Source: Eledone cirrhosa (Eukaryota). From it: a stretch of 64,000 bases of DNA. The translations under genes and the position numbers were made by a program. The notes under the pieces were generated by a model that was given only the letters and a program-made list of their open reading frames with translations, ran no database searches and was not told the DNA's origin. The first letter of the stretch is position 1, and each line of letters begins with the position of its first letter. Positions 1 to 64,000 of this stretch are shown here, piece by piece. The stretch spans positions 391,902,001 through 391,966,000 of the forward strand of contig OZ024740.1 of the NCBI GenBank assembly GCA_964016885.1, read 5' to 3'.

Positions 1-460
1 ATGTTATCTAACCATCTTGCTCGGGGTCTACCCATGGGTTTCTCCCAGTTGGTTTTGTCCGTACAAATTTGTCCAGCGATTCTTTCTTAAGACATTGTAA
101 CAAAATGCCCCTAGTAACGGAGCTGCGATGTCTCAATTCACAGAAGTAGCGGCTCTGCCTAGAGCGAATACTTGACACCTTCGAAAGAACCCCATTTCAG
201 CTGCTTGTGTTCGCGTTTGTATTCTTTCGATTATTACCTAAGATTCATGACCATAGATAAGGGTTGGCACTAATACTGAATTGAAGATTCAGTTTGACCG
301 AATGCTAAAGTTAGCGCATTACTTCACCAGATCCTGCTATTCTTGTACTTAATTCAACCTCCTGCCTTCTATCATTTGTGATCACGACCCCATGATACCT
401 GCTATAATGGAACTACTCTCACATGTACAGTGCACGGCGCTTGTTTCCTTAAGAGACGTG
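1..460 (-). mobile_element. RTE-clade LINE 3' fragment (degenerate), truncated by window start
   Basis: Aligns by eye with the RTE fragment at 3575-4222 (e.g. cccatttc-gcttgt-ttcgcg-ttgtattc; aagattcatgaccatag-taagggtt); many stops. Confidence 0.65.
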
Positions 461-530
461 TGTCTTAATCTTCGCAACACAGAGATAACTTTCAAGTGCA
501 TATCAGAGATAACTTTCTGTCGAGTTAAAT

Positions 531-727
531 AATTGTTTCTACTTTTGGCACAAGGCCAGCAATTATCCCAGTCTATTACTTACTGGTACTTTATTTTATC
601 GACCCTGTAAGGATGAAAGGCAAAGATAACCTCGGCGGGATTTGAACTCAAATCATAAAGGGGCGTAACTCTATGCGTCAAAGCATGGCGTCCGACCCTC
701 TACCGATACTGCCAATCCACCACCCTC
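531..727 (-). mobile_element. tRNA-derived SINE (family S1), near full length
   Basis: Reverse complement has A-box-like TGGCAGTATCGG, B-box GAGTTCAAATCC, conserved core TTGCCTTTCATCCTTAC.GGGTCGATAAAATAAAGTACCAG and tail GGCCTTGTGCC..AAGTAGAAACAATT; at least 7 related copies in the window. Confidence 0.85.
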
Positions 728-868
728 GAGTTAAATAATATCATGTCGTCTGCAAAATCCATCCGACTGATCCTACATCCGCCAGTCTTGATGCCATTGC
801 AAACCCGGTCATGTGCTTTTTTCGAGGTCTACGACACAACCATACACCTCTTGGCAATACTCGCACGA

Positions 869-1156
869 TTTCTCGAAGAATATTTGTTCGACCGTTAAAT
901 GTTGATTATAAAAATTAATGAAACAAAGGCATTCATTATATTGATATAACAGTGTGATGATCGTAATGTTATTAATTATGAGGTGTTGAAGTAAAGTAAA
1001 TTAGTTATATTTCTCGAAGAATATTTGGTTGAATCTTAAGTGTTGATTATAAAATTTAATGGTATTATGATTCAAATGAAACAAAGAGGCATTAATTATA
1101 TTGATATAACAGGGCAATGATCGTTATTAATTATGAGGTGTTGAAGCAAAGTAAAT
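869..1156. repeat. Tandem duplication, two ~140 bp units
   Basis: tttctcgaagaatatttg...gttgaag(t/c)aaagtaaatt occurs at ~869-1001 and ~1009-1156. Confidence 0.8.
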
Positions 1157-1824
1157 TTTCCCTCTCATCAAGTCATTCACAGAACATTATATGACTGTAC
1201 ACATATGTGACAGTAATTATCTTATCTTAGTTGTCAACTATCGAAGATTTCCCACAGATCCAGCTAGTAATGAATTATGTTGCTGTAATAGTTTTAGTTC
1301 TTAAATAGTACGTCTAATGATAGTGTCAGAAAACATTTTCAAAAATGCAGGTTCTAATTTGTACCATTATTTATTAATTGATTGAATTAACAGTTTCTTG
1401 CACTTGGCTTTAGATTTAATTTGCATTTAATGATCAGTCATTTATACTTAACAGGTTTCAGGTGGTGTGGAGATGTTCATGTCAAAAGAACGTCTTAATC
1501 TTACGATATGTGGGAAACGTTTAGACGAAACGTATGGAAGCTTTACCATTTGAATGTATTCTGTCGGAGTCTTATGAAAAAACAATAAAATACTGTAGAA
1601 GAGATTATATTTATTAATATTCCGAGTATAACATTTTACAACTGCATCGCTCAAGGTAAAGATATAACATCGTTGTATGGTACTACTTTATATGAACCTG
1701 AAATGGATTTACACAATAAAAGTTTATTCCTGAGGAAATGGACGTCATATCGGTTGTTTCCCAGTATACTTATTACAGATTATGTTTAAACCACACGATT
1801 CAATTGTAGCAAATTTAGGCCATG

Positions 1825-1864
<40 letters not shown>

Positions 1865-1868
1865 GGCC

Positions 1869-1964
<96 letters not shown>

Positions 1965-2115
1965 GTTGACGAGGTTATAGTATCAACTATAATCTCGTTG
2001 GCACACATTACTCACTCAATGAATTATGGAATAGACTTTTAAGGAACAAAACCTGTCACAGAGTGCTTATCAAGTGTATGTTTGCAATGTGGCATGTATA
2101 TATACGCATACATAC

Positions 2116-2170
<55 letters not shown>

Positions 2171-2173
2171 CGT

Positions 2174-2233
<60 letters not shown>

Positions 2234-2916
2234 CCATGTGTGTGTGTGTGTCATAAAAATACTCATACTTTCAGAAGTTCTACATCAAAATTAGGGAGCG
2301 CATGGAATATTAAATATGGATAAAGCTTAATTTGACAAGTAAAACAATGATAAATCGAATAGGTTTATTATAGCGAATTATACAAGTGGTTCGATTTATA
2401 ACTGACAAATTTATAATATCGTAATAGAATAGAACTACGAAGAGATTATGAAAACATGGTGGGAATACAAGTGAAAGATTGTGTACAAGAAATTTCCCTG
2501 AACAGCTGCATATCGACTTTCTTTTCACTTTCTCAGCATAGTTAAGGAAAGAGAAAAATAATCTATAAAATTGTACAAAAATATACGAAAACAATTTCAT
2601 AAATGTTTTCATGAGGTACAAAGCATTGGTTCACTTTAGATGCTAAGGGGATTACAAATGATTTTCTATTTGTATTAGACGCTAATTGATCGAAGTTATA
2701 AAACACAGAACACCCGAAAAATAAATTCTATATACGTTCATTTATGTGTAATGTAGAGTCAAGTGATCCAACTAAAGGCAGAATAAAGTACATTTTGTAG
2801 AAAAGACTCATTGCACATTAACTTACATTTTATACATTATATACCCAACGATTTAGCCTCTATGAACAATAATGTTTTTTCTAGATGTAAAACTCTTTAA
2901 TAATCTTTAACCTAAG

Positions 2917-3079
<163 letters not shown>

Positions 3080-3289
3080 TGCGATTGCAAACATGTAAAA
3101 CATGTAAAGGAATGGTTTTATTATGCGATGAATGCTAATTGTATTCTTCATATGATCTCCATATTTTCCACGGTTCCCAGGATGCCTCAAAGCTAGACCA
3201 CCATTATTCCCAAAGGCTAATTTTCACATTTTAAAACGGAGAGTATCAGGAGCTCGAGCAGTAATCAGAAGGGAGGTAGGTGTAAAAGC

Positions 3290-3500
3290 CAAACTATCTA
3301 TCTTCAATTAGGTATTCGTGCCAACCCTTACCTATGGTCATGAATCTTGGGTAATGTCCGAAAGAATATGATTGCGAATACAAGCGGCCGAAATGGGGTT
3401 CCTCGGAAGAGCGTATTTTATGGGCAAAATCAACCGGCAGGAAAGCCAGGGGTAGACCCCGAGCAAAATGATTGGATAACAAAGGAACATTTCTGAACAC
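3290..3500 (+). mobile_element. RTE-clade LINE fragment, opposite orientation to the adjacent copy
   Basis: ttcgtgccaacccttacctatggtcatgaatcttggg (F-V-P-T-L-T-Y-G-H-E-S-W) is the RTE 3' RT/thumb motif; inverted relative to ~3915-4010. Confidence 0.65.
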
Positions 3501-3517
3501 AGGAGAGGTGACAGTAC

Positions 3518-4222
3518 TCTTCTTCTTCTTCTTCTTCTTCTTCTTCTTCTTCTTCTTCTTCTTCTTCTTCTTCCTGAGAGGGTCTTGGGGGTCAGAGTTC
3601 TCAAACATTCCTTCCAGCATGTCTTGTCAGAAGCAACCGTTTCCACCAGATGTAGCTGGATCCCCATATGAAACCAGGCGAGCTCATAGATGCTATCCAG
3701 CCATCGTGCTCGGGATCTATTGGGTTTCCTACCTGTTGGCTTTGCCCGTAAAATTTGTTCAGCGATTCTTTCCTGAGACATTTTACCACATTTCTATAGT
3801 ATCGGAGCTGTGATCTCTCAATTTGGAGAGGTAATGGCTCTACCTGGAGCGAATCCTTGATCCTCGAGCAACGTACTCTATCGAGTAACATTACTCCATA
3901 GACCCTGCGGAGGAAACCCATTTCGATCGCTTGTATTCGCGATTGTATTCATTTCGGTCATTACTCAAGAATCGTGACTATAGGTAAGGGTTGCCACGAA
4001 TACTGAATTGAAGTTAACGAGTTTGACTTTAACACCTACCTCCCTTCTTCTGACTACCGAATGTTGAATGTGACACATTACTGCACCAGCTCCTGCAATT
4101 CTTGCACTTAATTCAGCCTCCTGCCTTCCATCACTAGTGAACACGGCCCCGAGATACTGAACTTTTCTACCTGCTTCAGTGGAACTCCATTCATATGTTA
4201 TCGCACATTGTGCAGTCTTCCT
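3518..4222 (-). mobile_element. RTE-clade LINE 3' end with (AAG)n tail
   Basis: Minus-strand peptides VEKFSISG, MGFLRRVYGVMLLDRVR, IERSQLRY, KPTGRKP..R.RWLD; (CTT)n at 3518-3573 forms the simple-repeat 3' tail typical of RTE. Confidence 0.8.
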
Positions 4223-4660
4223 TCACATGTAAAATCTTAAATAAGATTTTATCATATAAGTGTATGTGTGCGTTAATGTGTGTGGTGCGTTTATAATGTG
4301 TTCATATCCGTATGTATATGTATTATATATGCCTATTCATAATTTGTATTGCGTATAGCCAATACACACATATACATGCCTGTGAGTGACACACGGATGA
4401 GAAAAAAGAAGAAATGAAAATAACATTAAATTAATATGCAGCCACCATGCTTCACTCAAGAGAAATCGTGTGTTGATCGAAACTCATATCAAAGTAGACA
4501 TGTCAGCTCATCTTACCGATAAGCTAATAGCTGCTTGGATACAAGAAGATATAGCATCAAAGCTAAGAGAATGATAAGATTTATCTTTTTCTCTGCTTTG
4601 TATTCGATGATTTCTTGAAAGTTGAGAGTAGAAGTCTAATTGATTATTTCTCTGAATTCG

Positions 4661-4719
<59 letters not shown>

Positions 4720-5239
4720 ATGTGTGTGTAGCTGTGTGTATAAGTTTGTACATGTGTGTGTGTATCTGTGTATGTGAGCATGTATGTGTGTGTACATACA
4801 TGTATATTGGAATTTAATGTATAATCATTTTACTTTTCTGTTCATTCAGGAAACTATTTAGATTTCTTCTTCCTTCCGACATCAGACATATAGGCCCCTG
4901 TAAATTATCCAATAATCCCCACTACTTCGCGTCAGCACCTTTTTTAAGAGCATATTTTAGGGTTTCTTTTGAATGTCCCTCTTACAATTTCTTCAATGTT
5001 TGTTTTGCACTTTCTCGACGCATTTCCACAAAACATGATCTACGAATTTCTTTCGTTCTTCTCAATCGAGAAATGATAGTGTGAATCTCCTAGATATGTT
5101 CGTATTCCATTTGTGAGGTTTCATCTGACCCTGTTATTATTATAGAAGGATTCTGGAGCAATTATTTTAAAAATTATATTCGATATTTTATGTAATTTTC
5201 TATACTCTTTAACTTACTATTAAAGTATGATCCTAAGTC

Positions 5240-5500
5240 TAAAGTCTGTCTTAAGCTATAAGGCTCGTTAGGCCGATGTTTATCCCTCTTTCGTGGCATG
5301 AAGCGACTGAGGGTATAAGTCTCCCCTCTGGAGAGGACGCCAGTACATCGCTGGGTTAAACCCCCAGCTATAGCTGGTTCTCATTTTCAGCAATATTCAG
5401 AGTATACTGGAGCAACATGAAATTAAACCCAGCCCAGGAATCGAACCCACGACATTATGATCGTAAGTCCAACACCCTTACGACTAAACCACGCACCTCC
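5240..5500 (-). mobile_element. tRNA-derived SINE (family S2), V-domain-like centre
   Basis: Reverse complement starts ggaggtgcgtggtttagtcgtaagggtgttggac...gggttcgattcctgg (A/B boxes), then ccagcgatgtactggcgtcctctccagagggg, resembling the V-SINE domain. Confidence 0.7.
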
Positions 5501-6029
5501 ACACAATTAAAGTATGATACTCATTCAAATTCAGTTAAGTCCTAGGAAAGGGCGTCACTAAATTTGTGTTACACAACAATAAAGGATGAACTTAATGATG
5601 ATATCTTTGACTATGCCGCTGCAATTTAGTCGATTCATTCAATTCCAACATATTATTGGTTCACATAGGTAATGTGAACCAATAATATTTATGAATGAAA
5701 CGTGAAGGTGATATTATGTTATTTGTACTCAAGGTAGTTTGGTATGAAACCAATTTCTCTCCAAAGCGTCTGGTATCATATAGTCTGTTCTAATTCTACT
5801 TTATCTTTGTGTGAAACTGTTTCTGCTTTCATAGGTTTACAACATACATAAAAAGGTATAACGTTCGTATTTCCAATGTACGTTTATCACGTTTATAAGA
5901 GGAGAGCTTTGAGAATCAAAAGACAAAATTGAACGGAAAAGAAATGCTGTTTCTGTCATCTTTTTCTATTTGTGATATAAATAAAATGTGATGGTTTCAC
6001 GGATCGGATACATTGAAATTAATCCAAGT

Positions 6030-6372
<343 letters not shown>

Positions 6373-7583
6373 AACAAGTATGACCCTGACGACAGAGCTC
6401 AAGCCGTTTCGACGGCTAGTTCTGGACTAAATAAGAATGTTTTGCCTGGTAAATAAATAGCCGAACTTCTCAGGGGGTAATTTCATATATGGGAAGATAG
6501 TAATTGTCAAAAGGATTGGTCAAACATTTGTTGTAAAGACAGATTGCGTAGGACTTACCTCGCCCTCAAACCCCATAATGACCCGGGAGGGGGGGGGGGG
6601 GGGGTAGACAAGGGCTGAAACACCCCACTTGTCGATTTTGTAAGGGGTAACCCATGCTTACAAAGGTAGACGTAACTTTTTTCTTTTCCTCTATATTTCC
6701 TTCTTCCCCCATCTCTTCCTAGTCCTTCCACCCCAGATCTCCTTCCCTGTCTTTTTTTTCACCTTTTCGCCTACCCCGATGCAGCCCATCGGTCCTCTGT
6801 AGCCTCAGTACCCCCACCCCCACTAATTTTAAGATAGAATTGGCCGATTACGCTTTTTATAGCAGATGTGTTAGACCCCAGTAACTTGTTTTCTTTCTGG
6901 TTGCTGCTCCATTTCTGAGATTTCTAAATTTCTTAGTGGTATTTTTGTATTAGTATTCTTGTATTAGTATTTCTGTATTAGTATTCTGAATTAATATTTC
7001 GTATTAGTATTTTTGTAGTAGTATTTGTAAGTATTTGTAAGTATTTTAGTATTTTTTGTTCTCAACTTATTAACCTGTCATTGTAAGATAGCAATTGGCT
7101 GATTACTAACTAACTATAGCAGTGGTGTTAGACCCCCTGTAAAGCCGGCTTTATCAAATTCTTTCACTACAATCTCGTATTTAGTATTTTTCTCCACCTA
7201 TTAAACTTTTCTATAGCTTAGCAATACCAATGAGAGATTTGGTGATTGTGGAAATGGAGTAGTAACCAGAAATTGTTTTTTATATATTTATTTCCTTATT
7301 TTTATAATGTTTTTTTTGTTTACCCTCTTTCGATTTACCTATTCTTTCAACCCCCCTCCCCTTCTCCAGTACTCTTTTTCGACCTTCTATACACTATCCT
7401 TAGAATCTGGTGTATAGATTTCACTTTCAACGCTTGACTGAGTTTCACCCACTCCCTCGTTGTTCTACCGGCAAGTTCAGCTACCCCTACCTCCCCCCAA
7501 ATGCCATGATAGTATCATCTGTCTTTACAACAAATTTTTTTACCAATCCTTTTGACAATTACTACCTTCCCATATATGGAATT

Positions 7584-7679
7584 ACCCCCTGAGAAGTTCG
7601 GCTATTTATTTACCAGGCTAAAAATTCTTATTTAGTCCAGAATTAGCCGTCGAAACGGCTTGAGCTCTGCCGTCCGGGT
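7584..7679 (+). ncRNA. Type-I hammerhead ribozyme, family A (variant core CUGAGAAG)
   Basis: ACCCC-CTGAGAAG-tt-CGGCTA...TAGCCG-tC-GAAA-CGGC-ttgagctct-GCCG-TC-CGGGT; stems I-III pair, GUC triplet at 7672-7674. Copies at 6383-6478 (-) and 10591-10686 (+, GAAA>GTAA). Confidence 0.7.
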
Positions 7680-7864
7680 CATACTTGTTCCTGTTACCCA
7701 CTCTACTACCCTAAGTATTGAGTACTTTGGTGCGTTATGGTCCATCTGGTTCCTTACCACATTTCCTTCGTTATCTAGCTCCTATCTCCGTAGTAGAGCA
7801 CTTTCCGACCCTACCACGCCTTATTTAGACTTTTCCGCCAAGCTCAAGTTTTTTCACCCGCACC

Positions 7865-9850
7865 ATGCGAAAACACATCGACTTCTCCACCAAGAACATC
7901 CCAGTTCCACCGAGAAAACTTTATCTTCGGATGCTCATGCAAAAAATCGACCTCTTTGCGAAAAGACTAAGATGGAGAACTTTTTTCTACGACAGATATT
8001 GCGACAATCAGGACTTCGATACCAAGGAGAGATTCGGATTTAATACCTACAAATCTCCCCCTCCGAACCCTATGCTCTCACCCTTTGAGAATGACCTTTT
8101 CCAACTGGTCAAGAGCATTAAATTCAAATCCAGACACAACAGATTCCTACAAAAACTCCGTAGCAAATTAACAGAGTATGAAAACACCAACGACATCATG
8201 GTGCACTCGGACAAAACTGGACACCTCTACTTTGTCAACCCCGACAGATACCACACACTGATCAGGAGCAGCCTGAACTCCACCTATAAAAAGGCTAACC
8301 ATTCAAGTATCGAGGACATAAATCGAGATGGACAACAGATTACCTCCAGCCTCGGGGTCGCCGACCGCACTGAACTCCTACACCCACGGACTCCCTACTT
8401 CACACTGAAGGACCAAAAATCCGACTTCGACCGTAAACCATCCATCAGGCTTATAAACCCAACGAAGTCCGACATAGGGAGAACCAGTAAAAAAAAATCC
8501 AAGACAGCGTTATACCAAAAATTAAGAAAATCGCGAGACTTAGCCTATGGGTCAACACCCAGGAAGAAATCTCATGGTTCAGCAATATGGAGAACAACCG
8601 AGACACAAAATTCATCCAGTTTGACATAGAGAGTTACTATGCATCAATTACCTTACGCACCTTACGGCCGCCTTGGACTTTACCGAAACACTCACGCCCA
8701 TCACCGACCAGGAAAGAAATATCATCCTCCACGCCAGGAAGACAGTCCTACTTTTCGACAACTCCAAATGGATAAAGAGAGCTCCTGACTCCCCCTTCGA
8801 CGTCAGTATGGGCGCGACGGATTCGGCTGAGGTCACAGATCTTATAGGCTTATTCCTACTATTTAAACTCACCGAAATGTTTCCTGCATTCGGCGGTGGA
8901 TTGTACCGTGATGATGGGCTCCTTACCCTCAAAGGGTACAACCCCAGTAGTATAGACCGGGTCCGTAAACAATTAATTAGCTTCTTCCGCGACTGGGGAT
9001 TTAAAATAACCCTACAAACGTCCCTAACCCGAGTAAACTTCCTGGACGTTACCCTTAACCTCGATAATGATCTGTACTACCCATACAGGAAAACAAACGA
9101 CAACCTGCATTACATCCACCGCCGGTCGAACCATCCTAGAAACATCACCAATAACCTGGTTAAAAACATCTCCCTCCGCATATCTCGTTTGTCCGCTAAT
9201 GAGCAGATATTCGACGAACATGCGCCTTATTACAACCAGGCCCTCAAGCGGAGTGGCTTCCAGGAGGAAATATCCTATTATCCAGCTTCCATTAGCGGAA
9301 CCAGCTGGCGACACCGCCGCTCACTCAACGTAACGTGGTTCAATCCTCCCCCACAATGCCGAGGTGACAACACCTATCGGGAAAATCTTCTTTAGGCTCA
9401 TCGAAAAACACTTCACTACAACACCGCTACCACAACATATCAACAAAAACACCATCAAACTCTCCTACAGCACCACACCTAACTTCGCACAAAACAACGT
9501 CTCCTCTAACAACAAAAAACTCAACTTTTATGGAAGAAATAACCTAGACAGCAGTGGTGAGCCGACCAGGAAGTGTAACTGTCCTGATAGATCCCTCCCC
9601 CCCTCTCAACAACAGATGCCGAGATCGTAATGTAATCTACCAGTGCAACGAGAGGACGGACACCTCCAACAAAGTTTATATAGGATTAACCGCCTGTGAC
9701 TTCAAGACCCGGCTCTACCTACACCGACATACTTTCCGAAACCCGGCCCGGTGTCATGCCACTACACTTTCGGGCCACATCTGAGACCTCAAAGATAATA
9801 ATATAACCTACAATCTCACTTGGAGCTTACTGCATGCAATCACAGATTGC
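7865..9850 (+). pseudogene. PLE-A reverse transcriptase + GIY-YIG endonuclease, frameshifted
   Basis: FSTKNIP N-terminal motif, SDKTG, RLINPTKSDIG, FIQFDIESYY, FDVSMGA.DSAE, GLYRDDGL, NFLDVTL, SNHP, CNC..., NVIYQC..KVYIGLT..FKTR; several frameshifts (one at the A-run ~8489-8497) and TGA at a Trp position (~9782). Confidence 0.92.
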
Positions 9851-10808
9851 GTAGGACTTACCTCGCCCTCAAACACCATAATGACCGGGGGGGGGGGGTT
9901 AGACAAGGGCTGAAACACCCCACTTGTCGATTTTGTAAGGGGTAACCCATGCTTACAAAGGTAGACGTAACTTTTTTCTTTTCCTCTATATTTCCTTCTT
10001 CCCCCCATCTCTTCCTAGTCCTTCCACCCCAGATCTCCTTCCCTGTCTTTTTTTCACCTTTTCGCCTACCCTGATGCAGCCCATCGGTCCTCTGTAGCCT
10101 CAGTACCCCCACCCCCACTAATTTTAAGATAGAATTGGCCGATTACGCTTTTTATAGCAGATGTGTTAGACCCCAGTAACTTGTTTTCTTTCTGGTTGCT
10201 GCTCCATTTCTGTGATTTCTAAATTTCTTAGTGGTATTTTTGTATTAGTATTCTTGTATTAGTATTTCTGTATTAGTATTCTGAATTAATATTTCGTATT
10301 AGTATTTTTGTAGTAGTATTTGTAAGTATTTGTAAGTATTTTAGTATTTTTTGTTCTCAACTTATTAACCTGTCATTGTAAGATAGCATTGGCTGATTAC
10401 TAACTAACTATAGCAGTGGTGTTAGATCCCCTGTAAAGCCGGCTTTATCAAATTCTTTCACTACAATCTCGCATTTAGTATTTTTCTCCACCTATTAAAC
10501 TTTTCTATAGTTTAGCAATGAGAGATTTGGTGATTGTGGAAATTTTTGACCAATCCTTTTGACAATTACTATCTTCCCATATATGGAATTACCCACTGAG
10601 AAGTTCTGCTATTTATTTACCAGACTAAAAATTCTTATTTAGTCCAGAATTAGCCGTCGTAACGGCTTGAGCTCTGCCGTCGGGGTGATAGTTGTTCCTA
10701 TTACCCACTCTAATACCCTACATATTGAGTACTTTGGTGCGTTATAGTCCATCTGGTTCCTTACCACATTTCCTTCGTTATATGTATATATATATATATT
10801 CATATATA

Positions 10809-10898
<90 letters not shown>

Positions 10899-10909
10899 TA
10901 TATATATAT

Positions 10910-10961
<52 letters not shown>

Positions 10962-10974
10962 TCATATATCTTTA

Positions 10975-11055
<81 letters not shown>

Positions 11056-11704
11056 TCATATATATATATATATAATGTATATATATATATATATATATAT
11101 AACATCTGTATATGGAAACATTTATAAACATATATAAACACTCATATACAGTAAACATATGGGTAGCCTCGCTGCTGAAGAAAAATTCGAGACGAAAAAG
11201 AATGTTCTCTATTTACCCCTGTAAATATATCACCAAGCTGCCAACATGTTCTGAGAATGTCAGACAACGCTGTTTCAAGATTTGTTAATCTTTCATCGAT
11301 GACATTCACTCAGAATATACTGGCAGGGAATAAATTATATAGTATTTTGCATGATGATGACTTGCTGGAGATACTCATTTGCTTAAAGCAAAGCAGCAAA
11401 CATCGACTAGAAGTGGTCACTTGTATATAGTGCCAGCTTGGCTGGTTATATTTAATTAGCGGTAGCATTAAGACAGCATTTATGTATAATAGATTTGTAT
11501 ATAAAAACATATATAAACGTAAATAATACGTATATAATACGTTTATATAGAATAAACATATGGGTAGCCTAGCTGTTTTAATGTTTTATGATAATGTGCA
11601 TCTCCAGAAAGAGATCATCACGTAAATTCTATATAAACTATAGTCTATTTCATGCCAGTAGGTTCTGAGTCAGTGTCCCTGATGAAATATCAACAAATCT
11701 TGAA

Positions 11705-12011
11705 ACAAATCTTGTTTTGCAAGGTTTTTGATATGAAATCGTGTGTTGAAACATATATTGTTATACTTGGGGAGGGTTATATTGTTGTAATAATATTGCC
11801 AGAAATAATAACAGAACACACTCACTGACTTAAGAGAAATATAAATAAATAAGTAAATAAATACACAAGTACAATCACAACAAACACATATAAACACACA
11901 CTGGTAAACAAAGATAGAATACAAAAACCAAAACTCATACACTCAAACGCGAACACACACACCAAACATTATACACACACGCAAACGCATGCTTAGAGAC
12001 GGAGACAAGAA

Positions 12012-12062
<51 letters not shown>

Positions 12063-12161
12063 AATAAAAATGGCGTAGACATTAGAATACAATACAATAG
12101 GAGGGAACATAATAATAGTACCACTGATGATGTTGCAGATGTGCAACGAAGGAACTTTGAT

Positions 12162-12215
<54 letters not shown>

Positions 12216-12402
12216 TATATGTGTGTGTGTGTGTGTATTTTTAAGCGTTGGTCAATCAATGATAAACGTTGGTTGCCAAATAAATTAACTATGGAGATAT
12301 AAAAGATACAGAAGTGAAAACCAACCAAACAGTGAGTGTGTTCTGTTATTATTCCTGGCAATATTATTACAACAATATGACCCTCCCCAAGTAAAACAAT
12401 AT
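11705..12402 (+). mobile_element. Non-autonomous PLE-B-related element with 5' inverted arm and HHR
   Basis: ~11754-11828 is the reverse complement of ~12330-12402; 3' end atgaccctccccaagta.aacaatat equals the PLE-B ORF start; HHR-like motif at 12119-12162 (CTGATGA-T-GTTGCA/TGCAAC-GAAGGAACTTTGA). Confidence 0.8.
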
Positions 12403-12410
12403 ATATATAT

Positions 12411-13037
12411 CAACCAACAGGACCTCGAGAAAGTCGATCATTTCATCTATCTGGGCAGCATCCTGACAAGCAGCGGCGACGCGGAGATCGACATCAACTG
12501 TCGGATCGGCAAAGGAGCCGCAGTTTTCCAGCGGATGTGCCCAGTCTGGTCGTCTTTATGCATTAGCACCAAGACAAAGCTCCGCCTGTACAAGAGCATC
12601 GTGTTGCCGACAGTGCTTTATGTGAGCGAGACCTGGAAGAGTACGGCAAAAATAGAGAGACTGCTGAACACTTTCCACCAGCGGTGCCTGCGAAAGATCC
12701 TTCGTGTGTCCTGGCGCGACCGAGTGCGAAACGAGGAGATCCTGCGGAGAGCCGAGTCGTGGACGATACAGAGAGTGTTCACGGAGCGTCGGTGCCGTCT
12801 GGCTGGCCATATTCTGCGTCTGCCAAATGAACGGCATTCGAAAACAGCGATGAACTGGACTCCGCCTGGCGCTAAACGGAGGCGGGGTTGCCCAAGGATC
12901 ACCTGGCGACGAACATTCCGGAAGGACCTGATGGCAGCCAACATCACCTGGCACGGTCTCGAAAAAGTTGCTGCTGATCGTGACCGTTGGTGAGTACTTA
13001 CTGCTCGATGCGCCGAACGGCGCAGAAGAATCTGAGT
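12411..13037 (+). mobile_element. RTE-clade LINE, 5'-truncated
   Basis: EKVDHFIYLGS, RIGKGAAVF, KLRLYKSIVLPTVLYVSETW, FHQRCLRKIL, LAGHILR, KRRRG.PR.TW motifs; GC-rich and largely intact. Confidence 0.9.
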
Positions 13038-13118
13038 ATTCTGTCTCTTATATATTCCATGTGCCATTACCAACCTCAATTTTCTCTATAACCTTCGTTT
13101 TGTGTAGTAAATTACACT

Positions 13119-13209
<91 letters not shown>

Positions 13210-13808
13210 TTAATATGAATCGATACTTTCAGAAAAACGTACACATTTTTAAGTATAGCAAAAAAAAATATTTTAGTTCTGTATTGATTTCTAGTTGTTT
13301 TTACTTTTTACACAATTTAAAGTGATGCAAAGAAATTCAAACACTTCCTGAGCAAATTTATACTCGACACAACGAACCATAAAATACTCTTCAATTATGC
13401 TATTCGTCCTCTATTTGGAATGCTAAGTTGTACCTACCTAGCTGCGTTATTCATAACTTAAATTATGTCCCTTCCCTGTAGATATTGCCTAACACTAATA
13501 ACGTGAAATAAACTATCGACCATTCAATCAAGATTCCTGTATCATGACCAAACAGTTAGTTACGACATTCGTCGATATCGTGTTTATGAATTTAAAGACT
13601 TCTTCAAAATACCTATCTCATTAGATAGGAAAAAAGCGAAGGAAAAGATATAAATTTGATCCTCAATTTCGATATACACACACGTGTGTGTGTCTGTGTG
13701 TGTGCGTGTGTTATTGGTGGTGGTGGTACTTTTATTGCTTTTGAAAACATAATTACTTTCCAATTTCAATTCAATTTCTTTATTAGAATCTTCTATTTTC
13801 AAATAAGG

Positions 13809-13933
13809 TATGTGAGCGAGACCTGGAAGAGTACGGCAAAAATAGAGAGACTGCTGAACACTTTCCACCAGCGGTGCCTGCGAAAGATCCTTCGTGTGTC
13901 CTGGCGCGACCGAGTGCGAAACGAGGAGATCCT
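13809..13933 (+). repeat. Exact 125 bp copy of 12619-12743 (RTE internal piece)
   Basis: tatgtgagcgagacctgg...aacgaggagatcct identical in both places. Confidence 0.9.
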
Positions 13934-14259
13934 CGTTCTTTGGAACAACAAATCTAAGTGCAAAATGTTATATACGTTTCCAGACATTCGTGGAGGGTTG
14001 TTGGTTTATATTTGTTGCCTCTTTTATTATAAGCACACACACACACACACACATTTATATATATATATATATATATACATAATAATTAATTCGTGTATGT
14101 GTTGGTTTCTTACCGACACTTCAGTATACAGGGTAGAGCACTCGACGAAGTACGCAGGTTGCTCTGTTTACGCCGGAGTAATGTAATTAAATAGCTCTGT
14201 ACAATACATAGAGCACTCTTCCTTCCTTTACCTCTTCTACTGAAATACTTAGCACATAA

Positions 14260-14320
<61 letters not shown>

Positions 14321-14629
14321 AAATATTAAAAAAATAATGAATAAAACAATGAAACAGTTCCTTATATTAAACAAAAAAAGTTCATTATTTAACGATCGTT
14401 TCTAGGATATATATGTGTTAGAATTGGCATGCATATTCAACAGATCTATGTACAAAATTATACAAAATTATACAAACTATCAAAATTAAATATACATACC
14501 AACACATATATATGCCGTCTTCAGAAATAATGAAATATATTTATTGATAATAACAACAATTCAAAATTACAGGTCTGTTTGGGAACAGAGTTCAAATTGA
14601 CCAATGAAAACACAAAAAGTTTATACAGT

Positions 14630-14802
14630 TAGCATATTGTTAGTGTGATGTCCCTGAGGTATGTATGATGAGATAGATATGGTTTTGTAGATGTAGTTTC
14701 CATTTATTTAGTATCGTAAATATACTCCAAATACTTGTTGAGTGCTTTTATATCAGTTATAAATATTTACTAGTTGTAACCCAACAATTTAAATATAACT
14801 TT

Positions 14803-14804
<2 letters not shown>
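14630..14804 (+). mobile_element. Family E 3' fragment carrying clustered A>G changes
   Basis: Gap-free alignment to 47232-47404 (offset 32602); 13 A>G among 15 differences in 14643-14715. Confidence 0.85.
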
Positions 14805-14850
<46 letters not shown>

Positions 14851-14890
14851 AGTTGATGTGTGTATGTGTATGTATATATGTATGTATATG

Positions 14891-14973
<83 letters not shown>

Positions 14974-15264
14974 TGTGAATGTATATATGTATGTATGTGT
15001 GTATATATATATATATATACATGTGTGTGTATATATGTATATGTCTATGTATTTTTATGTGTATATGTATGTGTCTCTATATGTATGCGTGTGTGTATGT
15101 GTATGTGTATTTATATGGTGTGTGTATGTATATGTATGTGTATGTATGTGTTTATGTATATGTGTATGTATATGTATGTATATATATGTATATATATATA
15201 TATATGTATATATATATGTATATGTATGTATATCGATGTATATTTTATATTTTACTTGTTTATA

Positions 15265-15365
<101 letters not shown>

Positions 15366-16018
15366 TTTCTTAATATTTTTCTTTTTTCTTTTTCTTTTTT
15401 CTTTTTCTTTTTCTTTTTCTTTTTCTTTTTCTTTTTCTTTTTCTTTTTCTTTTTCTTTCTAAATTTATAGATACATTTATAAATAGGCAGTTTGCTGACA
15501 CCTGTAAATACTGACCTCTTCCCCCCCCCCCCACCTACTTTCTGTATCTGGATCTTAATGTGTGTGGCAGTGTTTATGTGCGCGCATTAATGTCCATATG
15601 CTCATGATAATAGTATATACACATATATGTGTGTGGGGGTGTGTGTGTGTATGTATGTTCGTGGTTGTGTGTATGTTTATGCGTATACGCGCGTGTGTGT
15701 GAATGTATGTATATGTGTGAGTATATGAATGTGTATATATTTATTTTTATATTTATATGTTTATATGCGTATACGTATTTTATCTGTAGATTATAAACAT
15801 ACAGAGACATTAGCACTGAATTTTTGTATTTACATACATCTTTTCGACATGCGCATGCATGTGGACATATATATTTTTATGCATATCTGTGAACGAAGTT
15901 ACTTACATATATACACACACCTAACTGTATAAACTTTTTGTGTTTTCATTGGTCAATTTGAACTCTGTTCCCAAACAGACCTGTAATTTTGAATTGTTGT
16001 TATTATCAATAAATATAT

Positions 16019-16172
16019 TTCATTATTTCTGAAGACGGCATATATATGTGTTGGTATGTATATTTAATTTTGATAGTTTGTATAATTTTGTATAATTTTG
16101 TACATAGATCTGTTGAATATGCATGCCAATTCTAACACATATATATCCTAGAAACGATCGTTAAATAATGAA
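16019..16172 (+). ncRNA. Type-I hammerhead ribozyme, family D (long stem II)
   Basis: TTCATTATTT-CTGAAGA-cggc-ATATATATGTGTT...AACACATATATAT-ccta-GAAAC-GATC-GT-T-AAATAATGAA; perfect 10 bp stem I, palindromic ACGATCGT stem III. Inverted copy at 14381-14534. Confidence 0.8.
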
Positions 16173-16366
16173 CTTTTTTTGTTTAATATAAGGAACTGTT
16201 TCATTGTTTTATTCATTATTTTTTTAATATTTTATCTTGACTCTGTATTCCGTTTATCTTTCACCGAAAGTGATTTTTCATTGCATCTCTTCTTTCCATG
16301 ATATCCGGATTACATTGAGTTCTTCATACGGATTGGACACTACCGTAAACTCTTGGTAGATTTATC

Positions 16367-16435
<69 letters not shown>

Positions 16436-16439
<4 letters not shown>

Positions 16440-18058
16440 AATGAATAATAACAGGTAGACATCATAAAAAGGTAGTTTATTCCGTGTGCTTACAAGTGTT
16501 TCCACGGTGGTACTGCAGCCTAGTTCCGCTACGTGCAAATTCACAAGTATTTGCAGAACTCGAATATCCAATGCTGTGACCACTGTTTCCTCAGAGCAGA
16601 ATGGTAAATATACAATGTAAAAACCCTTAAGTGGGGTTGTTGGGGAAGATAGAGTGGAACAGGAAGAGAGAAAAGTAGGGAAGATGGAGAGAGAAGGAAA
16701 GATATGCAGGGGTTGGAGAAGTAGGAGAGAGTGGCTTGTAGATATCTTAATCAAAATGTTATGGTAGGGGTTTTATTAGTTACTTTTGGAGAGATGCGTA
16801 GATAGTTGAGGTCGGAATTATTTATTGCCCCAGAGGTCAAGTTCATAGATGTTGAGAAGGAGGTAGGTCAAAGGTGAGAGAGAGAGAGTGTAATGGATGT
16901 AGAGAGAGATATATAGGTAGAGAGGGGACAGATAAAGTATATGTGGTGAGTGAACTTTTGGTTTTGTAGTAGTAATCTAGGAATTGTACTGAGTTACCAT
17001 GTATAGTGATAAGCAGTGTATTGTCTTGTAGTGTGGGGGAGAAGAGAAGGTTGTTAGCTAGGAAGTGGTGTTGTAGTTACGGGTTCGAATGTTAAGTTAT
17101 TTTATAGTGAGAGAATTTAGCTTTTAGTTTGTGGTTGCAGTATAATGATCGTTCAATTCTATCGTTAAGTAGTTTGTTTTGGGATTTTAGTATGTAAAAT
17201 AGCTCAAGGTTACATAACCTGCAGTACTTCAAACCACTCCGATATGCATTTGCGCTGGAAAGTATATCCCATTTTAAGGTGAACTGTTGGTTGTGTTCAC
17301 GGAGTTGCCAGGTCTTGTTGGCGAGCGTGGTCACAAAACGGTGATTCTGATGTTTGATTGAGAATCGATGACGGTACCAGCGAGATTTAAACGATGTGGT
17401 GGTAGATCCGATATAATACCATTTCTGGTCGTCCGATTCAACCGTGCATTGGTAAACAATGCTGGACTTTAGGCATTCATTCTGCAATGGACATCTTTCA
17501 GGTAGATGGTAGTTACATGCTTTGTTGTGGGTAGCGGGTATACCATGGATAGGTTGTGATAGCGGTACAGGTGGGTTGTGCAATACCCGTCTCCCATTTA
17601 GTGGTTGGGAGGCAGATATTGCGTTCTGCCCATCTGTTACTAAAATGTTTTGTTTTGTAGAGTTGTTTAATTGCCTTAAGTTAAGTTTTTTTATGTATGC
17701 TTCAAGGTTTGGTGCCGTGGAGTATGATAGTCTAATAGTTTTGGAGTTCAGAATTTTGCTGTACTTATGGGAACTAGGGAAGTGTTTATTGATTAATTTA
17801 AAGAATGAAAGAGATAGTTTTGTACTAATCGAGGCATTAAAAATAGGATTATACCAGATATACTTTCTACAACGTGATTTATTTGGTGGTGAACTTCTAT
17901 TATTAGTATGTCTGGTAGTATAGTGTGTGTGTGCTTGTGTTTTAGTCCCCCGGTTACGTATACCTTGATTACGTGTAGAGCTATGTGTGTTGTGGAAATT
18001 ACTATCGATGTATTCTATTGTATCCCGGTGGTCAGCATTCCTTAATGCATTATTGTAG
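16436..18058 (-). mobile_element. 5'-truncated Naiad-like PLE-C (thumb/linker + GIY-YIG + pLTR)
   Basis: Peptide 18058-17092: YYNNAL, IWYNP.F, KHFP..H.YSKILN..TIRLSYS, CN...RCPLQNECL, IVYQC, YYIGST..FKSR, CRLC..E, CNHK; (TA)n at both ends. Confidence 0.88.
16487..16598 (-). ncRNA. Type-I hammerhead ribozyme, family C
   Basis: Reverse complement: TGCT-CTGAGGA-a-ACAGTGGT...ACCACCGT-g-GAAAC-ACTT-GT-A-AGCA; GUA triplet; lies in the PLE-C pLTR. Confidence 0.72.
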
Positions 18059-18074
18059 TAAATATATATATATA

Positions 18075-18495
18075 CGGAGTCTGTGCTGCTGTACGGGTCT
18101 GAGACTTGGACACTGACCAAGAAACTCACTCAGATGGTGAATGGGTGCTACACGAGAATGCTGAGGATGGCTCTGAACATTAATCAGTATACACTGAGGA
18201 GGAAAAAACTCAGAGCTGTATGGGAGCCTCCCAAAAGTCAGCTCAAAAGTGACACAGAGGAGACTGAGGTTAGCTGGACATGCTCACCGACATCCTGAGT
18301 TGACATTGCACTCAGTGCTCCTGTGGGAGCCTCTACATGGACACACTGGAAGAGGAAGACCAAGGTTAACGTATGTTGAGGCCCTAAGGACAGACACAGG
18401 TCTGTTGGAGACGCAGGACATGGCAGAGATAATGAGGGACAGAGACGACTGGAGAGAACTCGTCCATGGATCTCGGGAATTTTAACCGCCCTAGA
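18075..18495 (+). mobile_element. RTE-clade LINE 3' fragment
   Basis: ESVLLYGSETWTL, GCYTRMLRMALN, RRLRLAGH..RHPE, LWEP.HG..GRGRPRLTY motifs. Confidence 0.85.
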
Positions 18496-18515
18496 AAATA
18501 TATATATATATATAT

Positions 18516-18707
18516 AACGAAGAAAGTGTGGTAAGGAATCAGATGGACCATAATGCACCAGAGTACTCAATACTTAGAGTAGTAGAGTGAGTAATAGGAA
18601 AATGTTTAATCCCGACGGCAGAGCTCAAGCCGTTTCGACGGCTATTTTTGTACTCAGAAATAGCCATCGAAACGGCTTGAGCTCTGCCGTCGGGGTTAAA
18701 CATTTTC
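18516..18707 (-). mobile_element. Family A pLTR 3' stub with fold-back inversion
   Basis: 18516-18646 matches the reverse complement of the PLE-A pLTR end; ~18598-18647 and ~18658-18707 are inverted repeats containing the 3' half of HHR-A. Confidence 0.8.
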
Positions 18708-18857
18708 ATATATATATTGTTATACTTTGGGAGGGTCATGTTGCCAATAAGAAACACATGCACCAGTTGCTTTCACTTCAATTTATTATAAATTAAATTT
18801 AGAAATTTAGAAATTTCCGTTTGGTTGGTTCCACAACCAGACGATTGTTCATATATT

Positions 18858-18900
18858 GTCAAAGTTCTTTCGTCATACATTCTGTGACCTCTTCAGTGAC
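18858..18900 (-). ncRNA. Minimal type-I hammerhead ribozyme, family B
   Basis: Reverse complement GTCA-CTGAAGA-G-GTCA-cagaatgta-TGAC-GAAA-GAAC-TT-TGAC; second copy at 22736-22778. Confidence 0.75.
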
Positions 18901-19099
18901 TGGGGATTCTTTTCTTTGTTTTTGTGCCTTTCCTTTTTTCTGTCGTATGCCATCTTGTTTTTGTGTGTGTTGTTTGCTTAGTTTGCGCATGTGTTACATC
19001 CGGGTGTCTCTGTGTGTTTATATTTGTTTATTTATTTGTTTATTTACATGTTACTGGTTGGTTGTTTGTTCTATGTGTGTGTGTGTTTTCATTTTGTCC

Positions 19100-22000
19100 T
19101 TAATTGTAAGTTGTGATGTTGCTGTTTCATTCATGTTTTCTATTTAATTTTGGTTGGAGTTCATTTATGTTTATTGCCTCTGTGATTTGTCTAAACATTG
19201 CGTCTTTTCTGTGTGTAGATTCTATTTTTATTTCTGTTCTCTAATTTACCCTTATGTTCTATTTTAGCATGTTGGTGGAGTACAGATGATTCTTTACTAT
19301 CTTGAAGCTCTCGCCAGTGTTCATTTATCCGTTCCCCTATACTACGAGCTGTCTCACCTATGTACACTATATTCTTATCTCTACATTGTCCTTCAGTACA
19401 TCTTATGCTATATACTACATTTCTAGTTTACAGATTATACATTTCTTATTTATACAGGGATATCTTTGAAAAGGGTATGTATTGCTAATAAGTGTTTTTA
19501 TGGAGGTACCTGGTCTTTCTATTATATTAATATTGAGTTTATGTTTATCTACGGCCCTTCTAAATTTATAAGCTAATTCACCTCTAGGTGTTGTATCGAT
19601 GAACATTACACTCTGGTATTTATTGCTATCATACCATGAGTTTATTCTATTAACCTTATTCCTAATTCTTTCTATTCTAATCCAAACTTTGCTCTTATAC
19701 AAGGGGCAGGTCCCATTTGTATCATTATTTACCATTTTTCCCCATTTGGTTCTGGCTCCTCTATATACTCTGATTTCTCATCACCCGTACCAAATCCGGA
19801 ATCAGTATGTTGATTTTGGTATGGTCCGAAACAGCTGAGTTTCGGTGGATCAGATATTTGGAGGTCATGGGTTTGGCATAATGGGAATTGAGGATTTGTT
19901 TTTTGTTATTAATGGTATCTAACCAGAGCTCTGTGTTGGGGTGTTTGATTGGGTAGTCTATAGTAACTCATATACTCTGGTGGATGGAGTTAGCTATTTG
20001 CTGGATGCTTTCCATGGTGTTTTTCTCTAATTCCTGACTGTTCTCTAGTGGGGTATTTTTACTACGATGTTTATATCATCAACGTTGTTCTTTAATTTTG
20101 AGTTTAAGTCTATTGTCCCACCATACCATGAATAGGTTAGCTATGCCACCTGCAATGCTAACACCAATGGCTGCTCCCTCCTCTTGGGCATATGTTTTTC
20201 CATTAAATTTGAACATATGTTCCTTAAGGGTTAATTTTATACTGGCCCCCACCGCATGTGCAATCATTTTCTTTAGTTCATCGTGGTTTTCGGGGGTCCG
20301 TATGGCTCTGGTCGACCCGTTCCATCTATCTGTGTGGGTTTTCTTGTCCATTGAGGTAATGGTAAGTGGTCTGCCTCTTGCTGGTCTTGTAGGGCACAGG
20401 TTGCTAAGGTCATATGTATCTAGATAATCATTACTATAGGTAAGTTTAAGTAGGAGTCCCAGCTCACTGGTATCAATCCCACGGAATTCAACATTGCTCT
20501 CACTGATCATTTCTACGCATTTCTCCACAGCAAAATCCACGTCAATAGATGGATACAGGGACACAACATCCATACTACCTATTATGCAGTTTGTTAGGTC
20601 CCTAGATCGGTTACTCTCGCCGATTCTGCTGAGGAGGTCCTCCGTGCTGTCACATATATCTGGGGACATTTCAATGATGGGGCGTATGATCAGGTAGAGG
20701 AAGTAGGACAGTCTGTAGTTACTAGCAATGTTTGTGGTCCTGTGACAGGGTCACTGATCGTTTTATGGTCTTTTCGAAGCCTATACAACGCTGGCACGTC
20801 ATTGTTCCAGGCCTGGAAGTTGTTGGCAGTCCTTTTGTTGGGCTGCATTATATTTGTCCACATGATCATATGGGCATTGAGGGTTTTTTCCCTATCCTCA
20901 TGCTCTTGTGGTGTTACTTCTCTTGTGTTAGTGATGTGTGGTTGCATTGCCTGGATGTAGTTTGACAGACTGTCAACCGACATTCTGCCAGAGTTGTCTG
21001 TTGGAAAGCATGCAATCTCTCCATTACACGAGCGCTGCATGAGCTTACGCAAGCCATTTGCAGATTTTTCTCCCAGTTGCTGGGCCTCCATTCTATTTTG
21101 CTTTTTGCCATACTGTTCTATAATATTTCTAAGTTTAGATCTAGCTATACTAAATTGTGCTTCTGTTTGTTCATCGACCTGAGACGGCAATTGCGTGCGT
21201 TTGTTAAAAGCTAAAGTCGTGGCGTGGACTCGTCGTAGGTCGAAGGACATATCGGAAGGATTATAAAAAGTAGAGTTCCAGGTTGCTGCTTTATGTGTAC
21301 TATTGCTATTGTTATTGTTAGTTGTGTTGTTTCTATTTCTATTTCCACCAACAGCCTCATGGTTGTTTCTATGTCTCTCATTATTACTTCTGTCGCTTTC
21401 CTCTGGCTCATTGTTATTATCTACTCTATTTTGTGTGTCTGTGTGTTCGTCCTGGTTATTTTCTCTGTCAGTATCGATAGTCTCCCTTCTCCTTTCAATC
21501 CTATTACCTTCCCTTATTTCTGTGTTACTGTCATTACCTGTTTTCTGTGTCTGTGTGTTTGTTAAGATTGTGTTGGTGGTGGTGGTGGTGAGAGGCATAG
21601 AATGTGTGTGTGTTGTTGTTGTTGGTGTGTGCTGTTGTTGATGCGTGTTGCTGTTGTTGTCTCCGTGTATGTTATTATTGTTGTGTGTGTCGTTATTGTT
21701 GTTTGTGTCTGTTGTTATTGTTTCTGAGTATGTTATTATTGTTGATGTGTGTGTTGTTGTTATCGTTGTTTGTGTCTGTGTGTCTGTTGTTGTTGGGTGT
21801 GTTGTATGTGCGCGCGTGTGTGTGTGTGTGTGTGTGTGCATATGTTGTTACTTTTGTTTTTGTATTTGTTTTTGAGGCTCCAACGTAATTTTGTAAATGA
21901 TTTTTCTATTTCTGACAAGCATTTTATCATATTTACCTTATTATATGTGGCATATTTAGGTGGTAGCTGTAATATCGATAATTCACCAGAGTCGACTGTA

Positions 22001-22605
22001 GTGTTGCCGTATATATTTGTGTTGTTGTTGTTGAATTCATCTGTTAATGAGATGTCGGCCATATTTATCCCGTCAATTTTGTCGGGATAACTATCGATAT
22101 TCTCTAAAGTATCTTGATTTAGTTTTATCTGTTTGAGCCACTTTAGTTTCTTGCTAAAGTGCTTGTCACATTCTTGAACAATGTACTTTTCTTCAAGACA
22201 TATAAGGTTTATAAATATTAATTTTTCTCTTGGTGTGGTGATCTTAGTTATTTCTTGTATTAGGTTACGCTTAAGTTTTTCTTGATGACTTAATTCTCTG
22301 TAAATCTTCTTTTTTATATTTAGAATTAGTGTTCGCTTTAGCCTATCTGCTTGCTTTTTGGTGAGTTGTAATCTTCTTACATCGGTGTTGATGGTGTTGG
22401 TGTAAACTCGGGACGAGGCACATTCTTTTATGAAGTGTAGTTGTCGAGATGTTATTGTTTTTCGTAGACAACAGAACATCGTGGTTTTCAGTATCTTGTT
22501 AGCATGGCTAAGGCTTACGATATTTCGTTTCTGAATTTGTTTAGCAAGATTCTTTATCTGAAAACGTGTGTTGAAACCGATATTGTTATACTTTGGGAGG
22601 GTCAT
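19100..22605 (-). pseudogene. PLE-B RT + GIY-YIG ORF, frameshifted/deleted, with Asn/Thr-rich insert
   Basis: Starts [15 protein letters not shown]; LQLPPKYA, PTDNSGR, LYRLRKDHK, GSMDVVSLYPSI, QEEGAAIG...IANLFM, VDDINIV (~20056-20076), FIDTTPRGELA, C...KCIIC, VYIGETARSIGERINEH, RQITEA. Confidence 0.9.
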
Positions 22606-23379
22606 GTTGCCAATAAGAAACACACGCACCAGTTGCTTTCACTTCAATTTATTATAAATTAAATTTATAAATTTAGGAATTCATAAATTTCCTGTTGATT
22701 GGTTGGTTCCACAACCAGACGATTGTTCATATATTGTCAAAGTTCTTTCGTCACACATTCTGTGACCTCTTCAGTGACTGGGGATCCTTTTCTTTGTTTT
22801 TGTGCCTCTCCTTTGTTCTATCTGTCCTACGCCATCTTGTTTTTGTGTGTGGTGTGTGCTTAGTTTGTGCATGTGTTACATCCGGGTGTCTGTGTGTGTT
22901 TATATTTGTTTATTTATTCGTTTATTTACATGTTACTGGTTGGTTGTTTGTTCTATGTGCGTGTGTGTTTTCATTTTGTCCTTAATTGTAAGTTGTGATG
23001 TTGCTGTTCCACTCATGTTTTCTATTTAATTTTGGTTGGAGTTCATTTATGTTTATTGCCTCTGTGATTTGTCTAAACATTGCGTCTTTTCTATGTGTAG
23101 ATTCTATTTTTATTTCTATGTTCTCCAATTTACCCTTATGTTCTATTTTAGCATGTTGGTTGAGTACAGATGATTCTTTACTATCTTGAAGCTCTCGCCA
23201 GTGTTCATTTATCCGTTCTCCTATACTACGAGCTGTCTCACCTATGTACACTATATTCTTATCTCTACATTGTCCTTCAGTACATCTTATGCTATATACA
23301 ACATTTTTAGTTTATAACAATATCGGTTTCAACACACGTTTTCAGATAAAGAATCTTGCTAAACAAATTCAGAAATGAA

Positions 23380-23460
<81 letters not shown>

Positions 23461-23559
23461 TATATATATAGGAAAGTACAAAATAACAACAACGCAGGAG
23501 TAAAAGTTACAAATGGTATTAGGCTCACGCTTAGTGATAGCGGGTGGTGCGGGTGCGAT

Positions 23560-23645
<86 letters not shown>

Positions 23646-23946
23646 GTGTGTGTGTGTTTGTAATTTGTCTTAGATAATATCAGTCTAGAATCGCTCCAAC
23701 GATATGAGTCATTGTATTTGTTAACCAGTATAGATTTTTGTCAAAATTACATCTCGTCACATTTATATCTTCTTGACTAAACATCAATATTTAAATTACG
23801 TTAAAAAATGTCGCTAAATGTCTGCAATCAAATATGGGATAAATCGATTTTAGATATAATTTCCCCCGTACCTCCCCCCACACGCACACATATATGCACA
23901 GATAGATATATGATAACATATGTATATATGTATGCATATATGTGTG

Positions 23947-23990
<44 letters not shown>

Positions 23991-24685
23991 CGTGTGTGAG
24001 TGTACATATATATATATACATATGTATGTATATATATAAATATATAAAATATATATATGTGGTTGTTTGTGTATGTGTGTATATATATATATTTATATTA
24101 ACTAGCAGTATTACAAAAACACTATTATTTATAATAGATGCATATATGAAAGCATATACAATATGTTTATGTATAATATACATTCTTAAGTCTATGTGTG
24201 TGTAATTTAACTGTGATTATGCCACAGCTAAACTACAAGCCGTGTAAGAACAGCAGACACCAATGTTTCAGGTATTGAGGATTATGTATGTGTACCTATG
24301 TATTTTTCTGTCTGTATGTATGCAACGGGGACATTAAAATATTCGGTTTGGTGCCGAGCACGTGGGTAGCTTACTTGGGGTGAGAAACCCCTAGTTCTTG
24401 TCAGGATATCATTCTAGAAAGAATATTCTGACGAAAAACCTGCGATTCGATAACAGCCAATGATGCTGACCTATTCTTCTTTTTGGATACCTGTCGCCAT
24501 TGCCAGAGAGGAAGATTGGTCCTGTGCAAGGCCTTTCTCACTTCAAATACAGACATCATTTGATTTGAACGACTCCCATGTGTGTTGCGTGAGCACGGCC
24601 TTTTCCTTTTTCTTTCGCTGCAGCATATGCAGAAAGGAATCTAAGTCCTTGGGAAAAACAAAAATGTCTTGCTCGTGCCACCGAA

Positions 24686-24730
24686 ATGGTAATTCTCGAA
24701 ACCGAGATGGTAATTCTCGAAACCGAGATG
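24686..24730. repeat. 21 bp tandem repeat (2 units)
   Basis: atggtaattctcgaaaccgag x2. Confidence 0.8.
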
Positions 24731-24987
24731 CAGACATTATGTTTGTATGTATGTATGAATGTATGTATGTATGGTTCAAAATAAAAAGGGTAATCACAGG
24801 GGTACAATTATACAAAGTCTTATTAGTCTTCATGCTTCTTGGAAAAGGAAAATGATGTCTATATGTTATTCTTTCCTTGAGAAAGAACAAGGTTATGATA
24901 ACGAGGTTGAAATGTTGAAATTGAAAAAGATTTTTGTCATTATGTGTAATGTGAGCAAGCAAGAGGTCGAATGTGCGGATACGGGTG

Positions 24988-25026
<39 letters not shown>

Positions 25027-25029
<3 letters not shown>

Positions 25030-25114
25030 CATAACGCACCAGAGTACTCGATACTTAGGGTAGACCTAGCTGTCGAAACAGCCGGAGCTCAGCCGTCGGG
25101 GTCCTGACTCTTTT

Positions 25115-25116
<2 letters not shown>
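25027..25116 (-). mobile_element. Family A-related pLTR stub with short inversion
   Basis: ccataacgcaccagagtactcgatacttagggtaga (reverse of pLTR-A tail) joined to tagctgtcgaaacagccggagctcagccgtcggggt (HHR-A 3' half, plus strand); embedded in (TA)n. Confidence 0.7.
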
Positions 25117-25167
<51 letters not shown>

Positions 25168-25191
25168 ATAATAATAATAATAATAATTTTA

Positions 25192-25242
<51 letters not shown>

Positions 25243-27280
25243 GGAGGTGAGTTTTATTGTAGCACAATAAAGCAATGCAAATATCGGATAAGTAGCACTC
25301 TACAGTTTATAGGACTGGAGTATAAATAATATTAGATCAAAAGATGGTTAAAAGACTTCCAAGTATTTTATTATGCGCATTTCAAAAACAAATATCATCA
25401 TGGGATGATATCTGCGTTCTCATCAGATAAAAAAGGATACATGATATGAACCTTAAAAAACACTTGTGAGCAGTGAAGTTTTAAATCAACATATGAAAAA
25501 TAAAGTAAGATGGATATATGAGATTGGAAAAAAATGAGGGGTGGGGGTAGGAAAAGGTAAGGAAGAGGAAGAAAGAAAATAAAGGATGGTGGGGGATGAG
25601 TATAAGAAGGAAGGATGAGAGAGAAGGAGAAATGAGTGATAGAGAGAGAGAAATAGCCTTTACAACTGAGAAAACATTGTCTCACAGAGAGAAATTAAAA
25701 AACCGTTGTAAGATAATAGATAATTTAAAAAGATTTTGAAATTAAAAGTTAATGGATGTTGATGTTTATGATTGAAGAAAAAGGAATTAGGAATATTATT
25801 AAAGGTTTATATATTGAAGGGTTTAATAATATGTGCGAAAAATAGAATTTATTAATATGTATTATTAAAATAAAACTATTAATGATGTTAAGGATATAAT
25901 GTGAGAGAAGGAGAAGAATAAATGAATTATGAACTTAGAGGAATTAGTTAGGGTTTAAGTTTGTTTTTATGTATTGTAATATGTAAAAGTAAATAAGAGG
26001 TTTAAAACGAGCACGGAAGGAGAGAAGAAAAAAGAGAATTTAAGGAAGACAAAATATCTAACGTCAAAAAGTATATATGTTTACAAAAGTTTTCTAATGG
26101 TAATATTATTATATATTAAAAAATATATAGTTTCTATGGCCAATAATATGAGGAAAAATGGAAAAATGGAAAATGCTGTAGTGAGTAATAATATGAATTG
26201 AGAAGTAATTGGGAATTAAAAGTTACAGATTAAAGATTAGAAATTAAAAAAGAAAAAGGAAGAAAGGGAAAAGGGTAAAAAGAAGAAAGATAGGGGATCA
26301 CAACGGCATAGAGTGAGTAAATTGTATAATATAATATAATATAATATAATATACTGAAATAAGGTAGAAAGATGGGTATATTTGTAAAATATATAAAAGC
26401 CTTTGTGAAAAGAATATTTTAAACTAATTAGTTATTGAGATATTAGCTGTATACTTTATGGAATGTTCTATGGGATTTATGCAAGCAGAGCGAAAATAAA
26501 TCCGTACGTCTATTTATTATAGAATTAAAATTAGATATAATGGTAAATTTCTCGGCTAGGCAGAGATTACATGTTCTGGATAGGGAAGAATTCTGGTAAG
26601 GAAAGGCGTTGCAAACCTTCCTCCAAGAGATGTTATAGTTAATATTTTTGTCTTTTAAGGACCATATGAGTTCCGAGAGTGCCGTGTTAGTTCTTTTATG
26701 TTGGTATTTAAAAGACGATTTGTGATTATAAAATCTTGCTTTAAAGGAAGTGGAAGTGGAACCGAAATAGGTAAAAGAATTAGTACCAGTTATAATCTTA
26801 CATTCATACACTAAGTTTTTATCAAGACATTGGTTATTAAGAGGACATTTAGTTCTAACAGGGCAATTACAATTACGATTAGAGAAATTAACAAGTGACC
26901 TAGTATTATTTATAGAAGGAATTGGATTGGAGAAGTTATTTACGATAGAAACTATAGTTTCCTGATTTAGATTGGTATTATGAACATTCAACGAAGTTAC
27001 TTTTGACGTCGTATTTAAATTTACTGAATCTAGCCTACAGTTAACATTGACGTCGGGTATGCTACTGCTATTATTATGACGCTCAGTGTTGGATGGATGT
27101 AATTTATTACTTAATATTTTATTATTGTGTTTAGAGATGACGTTAGAGATGTTGGAAGTGGTGGAATAAGAGAATTTGATTGTATGTTTGTTAAAGATTT
27201 TACTATAGATATGCGAGGGAGAGAAGCATTTATCTAAGGCCCTAAAGAATAGTTTAGAAATATTATTAGTGATAGATAGA

Positions 27281-27467
27281 AGGGCGGTGGATTGGCAGTA
27301 TCGGTAGAGGGTCGGACGCCATGCTTTCCAGCATAGTTACGTCCCTTTACGATCTGAGTTCAAATCCCGCCGAGGTTGACTTTGCCTTTCATCCTTACGG
27401 GGTCGATAAAATAAAGTACCAGCAATGCACTGGGTAATTTCTGGCCTTGTGCCTAACGTAGAAACAA
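27281..27467 (+). mobile_element. SINE S1 inserted in the PLE-F ORF, with target-site duplication
   Basis: Full S1 sequence flanked by ttattagtgatagataga at 27263-27280 and 27468-27485. Confidence 0.9.
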
Positions 27468-27864
27468 TTATTAGTGATAGATAGAGAAAAAGGAGCATTA
27501 TACCAAATCATATTTTTGTATCTAGGTCTTTTATTTAAGTTATTGGAATGTTCATAATTAACTATTTTACTATAGTAAAATAGTTAATTATAAAATATTA
27601 ATAGTTAACATTGTAAGACAATGTTTTCTCAGTTGTAACGGCTATTTCTCTCTCTCTATCACTCATTTCTCCTCCTCTCTCATCCTTCCTTCTTATACTC
27701 CTCCTCCACCCTCCTTTATTTTCTTTCTTCCTCTTCCTTACCTTTTCCTACCCCCACCCATCATTTTTTCCCAATCTCATATATCCATCTTACTTTATTT
27801 TTCATATGTTGATTTAAAACTTCACTGCTCGCAAGTGTTTTTTAAGCTTCATATCATGTCTCCC

Positions 27865-27935
27865 TATTTTATCTGATGAGAACGCAGATATCATCCCATG
27901 ATGATATTTGTTTTTGAAATGCGCATAATAAAATA
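27865..27935 (+). ncRNA. Type-I hammerhead ribozyme, family F
   Basis: TATTTTAT-CTGATGA-gaac-GCAGATATCATC-ccat-GATGATATTTGT-tttt-GAAA-TGCGCA-TA-ATAAAATA; perfect 8 bp stem I, palindromic ATGCGCAT. Element-sense copy at 25364-25434 (-). Confidence 0.85.
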
Positions 27936-27962
27936 CTTGGAAGTCTTTTAACCATCTTTTGA

Positions 27963-28128
<166 letters not shown>

Positions 28129-29181
28129 TGTGTGTCGGTGTGTAAGTGAGCGTATGAGTGTCTCTCTGTGTGTGTTCCTATGTGTGTTTGTGTGTGATTG
28201 TTTGTATATATGCATATATGTAAGTATGTATGTATATATCAGGTAGGCATATTCCTTTCCAGTTGGCAGTATGGAGCATGTCATTGCTTTAGAATAGCGT
28301 ATATTCAAACTGTGAGCCATATGAAAGTACTCATTAAATAAATCTTGATGGCTGTGTGGTAAGTCCTCCTAAGGTTGTGAATCATATACTAATATCGTCA
28401 GTCCTTCTATAATCTAGACTTTGTAACACAGCAGTGATATCCCGACACATCGGGTTATTTGAAAGCTGATAAAGAAGTAATTAAGCGAATCTAATATTTT
28501 CTGTATCAATGATGAGTCCCACCCTGTGCATTTGTACAGCTAACAAGAACTTTTCAATGACTCTTACGTTAAACCTTTCAAAGATATCGCTATTTTGTAT
28601 AATGCCATCCCATTAAACGCTGTATGTTGAAGACAATTATCTCGTGTGAAATGTTTATACAGAGTTTATTTTCTTCATGTATAAGAACAACGCTTCATAT
28701 TCATATAATAATTTTGGGATAACTTCAGCAAAATAAATCAGAATCTTTCCTTTAAGTGAGACTTAGTGAACTTTTCAGGAGAGTTGCGGCACATTTCCAA
28801 ACGAAATGCTGGTTTATGCATGACTCCGGGTGATTTCGCTATCAATTCTAGTATCTGAGTTGCTGTAGAGACAAGATAGCAACACGAAATAACACTGTTT
28901 ATTGATTTAACATCGATTTTTGTTACATTGCTTGATTATGGAACATTTGAACTAGGCTAAAGAACAAATTAAATTTTTGTGACATTATTGGTGAGACCAA
29001 AAGCCATGTGCGAAAATCTATTTATAATATCTCGTATGTCATCCAATGTTTCAGTCGACCCGAGGCAATGGTAAAAGTCAGTTGGTCGATATGCCACGCA
29101 GTAGGACGAAACCTTATTTAACTACTCGGCCATACTTACACCCATATACATACAATATACACGCAGGCTTATATATATATA

Positions 29182-29261
<80 letters not shown>

Positions 29262-29264
<3 letters not shown>

Positions 29265-29450
29265 CGGATTCAATCGGGGGTAGCCACAGTAAATAAGGTA
29301 TTCAATACATTAGTAGAGTGTAAACATCAAGTTTAATATAGAAATGGTTTCTACAAGACTAAATCATTAGGAAAGCCCTTTCCTGGTGACTTCTTTCGAA
29401 TGTAACAGTTCTAGTCTTGTAGAAGCCATTTCTATACTAAACTTGATATA
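29262..29450. mobile_element. Short fold-back element stub between (GA)n and TA-rich DNA
   Basis: atcaagtttaatatagaaatggtttctacaagacta (29326-29361) inverted at 29412-29447. Confidence 0.5.
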
Positions 29451-29476
29451 CATATATAATATCTTCACTTTGTTCT

Positions 29477-29516
<40 letters not shown>

Positions 29517-29798
29517 TTATTTATTTATCGACGAAAGCTTCTTTAGCACAGTCGAACCTTCAGTGATCTTGGATATAATCTGAGGAATTGTCTTAGATGC
29601 TATCAGACAAAAATATTCCCAACTCCTGTTATTTGCAACTGCTATAGCCTTCTCATATACATAACATCTCGTAATAACATTTATTTCTTCCCGTCTAAAC
29701 ATCAGTTTATATATTTAAAATTACATAAAACAATACCGCTATACGTTTGCAACGAAACATGGAGGAAAATCGATTCTACATGCTACATAGAAATCCTA

Positions 29799-29868
<70 letters not shown>

Positions 29869-29873
29869 GGTGT

Positions 29874-29922
<49 letters not shown>

Positions 29923-29999
29923 TGTGTGTTTGTGTGCGTGCGTGTGTGTGTGGTGTATATATATAAGCATATATGTGTGTGTGTGTGTGTGTGCGTGCG

Positions 30000-30050
<51 letters not shown>

Positions 30051-30649
30051 GTGTGTGTATGTGTGTGTGTGTATGAATGCGTATGACTGTGTTGTTTGTC
30101 TGTGTGTCTGTGTGTATGAATAATTGAGTTGGTTTGAGGTATAGCATACATAAAAACAACATTTTATACAACTGTTTCTGATCAGTTCTTTAAAAATGAA
30201 GTTGTGTAACAAGTTGAAAAGATATATATATTAGAAAAAAGAATAGAATAAAGAAAATATAGAAAGCGATGTCTAATTACTTAAACAATGAAATCATTCA
30301 TCTAGAGTTTGTTTTCCGACGATACATGGCGAAATAACTATTCTGGAATCTGTACATGTTTATTCTTGCTTTTTCCGTGTTTGTTTCCTCTATCATTGAG
30401 ATATATTATGCTTAGATATCTTTCTACTTTCTTTGTTTTTTCTTGCTATTTTTTTTTTGTTCGTGGGTTTGTTTTTCTTCTTTTGTTATGAACTTGCTAA
30501 AACTACTATTACACAATTATGTCAGCGGGCAAATAATTAAAGTGCTAGTAATACTTTTATTGTTGTGGTTCTTGTACCAGCCTCTCGTCTCAAACTATTC
30601 TAGGAGAAAATCAATTCTAAAACCTCATCTCATATATCACTCTCTCGCT

Positions 30650-30659
30650 CTATCTATCC

Positions 30660-30755
<96 letters not shown>

Positions 30756-30800
30756 GTTATCCATATATCTACCTATCTACCTACCTACATGCCTACCTAC
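30650..30800. repeat. (CTAT)n/(CTAC)n microsatellite
   Basis: Tetranucleotide run. Confidence 0.95.
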
Positions 30801-31223
30801 CTATATATTTAACTAGCCATCACTCTCATTTTTTTTCTTTTACTATTAGTGTCTTGGTTTCTTTCTCTTCCCTTTTTCGCTCTATATCTTCTACTTATCG
30901 TTATTTCTCTCTATTTCTCGTCTTCTCTCTCTCTTTCTCATTTCTTCACTCTTCCTCTATTCCCCTTCTCTCCCTCACGATCCCATTTTTTTCTCTTCCC
31001 TCCATCCCTCTCTTTCTCCCTCATTCTCCCTCCCTTTTTCTGCTCTCTCTCTCTCTCTTTATCACTTGTAAAAATTTCATTTTTCTCTAGCTCATTCTCA
31101 TAATTCTTTCTTTTCTTGTCTTTCAATATCAATATTTTTCTCTCAGTCCTCTCCTTTTCTCTCTATGACACTTATTACCTTTTTGTATCTCTCTTCTCTC
31201 GTCTTATTATTTTACATTACTCT

Positions 31224-31447
31224 AGGGTGGGGGATTGGCAGTATCGGTAGAGGGTCGGACGCCATGCCTTGCAGCATAGAGTTACAGCCCTTTATGATCT
31301 GAGTTCAAATCCCGCCGAGGTTAACTTTGCCTTTCATCCTTACGGTGTCGATAAAATAAAGTAACAGTCATGCAGCTGGGGTCGATTTAATCGACTCTCC
31401 TTTCCCCAAAAACTGATGGTCTTGTGCCTATATAAGAAACCATTATT
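31224..31447 (+). mobile_element. SINE S1, long variant
   Basis: S1 head and core plus an extra ctggggtcgatttaatcgact segment before the tail. Confidence 0.85.
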
Positions 31448-31729
31448 TTACATTTCTCTCTTCCCTTCTTTCTCCTCCACACTTTCTCTTTGTATATTTC
31501 TCTATATTCTTTCATCCCTTCTTTTTTCATGCGTTCTCATTTATACATCTTTTTCTTTCGTATAGACTATATTTGTCTGTCTGTCTCGTTTCCTATTTTT
31601 CTCTCGCATTTCTTGCGGTAAAGTAAAGTAAAATTACACTAACATAGAAAATAGGTAGGCGTCGTCAAGTTGTCAAAAGCCAAGAGAAATTCTTCATTAG
31701 CAATTCCTGCTCAAACAAAACAGCTAAAC

Positions 31730-32056
31730 TAAACTAAAACCACGTGTAAGGCGTGAGCAAATGATTGTTTAGTGTCTTTGCCTGTGATACAAATATCGAC
31801 CCATGCGACAGGATGCCCAATTGGAAAAATGACGCAGCCATGTGCATTCTCGTGATGGAGGACATTGTAAGCAATGAGGGGTTGGGCCTCCGTCACTTCT
31901 GACGACGATCGTCTCAGCTGCTCGAACAACAGATATCCCGCTCTAAAAAAATCAATGTGCAAGTGACTGAGCATTTTAGAGATTATCAGGCGGGAATTGA
32001 ACTTGCGACCTTACGATTGTGAGTTGAACTCCCTAAGTAATAACCTACGCACCTTC
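31730..32056 (-). mobile_element. Probable tRNA-derived SINE (degenerate)
   Basis: Reverse complement of 31990-32056 gives gaaggtgcgtaggtt...gtcgcaagttcaattcccgcc, similar to the S2 head; body boundary uncertain. Confidence 0.45.
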
Positions 32057-32068
32057 TCATTGCTAGTA

Positions 32069-32250
32069 TGGCAGTATCGGTAGAGGGACGGATACCATGC
32101 TTTGCAGTAACGAGTTACGGCCCTTTACGGACTGAGTTCAAATCCCGCCGAGGTTAGCTTTGCCTTTCATTCTTACGGGGTCGATAAAATAAAGTACCAG
32201 TAATTTACTGGGTAATTGCTGGCCTTGTGCCAAAAGTAGAAACAATTATT
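32069..32250 (+). mobile_element. SINE S1
   Basis: tggcagtatcggtagagg...gagttcaaatcccgccgagg...agtagaaacaattatt. Confidence 0.85.
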
Positions 32251-32922
32251 ACTATGACCATATGTGGCTTTGAATTCTAGTATCCTCCCCTCTTCCTTTA
32301 TACGTATGCTACATGCTCGCTCTCAAACAACCCATTAGATCATCTGGATTATTGCACTTCAGCAGTTAAGCTGGTAGAAGCGTTCTACAAGCTTTCTACT
32401 AATCTATCAAATCAGTTTGGGTTCATTCAGTTCGACTTTTGAGTAATCTCTTTCTTTTATCTTTCTTCTCGGTGAAGATTAGTAAAAGCATCTCATGTTT
32501 GTCTCCTTATCTGTTCAGTATGACGTTTGCATCAACTCCGGATATTTTAGATTACATATCTCTCCATATATTTTATCTTTTTCTTTTCCTTTTCGATCAT
32601 GTTGCTTAATCAGTCGACATAACATTAATCGTTCATCTGTCGGTGATGCAGCAGTAAATCGCAGTAAAGAGAGATATTAGAAATTATTGGATTGAAAATA
32701 ATGTAATAGTAGCTACAAATTGGAAAATCTACAAACATACATGTAACAGTCATTGCAATAGATATAAATAACGATAAAATAAAGTAAACGCTGGTGTAAG
32801 ATGAAATACGTCAGTTTCAATACTTGAATAGAAACTTATGATTGGAGATTCTGACTGGACTGAGTCTAGTATTTAAAGCTGAAACATACAACGAAGCATA
32901 TTCTCTACAATACTCTCTCTCT

Positions 32923-32954
<32 letters not shown>

Positions 32955-33167
32955 ATTTATATATATTTACATACATATTCATTATTATAATGCACTGGGT
33001 AATTACTGGCCTTGTGCCTAACGTAGAAATAATTATTATGGCCAAGTAGTGAGTTTTGTTACCGTGGAGCTTCACCTGCGCATTCACAGGATCATCAGCT
33101 GTATTGAGTACTCTTTTCTCCGTCAAATATATAAGACTTTTTATACCTCTGTTTTGTCATTTCCTTG

Positions 33168-33218
<51 letters not shown>

Positions 33219-33222
<4 letters not shown>

Positions 33223-33369
33223 TTGGTCAGTCAATGATAAACATTGAGGACCAAATGAATAAACTGTGTAGACATAAAAGATACAGAAGCGAAGACCAAC
33301 CAAACAGTGAGTGTGTTCTGTTATTATTTCTGGCAATATTATTACAACAATATGACCCTCCCCAAGTAT

Positions 33370-33376
<7 letters not shown>
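33219..33376 (+). mobile_element. Non-autonomous PLE-B-related 3' stub
   Basis: Matches ~12248-12402 and ~36539-36696; ends atgaccctccccaagtataacaatat inside (TA)n. Confidence 0.85.
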
Positions 33377-33444
<68 letters not shown>

Positions 33445-33471
33445 ATATATATATATATATATATATCATAA

Positions 33472-33566
<95 letters not shown>

Positions 33567-33568
33567 CC

Positions 33569-33661
<93 letters not shown>

Positions 33662-34063
33662 GTGTGTGTATGTGTCTGCGTGCGTGTATGTCTAGGCGCA
33701 GGCATGACTATGTGGTTAAGAAGTTCGATTCTCCACCCCTTGGTTTCGAGTTCAGAAACTTTACTACCATTTTCTTTTCTTTTCCTTAGTTCTTCTATGT
33801 CTGTCTCCATAGTTTCTAAGTTTTCCTGCAAAATGAGATAACTTCAGTCTTTGTTATCGTTCTGTTATAATACTGAAATATTAAAGGACATAATTAATTA
33901 ATATTTGATCACTGCGCTGCTCTTCGTTTGTTATTTAAATAAAACAGAAATTGCTTTCACTTTGTTTATTTACTTCTTTGTTTTCTAAACAAATATATGT
34001 CGTTTATTATATTTTGCCTTGTTATAAAAACCAAAACTTGTATACACTCTTATAATGAACGAC

Positions 34064-34095
<32 letters not shown>

Positions 34096-34240
34096 AACCA
34101 AAGATCTTAGAATCGATTCGAGATCGATTAAACTGATTATACTCCTCATTTATGAAAATTAGCCTTGTGACTTGTCCTCAATTTTCATTATTTTATCTAT
34201 CTTTTATAACACCAGAAGGCACTGTGAATTGAAAATATAA

Positions 34241-34423
34241 CAACCTGCCAACCTCTAAAACTCCAAACGAGGAGTGCCACGAAAAAAAGTGCCTCCAAAA
34301 CGGGGAGAAATGAGGCAAAATGGGAGATATTACATAATAAAAACTATACACATTTTCACAAAAGAATACACCCTAAATTGGGTGGGAGATCTCCCCGTCA
34401 GACTAGGAGAGTTGACAGGTCTG
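34241..34423. mobile_element. Possible MITE
   Basis: Imperfect terminal inverted repeats acctgccaac.tct / agagttgacaggt. Confidence 0.4.
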
Positions 34424-34855
34424 CATAGCATTTGGTTTCAATACTCATTTGATATGGATTTATTTCAATTACGTTTAGAATTCTTTAGATATATTAATGA
34501 ACGTCCCACAATCGTATCCTTATCAGTTATAATTTTCTCACCTGTGCCCAAGAGAGAAATCTTCGTGGCTGACTTCCTATTTGAGTTGCTTAACTTACAT
34601 AGATAATACCCTTTCCTAAAGAGCAAGAGTTCAGTCATACGAGAATCATTTCTGCGGCGAAATCATTCAAATGTATTTCCACCGCTAAATGACTTGAGGA
34701 AGATATTATTTTAAGAATTTCCTATTTCTCCTCTAGAATACTTTACAACGCTTGTGTGGTTTATCGAAAAGTGCCAGATTCCTTGGAAGATAAGTGCTCA
34801 AATAATTTCTTTTAAAACCTTTTCTCTTCCTATTCTAGCGTAAAAGAATATATAC

Positions 34856-34889
<34 letters not shown>

Positions 34890-34897
<8 letters not shown>

Positions 34898-34946
34898 ATA
34901 CTTGGGGAGGGTCATATTGTTGTAATATTGCCAGAAATAATAACAG
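34890..34946 (-). mobile_element. Non-autonomous PLE-B-related 3' stub
   Basis: Reverse complement of ctgttattatttctggcaatattacaacaatatgaccctccccaagtataacaatat, within (TA)n. Confidence 0.8.
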
Positions 34947-35375
34947 TATATACTATATATATATATAACATATTTACATTTTGTCTTTTTAACACCACAC
35001 TCCTCACTGATTAACCTCGATATCACGTGATTGATTCTTTTGAATTTGCCACCGACCAAGTAGGCAGTGATTTTTTTCAATGTCTTGGAATTTAGTCCAC
35101 GCTTGCTTTTTTCCATCCACTGAATTATTTTTGTATAAGTTACCTGTGTCCACGCATCGCCAGGTAACTTAGCTGAGAACAGACTTCCTGATGACGAAAC
35201 GGCTTCTCCATGCTTTCCATTTGGAAACCATGTTTATTAACTTTCAGAAACTAATTAGTTTGAGTGAAATTTTAGTAAGTAAGATAATTTTTATAATTTT
35301 CTTATTTTACGTCTTTCATATAATTGTTCTGCATCCCCTTGCATTGAACCACAAAGTTACTTATTATTTTCCGTC

Positions 35376-36145
<770 letters not shown>

Positions 36146-36165
36146 TATATATATATATATATATA

Positions 36166-36786
36166 TATTGTTATACTTGGGGAGGGTCATATTTGTGCAA
36201 TATTGCCAGAATTAATAACAGAACACACTCACTGTTTGGTTGGTTTTCGCTTTTCGCTTCTGTGTCTTTTATATCGGTTAATTTTATTTTATTCGGTCCT
36301 CAATGTTGCGATTGACTGACCAACGGTCAAAAATACAGATACAATATAGACACAAACACATATATATAGTCTATCAAAGTTCTTTCGTTGCACATCTGCA
36401 ACATAAAGATGGCGTAGACATACAATGCAACGGGATGAAACAATAGCACCACTGACGATGTTGCAGATGTGCAACGAAAGAACTTTGATAAACTATATAT
36501 ATGTGTTTGTGTCTATATAGTATCTGTATTTTTGACCGTTGGTCAGTCAATGGCAACATTGAGGGCCGAATAAATTAAATTAACCGATATAAAAGACACA
36601 GAAACGAAAAGCGAAAACCAACCAAACAGTGAGTGTCTTCTGTTATTAATTTTGGCAATATTACACAAATATGACCCTCCCCAAGTATAACAATATTTGT
36701 TTCGACACACAATTTCATATCATGTCGTGATTAAGATGACAATATTTGTTTCGACACACGATTTCATATCAAAAACCTCGCAAACC
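36166..36786 (+). mobile_element. Non-autonomous PLE-B-related fold-back element with HHR
   Basis: ~36166-36403 inverted at ~36459-36696; HHR 36447-36490 (CTGACGA-T-GTTGCA-gatg-TGCAAC-GAAAGAACTTTGA); extension gtttcgacacacgatttcatatcaaaaacc resembles PLE-B codons FNTRF.IKNL. Confidence 0.85.
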
Positions 36787-36852
36787 TAATTCATTGCCGT
36801 TATATATATATATAACGAATTCATCGCCGTTATATATATATATAACGTATAA

Positions 36853-37026
36853 AGTATCGGTAGAGGGTCGGACGCCATGCTTTCCAACATAGTTACGTCC
36901 CTTTATGATCTGAGTTCAAATCCCACCGAGGTTGACTTTGCCTTTCATCCTTACGGCGTCGATAAAATAAAGTACCAGTAATGCACTGGGTAATTGCTGG
37001 CCTTGTGCCTAAAGTAGAAACAGTTA
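36853..37026 (+). mobile_element. SINE S1 (slightly 5'-truncated)
   Basis: S1 B-box, core and tail. Confidence 0.85.
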
Positions 37027-37178
37027 TATATATATATATATCAAAATAAAGATCCGAAGGCATGGTAATACTCCGTTTTACATCATCTAGCTGTTCCCAT
37101 AAATGGAACTGGAGATATACAAAAGCGTGGAGAACTTAATATTGGTCACAAAAATTTGACACAACCAATAATACACCT

Positions 37179-37225
<47 letters not shown>

Positions 37226-37229
37226 CATA

Positions 37230-38082
37230 CAGGGTGTCCATAAAGTATTTTTACTATTACAAAAGCAAATGAACAAACAAATATGTGAAAATTGTTACAA
37301 AATGAGGAGTAGATATTGAAGTGTTTTTTCATTAATTTAATTCACCTCTATAGGGGCACCATTAGTTGTAAAGATGGTACTCTATTTCTTGCCATGTTCG
37401 CTATAGCATAGCCTCATCAATGGTAGCAATGGCATCAACAGTGATCTTTTGCTTCAGATCAGTGATGTCCTGTATCTGTGTTCGATACGCGATATCTTTA
37501 ACATAACCCCATAGAAAGAAGTCAAGAGCAGTGATATCTGGTGAACGAGGTAGCTAGGGAATTGGGTCATCCCTTCCAATCTACCGGTCTGGAAATGTTT
37601 GATTTAGGAACCCACAAACATGCAGCTCCCAATGTGGTGGTGCACTATCTTCCTGAAAAATGATGGTTGGTTGAAGGTCATCTAGTTGTGGTGCCACATA
37701 TTCAGTCAAACGTTCAAGGTAAACATTTGCAGTAATTGATGTCTCGTTGAAGAAAAATGGACCAAGGATAAATTTCTTGTGCCATGCACGAATTGACGGA
37801 CGTGACGGTGGATCTCTTCCATACTTAGTCTGTAGTTTCGCTGAGTCTGCGTATTTGATTTTGTTTGAATAAACCATGACACACATTGTGCCTTTTCTTG
37901 AGGGGCAGCCATTTTTTAGGGATTCATTTAACAGTAACCTTTTCATCAACACGATATACACAAGTTCAATGTGATTAAAAACTTTGATAACTACTGAGTA
38001 CAGAGAACAAATCTGATTAAGATACCTCATCAATTGCCTTTTTAATATATTTTTATTGTAAAGGGACTTTATGGACACCCTG
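37230..38082 (-). mobile_element. Tc1/mariner-superfamily DNA transposon, internally deleted
   Basis: TIRs CAGGGTGTCCATAAAGT / ACTTTATGGACACCCTG with TA on each side; minus-strand remnants MAAPQEKAQCVSWF, PPSRPSIRAWHKKF, ILGPFFF, FQEDSAPPHW, LPRSPDITALDFFLWGYVK. Confidence 0.92.
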
Positions 38083-39649
38083 TATGTTATAATGATAATT
38101 TAAGGGTAAGAAATTGTCAATACATGTCTGTACAATTATATAAGCGCAATGACATAAGAAAATGTAAAAGTAAGTGGATTTACATACATAAATGTATTGG
38201 AGGAGCGATTCTTACCATCCATATTAATACATATATACGAGGAAATAATAGACCAAAATACAAAATATACTTATTTTTTCTTCAAAGTTCCGACTGCAGT
38301 TTCGCCGAATAAGTTTGCAACAATTTTCAAGTGACTCGCTGATTGTTGGGACGCTAGTTGAAGACTTTACATAATATAACTAGTGTTCTCTGTCCTCCTC
38401 TAAATTGTGCACAAAGGAAATTTTAAATTCAGCACTCCATACTAACGTTGCATTTATATAATATGCCTGCTAATCGCAGCAGGAAATCTCTTATTCACGG
38501 TATATCAAAACTGGTTGTCTGAACTAATGAGATTTAAACGCCACTGACTGATAGACAGGCAGCATATCTACTTGACTAGCTCCGATGCTCTAAATTTTCA
38601 AGCAGATCAGTAATAGATATCTTATTAATATGATAAATAATTCCGCTTGTATTGGAAGAGGGTTAGAAACGAACTAAATACCAAATAGCATTAGTAACAA
38701 AATCAGGTTTGCCATTCATTATGCCGGTATCGATTAAATAGTATTAGTCATATACTAGGATCAATCAATTGACTATACTATTTTTTAAAATATGTGGCTT
38801 TCTGCTCATTTGAAAATTATGCATATACAACGAATATACATATTGCTCTATATACATTGTTCATGACAGGTACTGACGAGGAGAAATGGTATGTTGCTTG
38901 TTATAAACATATCTTCTTTATTATCTTCATTAAGTGCTTTGCTTTTTAGATGCTATACTCGAAAAAAAATCAATAAATTATCTAAAAAAGTATATAATTA
39001 ACGGTAGATTATTTATAATGAAGGTCGTAATTAATTCAAAGCTAAGACGTCTAGTGCATATTTAATCAGAACTAGTTGCTTCGGGAACGTAAATTGACCG
39101 AGTAAATTTGTGCTGACAGTGTAAAAGAAATGACAGTTTGAAAAATCTATCCAGAATATAATAAAATCATTCGAATTCTCCCTCTCAGTGAAAATTATAA
39201 AGCTAATAAATATTTTATAATGAATATCCCTTTTAAAATCAAAGAAATGTTATTGAATTTATCCCGATGTGTATCATAAAGCAATAGCACGACTCTGAGT
39301 TACTGTTCCTTCTGCATAATAGCGACTAAGTGACGATGAGTTGTCGGAAAGCCTTTTTAGATGGTAATATATAAAAAGTATATGCAAAATCTGCAAACTA
39401 GAAGCAAGTATTTGAACATAAGTTATCATTATGCAACATCTCCTTTCTTTTAGATAAAGAAAGATTATTTAATATATCTGGTATCCAACTCTGGCAATTA
39501 AATCATCATAGAGATCTATAAAGTCATTATATCAATAAAGTTCTTTCAAGCTGAAATGGAAAGTATTCAACCAATCACACTGACCCACATTAATCATTCA
39601 AATTTAAACAAACTACCGTATCACATTATCAGTAAATATTATTATCAAT

Positions 39650-39755
39650 ACCGAGGTTAACTTTGCCTTTCATCCTTACGGGGCCGATAAAATAAAGTAC
39701 CAGTAATGTACTGGGTATTTGATGGCCTTGTGCCAAAAGTAGAAACAATTATTAT
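39650..39755 (+). mobile_element. SINE S1 3' half
   Basis: ccgaggttaactttgcctttcatcc...agtagaaacaattatt. Confidence 0.8.
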
Positions 39756-40058
39756 CAATACTTCTAACACAGAATATTTAATGAGTAATCAAAGATCAAA
39801 TCCATAACTTCAGGACATAACTTTTAAACACATGCATATCCATTAAATCAACACATAACATTCATTGAAATGTAATTATACGGATTGATTAAGGTGGAGT
39901 TTTATTCCTCTGCCAGGTATTGTAACACATGGCTGGTTAGTAATAGCTGCTAAATCTGGTAAGATGAACAGCTTCTTCATTATGAATTTTGAAGATTTCT
40001 TTAATATCATTATACTCTAGCGGAGATTCAAAACAATTTTCAAACATAAAGAAATCAT

Positions 40059-40592
40059 GGCTAGGACGCTGCAGGCTTCCCCTCCAAGCTCGAGCCGGTG
40101 GGGCTGGACCGAGGGGATGGCAAAAGGCCAGACGGTATGACCATCTTCCCGTACGGCGGTGACAAACCCCTCGTCTGGGATGCCAATTGCAGCGACAATT
40201 TCTCCAGCCGCAACCTAGTGCAGTCTGCGACTAACCGAGGTACTGCTGTACGTCGGGCTGAGGAGGCCAAACTCTCCAAGTACCGGTCGCTCTCCAACAG
40301 GTTCGCGGTCGTGCCCTTGGCAGTGGAGTTTTCTGGTGTCCTTGACCCTAGGGCTACCTCCCTATTCACCACCATAGGCGCTGAGCTGGCCAGCCACAGG
40401 TGTGAGCCTCGCCAGTTGGAATGGCTCTTCCAGCGCATCTTCCTTACCATCCTCCTGGGAAACGCCTTCTCCATCCTGTCCGCCGGGGCTGTGGGGAGGC
40501 CAGCACGTGGGACCCCATTTGCTCACCATACGGATTAATAGGCAAAGTTATAAACTATTGTAAATATTAACAACAACAAAAATAAATTAAAA
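40059..40592 (+). mobile_element. 5'-truncated non-LTR retrotransposon with restriction-like endonuclease (CRE-like) C-terminus
   Basis: EPVGLDRGDGKRPDG.T..P....LVWD, AEEAKLSKY, VPLAVE.SG, FQRI...GNA; A-rich tail; candidate TSD aaatcat at 40052-40058 and 40593-40599. Confidence 0.8.
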
Positions 40593-41833
40593 AAATCATA
40601 CTCTTGATTTTAAGAAGATATTTCTTTCTTTTACATCCAGTGTTGAAGGCGTAGAAACAGATATTGTAACATTAGGTAAATTCCAGTATTCCTGTATGGT
40701 TTAGAGAAATGTTGTGTATGTTATGTATGTTGTGTGTATGAGTGTGTGCGTGTATGTATGCATCTGCATATATTCCATTCATACATAATATATATGTATA
40801 TGTGTGTGAGTGTATGTGTGTGAGTATATGTGTGTGAGTGTGTGTGTGCATGTATTTGTTTGTGTGTGTGTGTGTGGCTGTATCTGTGATGAAATCACCA
40901 GACAAATTTCTTTAAGTATCCAGATTACATGTGCAAGAATGAATATTCCCCTTTTACAATTGCTCAAATTCAATTACGGAACAACAACAAAGACTCAACA
41001 ATGAAAAACAATGTATTAAGAATTATAAGCCATACATAAACATATAGGTGTTATTTATTAGATATAACAACTTGAACTAAGGATGAGAATAACAGAGTTA
41101 TTTAATTTTAAATATAAGCTACTCATCTATGTGTGTACATAGCAATATGTGCACACGCACATATACACATGCATACAAACACACACATGCACACACATTC
41201 ACACGCATACACACATACACACACACACTCATACGCACACACACAGACACACACACACACATACACACACACCAGGATCAAAGAAACATCATTACATTTT
41301 CAAAACAACTTGTATTTTTATTTTTATCTATATTTTCATTTTTATTGCACCACTAACTAAAACAATAATCTTTAATTTTCACTCAATTTAGCCAATGCAC
41401 TTGTTGTACCATCCATACCAACACACACCACATATCCCCAACTGTTAAGCGGATTTTTATTTTAATAGAACAAACTTTAGAATGAGTTTTCTATCCAATC
41501 AATTGAACCCTGGCTTTTTTTTTTAACTCTACCTCCACTCTCACAACCCCAACTACATAAAAATACATATAAGTCGGTGCCTCAGTTATGAAATAGCCAT
41601 ATGTTTCATGACTCGATATATATGAGGGCTCGGTTTGTTGAAGTAAATGAATTATTATTTGAAACTTTTGTCATAATCACTCGAAGCCGCTACAAATATT
41701 TGATAAAATTTACTTAAATCAATTATAGAAATATTTGTTTGGTTGAATTACATTTCTGTGCATTTCCACTTTTATTTTTTACCCACACACACACACGCAC
41801 ACACACGCACACACACGCACACACACACACGCA

Positions 41834-41897
<64 letters not shown>

Positions 41898-41920
41898 CGC
41901 ACACACACACACGCACGCGC

Positions 41921-41959
<39 letters not shown>

Positions 41960-41960
41960 A

Positions 41961-42016
<56 letters not shown>

Positions 42017-42020
<4 letters not shown>

Positions 42021-42410
42021 CAAAGAGGGTGTGGTAAGATACCAGGTGGACCATAACGCGCCAGAGTACTCAATACTTAGGGTAGTAGAGTGGGTAATAG
42101 GAAAATAGCCAGGACCCTGATATATGTATTTTGAGTTTTTCGAATATTAATAATTGTTTCTACTTTTGGCACAAGGCCAGCAATTATCCAGTGTATTACT
42201 GGTACTTTATTTTATCGACCCCGTAAGGATGAAAGGCAAAGTTAACCTCGGCAGGATTTGAATAATAATATTCGATTCGTTTGCAATTATGCAAACAGCC
42301 TCTTTAAGCCATGTCAGTAGAATGATTCCGTCATTCTTGTTCATATAAACAGAACGGCAGACACTAATGTTTCTGGGTGATTATTAATATTCGAAAAACT
42401 CAAATTACAT
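42017..42410 (-). mobile_element. Family A-related pLTR stub with inversion, interrupted by a partial SINE S1 (42150-42262, -)
   Basis: 42017-42103 resembles the reverse complement of the pLTR-A tail; ttgagtttttcgaatattaataat (~42131) inverted at ~42380-42404. Confidence 0.65.
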
Positions 42411-42456
42411 TTATTGTATTCAGCCATGTAGAGCGATAAAACTATTTGTTAGTTAT

Positions 42457-42563
<107 letters not shown>

Positions 42564-44979
42564 ATATAACTGTGGGAGCTAGCATGCGAGTGTTTGTGTG
42601 TGCATCAGGTAGAGTATTGGGTAGATATTTACGCAAAGGTGTATAAGTTAAATAGATCTGCTTCCCTGGTGCATCATTTATCTGCTCGTGTTGTTGTTTT
42701 TGAAGACCCAGGGCAACCAGAATCACGCACATCTACGATCAAAAACATTCTATCCATAATCATCCCCTCTTTTCCATGCGATCACATTATCTAATGTGTC
42801 CTTCCTCTTTGTTTGTGACGGCTGCTCTTTCTAGCAGAATAAATAACTACATAGATGTACTCTCATTGGTGAGATCTGCGACTGCCGTATTATGCTGTAA
42901 GAATGTTAGAACAACAAGTATAGTTCTCTGTATTGATGGTTTGTTTGTCCACCCATTCATCATAGTGATGAATGGGTGGACAACTAAACATACTAACGTT
43001 TTCACTTATCATTTTAGTTTACTTAAAACGGTTGAGTCACTTTAAAGCACGACTCAATTCTGAGATTCTATAAATGTTATTTGTAAGTAGAACAACTTCG
43101 TTATTATGGTTAATGTGAGATTATACTATTTCTAATAACCATGTATTTTTGCATTTTGTTACTGCTTAAACAAGGACGGAAACATAGGGCTTCTGAGATT
43201 TGTAAGAAGCCTAGCCCTAAAGTTTGCAACAATGAGGACTCCGCTAAATGTGCCCAATGGCCAGGTAGTGGTATTAAACTGAACGACTGATTAAGTTCAC
43301 CATCCAAGTAAATCGCAAGGGTTATTTGAATTTAGAGCACAAAAGTCAAACAAAATATCAGAAAGCATGTCGCCTGATGTTCTAGCAATTCTGTAAATCC
43401 ACCAAATTGCACTGGGACTTTGCCTTATCGACCCTAAAAGGATAAAAGTTAAAGTGACCTCAGTGGGATTTGAATAGCGTGCAGAAGCAAATGCCACATT
43501 ACATCTATTCCAACCTACACTCTACTTTACCAATTTGTGTTAAGCGAATATCAAACTGATCTAATAATACATTTGAAGAAATGCTGCAAATACTCATCTC
43601 AGTTAATTATAGTTTTTAAGAGGTTACATATATCAAATAGCAACGAACTTTTTCAAACCTAATGTGACATGTGTTCACAACATCTACAGCCAAAATATTC
43701 AACTTCAAACTGACCTAAATTGAATTTCCTACTATTGAGCTTTTTTTAAGTTTATTTCTTTCTATGCTGGAAAGCAACTTTTAGACTGCTATTATCTTCA
43801 CAAGAATTGTTTCTTTTCACAGATATATGGTCAACACTGACACAGAAGCATACCTGACACTTATCTAGCTTACAATAAAATATATACTTTGTGGACAGCA
43901 ATAAGACTATACACTAAATTATACGCCAACAGCTAAATAATACATCAACGATCATTGGAGTTATATAACATTTATAAGCTTGCCTTGAATTTTTGTTGAA
44001 ATAATTTACCTCATTTATACTGTTATTGCCTTTGGCAACATCTTGAAACGCCACTGTATTGACTTCACCTCTATTATAAATTTGTTGCCCAGAGCCTAAG
44101 AAATCAATATAACTAAAATTAAAGGAGTGCTAATAGAGGAATATTGGGAATCTATAATTGAATCGTGATGGAACCACAGCATGCAGAAAAAAGAGAAAAA
44201 TGTATTTTATTCAATCATAATTCGGATTAATGCTTTAATATTATATTAATGTTTTCTTAAAGATCAAATATTAATCTTATATATTTTTTTCTTTTCGTTG
44301 CATTGCTGGGGTTTTTATTGCGCTCTTTTTATATACGTATCTGATACTACTTCAAGTAAACTACAGCTGTGGGAACTTATATTGTGAGAAATATAATTTT
44401 GCTTTCGGTGATGTTTGCCGTTATGAAATAATTAAAACATATCACGCATATTTTTCCTTGAATAAATTTAGATGAGTATATTACTTCTATTCGTGTATGT
44501 TGAAGAGGTTTCGTTGTGTCTCAAAGTAGAGTACTTTATACTACAACATCCAGCTATTGAGAACATTCAACTGGTGATATGAGTCTATAACCTACGATTA
44601 ACTGATGCATGGGTATAATTTGGAAATATTATTCTCTATTGTATTTACTGTGGCTGAATCAATAACTGCGCTCTTTTGTATAAAACCGTTGGCATTTTAT
44701 TACAATAAATTGCGTTTCAAACAGAAATCACCAAGTTAGTTTTCTCCAATAACTCACTAATCCAGATTTAATGTAATTTAATTGTTTCATTCATTATAGT
44801 AAATATTTTCGAGCCATAAGGACTGAAAACTAGATTTGAATCTATCTAAATATATGAAATATCACACAGACACATATACTGACTCATTACCGACTGCGAT
44901 CATGCAATTCAAGTCAATCCATGAAACCTAAGATAGCGTTAAAAAATTTTGAGTGTACGATTCAATATATATATATATG

Positions 44980-45043
<64 letters not shown>

Positions 45044-45049
<6 letters not shown>

Positions 45050-46523
45050 GTTAGAATATGTGTAATAAGGCCAAGACAATGCAGATATGGACATAGAAAA
45101 AAGAATGCAATAGTGAGAGATATTGATGAGAATTCGTCTTTCACCTTGAATTTATTTAAATGTCCTTAATTTTCGAGATAATATCTCTTCTTCGGAGGGA
45201 AGTAAAAGTCTCAGACCAGCGTCTTAAATTTCCAATGAAGCCATGCTGACCGGAAATAGTATAGAGTTCTAACTTTAATATCAAAGAATTAAAATTAGGT
45301 GGGTAAAGAGTAGTCTCCCTTTAAGAGGGGTTTGTTTATGTTTTGTTGTGTTTTTTTTAATTTTATATGCGTGCCTGTATATGTGTGTGGGAGTACTCAA
45401 ACTGAACGGATACACGACATCCACCACAAACCGTGCCAGAAAGAACAGAGGACACCACACCCGAGGCACTAACACTTGCTTCCTGAAGCTCCCACACTTC
45501 AGTGAAGAAACAACAACAGCCATCCGCAGAGCCATCAGACGAGAAGGTCTGGATATTCAACTGGCCCATTCGGGTCCTTCTTTGCGTGGACGGCTAGCTA
45601 AGAGACACTCCACCAGACATGACAACTGCTGCAGACTAGCCAACTGCCCCATCAACGACACAGACCTATGCCACCAGGCTTACGTAGTTTACAGACTAGA
45701 GTGTGACAAATGCAACAACTTCTACGTAGGTAGCACCACCAGACCACTCCACATAAGAATAAAAGAACACCTCAATACTAACGCTTCCTCATTTAAGAAA
45801 CACCTAGTTAAATGCAAAAACACTGATAAAAACATAACAGTTAGGATAGAAACTAAGGAAAGAAACCTCGACAATCTTAGAACCAAGGAAGCACTCATTA
45901 TAGAATCAATAATAGACTAGAGCTCAACACCCTATTTATAACCCGATAGGGCCTCTAGCCCCACTTTACACACCCCACACACACGCACGCGCACACCTCC
46001 ACTTATTCTCTCTCACACATACACACACAAAACCAGTTCTAACACCAGATAACACCTACCCCCCACTTTTACGATTAGACCTATCTTCCCACACTCACAC
46101 ACACACACCCACATACCTACACCTTCATGCTTTCTCCCACACACATATACAGGCACGCATATAAAATTTAAAAAAACACAACAAAAACATAAACAAACCC
46201 CTCTTAAAGGGAGACTACTCTTTACCCACCTAATTTTAATTCTTTGATATTAAAGTTAGAACTCTATACTATTTCCGGTCAGCATGGCTTCATTGGAAAT
46301 TTAAGACGCTGGTCTGAGACTTTTACTTCCCTCCGAAGAAGAGATATTATCTCGAAAATTAAGGATATTTAAATAAATTCAAGGTGAAAGACGAATTCTC
46401 ATCAATATCTCTCACTATTGCATTCTTTTTTCTATGTCCATATCTGCATTGTCTTGGCCTTATTACACATATTCTAACGTTTATACCTCATTACACAATG
46501 CTTCAAGTGAACTATAACCTCCT

Positions 46524-46526
<3 letters not shown>
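45044..46526 (+). mobile_element. 5'-truncated PLE-H (GIY-YIG with CxxC) with 5' inverted pLTR
   Basis: 45394-45920: LKLNGY, LKLPHFSE, C..CP....LC, VVYRLECDKC..FYVGSTTRPLHIRIKEH, EALII; 45044-45393 inverted at 46134-46484; (TA)n flanks. Confidence 0.9.
46328..46365 (+). ncRNA. Minimal hammerhead-like motif, family H (CCGAAGA core)
   Basis: CCT-CCGAAGA-A-GAGAT-att-ATCTC-GAAA-AT-TA-AGG; inverted copy at 45163-45200. Confidence 0.5.
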
Positions 46527-46581
<55 letters not shown>

Positions 46582-46587
<6 letters not shown>

Positions 46588-46793
46588 ATTAAATAAATGG
46601 AAACTATATTTATAAAACCATATTTATTTCATTATATATATTTCAGGGATAACATATTAACAATATGCTATGCCTTCCTCAGACAAAATACAATATAAAC
46701 AGTTTTATAGATAAATAGATTCGACATACCGTAACAACATCTACTTGGGAAGGTTGATTTGGTTGTGACAAAATTGTACACAGAGAGAAAGAA

Positions 46794-46824
<31 letters not shown>

Positions 46825-47404
46825 AAAAAGGAAAGAAAGACAGAAAACGAAGAAAAAGAAAAAGAAGAAATGCATGGAACAAAATAGAGAGATGGAAAGA
46901 TAGATAAAGAAAAGAACTTCATGTAAAGAAACAGAGATATATATATATATAGAGAGAGAGAGGAAATAGAGATAGATACATATATAAAAACTGTTGAATA
47001 ACGTATCAATGATACATTTATTTATTTATTTATTTATTTAGCTCTAGTATTAATGTAAGGGAGATATATGGAGGGAAAACCAGCTGTTCTCTCTTTCTCT
47101 CTCTCTCTTTCTTTCTCTCTGTGTACAATTTTGTCACAACCAAATCAACCTTCCCAAGTAGATGTTGTTACGGTATGTCGAATCTATTTATCTATAAAAC
47201 TGTTTATATTGTATTTTGTCTGAGGAAGGCATAGCATATTGTTAATATGTTATCCCTGAAATATATATAATGAAATAAATATGGTTTTATAAATATAGTT
47301 TCCATTTATTTAATATTGTAAATATACTCCAAATATTTGTCGAGTGCTTTTATATCAGTTATAAATATTTACTAGTTGTAACACAACAATTTAAATATAA
47401 CTTT
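46582..47404 (+). mobile_element. Non-coding PLE-like element family E with ~234 bp inverted arms
   Basis: 46582-46815 is the reverse complement of 47087-47320; unique 3' tail to 47404; (TA)n on both sides. Confidence 0.85.
47212..47277 (+). ncRNA. Type-I hammerhead ribozyme, family E
   Basis: TATTTTGT-CTGAGGA-AGG-c-ATAGCATATT-gtt-AATATGTTAT-c-CCT-GAAA-TATATA-TA-ATGAAATA; inverted copy at 46625-46690. Confidence 0.8.
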
Positions 47405-47462
<58 letters not shown>

Positions 47463-47503
47463 GTTTGTATATGTATAATAAAGCCAAAATATATATATGT
47501 ATT

Positions 47504-47562
<59 letters not shown>

Positions 47563-47688
47563 GTATGTGTGTGTGTTAAGTATGTTTTGAAAACAGTGAG
47601 CGAGTTTGAAAATTAGAAATATAAGCTTTCACCGTATTTTTGACTAAAGAGATGTTAGCCTGATAGTGGGGTTTAGAACCCTCAGAGA

Positions 47689-47738
47689 AATGGAAAAAGA
47701 TGAGTATTGACGTACGTCAATACTCATCTTTTTCCATT
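47689..47738. repeat. Perfect 50 bp palindrome
   Basis: aatggaaaaagatgagtattgacgt|acgtcaatactcatctttttccatt. Confidence 0.95.
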
Positions 47739-47760
47739 AATATATATATATATTCAATTT

Positions 47761-48476
47761 GTCCAGCTGTCTAAATGTAATGTTATTACTCTAAGGTAAA
47801 ATACCTTATTGAGTGCTTAGCTGCACATTCCGATTGCATTCGTTAGCTTAGCTGCAGCCAGAGCTTCGATTCTACTGAACTTCCATTTGTATTATTATCT
47901 CCTAGACTTAAGGATTAATTAATTAATTTAATTAGACAATTCTATTGATTGGTTAATTATTTATGTTTGTTTAATAACATCTGGTCGAGAGCTTTATTCG
48001 GTTTGTGGAAAGGAATTTATTCCTTTGTTCAAAATTTGAATTTCGACCGCCAAAACCTCCCTTTGGTAAAACAACGTGACCGCCAGCAGTCTTACTGCTA
48101 TAACTCACACCCGAACGCGGCATTGAACGGAAACCTGTTGAGAAAGTAAACCCTCTGTTCGATCATCCAAAGCCAATAACTTGCATACCCCGCAAGTGGA
48201 TTTGTTGATTTCGGATTTCACAGAAACCTACCGGAGATATTGTATAATATCGACGGGATGGTCCAGGTTTGTCAAATTATCCTGAGTTGGTTTTCTCGTT
48301 GCTTTGGTCCTTGCAGCTGGCTTACCGGTCGCAATCTTCAATCCGTCAAGCTGTCTAAACGTAATGTTTTTACTCTAAGGTAAAATACCTTATTGAGTGC
48401 TTAGGTGTACATTCCGATTGTATTCGTTAGCTTGGCTGCAGCCAGAGCTTCGATTATACTGAACTTCCATTTGTAT
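47761..48476. mobile_element. Small element with ~130 bp terminal direct repeats
   Basis: ~47761-47892 repeated at ~48345-48476; (TA)n on both sides; ~450 bp non-coding interior. Confidence 0.65.
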
Positions 48477-48491
48477 ATATATATATATATA

Positions 48492-48950
48492 TATAAACAA
48501 ATAGTAAAAAGGAAGAAAATACCGTAGAAAATGCTGGAGGGATTTTTTCAGTATAATATAAAAACATTTATTTATAACGTGGGGATTTCCGCATTTAATC
48601 GTGGTACCGGTTTCAGCATTATATGCTTTTTCAACGACGGAAGTGTAAAGTGCAGTTAAATTGCATATTTATACGAATAATAATAAAATGGAGAAGAAAA
48701 ATTATTAGTTTTTACATGGATATCTAAAAAGGAAAGTTCATGTTTCTGTCCGAGGCAGAGAGCGAAAGAGAGTCTCGGACGGACAGAAACATGAACTTTC
48801 CTCACTAAATATGTATGTAAAAACTAATAATTTTTCTTCTCCATTTTATTATTATTCGTATAAATATGCAATTTAACTGCACTTTACACTTCCGTCGTTG
48901 AAAAGGCATATAATGCTAAAACATTTTTCTTTTTTACTATTTGTTTATAT
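48492..48950 (-). mobile_element. Fold-back non-coding element family I with U3-A8 hammerhead variant
   Basis: ~48612-48752 inverted at ~48780-48920, plus terminal taaacaaatagtaaaaa/tttttactatttgttta; motif at 48600-48639 (-): CGTCG-TTGAAAA-AGCAT-ata-ATGCT-GAAAC-CG-GT-A-CCACG. Confidence 0.65.
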
Positions 48951-49085
48951 ATATCAACTCGTGTCACGTTTCTACATTCCATATGTATACACACATACAC
49001 ACACACATATATATATTCAAAGTTCCATTCATGGCTTGTATTTGCAATTTCTTAAAATTATTAAAATCAATCACCAGTCTTCGTA

Positions 49086-49219
49086 TTAATTCCGGTATGT
49101 TCCTTGTTAATGTTAATTCCCGTGTTAATTCCCGTATGTTCCTTGTTAATGTTAATTCCCGTGTTAATTCCCGTATGTTCCTTGTTAATGTTAATTCCCG
49201 TGTTAATTCCCGTATGTTC
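49086..49219. repeat. 39 bp minisatellite (~3.4 units)
   Basis: gttccttgttaatgttaattcccgtgttaattcccgtat repeated. Confidence 0.9.
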
Positions 49220-49303
49220 TATCTCGGATTGATTATTTACGGTGGTGCAAATAGCTCCCACCTAATTAATTAATGATTTAAACGAGTACAAATATACATA
49301 CAT

Positions 49304-49340
<37 letters not shown>

Positions 49341-49504
49341 GTGTGTGTGTGGGGGGGGGGGGGGCTAGAAGCTGACATCGTTCGAGCTCATGGTCGAATC
49401 TCTACCTCATTAATATACCAATCCTGCACCCCTCCATGCATCGAGTACTACTCTGATTTGTGATATTCCAGCTCCTCGCACCATACCCACTCGTTATATA
49501 TATT

Positions 49505-49555
<51 letters not shown>

Positions 49556-51399
49556 GCGTATGTGAAATGTATTTTATTGAAAGAAAGGTAGAAGGGGTGA
49601 GAGTCAGGTTATCAGTCTCTACGAAAGTTCACAATAAATAAACATCTGAGGATTTTGCGGTTATAATTTTTCAACGGAAAATATATAGAAAACTTCTGAA
49701 GTCAATTGCGTTTCATTTAATGTTGGAAAACGTACGCATTTCAGTTTATCAGATCTTTTACATTCAACGAGGTGCGCACATATATAAATATATACATTAT
49801 GAGAATAAAGAGATATCTACTAATCTCTGTAACCGATTCTTACACACTTTGTTCACTTTGTTCTTTTTTTTCTGTTTCGTAACTGAAAACAATGCTATTA
49901 AACGCTACTAATCTTGACTGAATCATACGCAATTTCAGCTGGCGAACTGTCGACCTGCATAAAAGCCTAATGGTTTCCGGCGCTCTAGGAAGTTGAAGAT
50001 ACTAAAAGGATTAACATCACTGCAGTGTTATTGTATCGATAATGGAGGCGCACTTGCAGAAATCCCAATAAAACACCTTTAACCTCGGCCTATTTCATAA
50101 CTAACTTTTACATCGAATGATTTATATATCTACTTGCCCTCCTCCATCATCTTCTTTTCATTACAACACGTGACTTCGTATCTTTTAGCATTGATTTATT
50201 ACACAGGCCCTGTCTTGTATTTATAACAGCAACGGAATAAAAGTATATGTCGTTAATACCTTTCTTAAAGCATTGGAAAGGCATAAAAAAACAATGAAAA
50301 TCTATCAACTGAGATTCCAAAACAAGAAAACGAATTTATTTTTGGTAAAATTTATGTAAGGATGTTGAGATATGTTTTCTGCGTGTCGAGTCTGTGAAAC
50401 GATTTTGATATTCAATTTCACAATAATGCACGGTTAATACGTTTAAGAAATGTATAAATGTCAAAACTTTCATTTTCTTCTATCCCCAAAAAATGGGATA
50501 CTTGTAGTAAAGAGAATAATATGTTATTTATAAGGCTGAGTATTATTTGTTGGTTTTACATGTTTGGATTAATTCCGCTTGAAGGGTATAAATGGAAAAC
50601 GTATAAGCAGAATATAGTTTTATTCTTTTTTTGCTCCAGCAAAGATTGCATATATACACGTATTTTTATGTACAACGAGCAATACAGCATTTTTATCATT
50701 TTCATTCAAACTTATGTCATTTTCTCATTCGAGTTATTTTTCTTAATTCGATATATATTTGTTTAATTATGCGAATTATACTAGTCAAAACTTATTCGTG
50801 ACTCTTTTTCGATACGACATTGAAATCTCCCCCAATGATAGCGATTGCGAGAGTGGTAAAGTTTTGAAGTTGCTGTATCTAACCTGATGGGATGGTTCGT
50901 GAGGTCATTGTGAGTATGTATAAATCTATTATATAAAAGTTCAGCATGGTTTTAGTGCTGTAACCCTATTAGTTTACGTGTCTCATTTGTGATATCTGTG
51001 TGTTGAATGCAACAACCTAAGTTATAAAACCATCTTCATAGGGAGAATCAATCACGTCTAAACTGTATAGTTGGGAATAGATGTATTTTGTTAAAGTGTT
51101 TTAAGAATGGTCTAAAAGTATTACTTTATACACGTTGTTTCTGATGAATATTTTTCAATACCAGGGAAATGTTTTTAACACAGTTAATGTTTTTTATTGT
51201 AGAATTTTTAGAGTTTTGCCTAATGTTTACTAAATCTACTTGTGCGTGTAGATTTAGTAAACATTTAGTAATCATGTACTTTTAATGAATTTTATGTGAA
51301 CCTATGATGTTAGTAATGGCGGTAACAGCACTTCCTGATTAGTTTATCCATGTCGTATTTGTTTCTAAATATTGCTCTTTAATTGCTTTTTTAGTTGAT

Positions 51400-51790
51400 A
51401 GATCTGAAGGAAGGGAAGGGTTAATACCCGTAGTCTTCACAGGCCTTCCTAAAATGGAAAGATCAATGCAGTTAATGTTCCGTTTAAACTGTTCCAAGTC
51501 CATTCTTTCTTGGTAAAACATGAGCAGTGAGGGAGTTTCAGAAGGACGACATTCTGGCCAATAAAGACATATCGTAATGGATAATGCGGGATAATGAGAG
51601 AAGATAGGATTGAATCGGGTTTTGGAAGTGGAGGTGGCATGAGACTAACAAGCTCCGAGGCGCAAAGACTATTGTAAGAACGGTAAAATAAGACAGTAAA
51701 GGCAACACGTCTGTGGGTCAAAAGCTGGAGACTGGAGACTGCCTGAGAGTGACTTTATACAGATTAGTCGAGAGCTTTGTTTATTTTTTC
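51400..51790 (-). mobile_element. CR1/Jockey-like LINE 3' fragment (degenerate)
   Basis: LQLLTHRRVAFTVLFYRSYNSLCASELVSLMPP...; LEQFKRNIN, resembling CR1-group RT C-termini. Confidence 0.55.
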
Positions 51791-52464
51791 CTGAGTACGG
51801 TTTAGTTTGATATAATAATAATGAAATTATTGTGTACAGTGCTCAGGTACACTACAAGAAGGTTAGTGTATTCTCTCTAAAAATGGATACGATGAAATTG
51901 GCACCACGATTATCAAGCAGTACTAAAAGTAACAGCAAAAACATATAGAATAGCCAATTAGTAAATTGCGTTCATTAATCATAATAGCTGTGTAATAACA
52001 CACATTAGTCGTTTTCACGCTCATCTTATCTTCCATTTGTAAAATTAACGATTGCAAAACTAGAAAAATAAATGGTGATGTGGCTGGTAGGGAAGGAAAA
52101 GAGGACTACTTAGCAGCTTCTACTTAATGTCACTTAACAGCCGAGCGATTTCACTACGGAACAGGTATAACAAGCACTTTATGAATATAGTGTTGAGGAT
52201 GATGATGATCAACATCGCCATTATCATCAATAGAAGCAATAAGAGTTTCAAGAGGAGACAGAGTAACATCACCATCAGTTATCACCGTCGTTCTCATCAG
52301 AACAGCCACAATCTAGATTATCATGATCACTAACATCTTTATCTTCAGGATTGATCACAATCATCATCATCGTCAACATCGTCTCCGTCTTAATTCTCTT
52401 CCTTCTCCTCCTTCTATCCTACACCTTCATCGTCGTTTCGGACGTTATCGTCGTTCTATCAATT

Positions 52465-55400
52465 GATGATAGTGATGATGATAGTGGTGATGGTAGTGGT
52501 GATGGTAGTGGTGATTGTAGTGGTGATGGTAGTGGTGATTGTAGTGGTGATTGTAGTGGTGATGGTAGTGGTGATGATAGTGGTGATGGTATTGGTGATG
52601 GTAGTGGTGATGGTAGTGGTGATGGTAGTGGTGATGGTAGTGGTGATGGTAGTGGTGATTGTAGTGGTGATTGTAGTGGTGATGGTAGTGGTGATGATAG
52701 TGGTGATGGTATTGGTGATGGTAGTGGTGATTGTAGTGGTGATGGTAGTGGTGATGATAGTGGTGATGGTAGTGGTGATGGTAGTGGTGATGGTAATGGT
52801 GATGGTAGTGGTGATGGTAGTGGTGATGGTAGTGGTGATGGTAATGGTGATGGTAGTGGTGATGGTAGTGGTGAGGGTAGTGGTGATGGTAGTGGTGATG
52901 GTAGTGGTGATGGTAGTGGTGATGGTAATGGTGATGGTAGTGGTGATGGTAGTGGTGAGGGTAGTGGTGATGGTAATGGTGATGGTAATGGTGATAGTAG
53001 TGGTGATGGTAGTGGTGATGGTAGTGGTGATGGTAGTGGTGATGGTAGTGGTGATGGTAATGGTGATGGTAGTGGTGATGGTAGTGGTGATGATAGTGGT
53101 GATGGTAGTGGTGATGGTAGTGGTGATGGTAATGGTGATGGTAGTGGTGATGGTAGTGGTGAGGGTAGTGGTGATGGTAGTGGTGATGGTAGTGGTGATG
53201 GTAGTGGTGATGGTAATGGTGATGGTAGTGGTGATGGTAGTGGTGAGGGTAGTGGTGATGGTAGTGGTGATGGTAGTGGTGATGGTAGTGGTGATGGTAA
53301 TGGTGATGGTAGTGGTGATGGTAGTGGTGAGGGTAGTGGTGATGGTAATGGTGATGGTAATGGTGATAGTAGTGGTGATGGTAGTGGTGATGGTAGTGGT
53401 GATGGTAGTGGTGATGGTAGTGGTGATGGTAATGGTGATGGTAGTGGTGATGATAGTGGTGATGGTAGTGGTGATGGTAGTGGTGATGGTAATGGTGATG
53501 GTAGTGGTGATGGTAGTGGTGATGGTAGTGGTGATGGTAGTGGTGATGGTAGTGGTGATGGTAATGGTGATGGTAGTGGTGATGGTAGTGGTGAGGGTAG
53601 TGGTGATGGTAATGGTGATGGTAATGGTGATGATAGTGGTGATGGTGGTGGTGATGATAGTGGTGATGGTAGTGGTGATGGTAATGGTGATGGTAGTGGT
53701 GATGATAGTGGTGATGGTGGTGGTGATGGTAGTGGTGATGATAGTGGTGATGGTAGTGGTGATGGTAGTGGTGATGATAGTGGTGATGGTATTGGTGATG
53801 GTAGTGGTGAGGGTAGTGGTGATGGTAATGGTGATGGTAATGGTGATGGTAGTGGTGATGATAGTGGTGATGGTAGTGGTGATGGTAAGGTGATGATAGT
53901 GGTGATGGTAGTGGTGATGGTAGTGGTGATGGTAGTGGTGATGGTAGTGGTGATGGTAGTGGTGATGGTAGTGGTGATGGTAATGGTGATGGTAGTGGTG
54001 ATGGTAGTGGTGATGGTAAGGTGATGATAGTGGTGATGGTAGTGGTGATGGTAGTGGTGATGGTAGTGGTGATGGTAGTGGTGATGGTAGTGGTGATGGT
54101 AGTGGTGATGATAGTGGTGATGGTAGTGGTGATGGTAGTGGTGATGGTCGTGGTGATGATAGTGGTGATGGTAGTGGTGATGGTAGTGGTGATGGTAGTG
54201 GTGATGGTAGTGGTGATGGTATTGGTGATGGTAGTGGTGATGGTAGTGGTGATGGTAGTGGTGATGGTAATGGTGATGGTAGTGGTGATGGTAGTGGTGA
54301 TGGTAGTGGTGATGATAGTGGTGATGGTAGTGGTGATGGTAAGGTGATGATAGTGGTGATGGTAGTGGTGATGGTAGTGGTGATGGTAGTGGTGATGGTA
54401 GTGGTGATGGTAGTGGTGATGATAGTGGTGATGGTAGTGGTGATGGTAGTGGTGATGGTAGTGGTGATGATAGTGGTGATGGTAGTGGTGATGGTAGTGG
54501 TGATGGTAGTGGTGATGGTAGTGGTGATGGTGGTGGTGATGATAATGGTGAAAGTAGTGGTGATGGTAATGGTGATGGTAGTGGTGATGGTAGTGGTGAT
54601 GGTAGTGGTGATGATAATGGTGATGGTAGTGGTGATGGTAGTGGTGATGGTAGTGGTGATGATAATGGTGATGGTAGTGGTGATGGTAGTGGTGATGGTA
54701 GTGGTGATGGCAGTGGTGATGGTAGTGGTGATGGTGGTGGTGATGATAGTGGTGATGATAATGGTGATGGTAGTGGTGATGGTAGTGGTGATGGTAGTGG
54801 TGATGGTGGTGGTGATGATAGTGGTGATGGTAGTGGTGATGGTAGTGGTGATGGTAGTGGTGATGGTAGTGGTGATGGTAGTGGTGATGGTAGTGGTGAT
54901 GATAGTGGTGATGATAGTTGTGATGATAGTGGTGATGGTAGTGGTGATGGTAGTGGTGATGGTAGTGGTGATGGTAGTGGTGATGGTAGTGGTGATGATA
55001 GTGGTGATGGTAGTGGTGATGGTAGTGGTGATGGTAGTGATGATGATGATGGTGATGGTAGTGGTGATGGTAGTGGTGATGGTAGTGGTGATGGTAGTGG
55101 TGATGGTAGTGGTGATGGTAGTGGTGATGGTAGTGGTGATGGTAGTGGTGATGATGGTGGTGATGGTAGTGGTGCTGATAGTGGTGATGGTAGTGGTGGC
55201 GGTAGTGGTGATGATAGTGGTGAAGGTAGTGGTGATGGTAGTGGTGATGGTAGTGGTGATGGTGGTGGTGATGATAATGGTGATGGTAGTGGTGATGGTA
55301 GTGGTGATGGTAGTGGTGATGGTAGTGGTGATGGTAGTGGTGATGATAGTGGTGATGGTAGTGGTGATGGTAGTGGTGATGATGGTGGTGATGGTAGTGG

Positions 55401-58400
55401 TGATGGTAGTGGTGATGGTAGTGGTGATGGTAGTGGTGATGGTAGTGGTGATGGTAGTGGTGATGGTAGTGGTGATGGTAGTGGTGATGGTAGTGGTGAT
55501 GGTGGTGGTGATGATAATGGTGATGGTAGTGGTGATGGTAGTGGTGATGGTAGTGGTGATGGTAGTGGTGATGGTAGTGGTGATGGTAATGGTGATGGTA
55601 GTGGTGATGGTAGTTGTGATGGTAGTGGTGATGGTAATGGTGATGGTAGTGGTGATGGTAGTGGTGATGGTAGTGGTGATGGTAGTGGTGATGGTAGTGG
55701 TGATGGTGGTGTGATGATAGTGGTGATGATAGTGGTGATGGTAGTGGTGATGGTAGTGGTGATGATAGTGGTGATGGTAGTTGTGATGGTGGTGGTGATG
55801 GTGGTGGTGATGGTAGTGGTGATGATAATGGTGATGGTAGTGGTGATGGTAGTGGTGATGGTAGTGGTGATGGTAGTGGTGATGGTAGTGGTGATGGTAG
55901 TGGTGATGGTAGTGGTGATGATAATGGTGATGGTAGTGGTGATGGTAGTGGTGATGGTAGTGGTGATGGTAGTGGTGATGGTAGTGGTGATGGTAGTGGT
56001 GATGGTAGTGGTGATGATGGTGGTGATGGTAGTGGTGATCATAGTGGTGATGGTAGTGGTGATGGTAGTGGTGATGGTAGTAGTGATGGTAGTGGTGATG
56101 GTAGTGGTGATGTTAGTGGTGATGGTAGTTGTGATGGTAGTGGTGATGGTAGTGGTGATGGTAGTGGTGATGGTAGTGGTGATGGTGGTGGTGATGATAG
56201 TGGTGATGATAATGGTGATGTTAGTGGTGATGGTAGTGGTGATGGTAGTGGTGATGGTAGTGGTGATGATAGTGGTGATGGTAGTGGTGATGGTAGTGGT
56301 GATGGTAGTGGTGATGGTAGTGGTGATGGTAGTGGTGATGGTAGTGGTGATGATAGTGGTGATGGTAGTGGTGATGGTAGTGGTGATGGTAGTGGTGATG
56401 ATAGTGGTGATGGTAGTGGTGATGGTAGTGGTGATGGTAGTGGTGATGGTAGTGGTGATTATAGTGGTGATGGTAGTGGTGATGATAGTGGTGATGGTAG
56501 TGGTGATGGTAGTGGTGATGGTAGTGGTGATGGTAGAGGTGATGGTAGTGGTGATGGTAGTGGTGATGATAGTGGTGGTGGTAGTGGTGATGGTAGTGGT
56601 GATGGTGGTGGTGATGGTAGTGGTGATGGTGGTGGTGATGATAATGGTGAAAGTAGTGGTGATGGTAGTGGTGATGGTAGTGGTGATGGTAGTGGTGGCG
56701 GTAGTGGTGATGGTAGTGGTGATGGTAGTGGTGATGGTAGTGGTGATGGTAGTGGTGATGGTAGTGGTGATGGTGGTGGTGATGATAATGGTGAAAGTAG
56801 TGGTGATGGTAGTGGTGATGGTAGTGGTGATGGTAGTGGTGATAGTAGTGGTGATGGAAGTGGTGATGGTAGTGGTGATGATAGTGGTGATGGTAGTGGT
56901 GATGGTAGTGGTGATGGTAGTGGTGATGGTAGTGGTGATGGTAGTGGTGATGGTAGTGGTGATGGTAGTGGTGATAGTAGTGGTGATGGTAGTGGTAATG
57001 GTAGTGGTGATGATAGTGGTGATGGTAGTGGTGATGGTAGTGGTGATGATAGTGGTGATGGTAGCGGTGATGGTAGTGGTGATGGGAGTGGTGATGGTAC
57101 TGGTGATGGTAGTGGTGATGGTAGTGGTGATGGTAGTGGTGATGATAGTGGTGATGGTAGTGGTGATGGTAGTGGTGATGGTAGTGGTGATGGTAGTGGT
57201 GATGGTAGTGGTGATGGTGGTGGTGATGATAGTGGTGATGATAATGGTGATGGTAGTGGTGATGGTAGTGGTGATGGTGGTGGTGATGATAGTGGTGGTG
57301 GTAGTGGTGATGGTAGTGGTGATGGTTGTGGTGATGATGGTGGTGATGGTAGTGGTGATGGTAGTGGTGATGATGGTGGTGATGGTTGTGGTGATGATGG
57401 TGGTGATGGTAGTGGTGGTGGTAGTGGTGATGGTAGTGGTGATGATAGTGGTGATGGTAGTGGTGATGGTAGTGGTGATGGTGGTGGTGATGATAGTGGT
57501 GATGATAGTGGTGATGGTGGTGGTGATGATAGTGGTTATGGTAGTGGTTATGGTAGTGGTGATGGTAGTGGTTATGATAGTGGTGATGGTAGTGGTGATG
57601 GTAGTGGTGATGGTAGTGGTGATGGTAGTGGTGATGGTAGTGGTGATGGTGGTGGTGATGATAGTGGTGATGATAGTGGTGATGTTAGTGGTGATGGTTG
57701 TGGTGATTGTAGTGGTGATGGTAGTGGTGATGATAGTGGTGATGATAGTGGTGAAGGTAGTGGTGATGCTAGTGGTGATGGTGGTGGTGATGGTAGTGGT
57801 GATGGTAGTGGTGATGGTAGTGGTGATGATAATGGTGATGGTAGTGGTGATGGTAGTGGTGATGGTAGTGGTGATGGTAGTGGTGATGGTAGTGGTGATA
57901 GTAGTGGTGATGGTAGTGGTGATGGTAGTGGTGGTGATAGTGGTGATGGTAGTTGTGATGGTAGTGGTGATGGTAGTGGTGATGGTAGTGGTGATGGTAG
58001 TGGTGATGGTAGTGGTGATGGTAGTGGTGATGGTAGTGGTGATGGTAGTGGTGATGATAGTGGTGATGGTAGTGGTGATGGTAGTGGTGATGGTAGTGGT
58101 GATGGTAGTGGTGATGGTAGTGGTGATGGTAGTGGTGATGGTAGTGGTGATGGTAGTGGTGATGATAGTGGTGATTGTAGTGGTTATGGTAGTGGTGATG
58201 GTAGTGGTGATGGTAGTGGTGATGGTAGTGGTGATGGTTGTGGTGATGATGGTGGTGATGGTAGTGGTGATGGTAGTGGTGATGGTAGTGGTGGTGGTAG
58301 TGGTGATGGTAGTGGTGATGGTAGTGGTGATGGTAGTGGTGATGGTAGTGGTTATGGTAGTGGTGATGGTAGTGGTTATGATAGTGGTGATGGTAGTGGT

Positions 58401-61400
58401 TATGGTAGTGGTGATGGTAGTGGTGATGGTAGTGGTGATGGTAGTGGTGATGGTAGTGGTGATGGTAGTGGTGATGGTAGTGGTTATGGTAGTGGTGATG
58501 GTAGTGATTATGATAGTGGTGATGGTAGTGGTGATGGTAGTGGTGATGGTAGTGGTGATGGTAGTGGTGATGGTGGTGGTGATGATAGTGGTGATGATAA
58601 TGGTGATGGTAGTGGTGATGGTAGTGGTGATGGTAGTGGTGATGGTAGTGGTGATGGTAGTGGTGATGGTAGTGTTGATGGTTGTGGTGATGATGGTGGT
58701 GATGGTAGTGGTGGGGGTAGTGGTGATGGTAGTGGTGATGATGGTGGTGATGCTAGTGGTGGTGGTAGTGGTGATGGTAGTGGTGATGGTAGTGGTTATG
58801 ATAGTGGTGATAGTAGTGGTGATGGTAGTGGTGATGGTAGTGGTGATGGTAGGGGTGATGGTAGTGGTGATGGTGGTGGTGATGACAGTGGTGATGATAG
58901 TGGTGATGGTAGTGGTGATGGTTGTGGTGATGGTAGTGGTGATGGTAGTGGTGATGATAGTGGTGATGATAGTGGTGATGGTAGTGGTGATGGTAGTGGT
59001 GATGGTGGTGGTGATGATAGTGGTGATGATAATGGTGATGGTAGTGGTGATGGTAGTGGTGTTGGTAGTGGTGATGGTGGTGGTGATGATAGTGGTGATG
59101 AAAATGGTGATGGTAGTGGTGATGATAATGGTGATGGTAGTGGTGATGGTTGTGGTGATGGTTGTGGTGATGATGGTGGTGATGGTAGTGGTGATGGTAG
59201 TGGTGATGGTTGTGGTGATGATGGTGGTGATGATAGTGGTGATGGTAGTAGTGATGGTTGTGGTGATGGTAGTGGTGATGGTAGTGGTGATGATAGTGGT
59301 GATGATATTGGTGATGGTAGTGGTGATGGTAGTGGTGATGGTGGTGGTGATGATAGTGGTGATGATAATGGTGATGGTAGTGGTGATGGTAGTGGTGATG
59401 GTAGTGGTGATGGTGGTGGTGATGATAGTGGTGATGAAAATGGTGATGGTAGTGGTGATGATAATGGTGATGGTAGTGGTGATGGTAGTGGTGATGGTAG
59501 TGGTGATGATAGTGGTGATGATAGTGGTGATGATAGTGGTGATGGTAGTGGTGATGGTAGTGGTGATGGTAGTGGTGATGGTAGTGGTGATGGTAGTGGT
59601 GATGGTAGTGGTGATGATGGTGGTGATGGTAGTGGTGATGATAGTGGTGATGGTAGTGGTGGCGGTAGTGGTGATGATAGTGGTGATGGTAGTGGTGATG
59701 GTAGTGGTGATGGTAGTGGTGATGGTGGTGGTGATGATAATGGTGATGGTAGTGGTGATGGTAGTGGTGATGGTAGTGGTGATGGTAGTGGTGATGGTAG
59801 TGGTGATGATAGTGGTGATGGTAGTGGTGATGGTAGTGGTGATGATGGTGGTGATGGTAGTGGTGATGATAGTGGTGATGGTAGTGGTGGCGGTAGTGGT
59901 GATGATAGTGGTGATGGTAGTGGTGATGGTAGTGGTGATGGTAGTGGTGATGATAGTGGTGATGATAGTGGTGATGAAAATGGTGATGGTAGTGGTGATG
60001 ATAATTGTGATGGTAGTGGTGATGGTAGTGGTGATGGTGGTGGTGATGGTAGTGGTGATGGTAGTGGTGATGGTAGTGGTGATGATAGTGGTGATGAAAA
60101 TGGTGATGGTAGTGGTGATGATAATTGTGATGGTAGTGGTGATGGTAGTGGTGATGATAGTGGTGATGATAGTGGTGATGATAGTGGTGATGGTAGTGGT
60201 GATGGTAGTGATGATGGTAGTGCTGATGGTAGTGGTGATGGTAGTGGTGATGGTAGTGGTGATGATGGTGGTGATGGTAGTGGTGATGATAGTGGTGATG
60301 ATAGTGGTGGCGGTAGTGGTGATGATAGTGGTGATGGTAGTGGTGATGGTAGTGGTGATGGTGGTGGTGATGGTAGTGGTGATGGTGGTGGTGATGATAA
60401 TGGTGATGGTAGTGGTGATGGTAGTGGTGATGGTAGTGGTGATGATAGTGGTGATGGTAGTGGTGATGGTAGTGGTGATGATGGTGGTGATGGTAGTGGT
60501 GATGATAGTGGTGATGGTAGTGGTGGCGGTAGTGGTGATGATAGTGGTGATGGTAGTGGTGATGGTAGTGGTGATGGTGGTGGTGATGGTAGTGGTGATG
60601 GTAGTGGTGATGGTAGTGGTGATGGTAGTGGTGATGGTAGTTGTGATGGTAGTGGTGATGGTAGTGGTGATGGTAGTGGTGATGGTAGTGGTGATGGTAG
60701 TGGTGATGGTAGTGGTGATGGTAGTGGTGATGGTAGTGGTGATGGTGGTGGTGATGATAGTGGTGATGGTAGTGGTGATGGTAGTGGTGATGGTGGTGGT
60801 GATGATAGTGGTGATGGTAGTGGTGATGGTAGTGGTGATGGTAGTGGTGATGGTAGTTGTGATGGTAGTGGTGATGGTAGTGGTGATGGTAGTGGTGATG
60901 GTAGTGGTGATGGTAGTGGTGATGGTAGTGGTGATGGTAGTGGTGATGGTAGTGGTGATGGTGGTGGTGATGATAGTGGTGATGGTAGTGGTGATGGTAG
61001 TGGTGATGATAGTGGTGATGGTAGTGGTGATGATAGTCGTGATGGTAGTGGTGATGGTGGTGGTGATGATAGTGGTGATGGTAGTGGTGATGGTAGTGGT
61101 GATGATAATGGTGATGGTAGTGGTGATGGTAGTAGTGATGGTAGGGGTGATGGTAGTGGTGATTGTAGTGGTGATGATAGTGGTGATGGTAGTTGTGATG
61201 GTAGTGGTGATGGTAGTGGTGATGGTAGTGGTGATGATAGTGGTGATGATGGTGGTGATGATAGTGGTGATGGTAGTTGTGATGGTAGTGGTGATGGTAG
61301 TGGTGATGGTAGTGGTGATGGTAGTGCTGATGGTAGGGGGTGATGGTAGTGGTGATGATAATGGTGATGGTAGTGGTGATGGTAGTGGTGATGGTAGTGG

Positions 61401-64000
61401 TGATGGTAGTGGTGATGATAATGGTGATGGTAGTGGTGATGGTAGTGGTGATGGTAGTGGTGATGGTAGTGGTGATGGTAGTGGTGATGGTGGTGGTGAT
61501 GATAGTGGTGATGATAATGGTGATGGTAGTGGTGATGGTAGTGGTGATGGTAGTGGTGATGGTGGTGGTGATGATAGTGGTGATGGTAGTGGTGATGGTA
61601 GTGGTGATGGTAGTGGTGATGGTAGTGGTGATGGTAGTGGTGATGGTAGTGGTGATGGTAGTGGTGATGGTAGTGGTGATGATAGTGGTGATGATAGTGG
61701 TGATGGTAGTGGTGATGGTAGTGGTGATGGTAGTGGTGATGGTAGTGGTGATGGTAGTGGTGATGGTAGTGGTGATGGTAGTGGTGATGGTAGTGGTGAT
61801 GGTAGTGATGATGATGATGGTGATGGTAGTGGTGATGGTAGTGGTGATGATAGTGGTGATGAAAATGGTGATGGTAGTGGTGATGGTAGTGGTGATGATA
61901 GAGGTGATGATAGTGGTGATGATAGTGGTGATGGTAGTGGTGATGGTAGTGCTGATGGTAGTGGTGATGGTAGTGGTGATGGTAGTGGTGATGGTAGTGG
62001 TGATGATGGTGGTGATGGTAGTGGTGCTGATAGTGGTGATGGTAGTGGTGGCGGTAGTGGTGATGATAGTGGTGAAGGTAGTGGTGATGGTAGTGGTGAT
62101 GGTAGTGGTGATGGTGGTGGTGATGATAATGGTGATGGTAGTGGTGATGGTAGTGGTGATGGTAGTGGTGATGGTAGTGGTGATGGTAGTGGTGATAGTG
62201 GTGATGGTAGTGGTGATGGTAGTGGTGATGGTAGTGGTGATGATGGTGGTGAGGTAGTGGTGATGATAGTGGTGATGGTAGTGGTGGCGGTAGTGGTGAT
62301 GATAGTGGTGATGGTAGTGGTGATGGTAGTGGTGATGGTAGTGGTGATGGTAGTGGTGATGGTAGTGGTGATGGTAGTGGTGATGGTAATGGTGATGGTA
62401 GTGGTGATGGTAGTGGTGATGGTAGTGGTGATGGTAATGGTGATGGTAGTGGTGATGGTAGTGGTGATGGTAGTGGTGATGGTAGTGGTGATGGTTGTGG
62501 TGATGGTAGTGGTGATGGTAATGGTGATGGTAGTGGTGATGGTAGTGGTGATGGTAGTGGTGATGGTAATGGTGATGGTAGTGGTGATGGTAGTGGTGAT
62601 GGTAGTGGTGATGGTAGTGGTGATGGTAGTGGTGATGGTAGTGGTGATGGTAGTGGTGATGGTAGTGGTGATGGTAGTGGTGATGGTAATGGTGATGGTA
62701 GTGGTGATGGTATTGGTGATGGTAGTGGTGATGATAGTGGTGATGGTAGTTGTGATGGTGGTGGTGATGGTGGTGGTGATGGTAGTGGTGATGATAATGG
62801 TGATGGTAGTGGTGATGGTATTGGTGATGGTAGTGGTGATGGTAGTGGTGATGGTAGTGGTGATGGTAGTGGTGATGGTAGTGGTGATGGTAGTGGTGAT
62901 GGTGGTGGTGATGATAGTGGTGATGATAGTGGTGATGGTAGTGGTGATGATAGTGGTGATGGTAGTGGTGATGGTATTGGTGATGGTAGTGGTGATGATA
63001 GTGGTGATGGTAGTTGTGATGGTGGTGGTGATGGTGGTGGTGATGGTAGTGGTGATGATAATGGTGATGGTAGTGGTGATGGTATTGGTGATGGTAGTGG
63101 TGATGGTAGTGGTGATGGTAGTGGTGATGGTAGTGGTGATGGTAGTGGTGATGGTAGTGGTGATGATAATGGTGATGGTAGTGGTGATGGTAGTGGTGAT
63201 GGTAGTGGTGATGGTAGTGGTGATGGTAGTGGTGATGGTAGTGGTGATGGTAGTGGTGATGGTAGTGGTGATGGTAGTGGTGATGATAGTGGTGATGGTA
63301 GTGGTGATGATAGTGGTGATGGTAGTGGTGATGGTAGTGGTGATGGTAGTTGTGATGGTAGTGGTGATGGTAGTGGTGATGTTAGTGGTGATGGTAGTTG
63401 TGATGGTAGTGGTGATGGTAGTGGTGATGGTAGTGGTGATGGTAGTGGTGATGGTGGTGGTGATGATAGTGGTGATGATAATGGTGATGGTAGTGGTGAT
63501 GGTAGTGGTGATGGTAGTGGTGATGGTAGTGGTGATTATAGTGATGATGGTAGTGGTGATGATAGTGGTGATGGTAGTGGTGATGGTAGTGGTGATGGTA
63601 GTGGTGATGGTAGAGGTGATGGTAGTGGTGATGGTAGTGGTGATGATAGTGGTGATGGTAGTGGTGATGGTAGTGGTGATGGTGGTGGTGATGGTAGTGG
63701 TGATGGTGGTGGTGATGATAATGGTGAAAGTAGTGGTGATGGTAGTGGTGATGGTAGTGGTGATGATGGTGGTGATGGTAGTGGTGATGATAGTGGTGAT
63801 GGTAGTGGTGGCGGTAGTGGTGATGATAGTGGTGATGGTAGTGGTGATGGTAGTGGTGATGGTAGTGGTGATGGTGGTGGTGATGATAATGGTGATGGTA
63901 GTGGTGATGGTAGTGGTGATGGTAGTGGTGATGGTTGTGGTGATGATGGTGGTGATGGTAGTGGTGATGATAGTGGTGATGGTAGTGGTGATGGTGGTGG
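52465..64000. repeat. 12 bp satellite (GGTGATGGTAGT)n, >11.5 kb, running off the window
   Basis: Continuous array with point variants (GATAGT, GGTAAT, GATAAT, GGTGGT) and rare phase shifts (~53888, 54019, 54341, 55710, 61339). Confidence 0.98.

What the first reader, a model, noticed from the sequence alone, without database searches (positions are those of the whole stretch)
11705..12402. Non-autonomous hammerhead element family borrowing the PLE-B ends (retrozyme-like partner)
Seen: copies at 11705-12402, 33219-33376, 34890-34946 and 36166-36786 are non-coding but share two modules with PLE-B: the terminal ATGACCCTCCC.AAGTATAACAATAT (= ORF start MTLPKYNNI, sometimes extended to FNTRF.IKNL) and the HHR 3' side GAAAGAACTTTGA. 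Stem II is replaced while keeping pairing (GTTGCA/TGCAAC instead of GTCA/TGAC). Inference: a SINE-like parasite of a PLE whose conserved modules mark the cis-signals for trans-mobilisation; alternatively solo pLTRs of a sister autonomous family.
Basis: partly seen in the sequence, partly recalled or inferred. Interest (0 to 1): 0.75.

Follow-up and report, generated by a model that had tools for sequence, protein, structure and literature searches.

The report
Truncated, mirror-paired Penelope element ends
These short hammerhead-bearing repeats are broken-off, often mirror-paired tail ends of two abundant Penelope-like jumping-gene families that land in TA repeats, a pattern already described, so they are likely by-products of those elements and not a separate parasite.

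Summary
The 26-nt terminal motif occurs 8 times in the window against 0 expected. The hammerhead stem II differs from PLE-B but still pairs.

The main interpretation does not hold. Genome searches show the window copies belong to two sister subfamilies: C1 (36165-36803) and C2 (11710-12402, 33179-33377, 34890-34954). Longer copies of both run without a break upstream into an RT + GIY-YIG ORF.

The short copies show the published signature of Penelope-like element (PLE) insertion:
- 5' truncation
- head-to-head inverted pairs with different junctions
- a 43-58 nt "tail" on one arm only (21 of 24 pairs)
- (TA)n targets
- a minimal hammerhead

Short copies do not form a lineage separate from ORF-bearing copies, although the trees resolve poorly.

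One point stays open. Many short copies begin at a conserved ATGGCGTAGAC box that resembles a YY1 site, whereas the pLTRs of ORF-bearing copies do not. That leaves room for a discrete ~300-nt RNA-derived class.

Earlier notes of this scan reached the same general reading on other DNA of this genome. This is a known kind of element; interest is low to moderate.

The parts
11710..11830 (-). Inverted arm of a C2 insertion: the last ~75 nt of the element (26-mer at 11755-11780) plus a ~44-nt tail that continues into the first ORF codons (11710-11754)
   Evidence: 11714-11827 matches reference 4271-4381 at 92%; tail sequence
11831..12402 (+). 5'-truncated C2 copy. It holds the last ORF codons and stop, the 3'UTR with an (AAAT)n run, the ATGGCGTAGAC box (12070-12080), a minimal hammerhead (12120-12165, with G in place of A15.1), an internal (TA)n(TG)n run (12166-12238) and the terminal 26-mer (12377-12402) with no tail
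   Evidence: (11846-12402 matches reference 3850-4340)
33179..33377 (+). Solo C2 copy cut off within or just after the internal (TA)n run. It has no hammerhead, ends at AACAATAT and has (TA)n on both sides
34890..34954 (-). 65-nt 5'-truncated C2 end inside a (TA)n run
36165..36404 (-). Left arm of a head-to-head C1 pair. Its 5' end lies inside the CTGACGA box, so the hammerhead is half missing. Its 3' end is AACAATAT next to (TA)n
   Evidence: reference 4102-4340, 96.7%
36403..36722 (+). Right arm of the C1 pair. It starts 6 nt before the ATGGCGTAGAC box (36409-36419), carries a complete minimal hammerhead (36451-36492, predicted cut after 36485), the 26-mer at 36671-36696 and 26 nt of tail
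   Evidence: (reference 4047-4366, 95.9%)
36736..36803 (+). Tail-only fragment (CAATAT to +58), separated from the right arm by a 17-nt copy of the upstream flank 36092-36108. Unexplained
18714..23383 (-). PLE-B, the related autonomous-type element. In order: inverted tail fragment (23383-23313), pLTR made of the 3' part of a truncated upstream copy (23313-22606), ORF start at 22605, RT and GIY-YIG reading frames broken by frameshifts and stops, hammerheads at 22774-22737 and 18896-18859, 3' end AACAATAT at 18714 next to (TA)n

Best explanation
The copies are 5'-truncated, often head-to-head paired 3'-terminal pieces (3'UTR, minimal hammerhead, first ORF codons and an optional tail) of two autonomous sister Penelope-like element families. 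They were likely made when the element's RT/endonuclease primed reverse transcription on both strands of a cut (TA)n target and stopped early. Shown here: the short copies are colinear with ORF-bearing copies; their 3' ends are fixed; one arm of a pair has a tail and the other does not; they sit in (TA)n; junctions differ between loci. Inferred from published PLE biochemistry: RT starts inside the RNA, just after the conserved 26-mer (AACAAUAU) or 43-58 nt further on. All these sites end in UA/AU, so the nicked (TA)n 3' end could anneal there. Each cDNA then runs towards the RNA 5' end and mostly ends early, and the two cDNAs are joined head to head. The conserved 26-mer plus the following ACACAC-rich ~60 nt would be the RT recognition and initiation region. 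That it also encodes MTLPKYNNI follows from the ORF starting inside the terminal redundancy. The hammerhead is kept by selection (compensatory stem II) but its role is untested.
For: Continuity with an ORF:
- C1: 12 of 29 primary arms sampled with only the last 100 nt reach into the ORF, 9 of them to the limit of the reference, 814 nt upstream of the box.
- L011 reads through RT (YVNDI) and GIY-YIG (VVYSIRC..YIGETARSIGERIDQH).
- L034 is a pLTR plus full-length unit of about 4.3 kb.
- C2: the EN-coding query gives 3701 first-look candidates, and 17 of 29 loci align in one piece from EN through 3'UTR and hammerhead to the terminus.

No separate lineage:
- The label for short copies that start at the box needs 8 changes for 9 rows in C1, against a shuffled mean of 8.3.
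- In C2 the ORF-bearing rows L085, L075 and L087 nest among short rows.
- Both sequence signatures occur in ORF-linked and in short copies.

Insertion signature:
- Junction positions differ in every pair.
- 21 of 24 C1 head-to-head pairs have a tail on one arm only (rows). Hand calculation from those rows: binomial P about 1.4e-4 for an even split.
- 3' ends are followed by (TA)n-like sequence in 24 of 27 loci listed.

Protein:
- RVT_1 hit at E 8.3e-5.
- About 1000-aa homologues.
- A profile hits RT structures.
- Atlas look-alike clusters carry RVT_1 and GIY-YIG.
- CX4-5CxxC linker and CCHH motifs are seen in the alignment.

Literature:
- 5' truncation, pLTR, an adjacent inverted truncated copy, a 30-40 bp tail often at one end only, and microsatellite targets (PMC8557442; passages and section 11 read).
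- Both strands cleaved and extended, and two internal RT start sites that define the tail (PMC11167929).
- Dual minimal hammerheads 100-700 bp apart on opposite strands, with few inside full PLEs (PMC4209133, passages).
Against: - In the C2 sample drawn with the window's own 164-nt end, only 2 of 28 primary arms run deep into the ORF and one more reaches 24 nt into it.
- 5' ends are not smoothly spread. 8 of 17 (C1) and 15 of 25 (C2) ends that fall in the 3'UTR-plus-unit interval lie within about -35..+20 of the ATGGCGTAGAC box. None of 10 pLTR ends of ORF-5'-bearing copies does (the windows were chosen after seeing the data).
- Simple random truncation does not predict this. A discrete RNA species or self-propagating units could.
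- The trees have no starred branches, so their power to reveal a young separate lineage is low.
- Pfam gave no GIY-YIG hit, and the RT hit is below Pfam's cut-off.
- Samples are the top-scoring 30 of hundreds to thousands of candidates, not random draws.
Confidence: 0.85

Rival explanations
1. A subset, the ~300-340-nt units that begin at the ATGGCGTAGAC box, is a discrete RNA-derived class. One version: these are full-length cDNAs of a short pLTR-initiated RNA, made because PLE RT starts internally at the first pLTR-ORF junction (a by-product resembling strong-stop DNA). The other version: they are solo units that carry their own internal promoter and are copied in trans, like a SINE.
For: 5' ends cluster at the box in both subfamilies (8 of 17 and 15 of 25; binomial P 2.8e-4 and 7e-7, windows chosen after seeing the data) but are absent among pLTR ends of ORF-bearing copies (0 of 10; Fisher P 0.012). 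The box is conserved in PLE-B, C1 and C2. Its reverse complement, CGCCAT(C/T)TT, matches long YY1 sites quoted in PMC11602158 (passages). The abstract of that paper says YY1 dictates where human L1 transcription starts. Internal RT initiation is documented for a PLE (PMC11167929).
Against: There are no diagnostic substitutions, and both sequence signatures are shared with ORF-linked copies. Starts are spread over about 40 nt, next to an AT-rich (AAAT)n run where alignment ends and microhomology joins are ambiguous. No RNA data could be had. In the window only one arm, 36403-36722, belongs to this class.
Confidence: 0.3
2. A dedicated non-autonomous hammerhead family (retrozyme-like or SINE-like) that has captured the PLE-B terminal signals.
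For: The window copies are non-coding and share conserved modules with PLE-B. Animal retrozymes are reported to derive from PLE pLTRs (bioRxiv 10.64898/2026.07.22.740005, abstract only).
Against: The copies are colinear with abundant ORF-bearing copies of the same subfamilies. The only tandem found (L155) lacks the hammerhead. The short copies hold no sequence of their own. Junctions differ between loci.
Confidence: 0.05
3. A fold-back or MITE-type DNA transposon with long terminal inverted repeats that inserts at TA.
For: Palindromic look, flanks of (TA)n.
Against: Arms have unequal and locus-specific inner ends. Many copies are single arms. Arms extend into an RT/EN ORF, and one arm carries a tail that the other lacks.
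Confidence: 0.01

Closest known systems
Canonical C-terminal EN+ Penelope-like elements with a CX2-5CxxC linker (Neptune/Nematis type; Craig et al. 2021, PMC8557442)
   Same: A single ORF with RT then GIY-YIG; CCHH and CX4-5CxxC motifs; pLTR formed by a partial tandem; strong 5' truncation; adjacent inverted truncated copy; tail at one end; microsatellite target; hammerhead in the pLTR.
   Different: Clade placement rests on motifs only; no phylogeny with named references was run. The tail here is 43-58 nt rather than 30-40. The ORF's ATG lies inside the terminal redundancy.
Poseidon of Anolis carolinensis (PAc), internal initiation of reverse transcription (Frangieh et al. 2024, PMC11167929)
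   Same: 3' ends map to a few fixed sites within the first ~60-85 nt of the ORF, and the stretch between them is the tail. An AC-rich stretch lies there. Insertion on both strands would give the inverted pairs.
   Different: In PAc the RT start is not homologous to the cut DNA. Here every start site ends in TA/AT and abuts (TA)n, so microhomology is possible (inferred). Nothing was tested biochemically here.
[quoted passage not shown]
   Same: CUGANGA core, one unpaired base before a long helix II (6 bp), short helix I, a helix III of 2 bp with a 2-nt loop, and dual motifs on opposite strands a few hundred bp apart.
   Different: Helix I of the C families has a C.A mismatch (54 of 65 copies unpaired at that position). 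Activity is untested. Rfam models do not detect it.
Animal non-LTR retrozymes (Cervera and de la Pena 2020, PMC7229834, listing and abstract only; Li et al. 2026 preprint, abstract only)
   Same: Short non-coding hammerhead-bearing units related to PLE pLTRs.
   Different: Retrozymes are tandem arrays that give circular RNAs. These copies are solo or inverted, are colinear with an ORF in longer copies, and the one tandem seen lacks the ribozyme.

Membership tests
Penelope-like elements, C-terminal EN+ | Reverse transcriptase domain in the single ORF | tested here: met
   RVT_1 E 8.3e-5, though below Pfam's cut-off. A profile of homologues hits RT structures at E 1.2e-4. YVNDI/YVDDI motif seen.
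Penelope-like elements, C-terminal EN+ | RT groups with PLE/TERT in a phylogeny | not tested
   No named PLE reference sequences were at hand. Atlas look-alikes with RVT_1 + GIY-YIG are only a lead.
Penelope-like elements, C-terminal EN+ | C-terminal GIY-YIG endonuclease with CCHH motif | tested here: met
   VVYSIRC-x4-C..YIGETARSIGERI..H-x4-H seen in PLE-B, C1 and homologues. Pfam gave no GIY-YIG hit.
Penelope-like elements, C-terminal EN+ | pLTR (partial tandem) with a hammerhead | tested here: met
   L034 and window PLE-B; hammerhead covariation.
Penelope-like elements, C-terminal EN+ | 5' truncation, adjacent inverted truncated copy, tail at one end | tested here: met
   tail on one arm only in 21 of 24 pairs.
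Neptune/Nematis-type linker | CX2-5CxxC motif upstream of GIY-YIG | tested here: met
   CINKKCIIC (PLE-B), CTNRKCIIC (C1), conserved C909/C914/C917 in homologues.
Hydra clade of PLEs | CCHH absent, linker CxCX5C, elements under 3 kb | tested here: not met
   CCHH is present, the linker is CX4CxxC, and units are about 3.9 and 4.3 kb. Criteria taken from PMC8557442 section 11.
Animal non-LTR retrozymes | Tandem arrays of hammerhead-bearing units | tested here: not met
   Head-to-tail arrays of the unit were seen at one locus only among the matches listed by the DNA searches: four head-to-tail matches at C27, fetched as L155. Its units lack the hammerhead.
Animal non-LTR retrozymes | Unit-length circular RNA | not testable with these tools
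   No RNA holder listed; contigs cannot show RNA ends.
SINE-like non-autonomous element | Own lineage with a discrete 5' end and internal promoter, never joined to an ORF | tested here: inconclusive
   A discrete 5' end class exists. There is no separate lineage and the same sequence is joined to ORFs.
Rfam hammerhead families | Match to a curated covariance model | tested here: not met
   No hit at gathering score and none at E up to 10 on the two hammerhead regions. The miRNA hits there only reflect the palindrome.

The most novel reading that the evidence does not exclude
Solo pLTR units of about 300-340 nt are self-sufficient SINE-like retroposons. A YY1-type box right behind their first base sets the transcription start. 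The hammerhead and the 26-mer/ACACAC start region follow it. Because PLE RT starts inside the RNA, any read-through transcript of a solo unit can be copied precisely in trans.
Probability: 0.1. Interest if true: 0.6.

Novelty: new member of a known kind. Interest (0 to 1): 0.25.

Why it matters
The result removes a tempting false lead. Palindromic, ribozyme-bearing, non-coding islands in TA repeats need no new class of parasite. They are the expected debris of Penelope-like elements.

The material is still useful. Hundreds to thousands of young copies give a natural record of where this enzyme starts (three fixed sites ending in TA/AT) and of how the two ends of an insertion are made (tail on one arm only). 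They also show that the hammerhead stem is under selection. The clustering of short copies at a YY1-like box is a cheap, testable hint about the PLE promoter and about how retrozyme-like derivatives could arise.

Tried and rejected
- Rfam: nothing at gathering score on the whole window. No hammerhead model at E up to 10 on 36330-36530 or 22700-22850. The miRNA-family hits are generic long-hairpin matches below their cut-offs.
- Pfam on the EN piece and three PLE-B pieces: no family. Pfam on three homologues: none.
- PDB by sequence with the EN piece: only chance-level hits.
- RNA evidence: no RNA holder listed. Four runs of unknown kind, kept as contigs, were found and two were laid. They show far higher summed word depth on the terminal ~340 nt than on the ORF 5' part, and loose ends into (TA)n at the tail end. 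They cannot show RNA starts, ends or circles.
- Conserved structure around the 26-mer: RNAalifold gave only an invariant 6-bp GUGUGU/ACACAC pairing with no covariation. Not claimed.
- Pairing of the ATGGCGTAGAC box with sequence behind the cleavage site: fits C1 by eye, not C2 or PLE-B. Dropped.
- The idea that the box marks the start of the full-length mRNA: pLTR ends of 29 ORF-5'-bearing copies spread from beyond -810 to +361, with none at the box.
- My first guess that 52-64 kb is telomeric: it is a 12-bp satellite, and the contig continues beyond the window.
- Fold-back DNA transposon reading: rejected (see rivals).

Full report
**What is in the window**

The 26-nt motif ATGACCCTCCCCAAGTATAACAATAT occurs 8 times with up to 3 mismatches, against 0 in 100 shuffles. 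Two of the hits belong to PLE-B on the minus strand (23383 to 18714). PLE-B reads, in order:
- an inverted tail fragment;
- a pLTR made of the 3' part of a truncated upstream copy (end of the GIY-YIG frame, 3'UTR, hammerhead);
- the ORF start [15 protein letters not shown] at 22605;
- RT and GIY-YIG frames broken by frameshifts and stops;
- a second hammerhead;
- a 3' end ...AACAATAT that abuts (TA)n at 18714.

Reading them shows what the finding did not state: the two long copies are each two arms in head-to-head inverted orientation, with the AACAATAT ends pointing outward into (TA)n.

**Two subfamilies, both with autonomous copies**

Mapping a natural full-length copy onto the window splits the copies in two:
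- C1: 36165-36803, 96-97% identical to the reference.
- C2: 11710-12402, 33179-33377 and 34890-34954, about 72-92% identical to the C1 reference depending on the stretch.

*C1.* A search of the window's own 3.0-Gb genome with 36400-36700 gave 2210 first-look candidates. The 40 scored were 96-98% identical. These counts are lower bounds and cannot be compared between queries of different length. Many loci continued upstream of the query. L011 reads through RT and GIY-YIG motifs. Four extended loci include L034, a pLTR followed by a unit of about 4.3 kb whose ORF starts with the 26-mer and whose 3' end repeats it.

To avoid bias towards long copies, I sampled again with only the last 100 nt (806 candidates, 29 loci besides the window's own). 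Of the 29 primary arms, 12 reach into the ORF, and 9 of those reach the limit of the reference, 814 nt upstream of the box. Counting partner arms as well, 15 of 29 loci hold ORF sequence.

*C2.* A search with 12239-12402 gave 1909 candidates. In that sample only L075 and L085 run deep into the EN frame, and L087 runs 24 nt into it. However, the EN-coding part of L085 found 3701 candidates at 92-94% identity. In 17 of 29 such loci one unbroken alignment runs from EN through the 3'UTR and hammerhead to the terminus, and three more do so in two colinear pieces.

**The protein**
- Pfam gives only a sub-threshold RVT_1 hit and no GIY-YIG hit.
- The RT piece finds about 1000-aa unnamed homologues.
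- A profile of those homologues hits RT structures.
- Atlas look-alike clusters carry RVT_1 and GIY-YIG (a lead only).
- By eye the C-terminus has a CX4-5CxxC linker, VVYSIRC-x4-C, YIGETARSIGERI and H-x4-H.

By the criteria quoted in PMC8557442 this is the canonical CCHH endonuclease with a Neptune/Nematis-type linker, not the Hydra type. The clade was not tested by phylogeny.

**Insertion anatomy**

*3' ends* fall in three classes, each followed by (TA)n:
- directly after AACAATAT;
- 43-45 nt further on (...CAAAACTA);
- 57-58 nt further on (...CGCCGTTA).

The extension is the start of the ORF.

*Pairs.* Of 24 C1 head-to-head pairs in which both arms reach the terminus, 21 have the tail on one arm only (rows). 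Both window pairs follow that pattern: at 11710-12402 the left arm has a full tail and the right arm none, and at 36165-36722 only the right arm carries tail sequence, 26 nt of it. Inner junctions differ in every pair, so the pairs are independent events and not copies of one fold-back element.

*Fit to the literature.*
- Craig et al. describe 5' truncation, pLTRs, an adjacent inverted truncated copy, a tail often at one end only, and microsatellite bias tied to the linker (PMC8557442).
- Frangieh et al. show that a PLE protein cleaves and extends both DNA strands and starts reverse transcription at two internal sites in the first ~118 nt of the ORF, which define the tail (PMC11167929).
- Cervera and de la Pena describe dual minimal hammerheads 100-700 bp apart on opposite strands, few of them inside full PLEs (PMC4209133).

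One difference is an inference, not a test. All start sites here end in TA/AT, so the (TA)n primer could anneal there, whereas the Anolis element uses no homology.

**The hammerhead**

Among 65 distinct genomic copies the core CUGANGA...GAAA is nearly invariant. One unpaired base precedes a 6-bp helix II. Helix II pairs in 97.7% of cells and shows UA>CG (12) and GC>AU (10) changes with G.U intermediates. The given register scores far better than slid registers. Cells count sequences, not events.

Helix I is 4 bp in PLE-B but has a C.A mismatch in the C families. Helix III is 2 bp with a 2-nt loop, the dimer-type minimal design. Rfam does not detect it. Activity was not tested. In vitro, the Anolis hammerhead is dispensable for insertion.

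**Is there a separate short lineage?**

Trees of the segment from the box to the terminus do not separate short copies from ORF-linked copies:
- C1: 8 changes for 9 short rows, shuffled mean 8.3.
- C2: L085, L075 and L087 nest among short rows, and the mild clustering follows the two sampling queries.
- Two sequence signatures in C2 both occur in ORF-linked and in short copies.

The trees have no strongly supported branches, so this is absence of evidence at modest power.

**An open point**

5' ends are not evenly spread.
- 8 of 17 (C1) lie within -35..+12 of a conserved box ATGGCGTAGAC;
- 15 of 25 (C2) lie within -35..+20 of it (windows chosen after seeing the data).

In 29 copies selected for the ORF 5' part, the pLTR ends spread from beyond -810 to +361. 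None of the 10 in the same interval lies at the box (Fisher P 0.012).

The box is shared by PLE-B, C1 and C2. Its reverse complement, CGCCAT(C/T)TT, matches long YY1 sites quoted in PMC11602158. The abstract of that paper says YY1 sets the start of human L1 transcription. The position of the L1 site is recalled from Athanikar et al. 2004, which I did not see.

I read this as a possible RNA 5' end of a short pLTR-initiated transcript that is copied from the first internal RT start site. A self-propagating solo unit is less likely. Ambiguity from the AT-rich (AAAT)n run next to the box weakens the case.

A smaller group of ends lies at or a few bases past the predicted ribozyme cut, or in the internal (TA)n run. 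It is too small and too ambiguous to claim cleavage.

**Tandems**

The one array seen (L155) is four copies of a 140-nt truncated end, each with its (TA)n and without the ribozyme. It looks like a local duplication, not a retrozyme.

**Earlier notes of this scan**

Notes on other DNA of the same genome reached the same general reading: Penelope ends in TA repeats, a rule for the two ends, and ends near but past the ribozyme site. I tested these points independently here.

**Verdict**

These are new members of a known kind.

Noticed in passing
window 52464-64000: A 12-bp satellite (TGATGGTAGTGG)n of about 962 copies, with GC skew near 1, running off the window end. It is not telomeric, and the contig continues for at least 5 Mb.
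   Followed up: partly
window 18600-18712: A perfect ~110-nt hairpin element (AAAATGTTTAACCCCGACGGCAGAGCTCAAGCCGTTTCGA...), MITE-like, inserted in the TA run right beside the PLE-B 3' end. Related sequence flanks PLE ends in L019 and L086.
   Followed up: no
window 17092-18129 (-): A 345-aa open frame with a GIY-YIG-like core (IVYQCTV..YYIGSTTTSFKSRWYRH), unrelated in sequence to the PLE-B endonuclease. Possibly another element type.
   Followed up: no
window 528-636, 27369-27476, 31314-31380, 32147-32251, 32988-33039, 36926-37027, 39637-39755, 42148-42270: A ~105-nt dispersed repeat with a tRNA-like T-arm stretch (GAGTTCAAATCCCACCGAGG), probably a SINE. One copy sits inside the ORF of reference copy L034.
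   Followed up: no
window 12410-12993 (+): A LINE-type RT C-terminal fragment (..LEKVDHFIYLGSILTSSGDAEIDINCRIGKG..) directly right of the C2 copy.
   Followed up: no
window 36092-36108 and 36725-36741: A 17-nt direct repeat TGTCGTGATTAAGATGA. The second copy lies between the right arm's partial tail and a tail-only fragment (36736-36803). It may be filler from template switching or a trace of an older insertion.
   Followed up: partly
L155 1040-1790 (G000 contig 27): Four tandem copies of a 140-nt 5'-truncated C2 end, each followed by (TA)n. The last one has a tail, and none has a hammerhead.
   Followed up: yes
L106, L032, L049, L034, L031 flanks: Other hammerhead-like motifs with different stems (for example CTGATGAAGGACTAGCGTCCGAAAC) turned up in flanks of the sampled loci. 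This suggests further ribozyme-bearing families in this genome.
   Followed up: no
window 12070-12080, 36409-36419, 22835-22824 (-): The conserved box A(A/G)ATGGCGTAG(G)AC lies 40-60 nt before the hammerhead in PLE-B, C1 and C2. Its reverse complement matches long YY1-type sites.
   Followed up: partly
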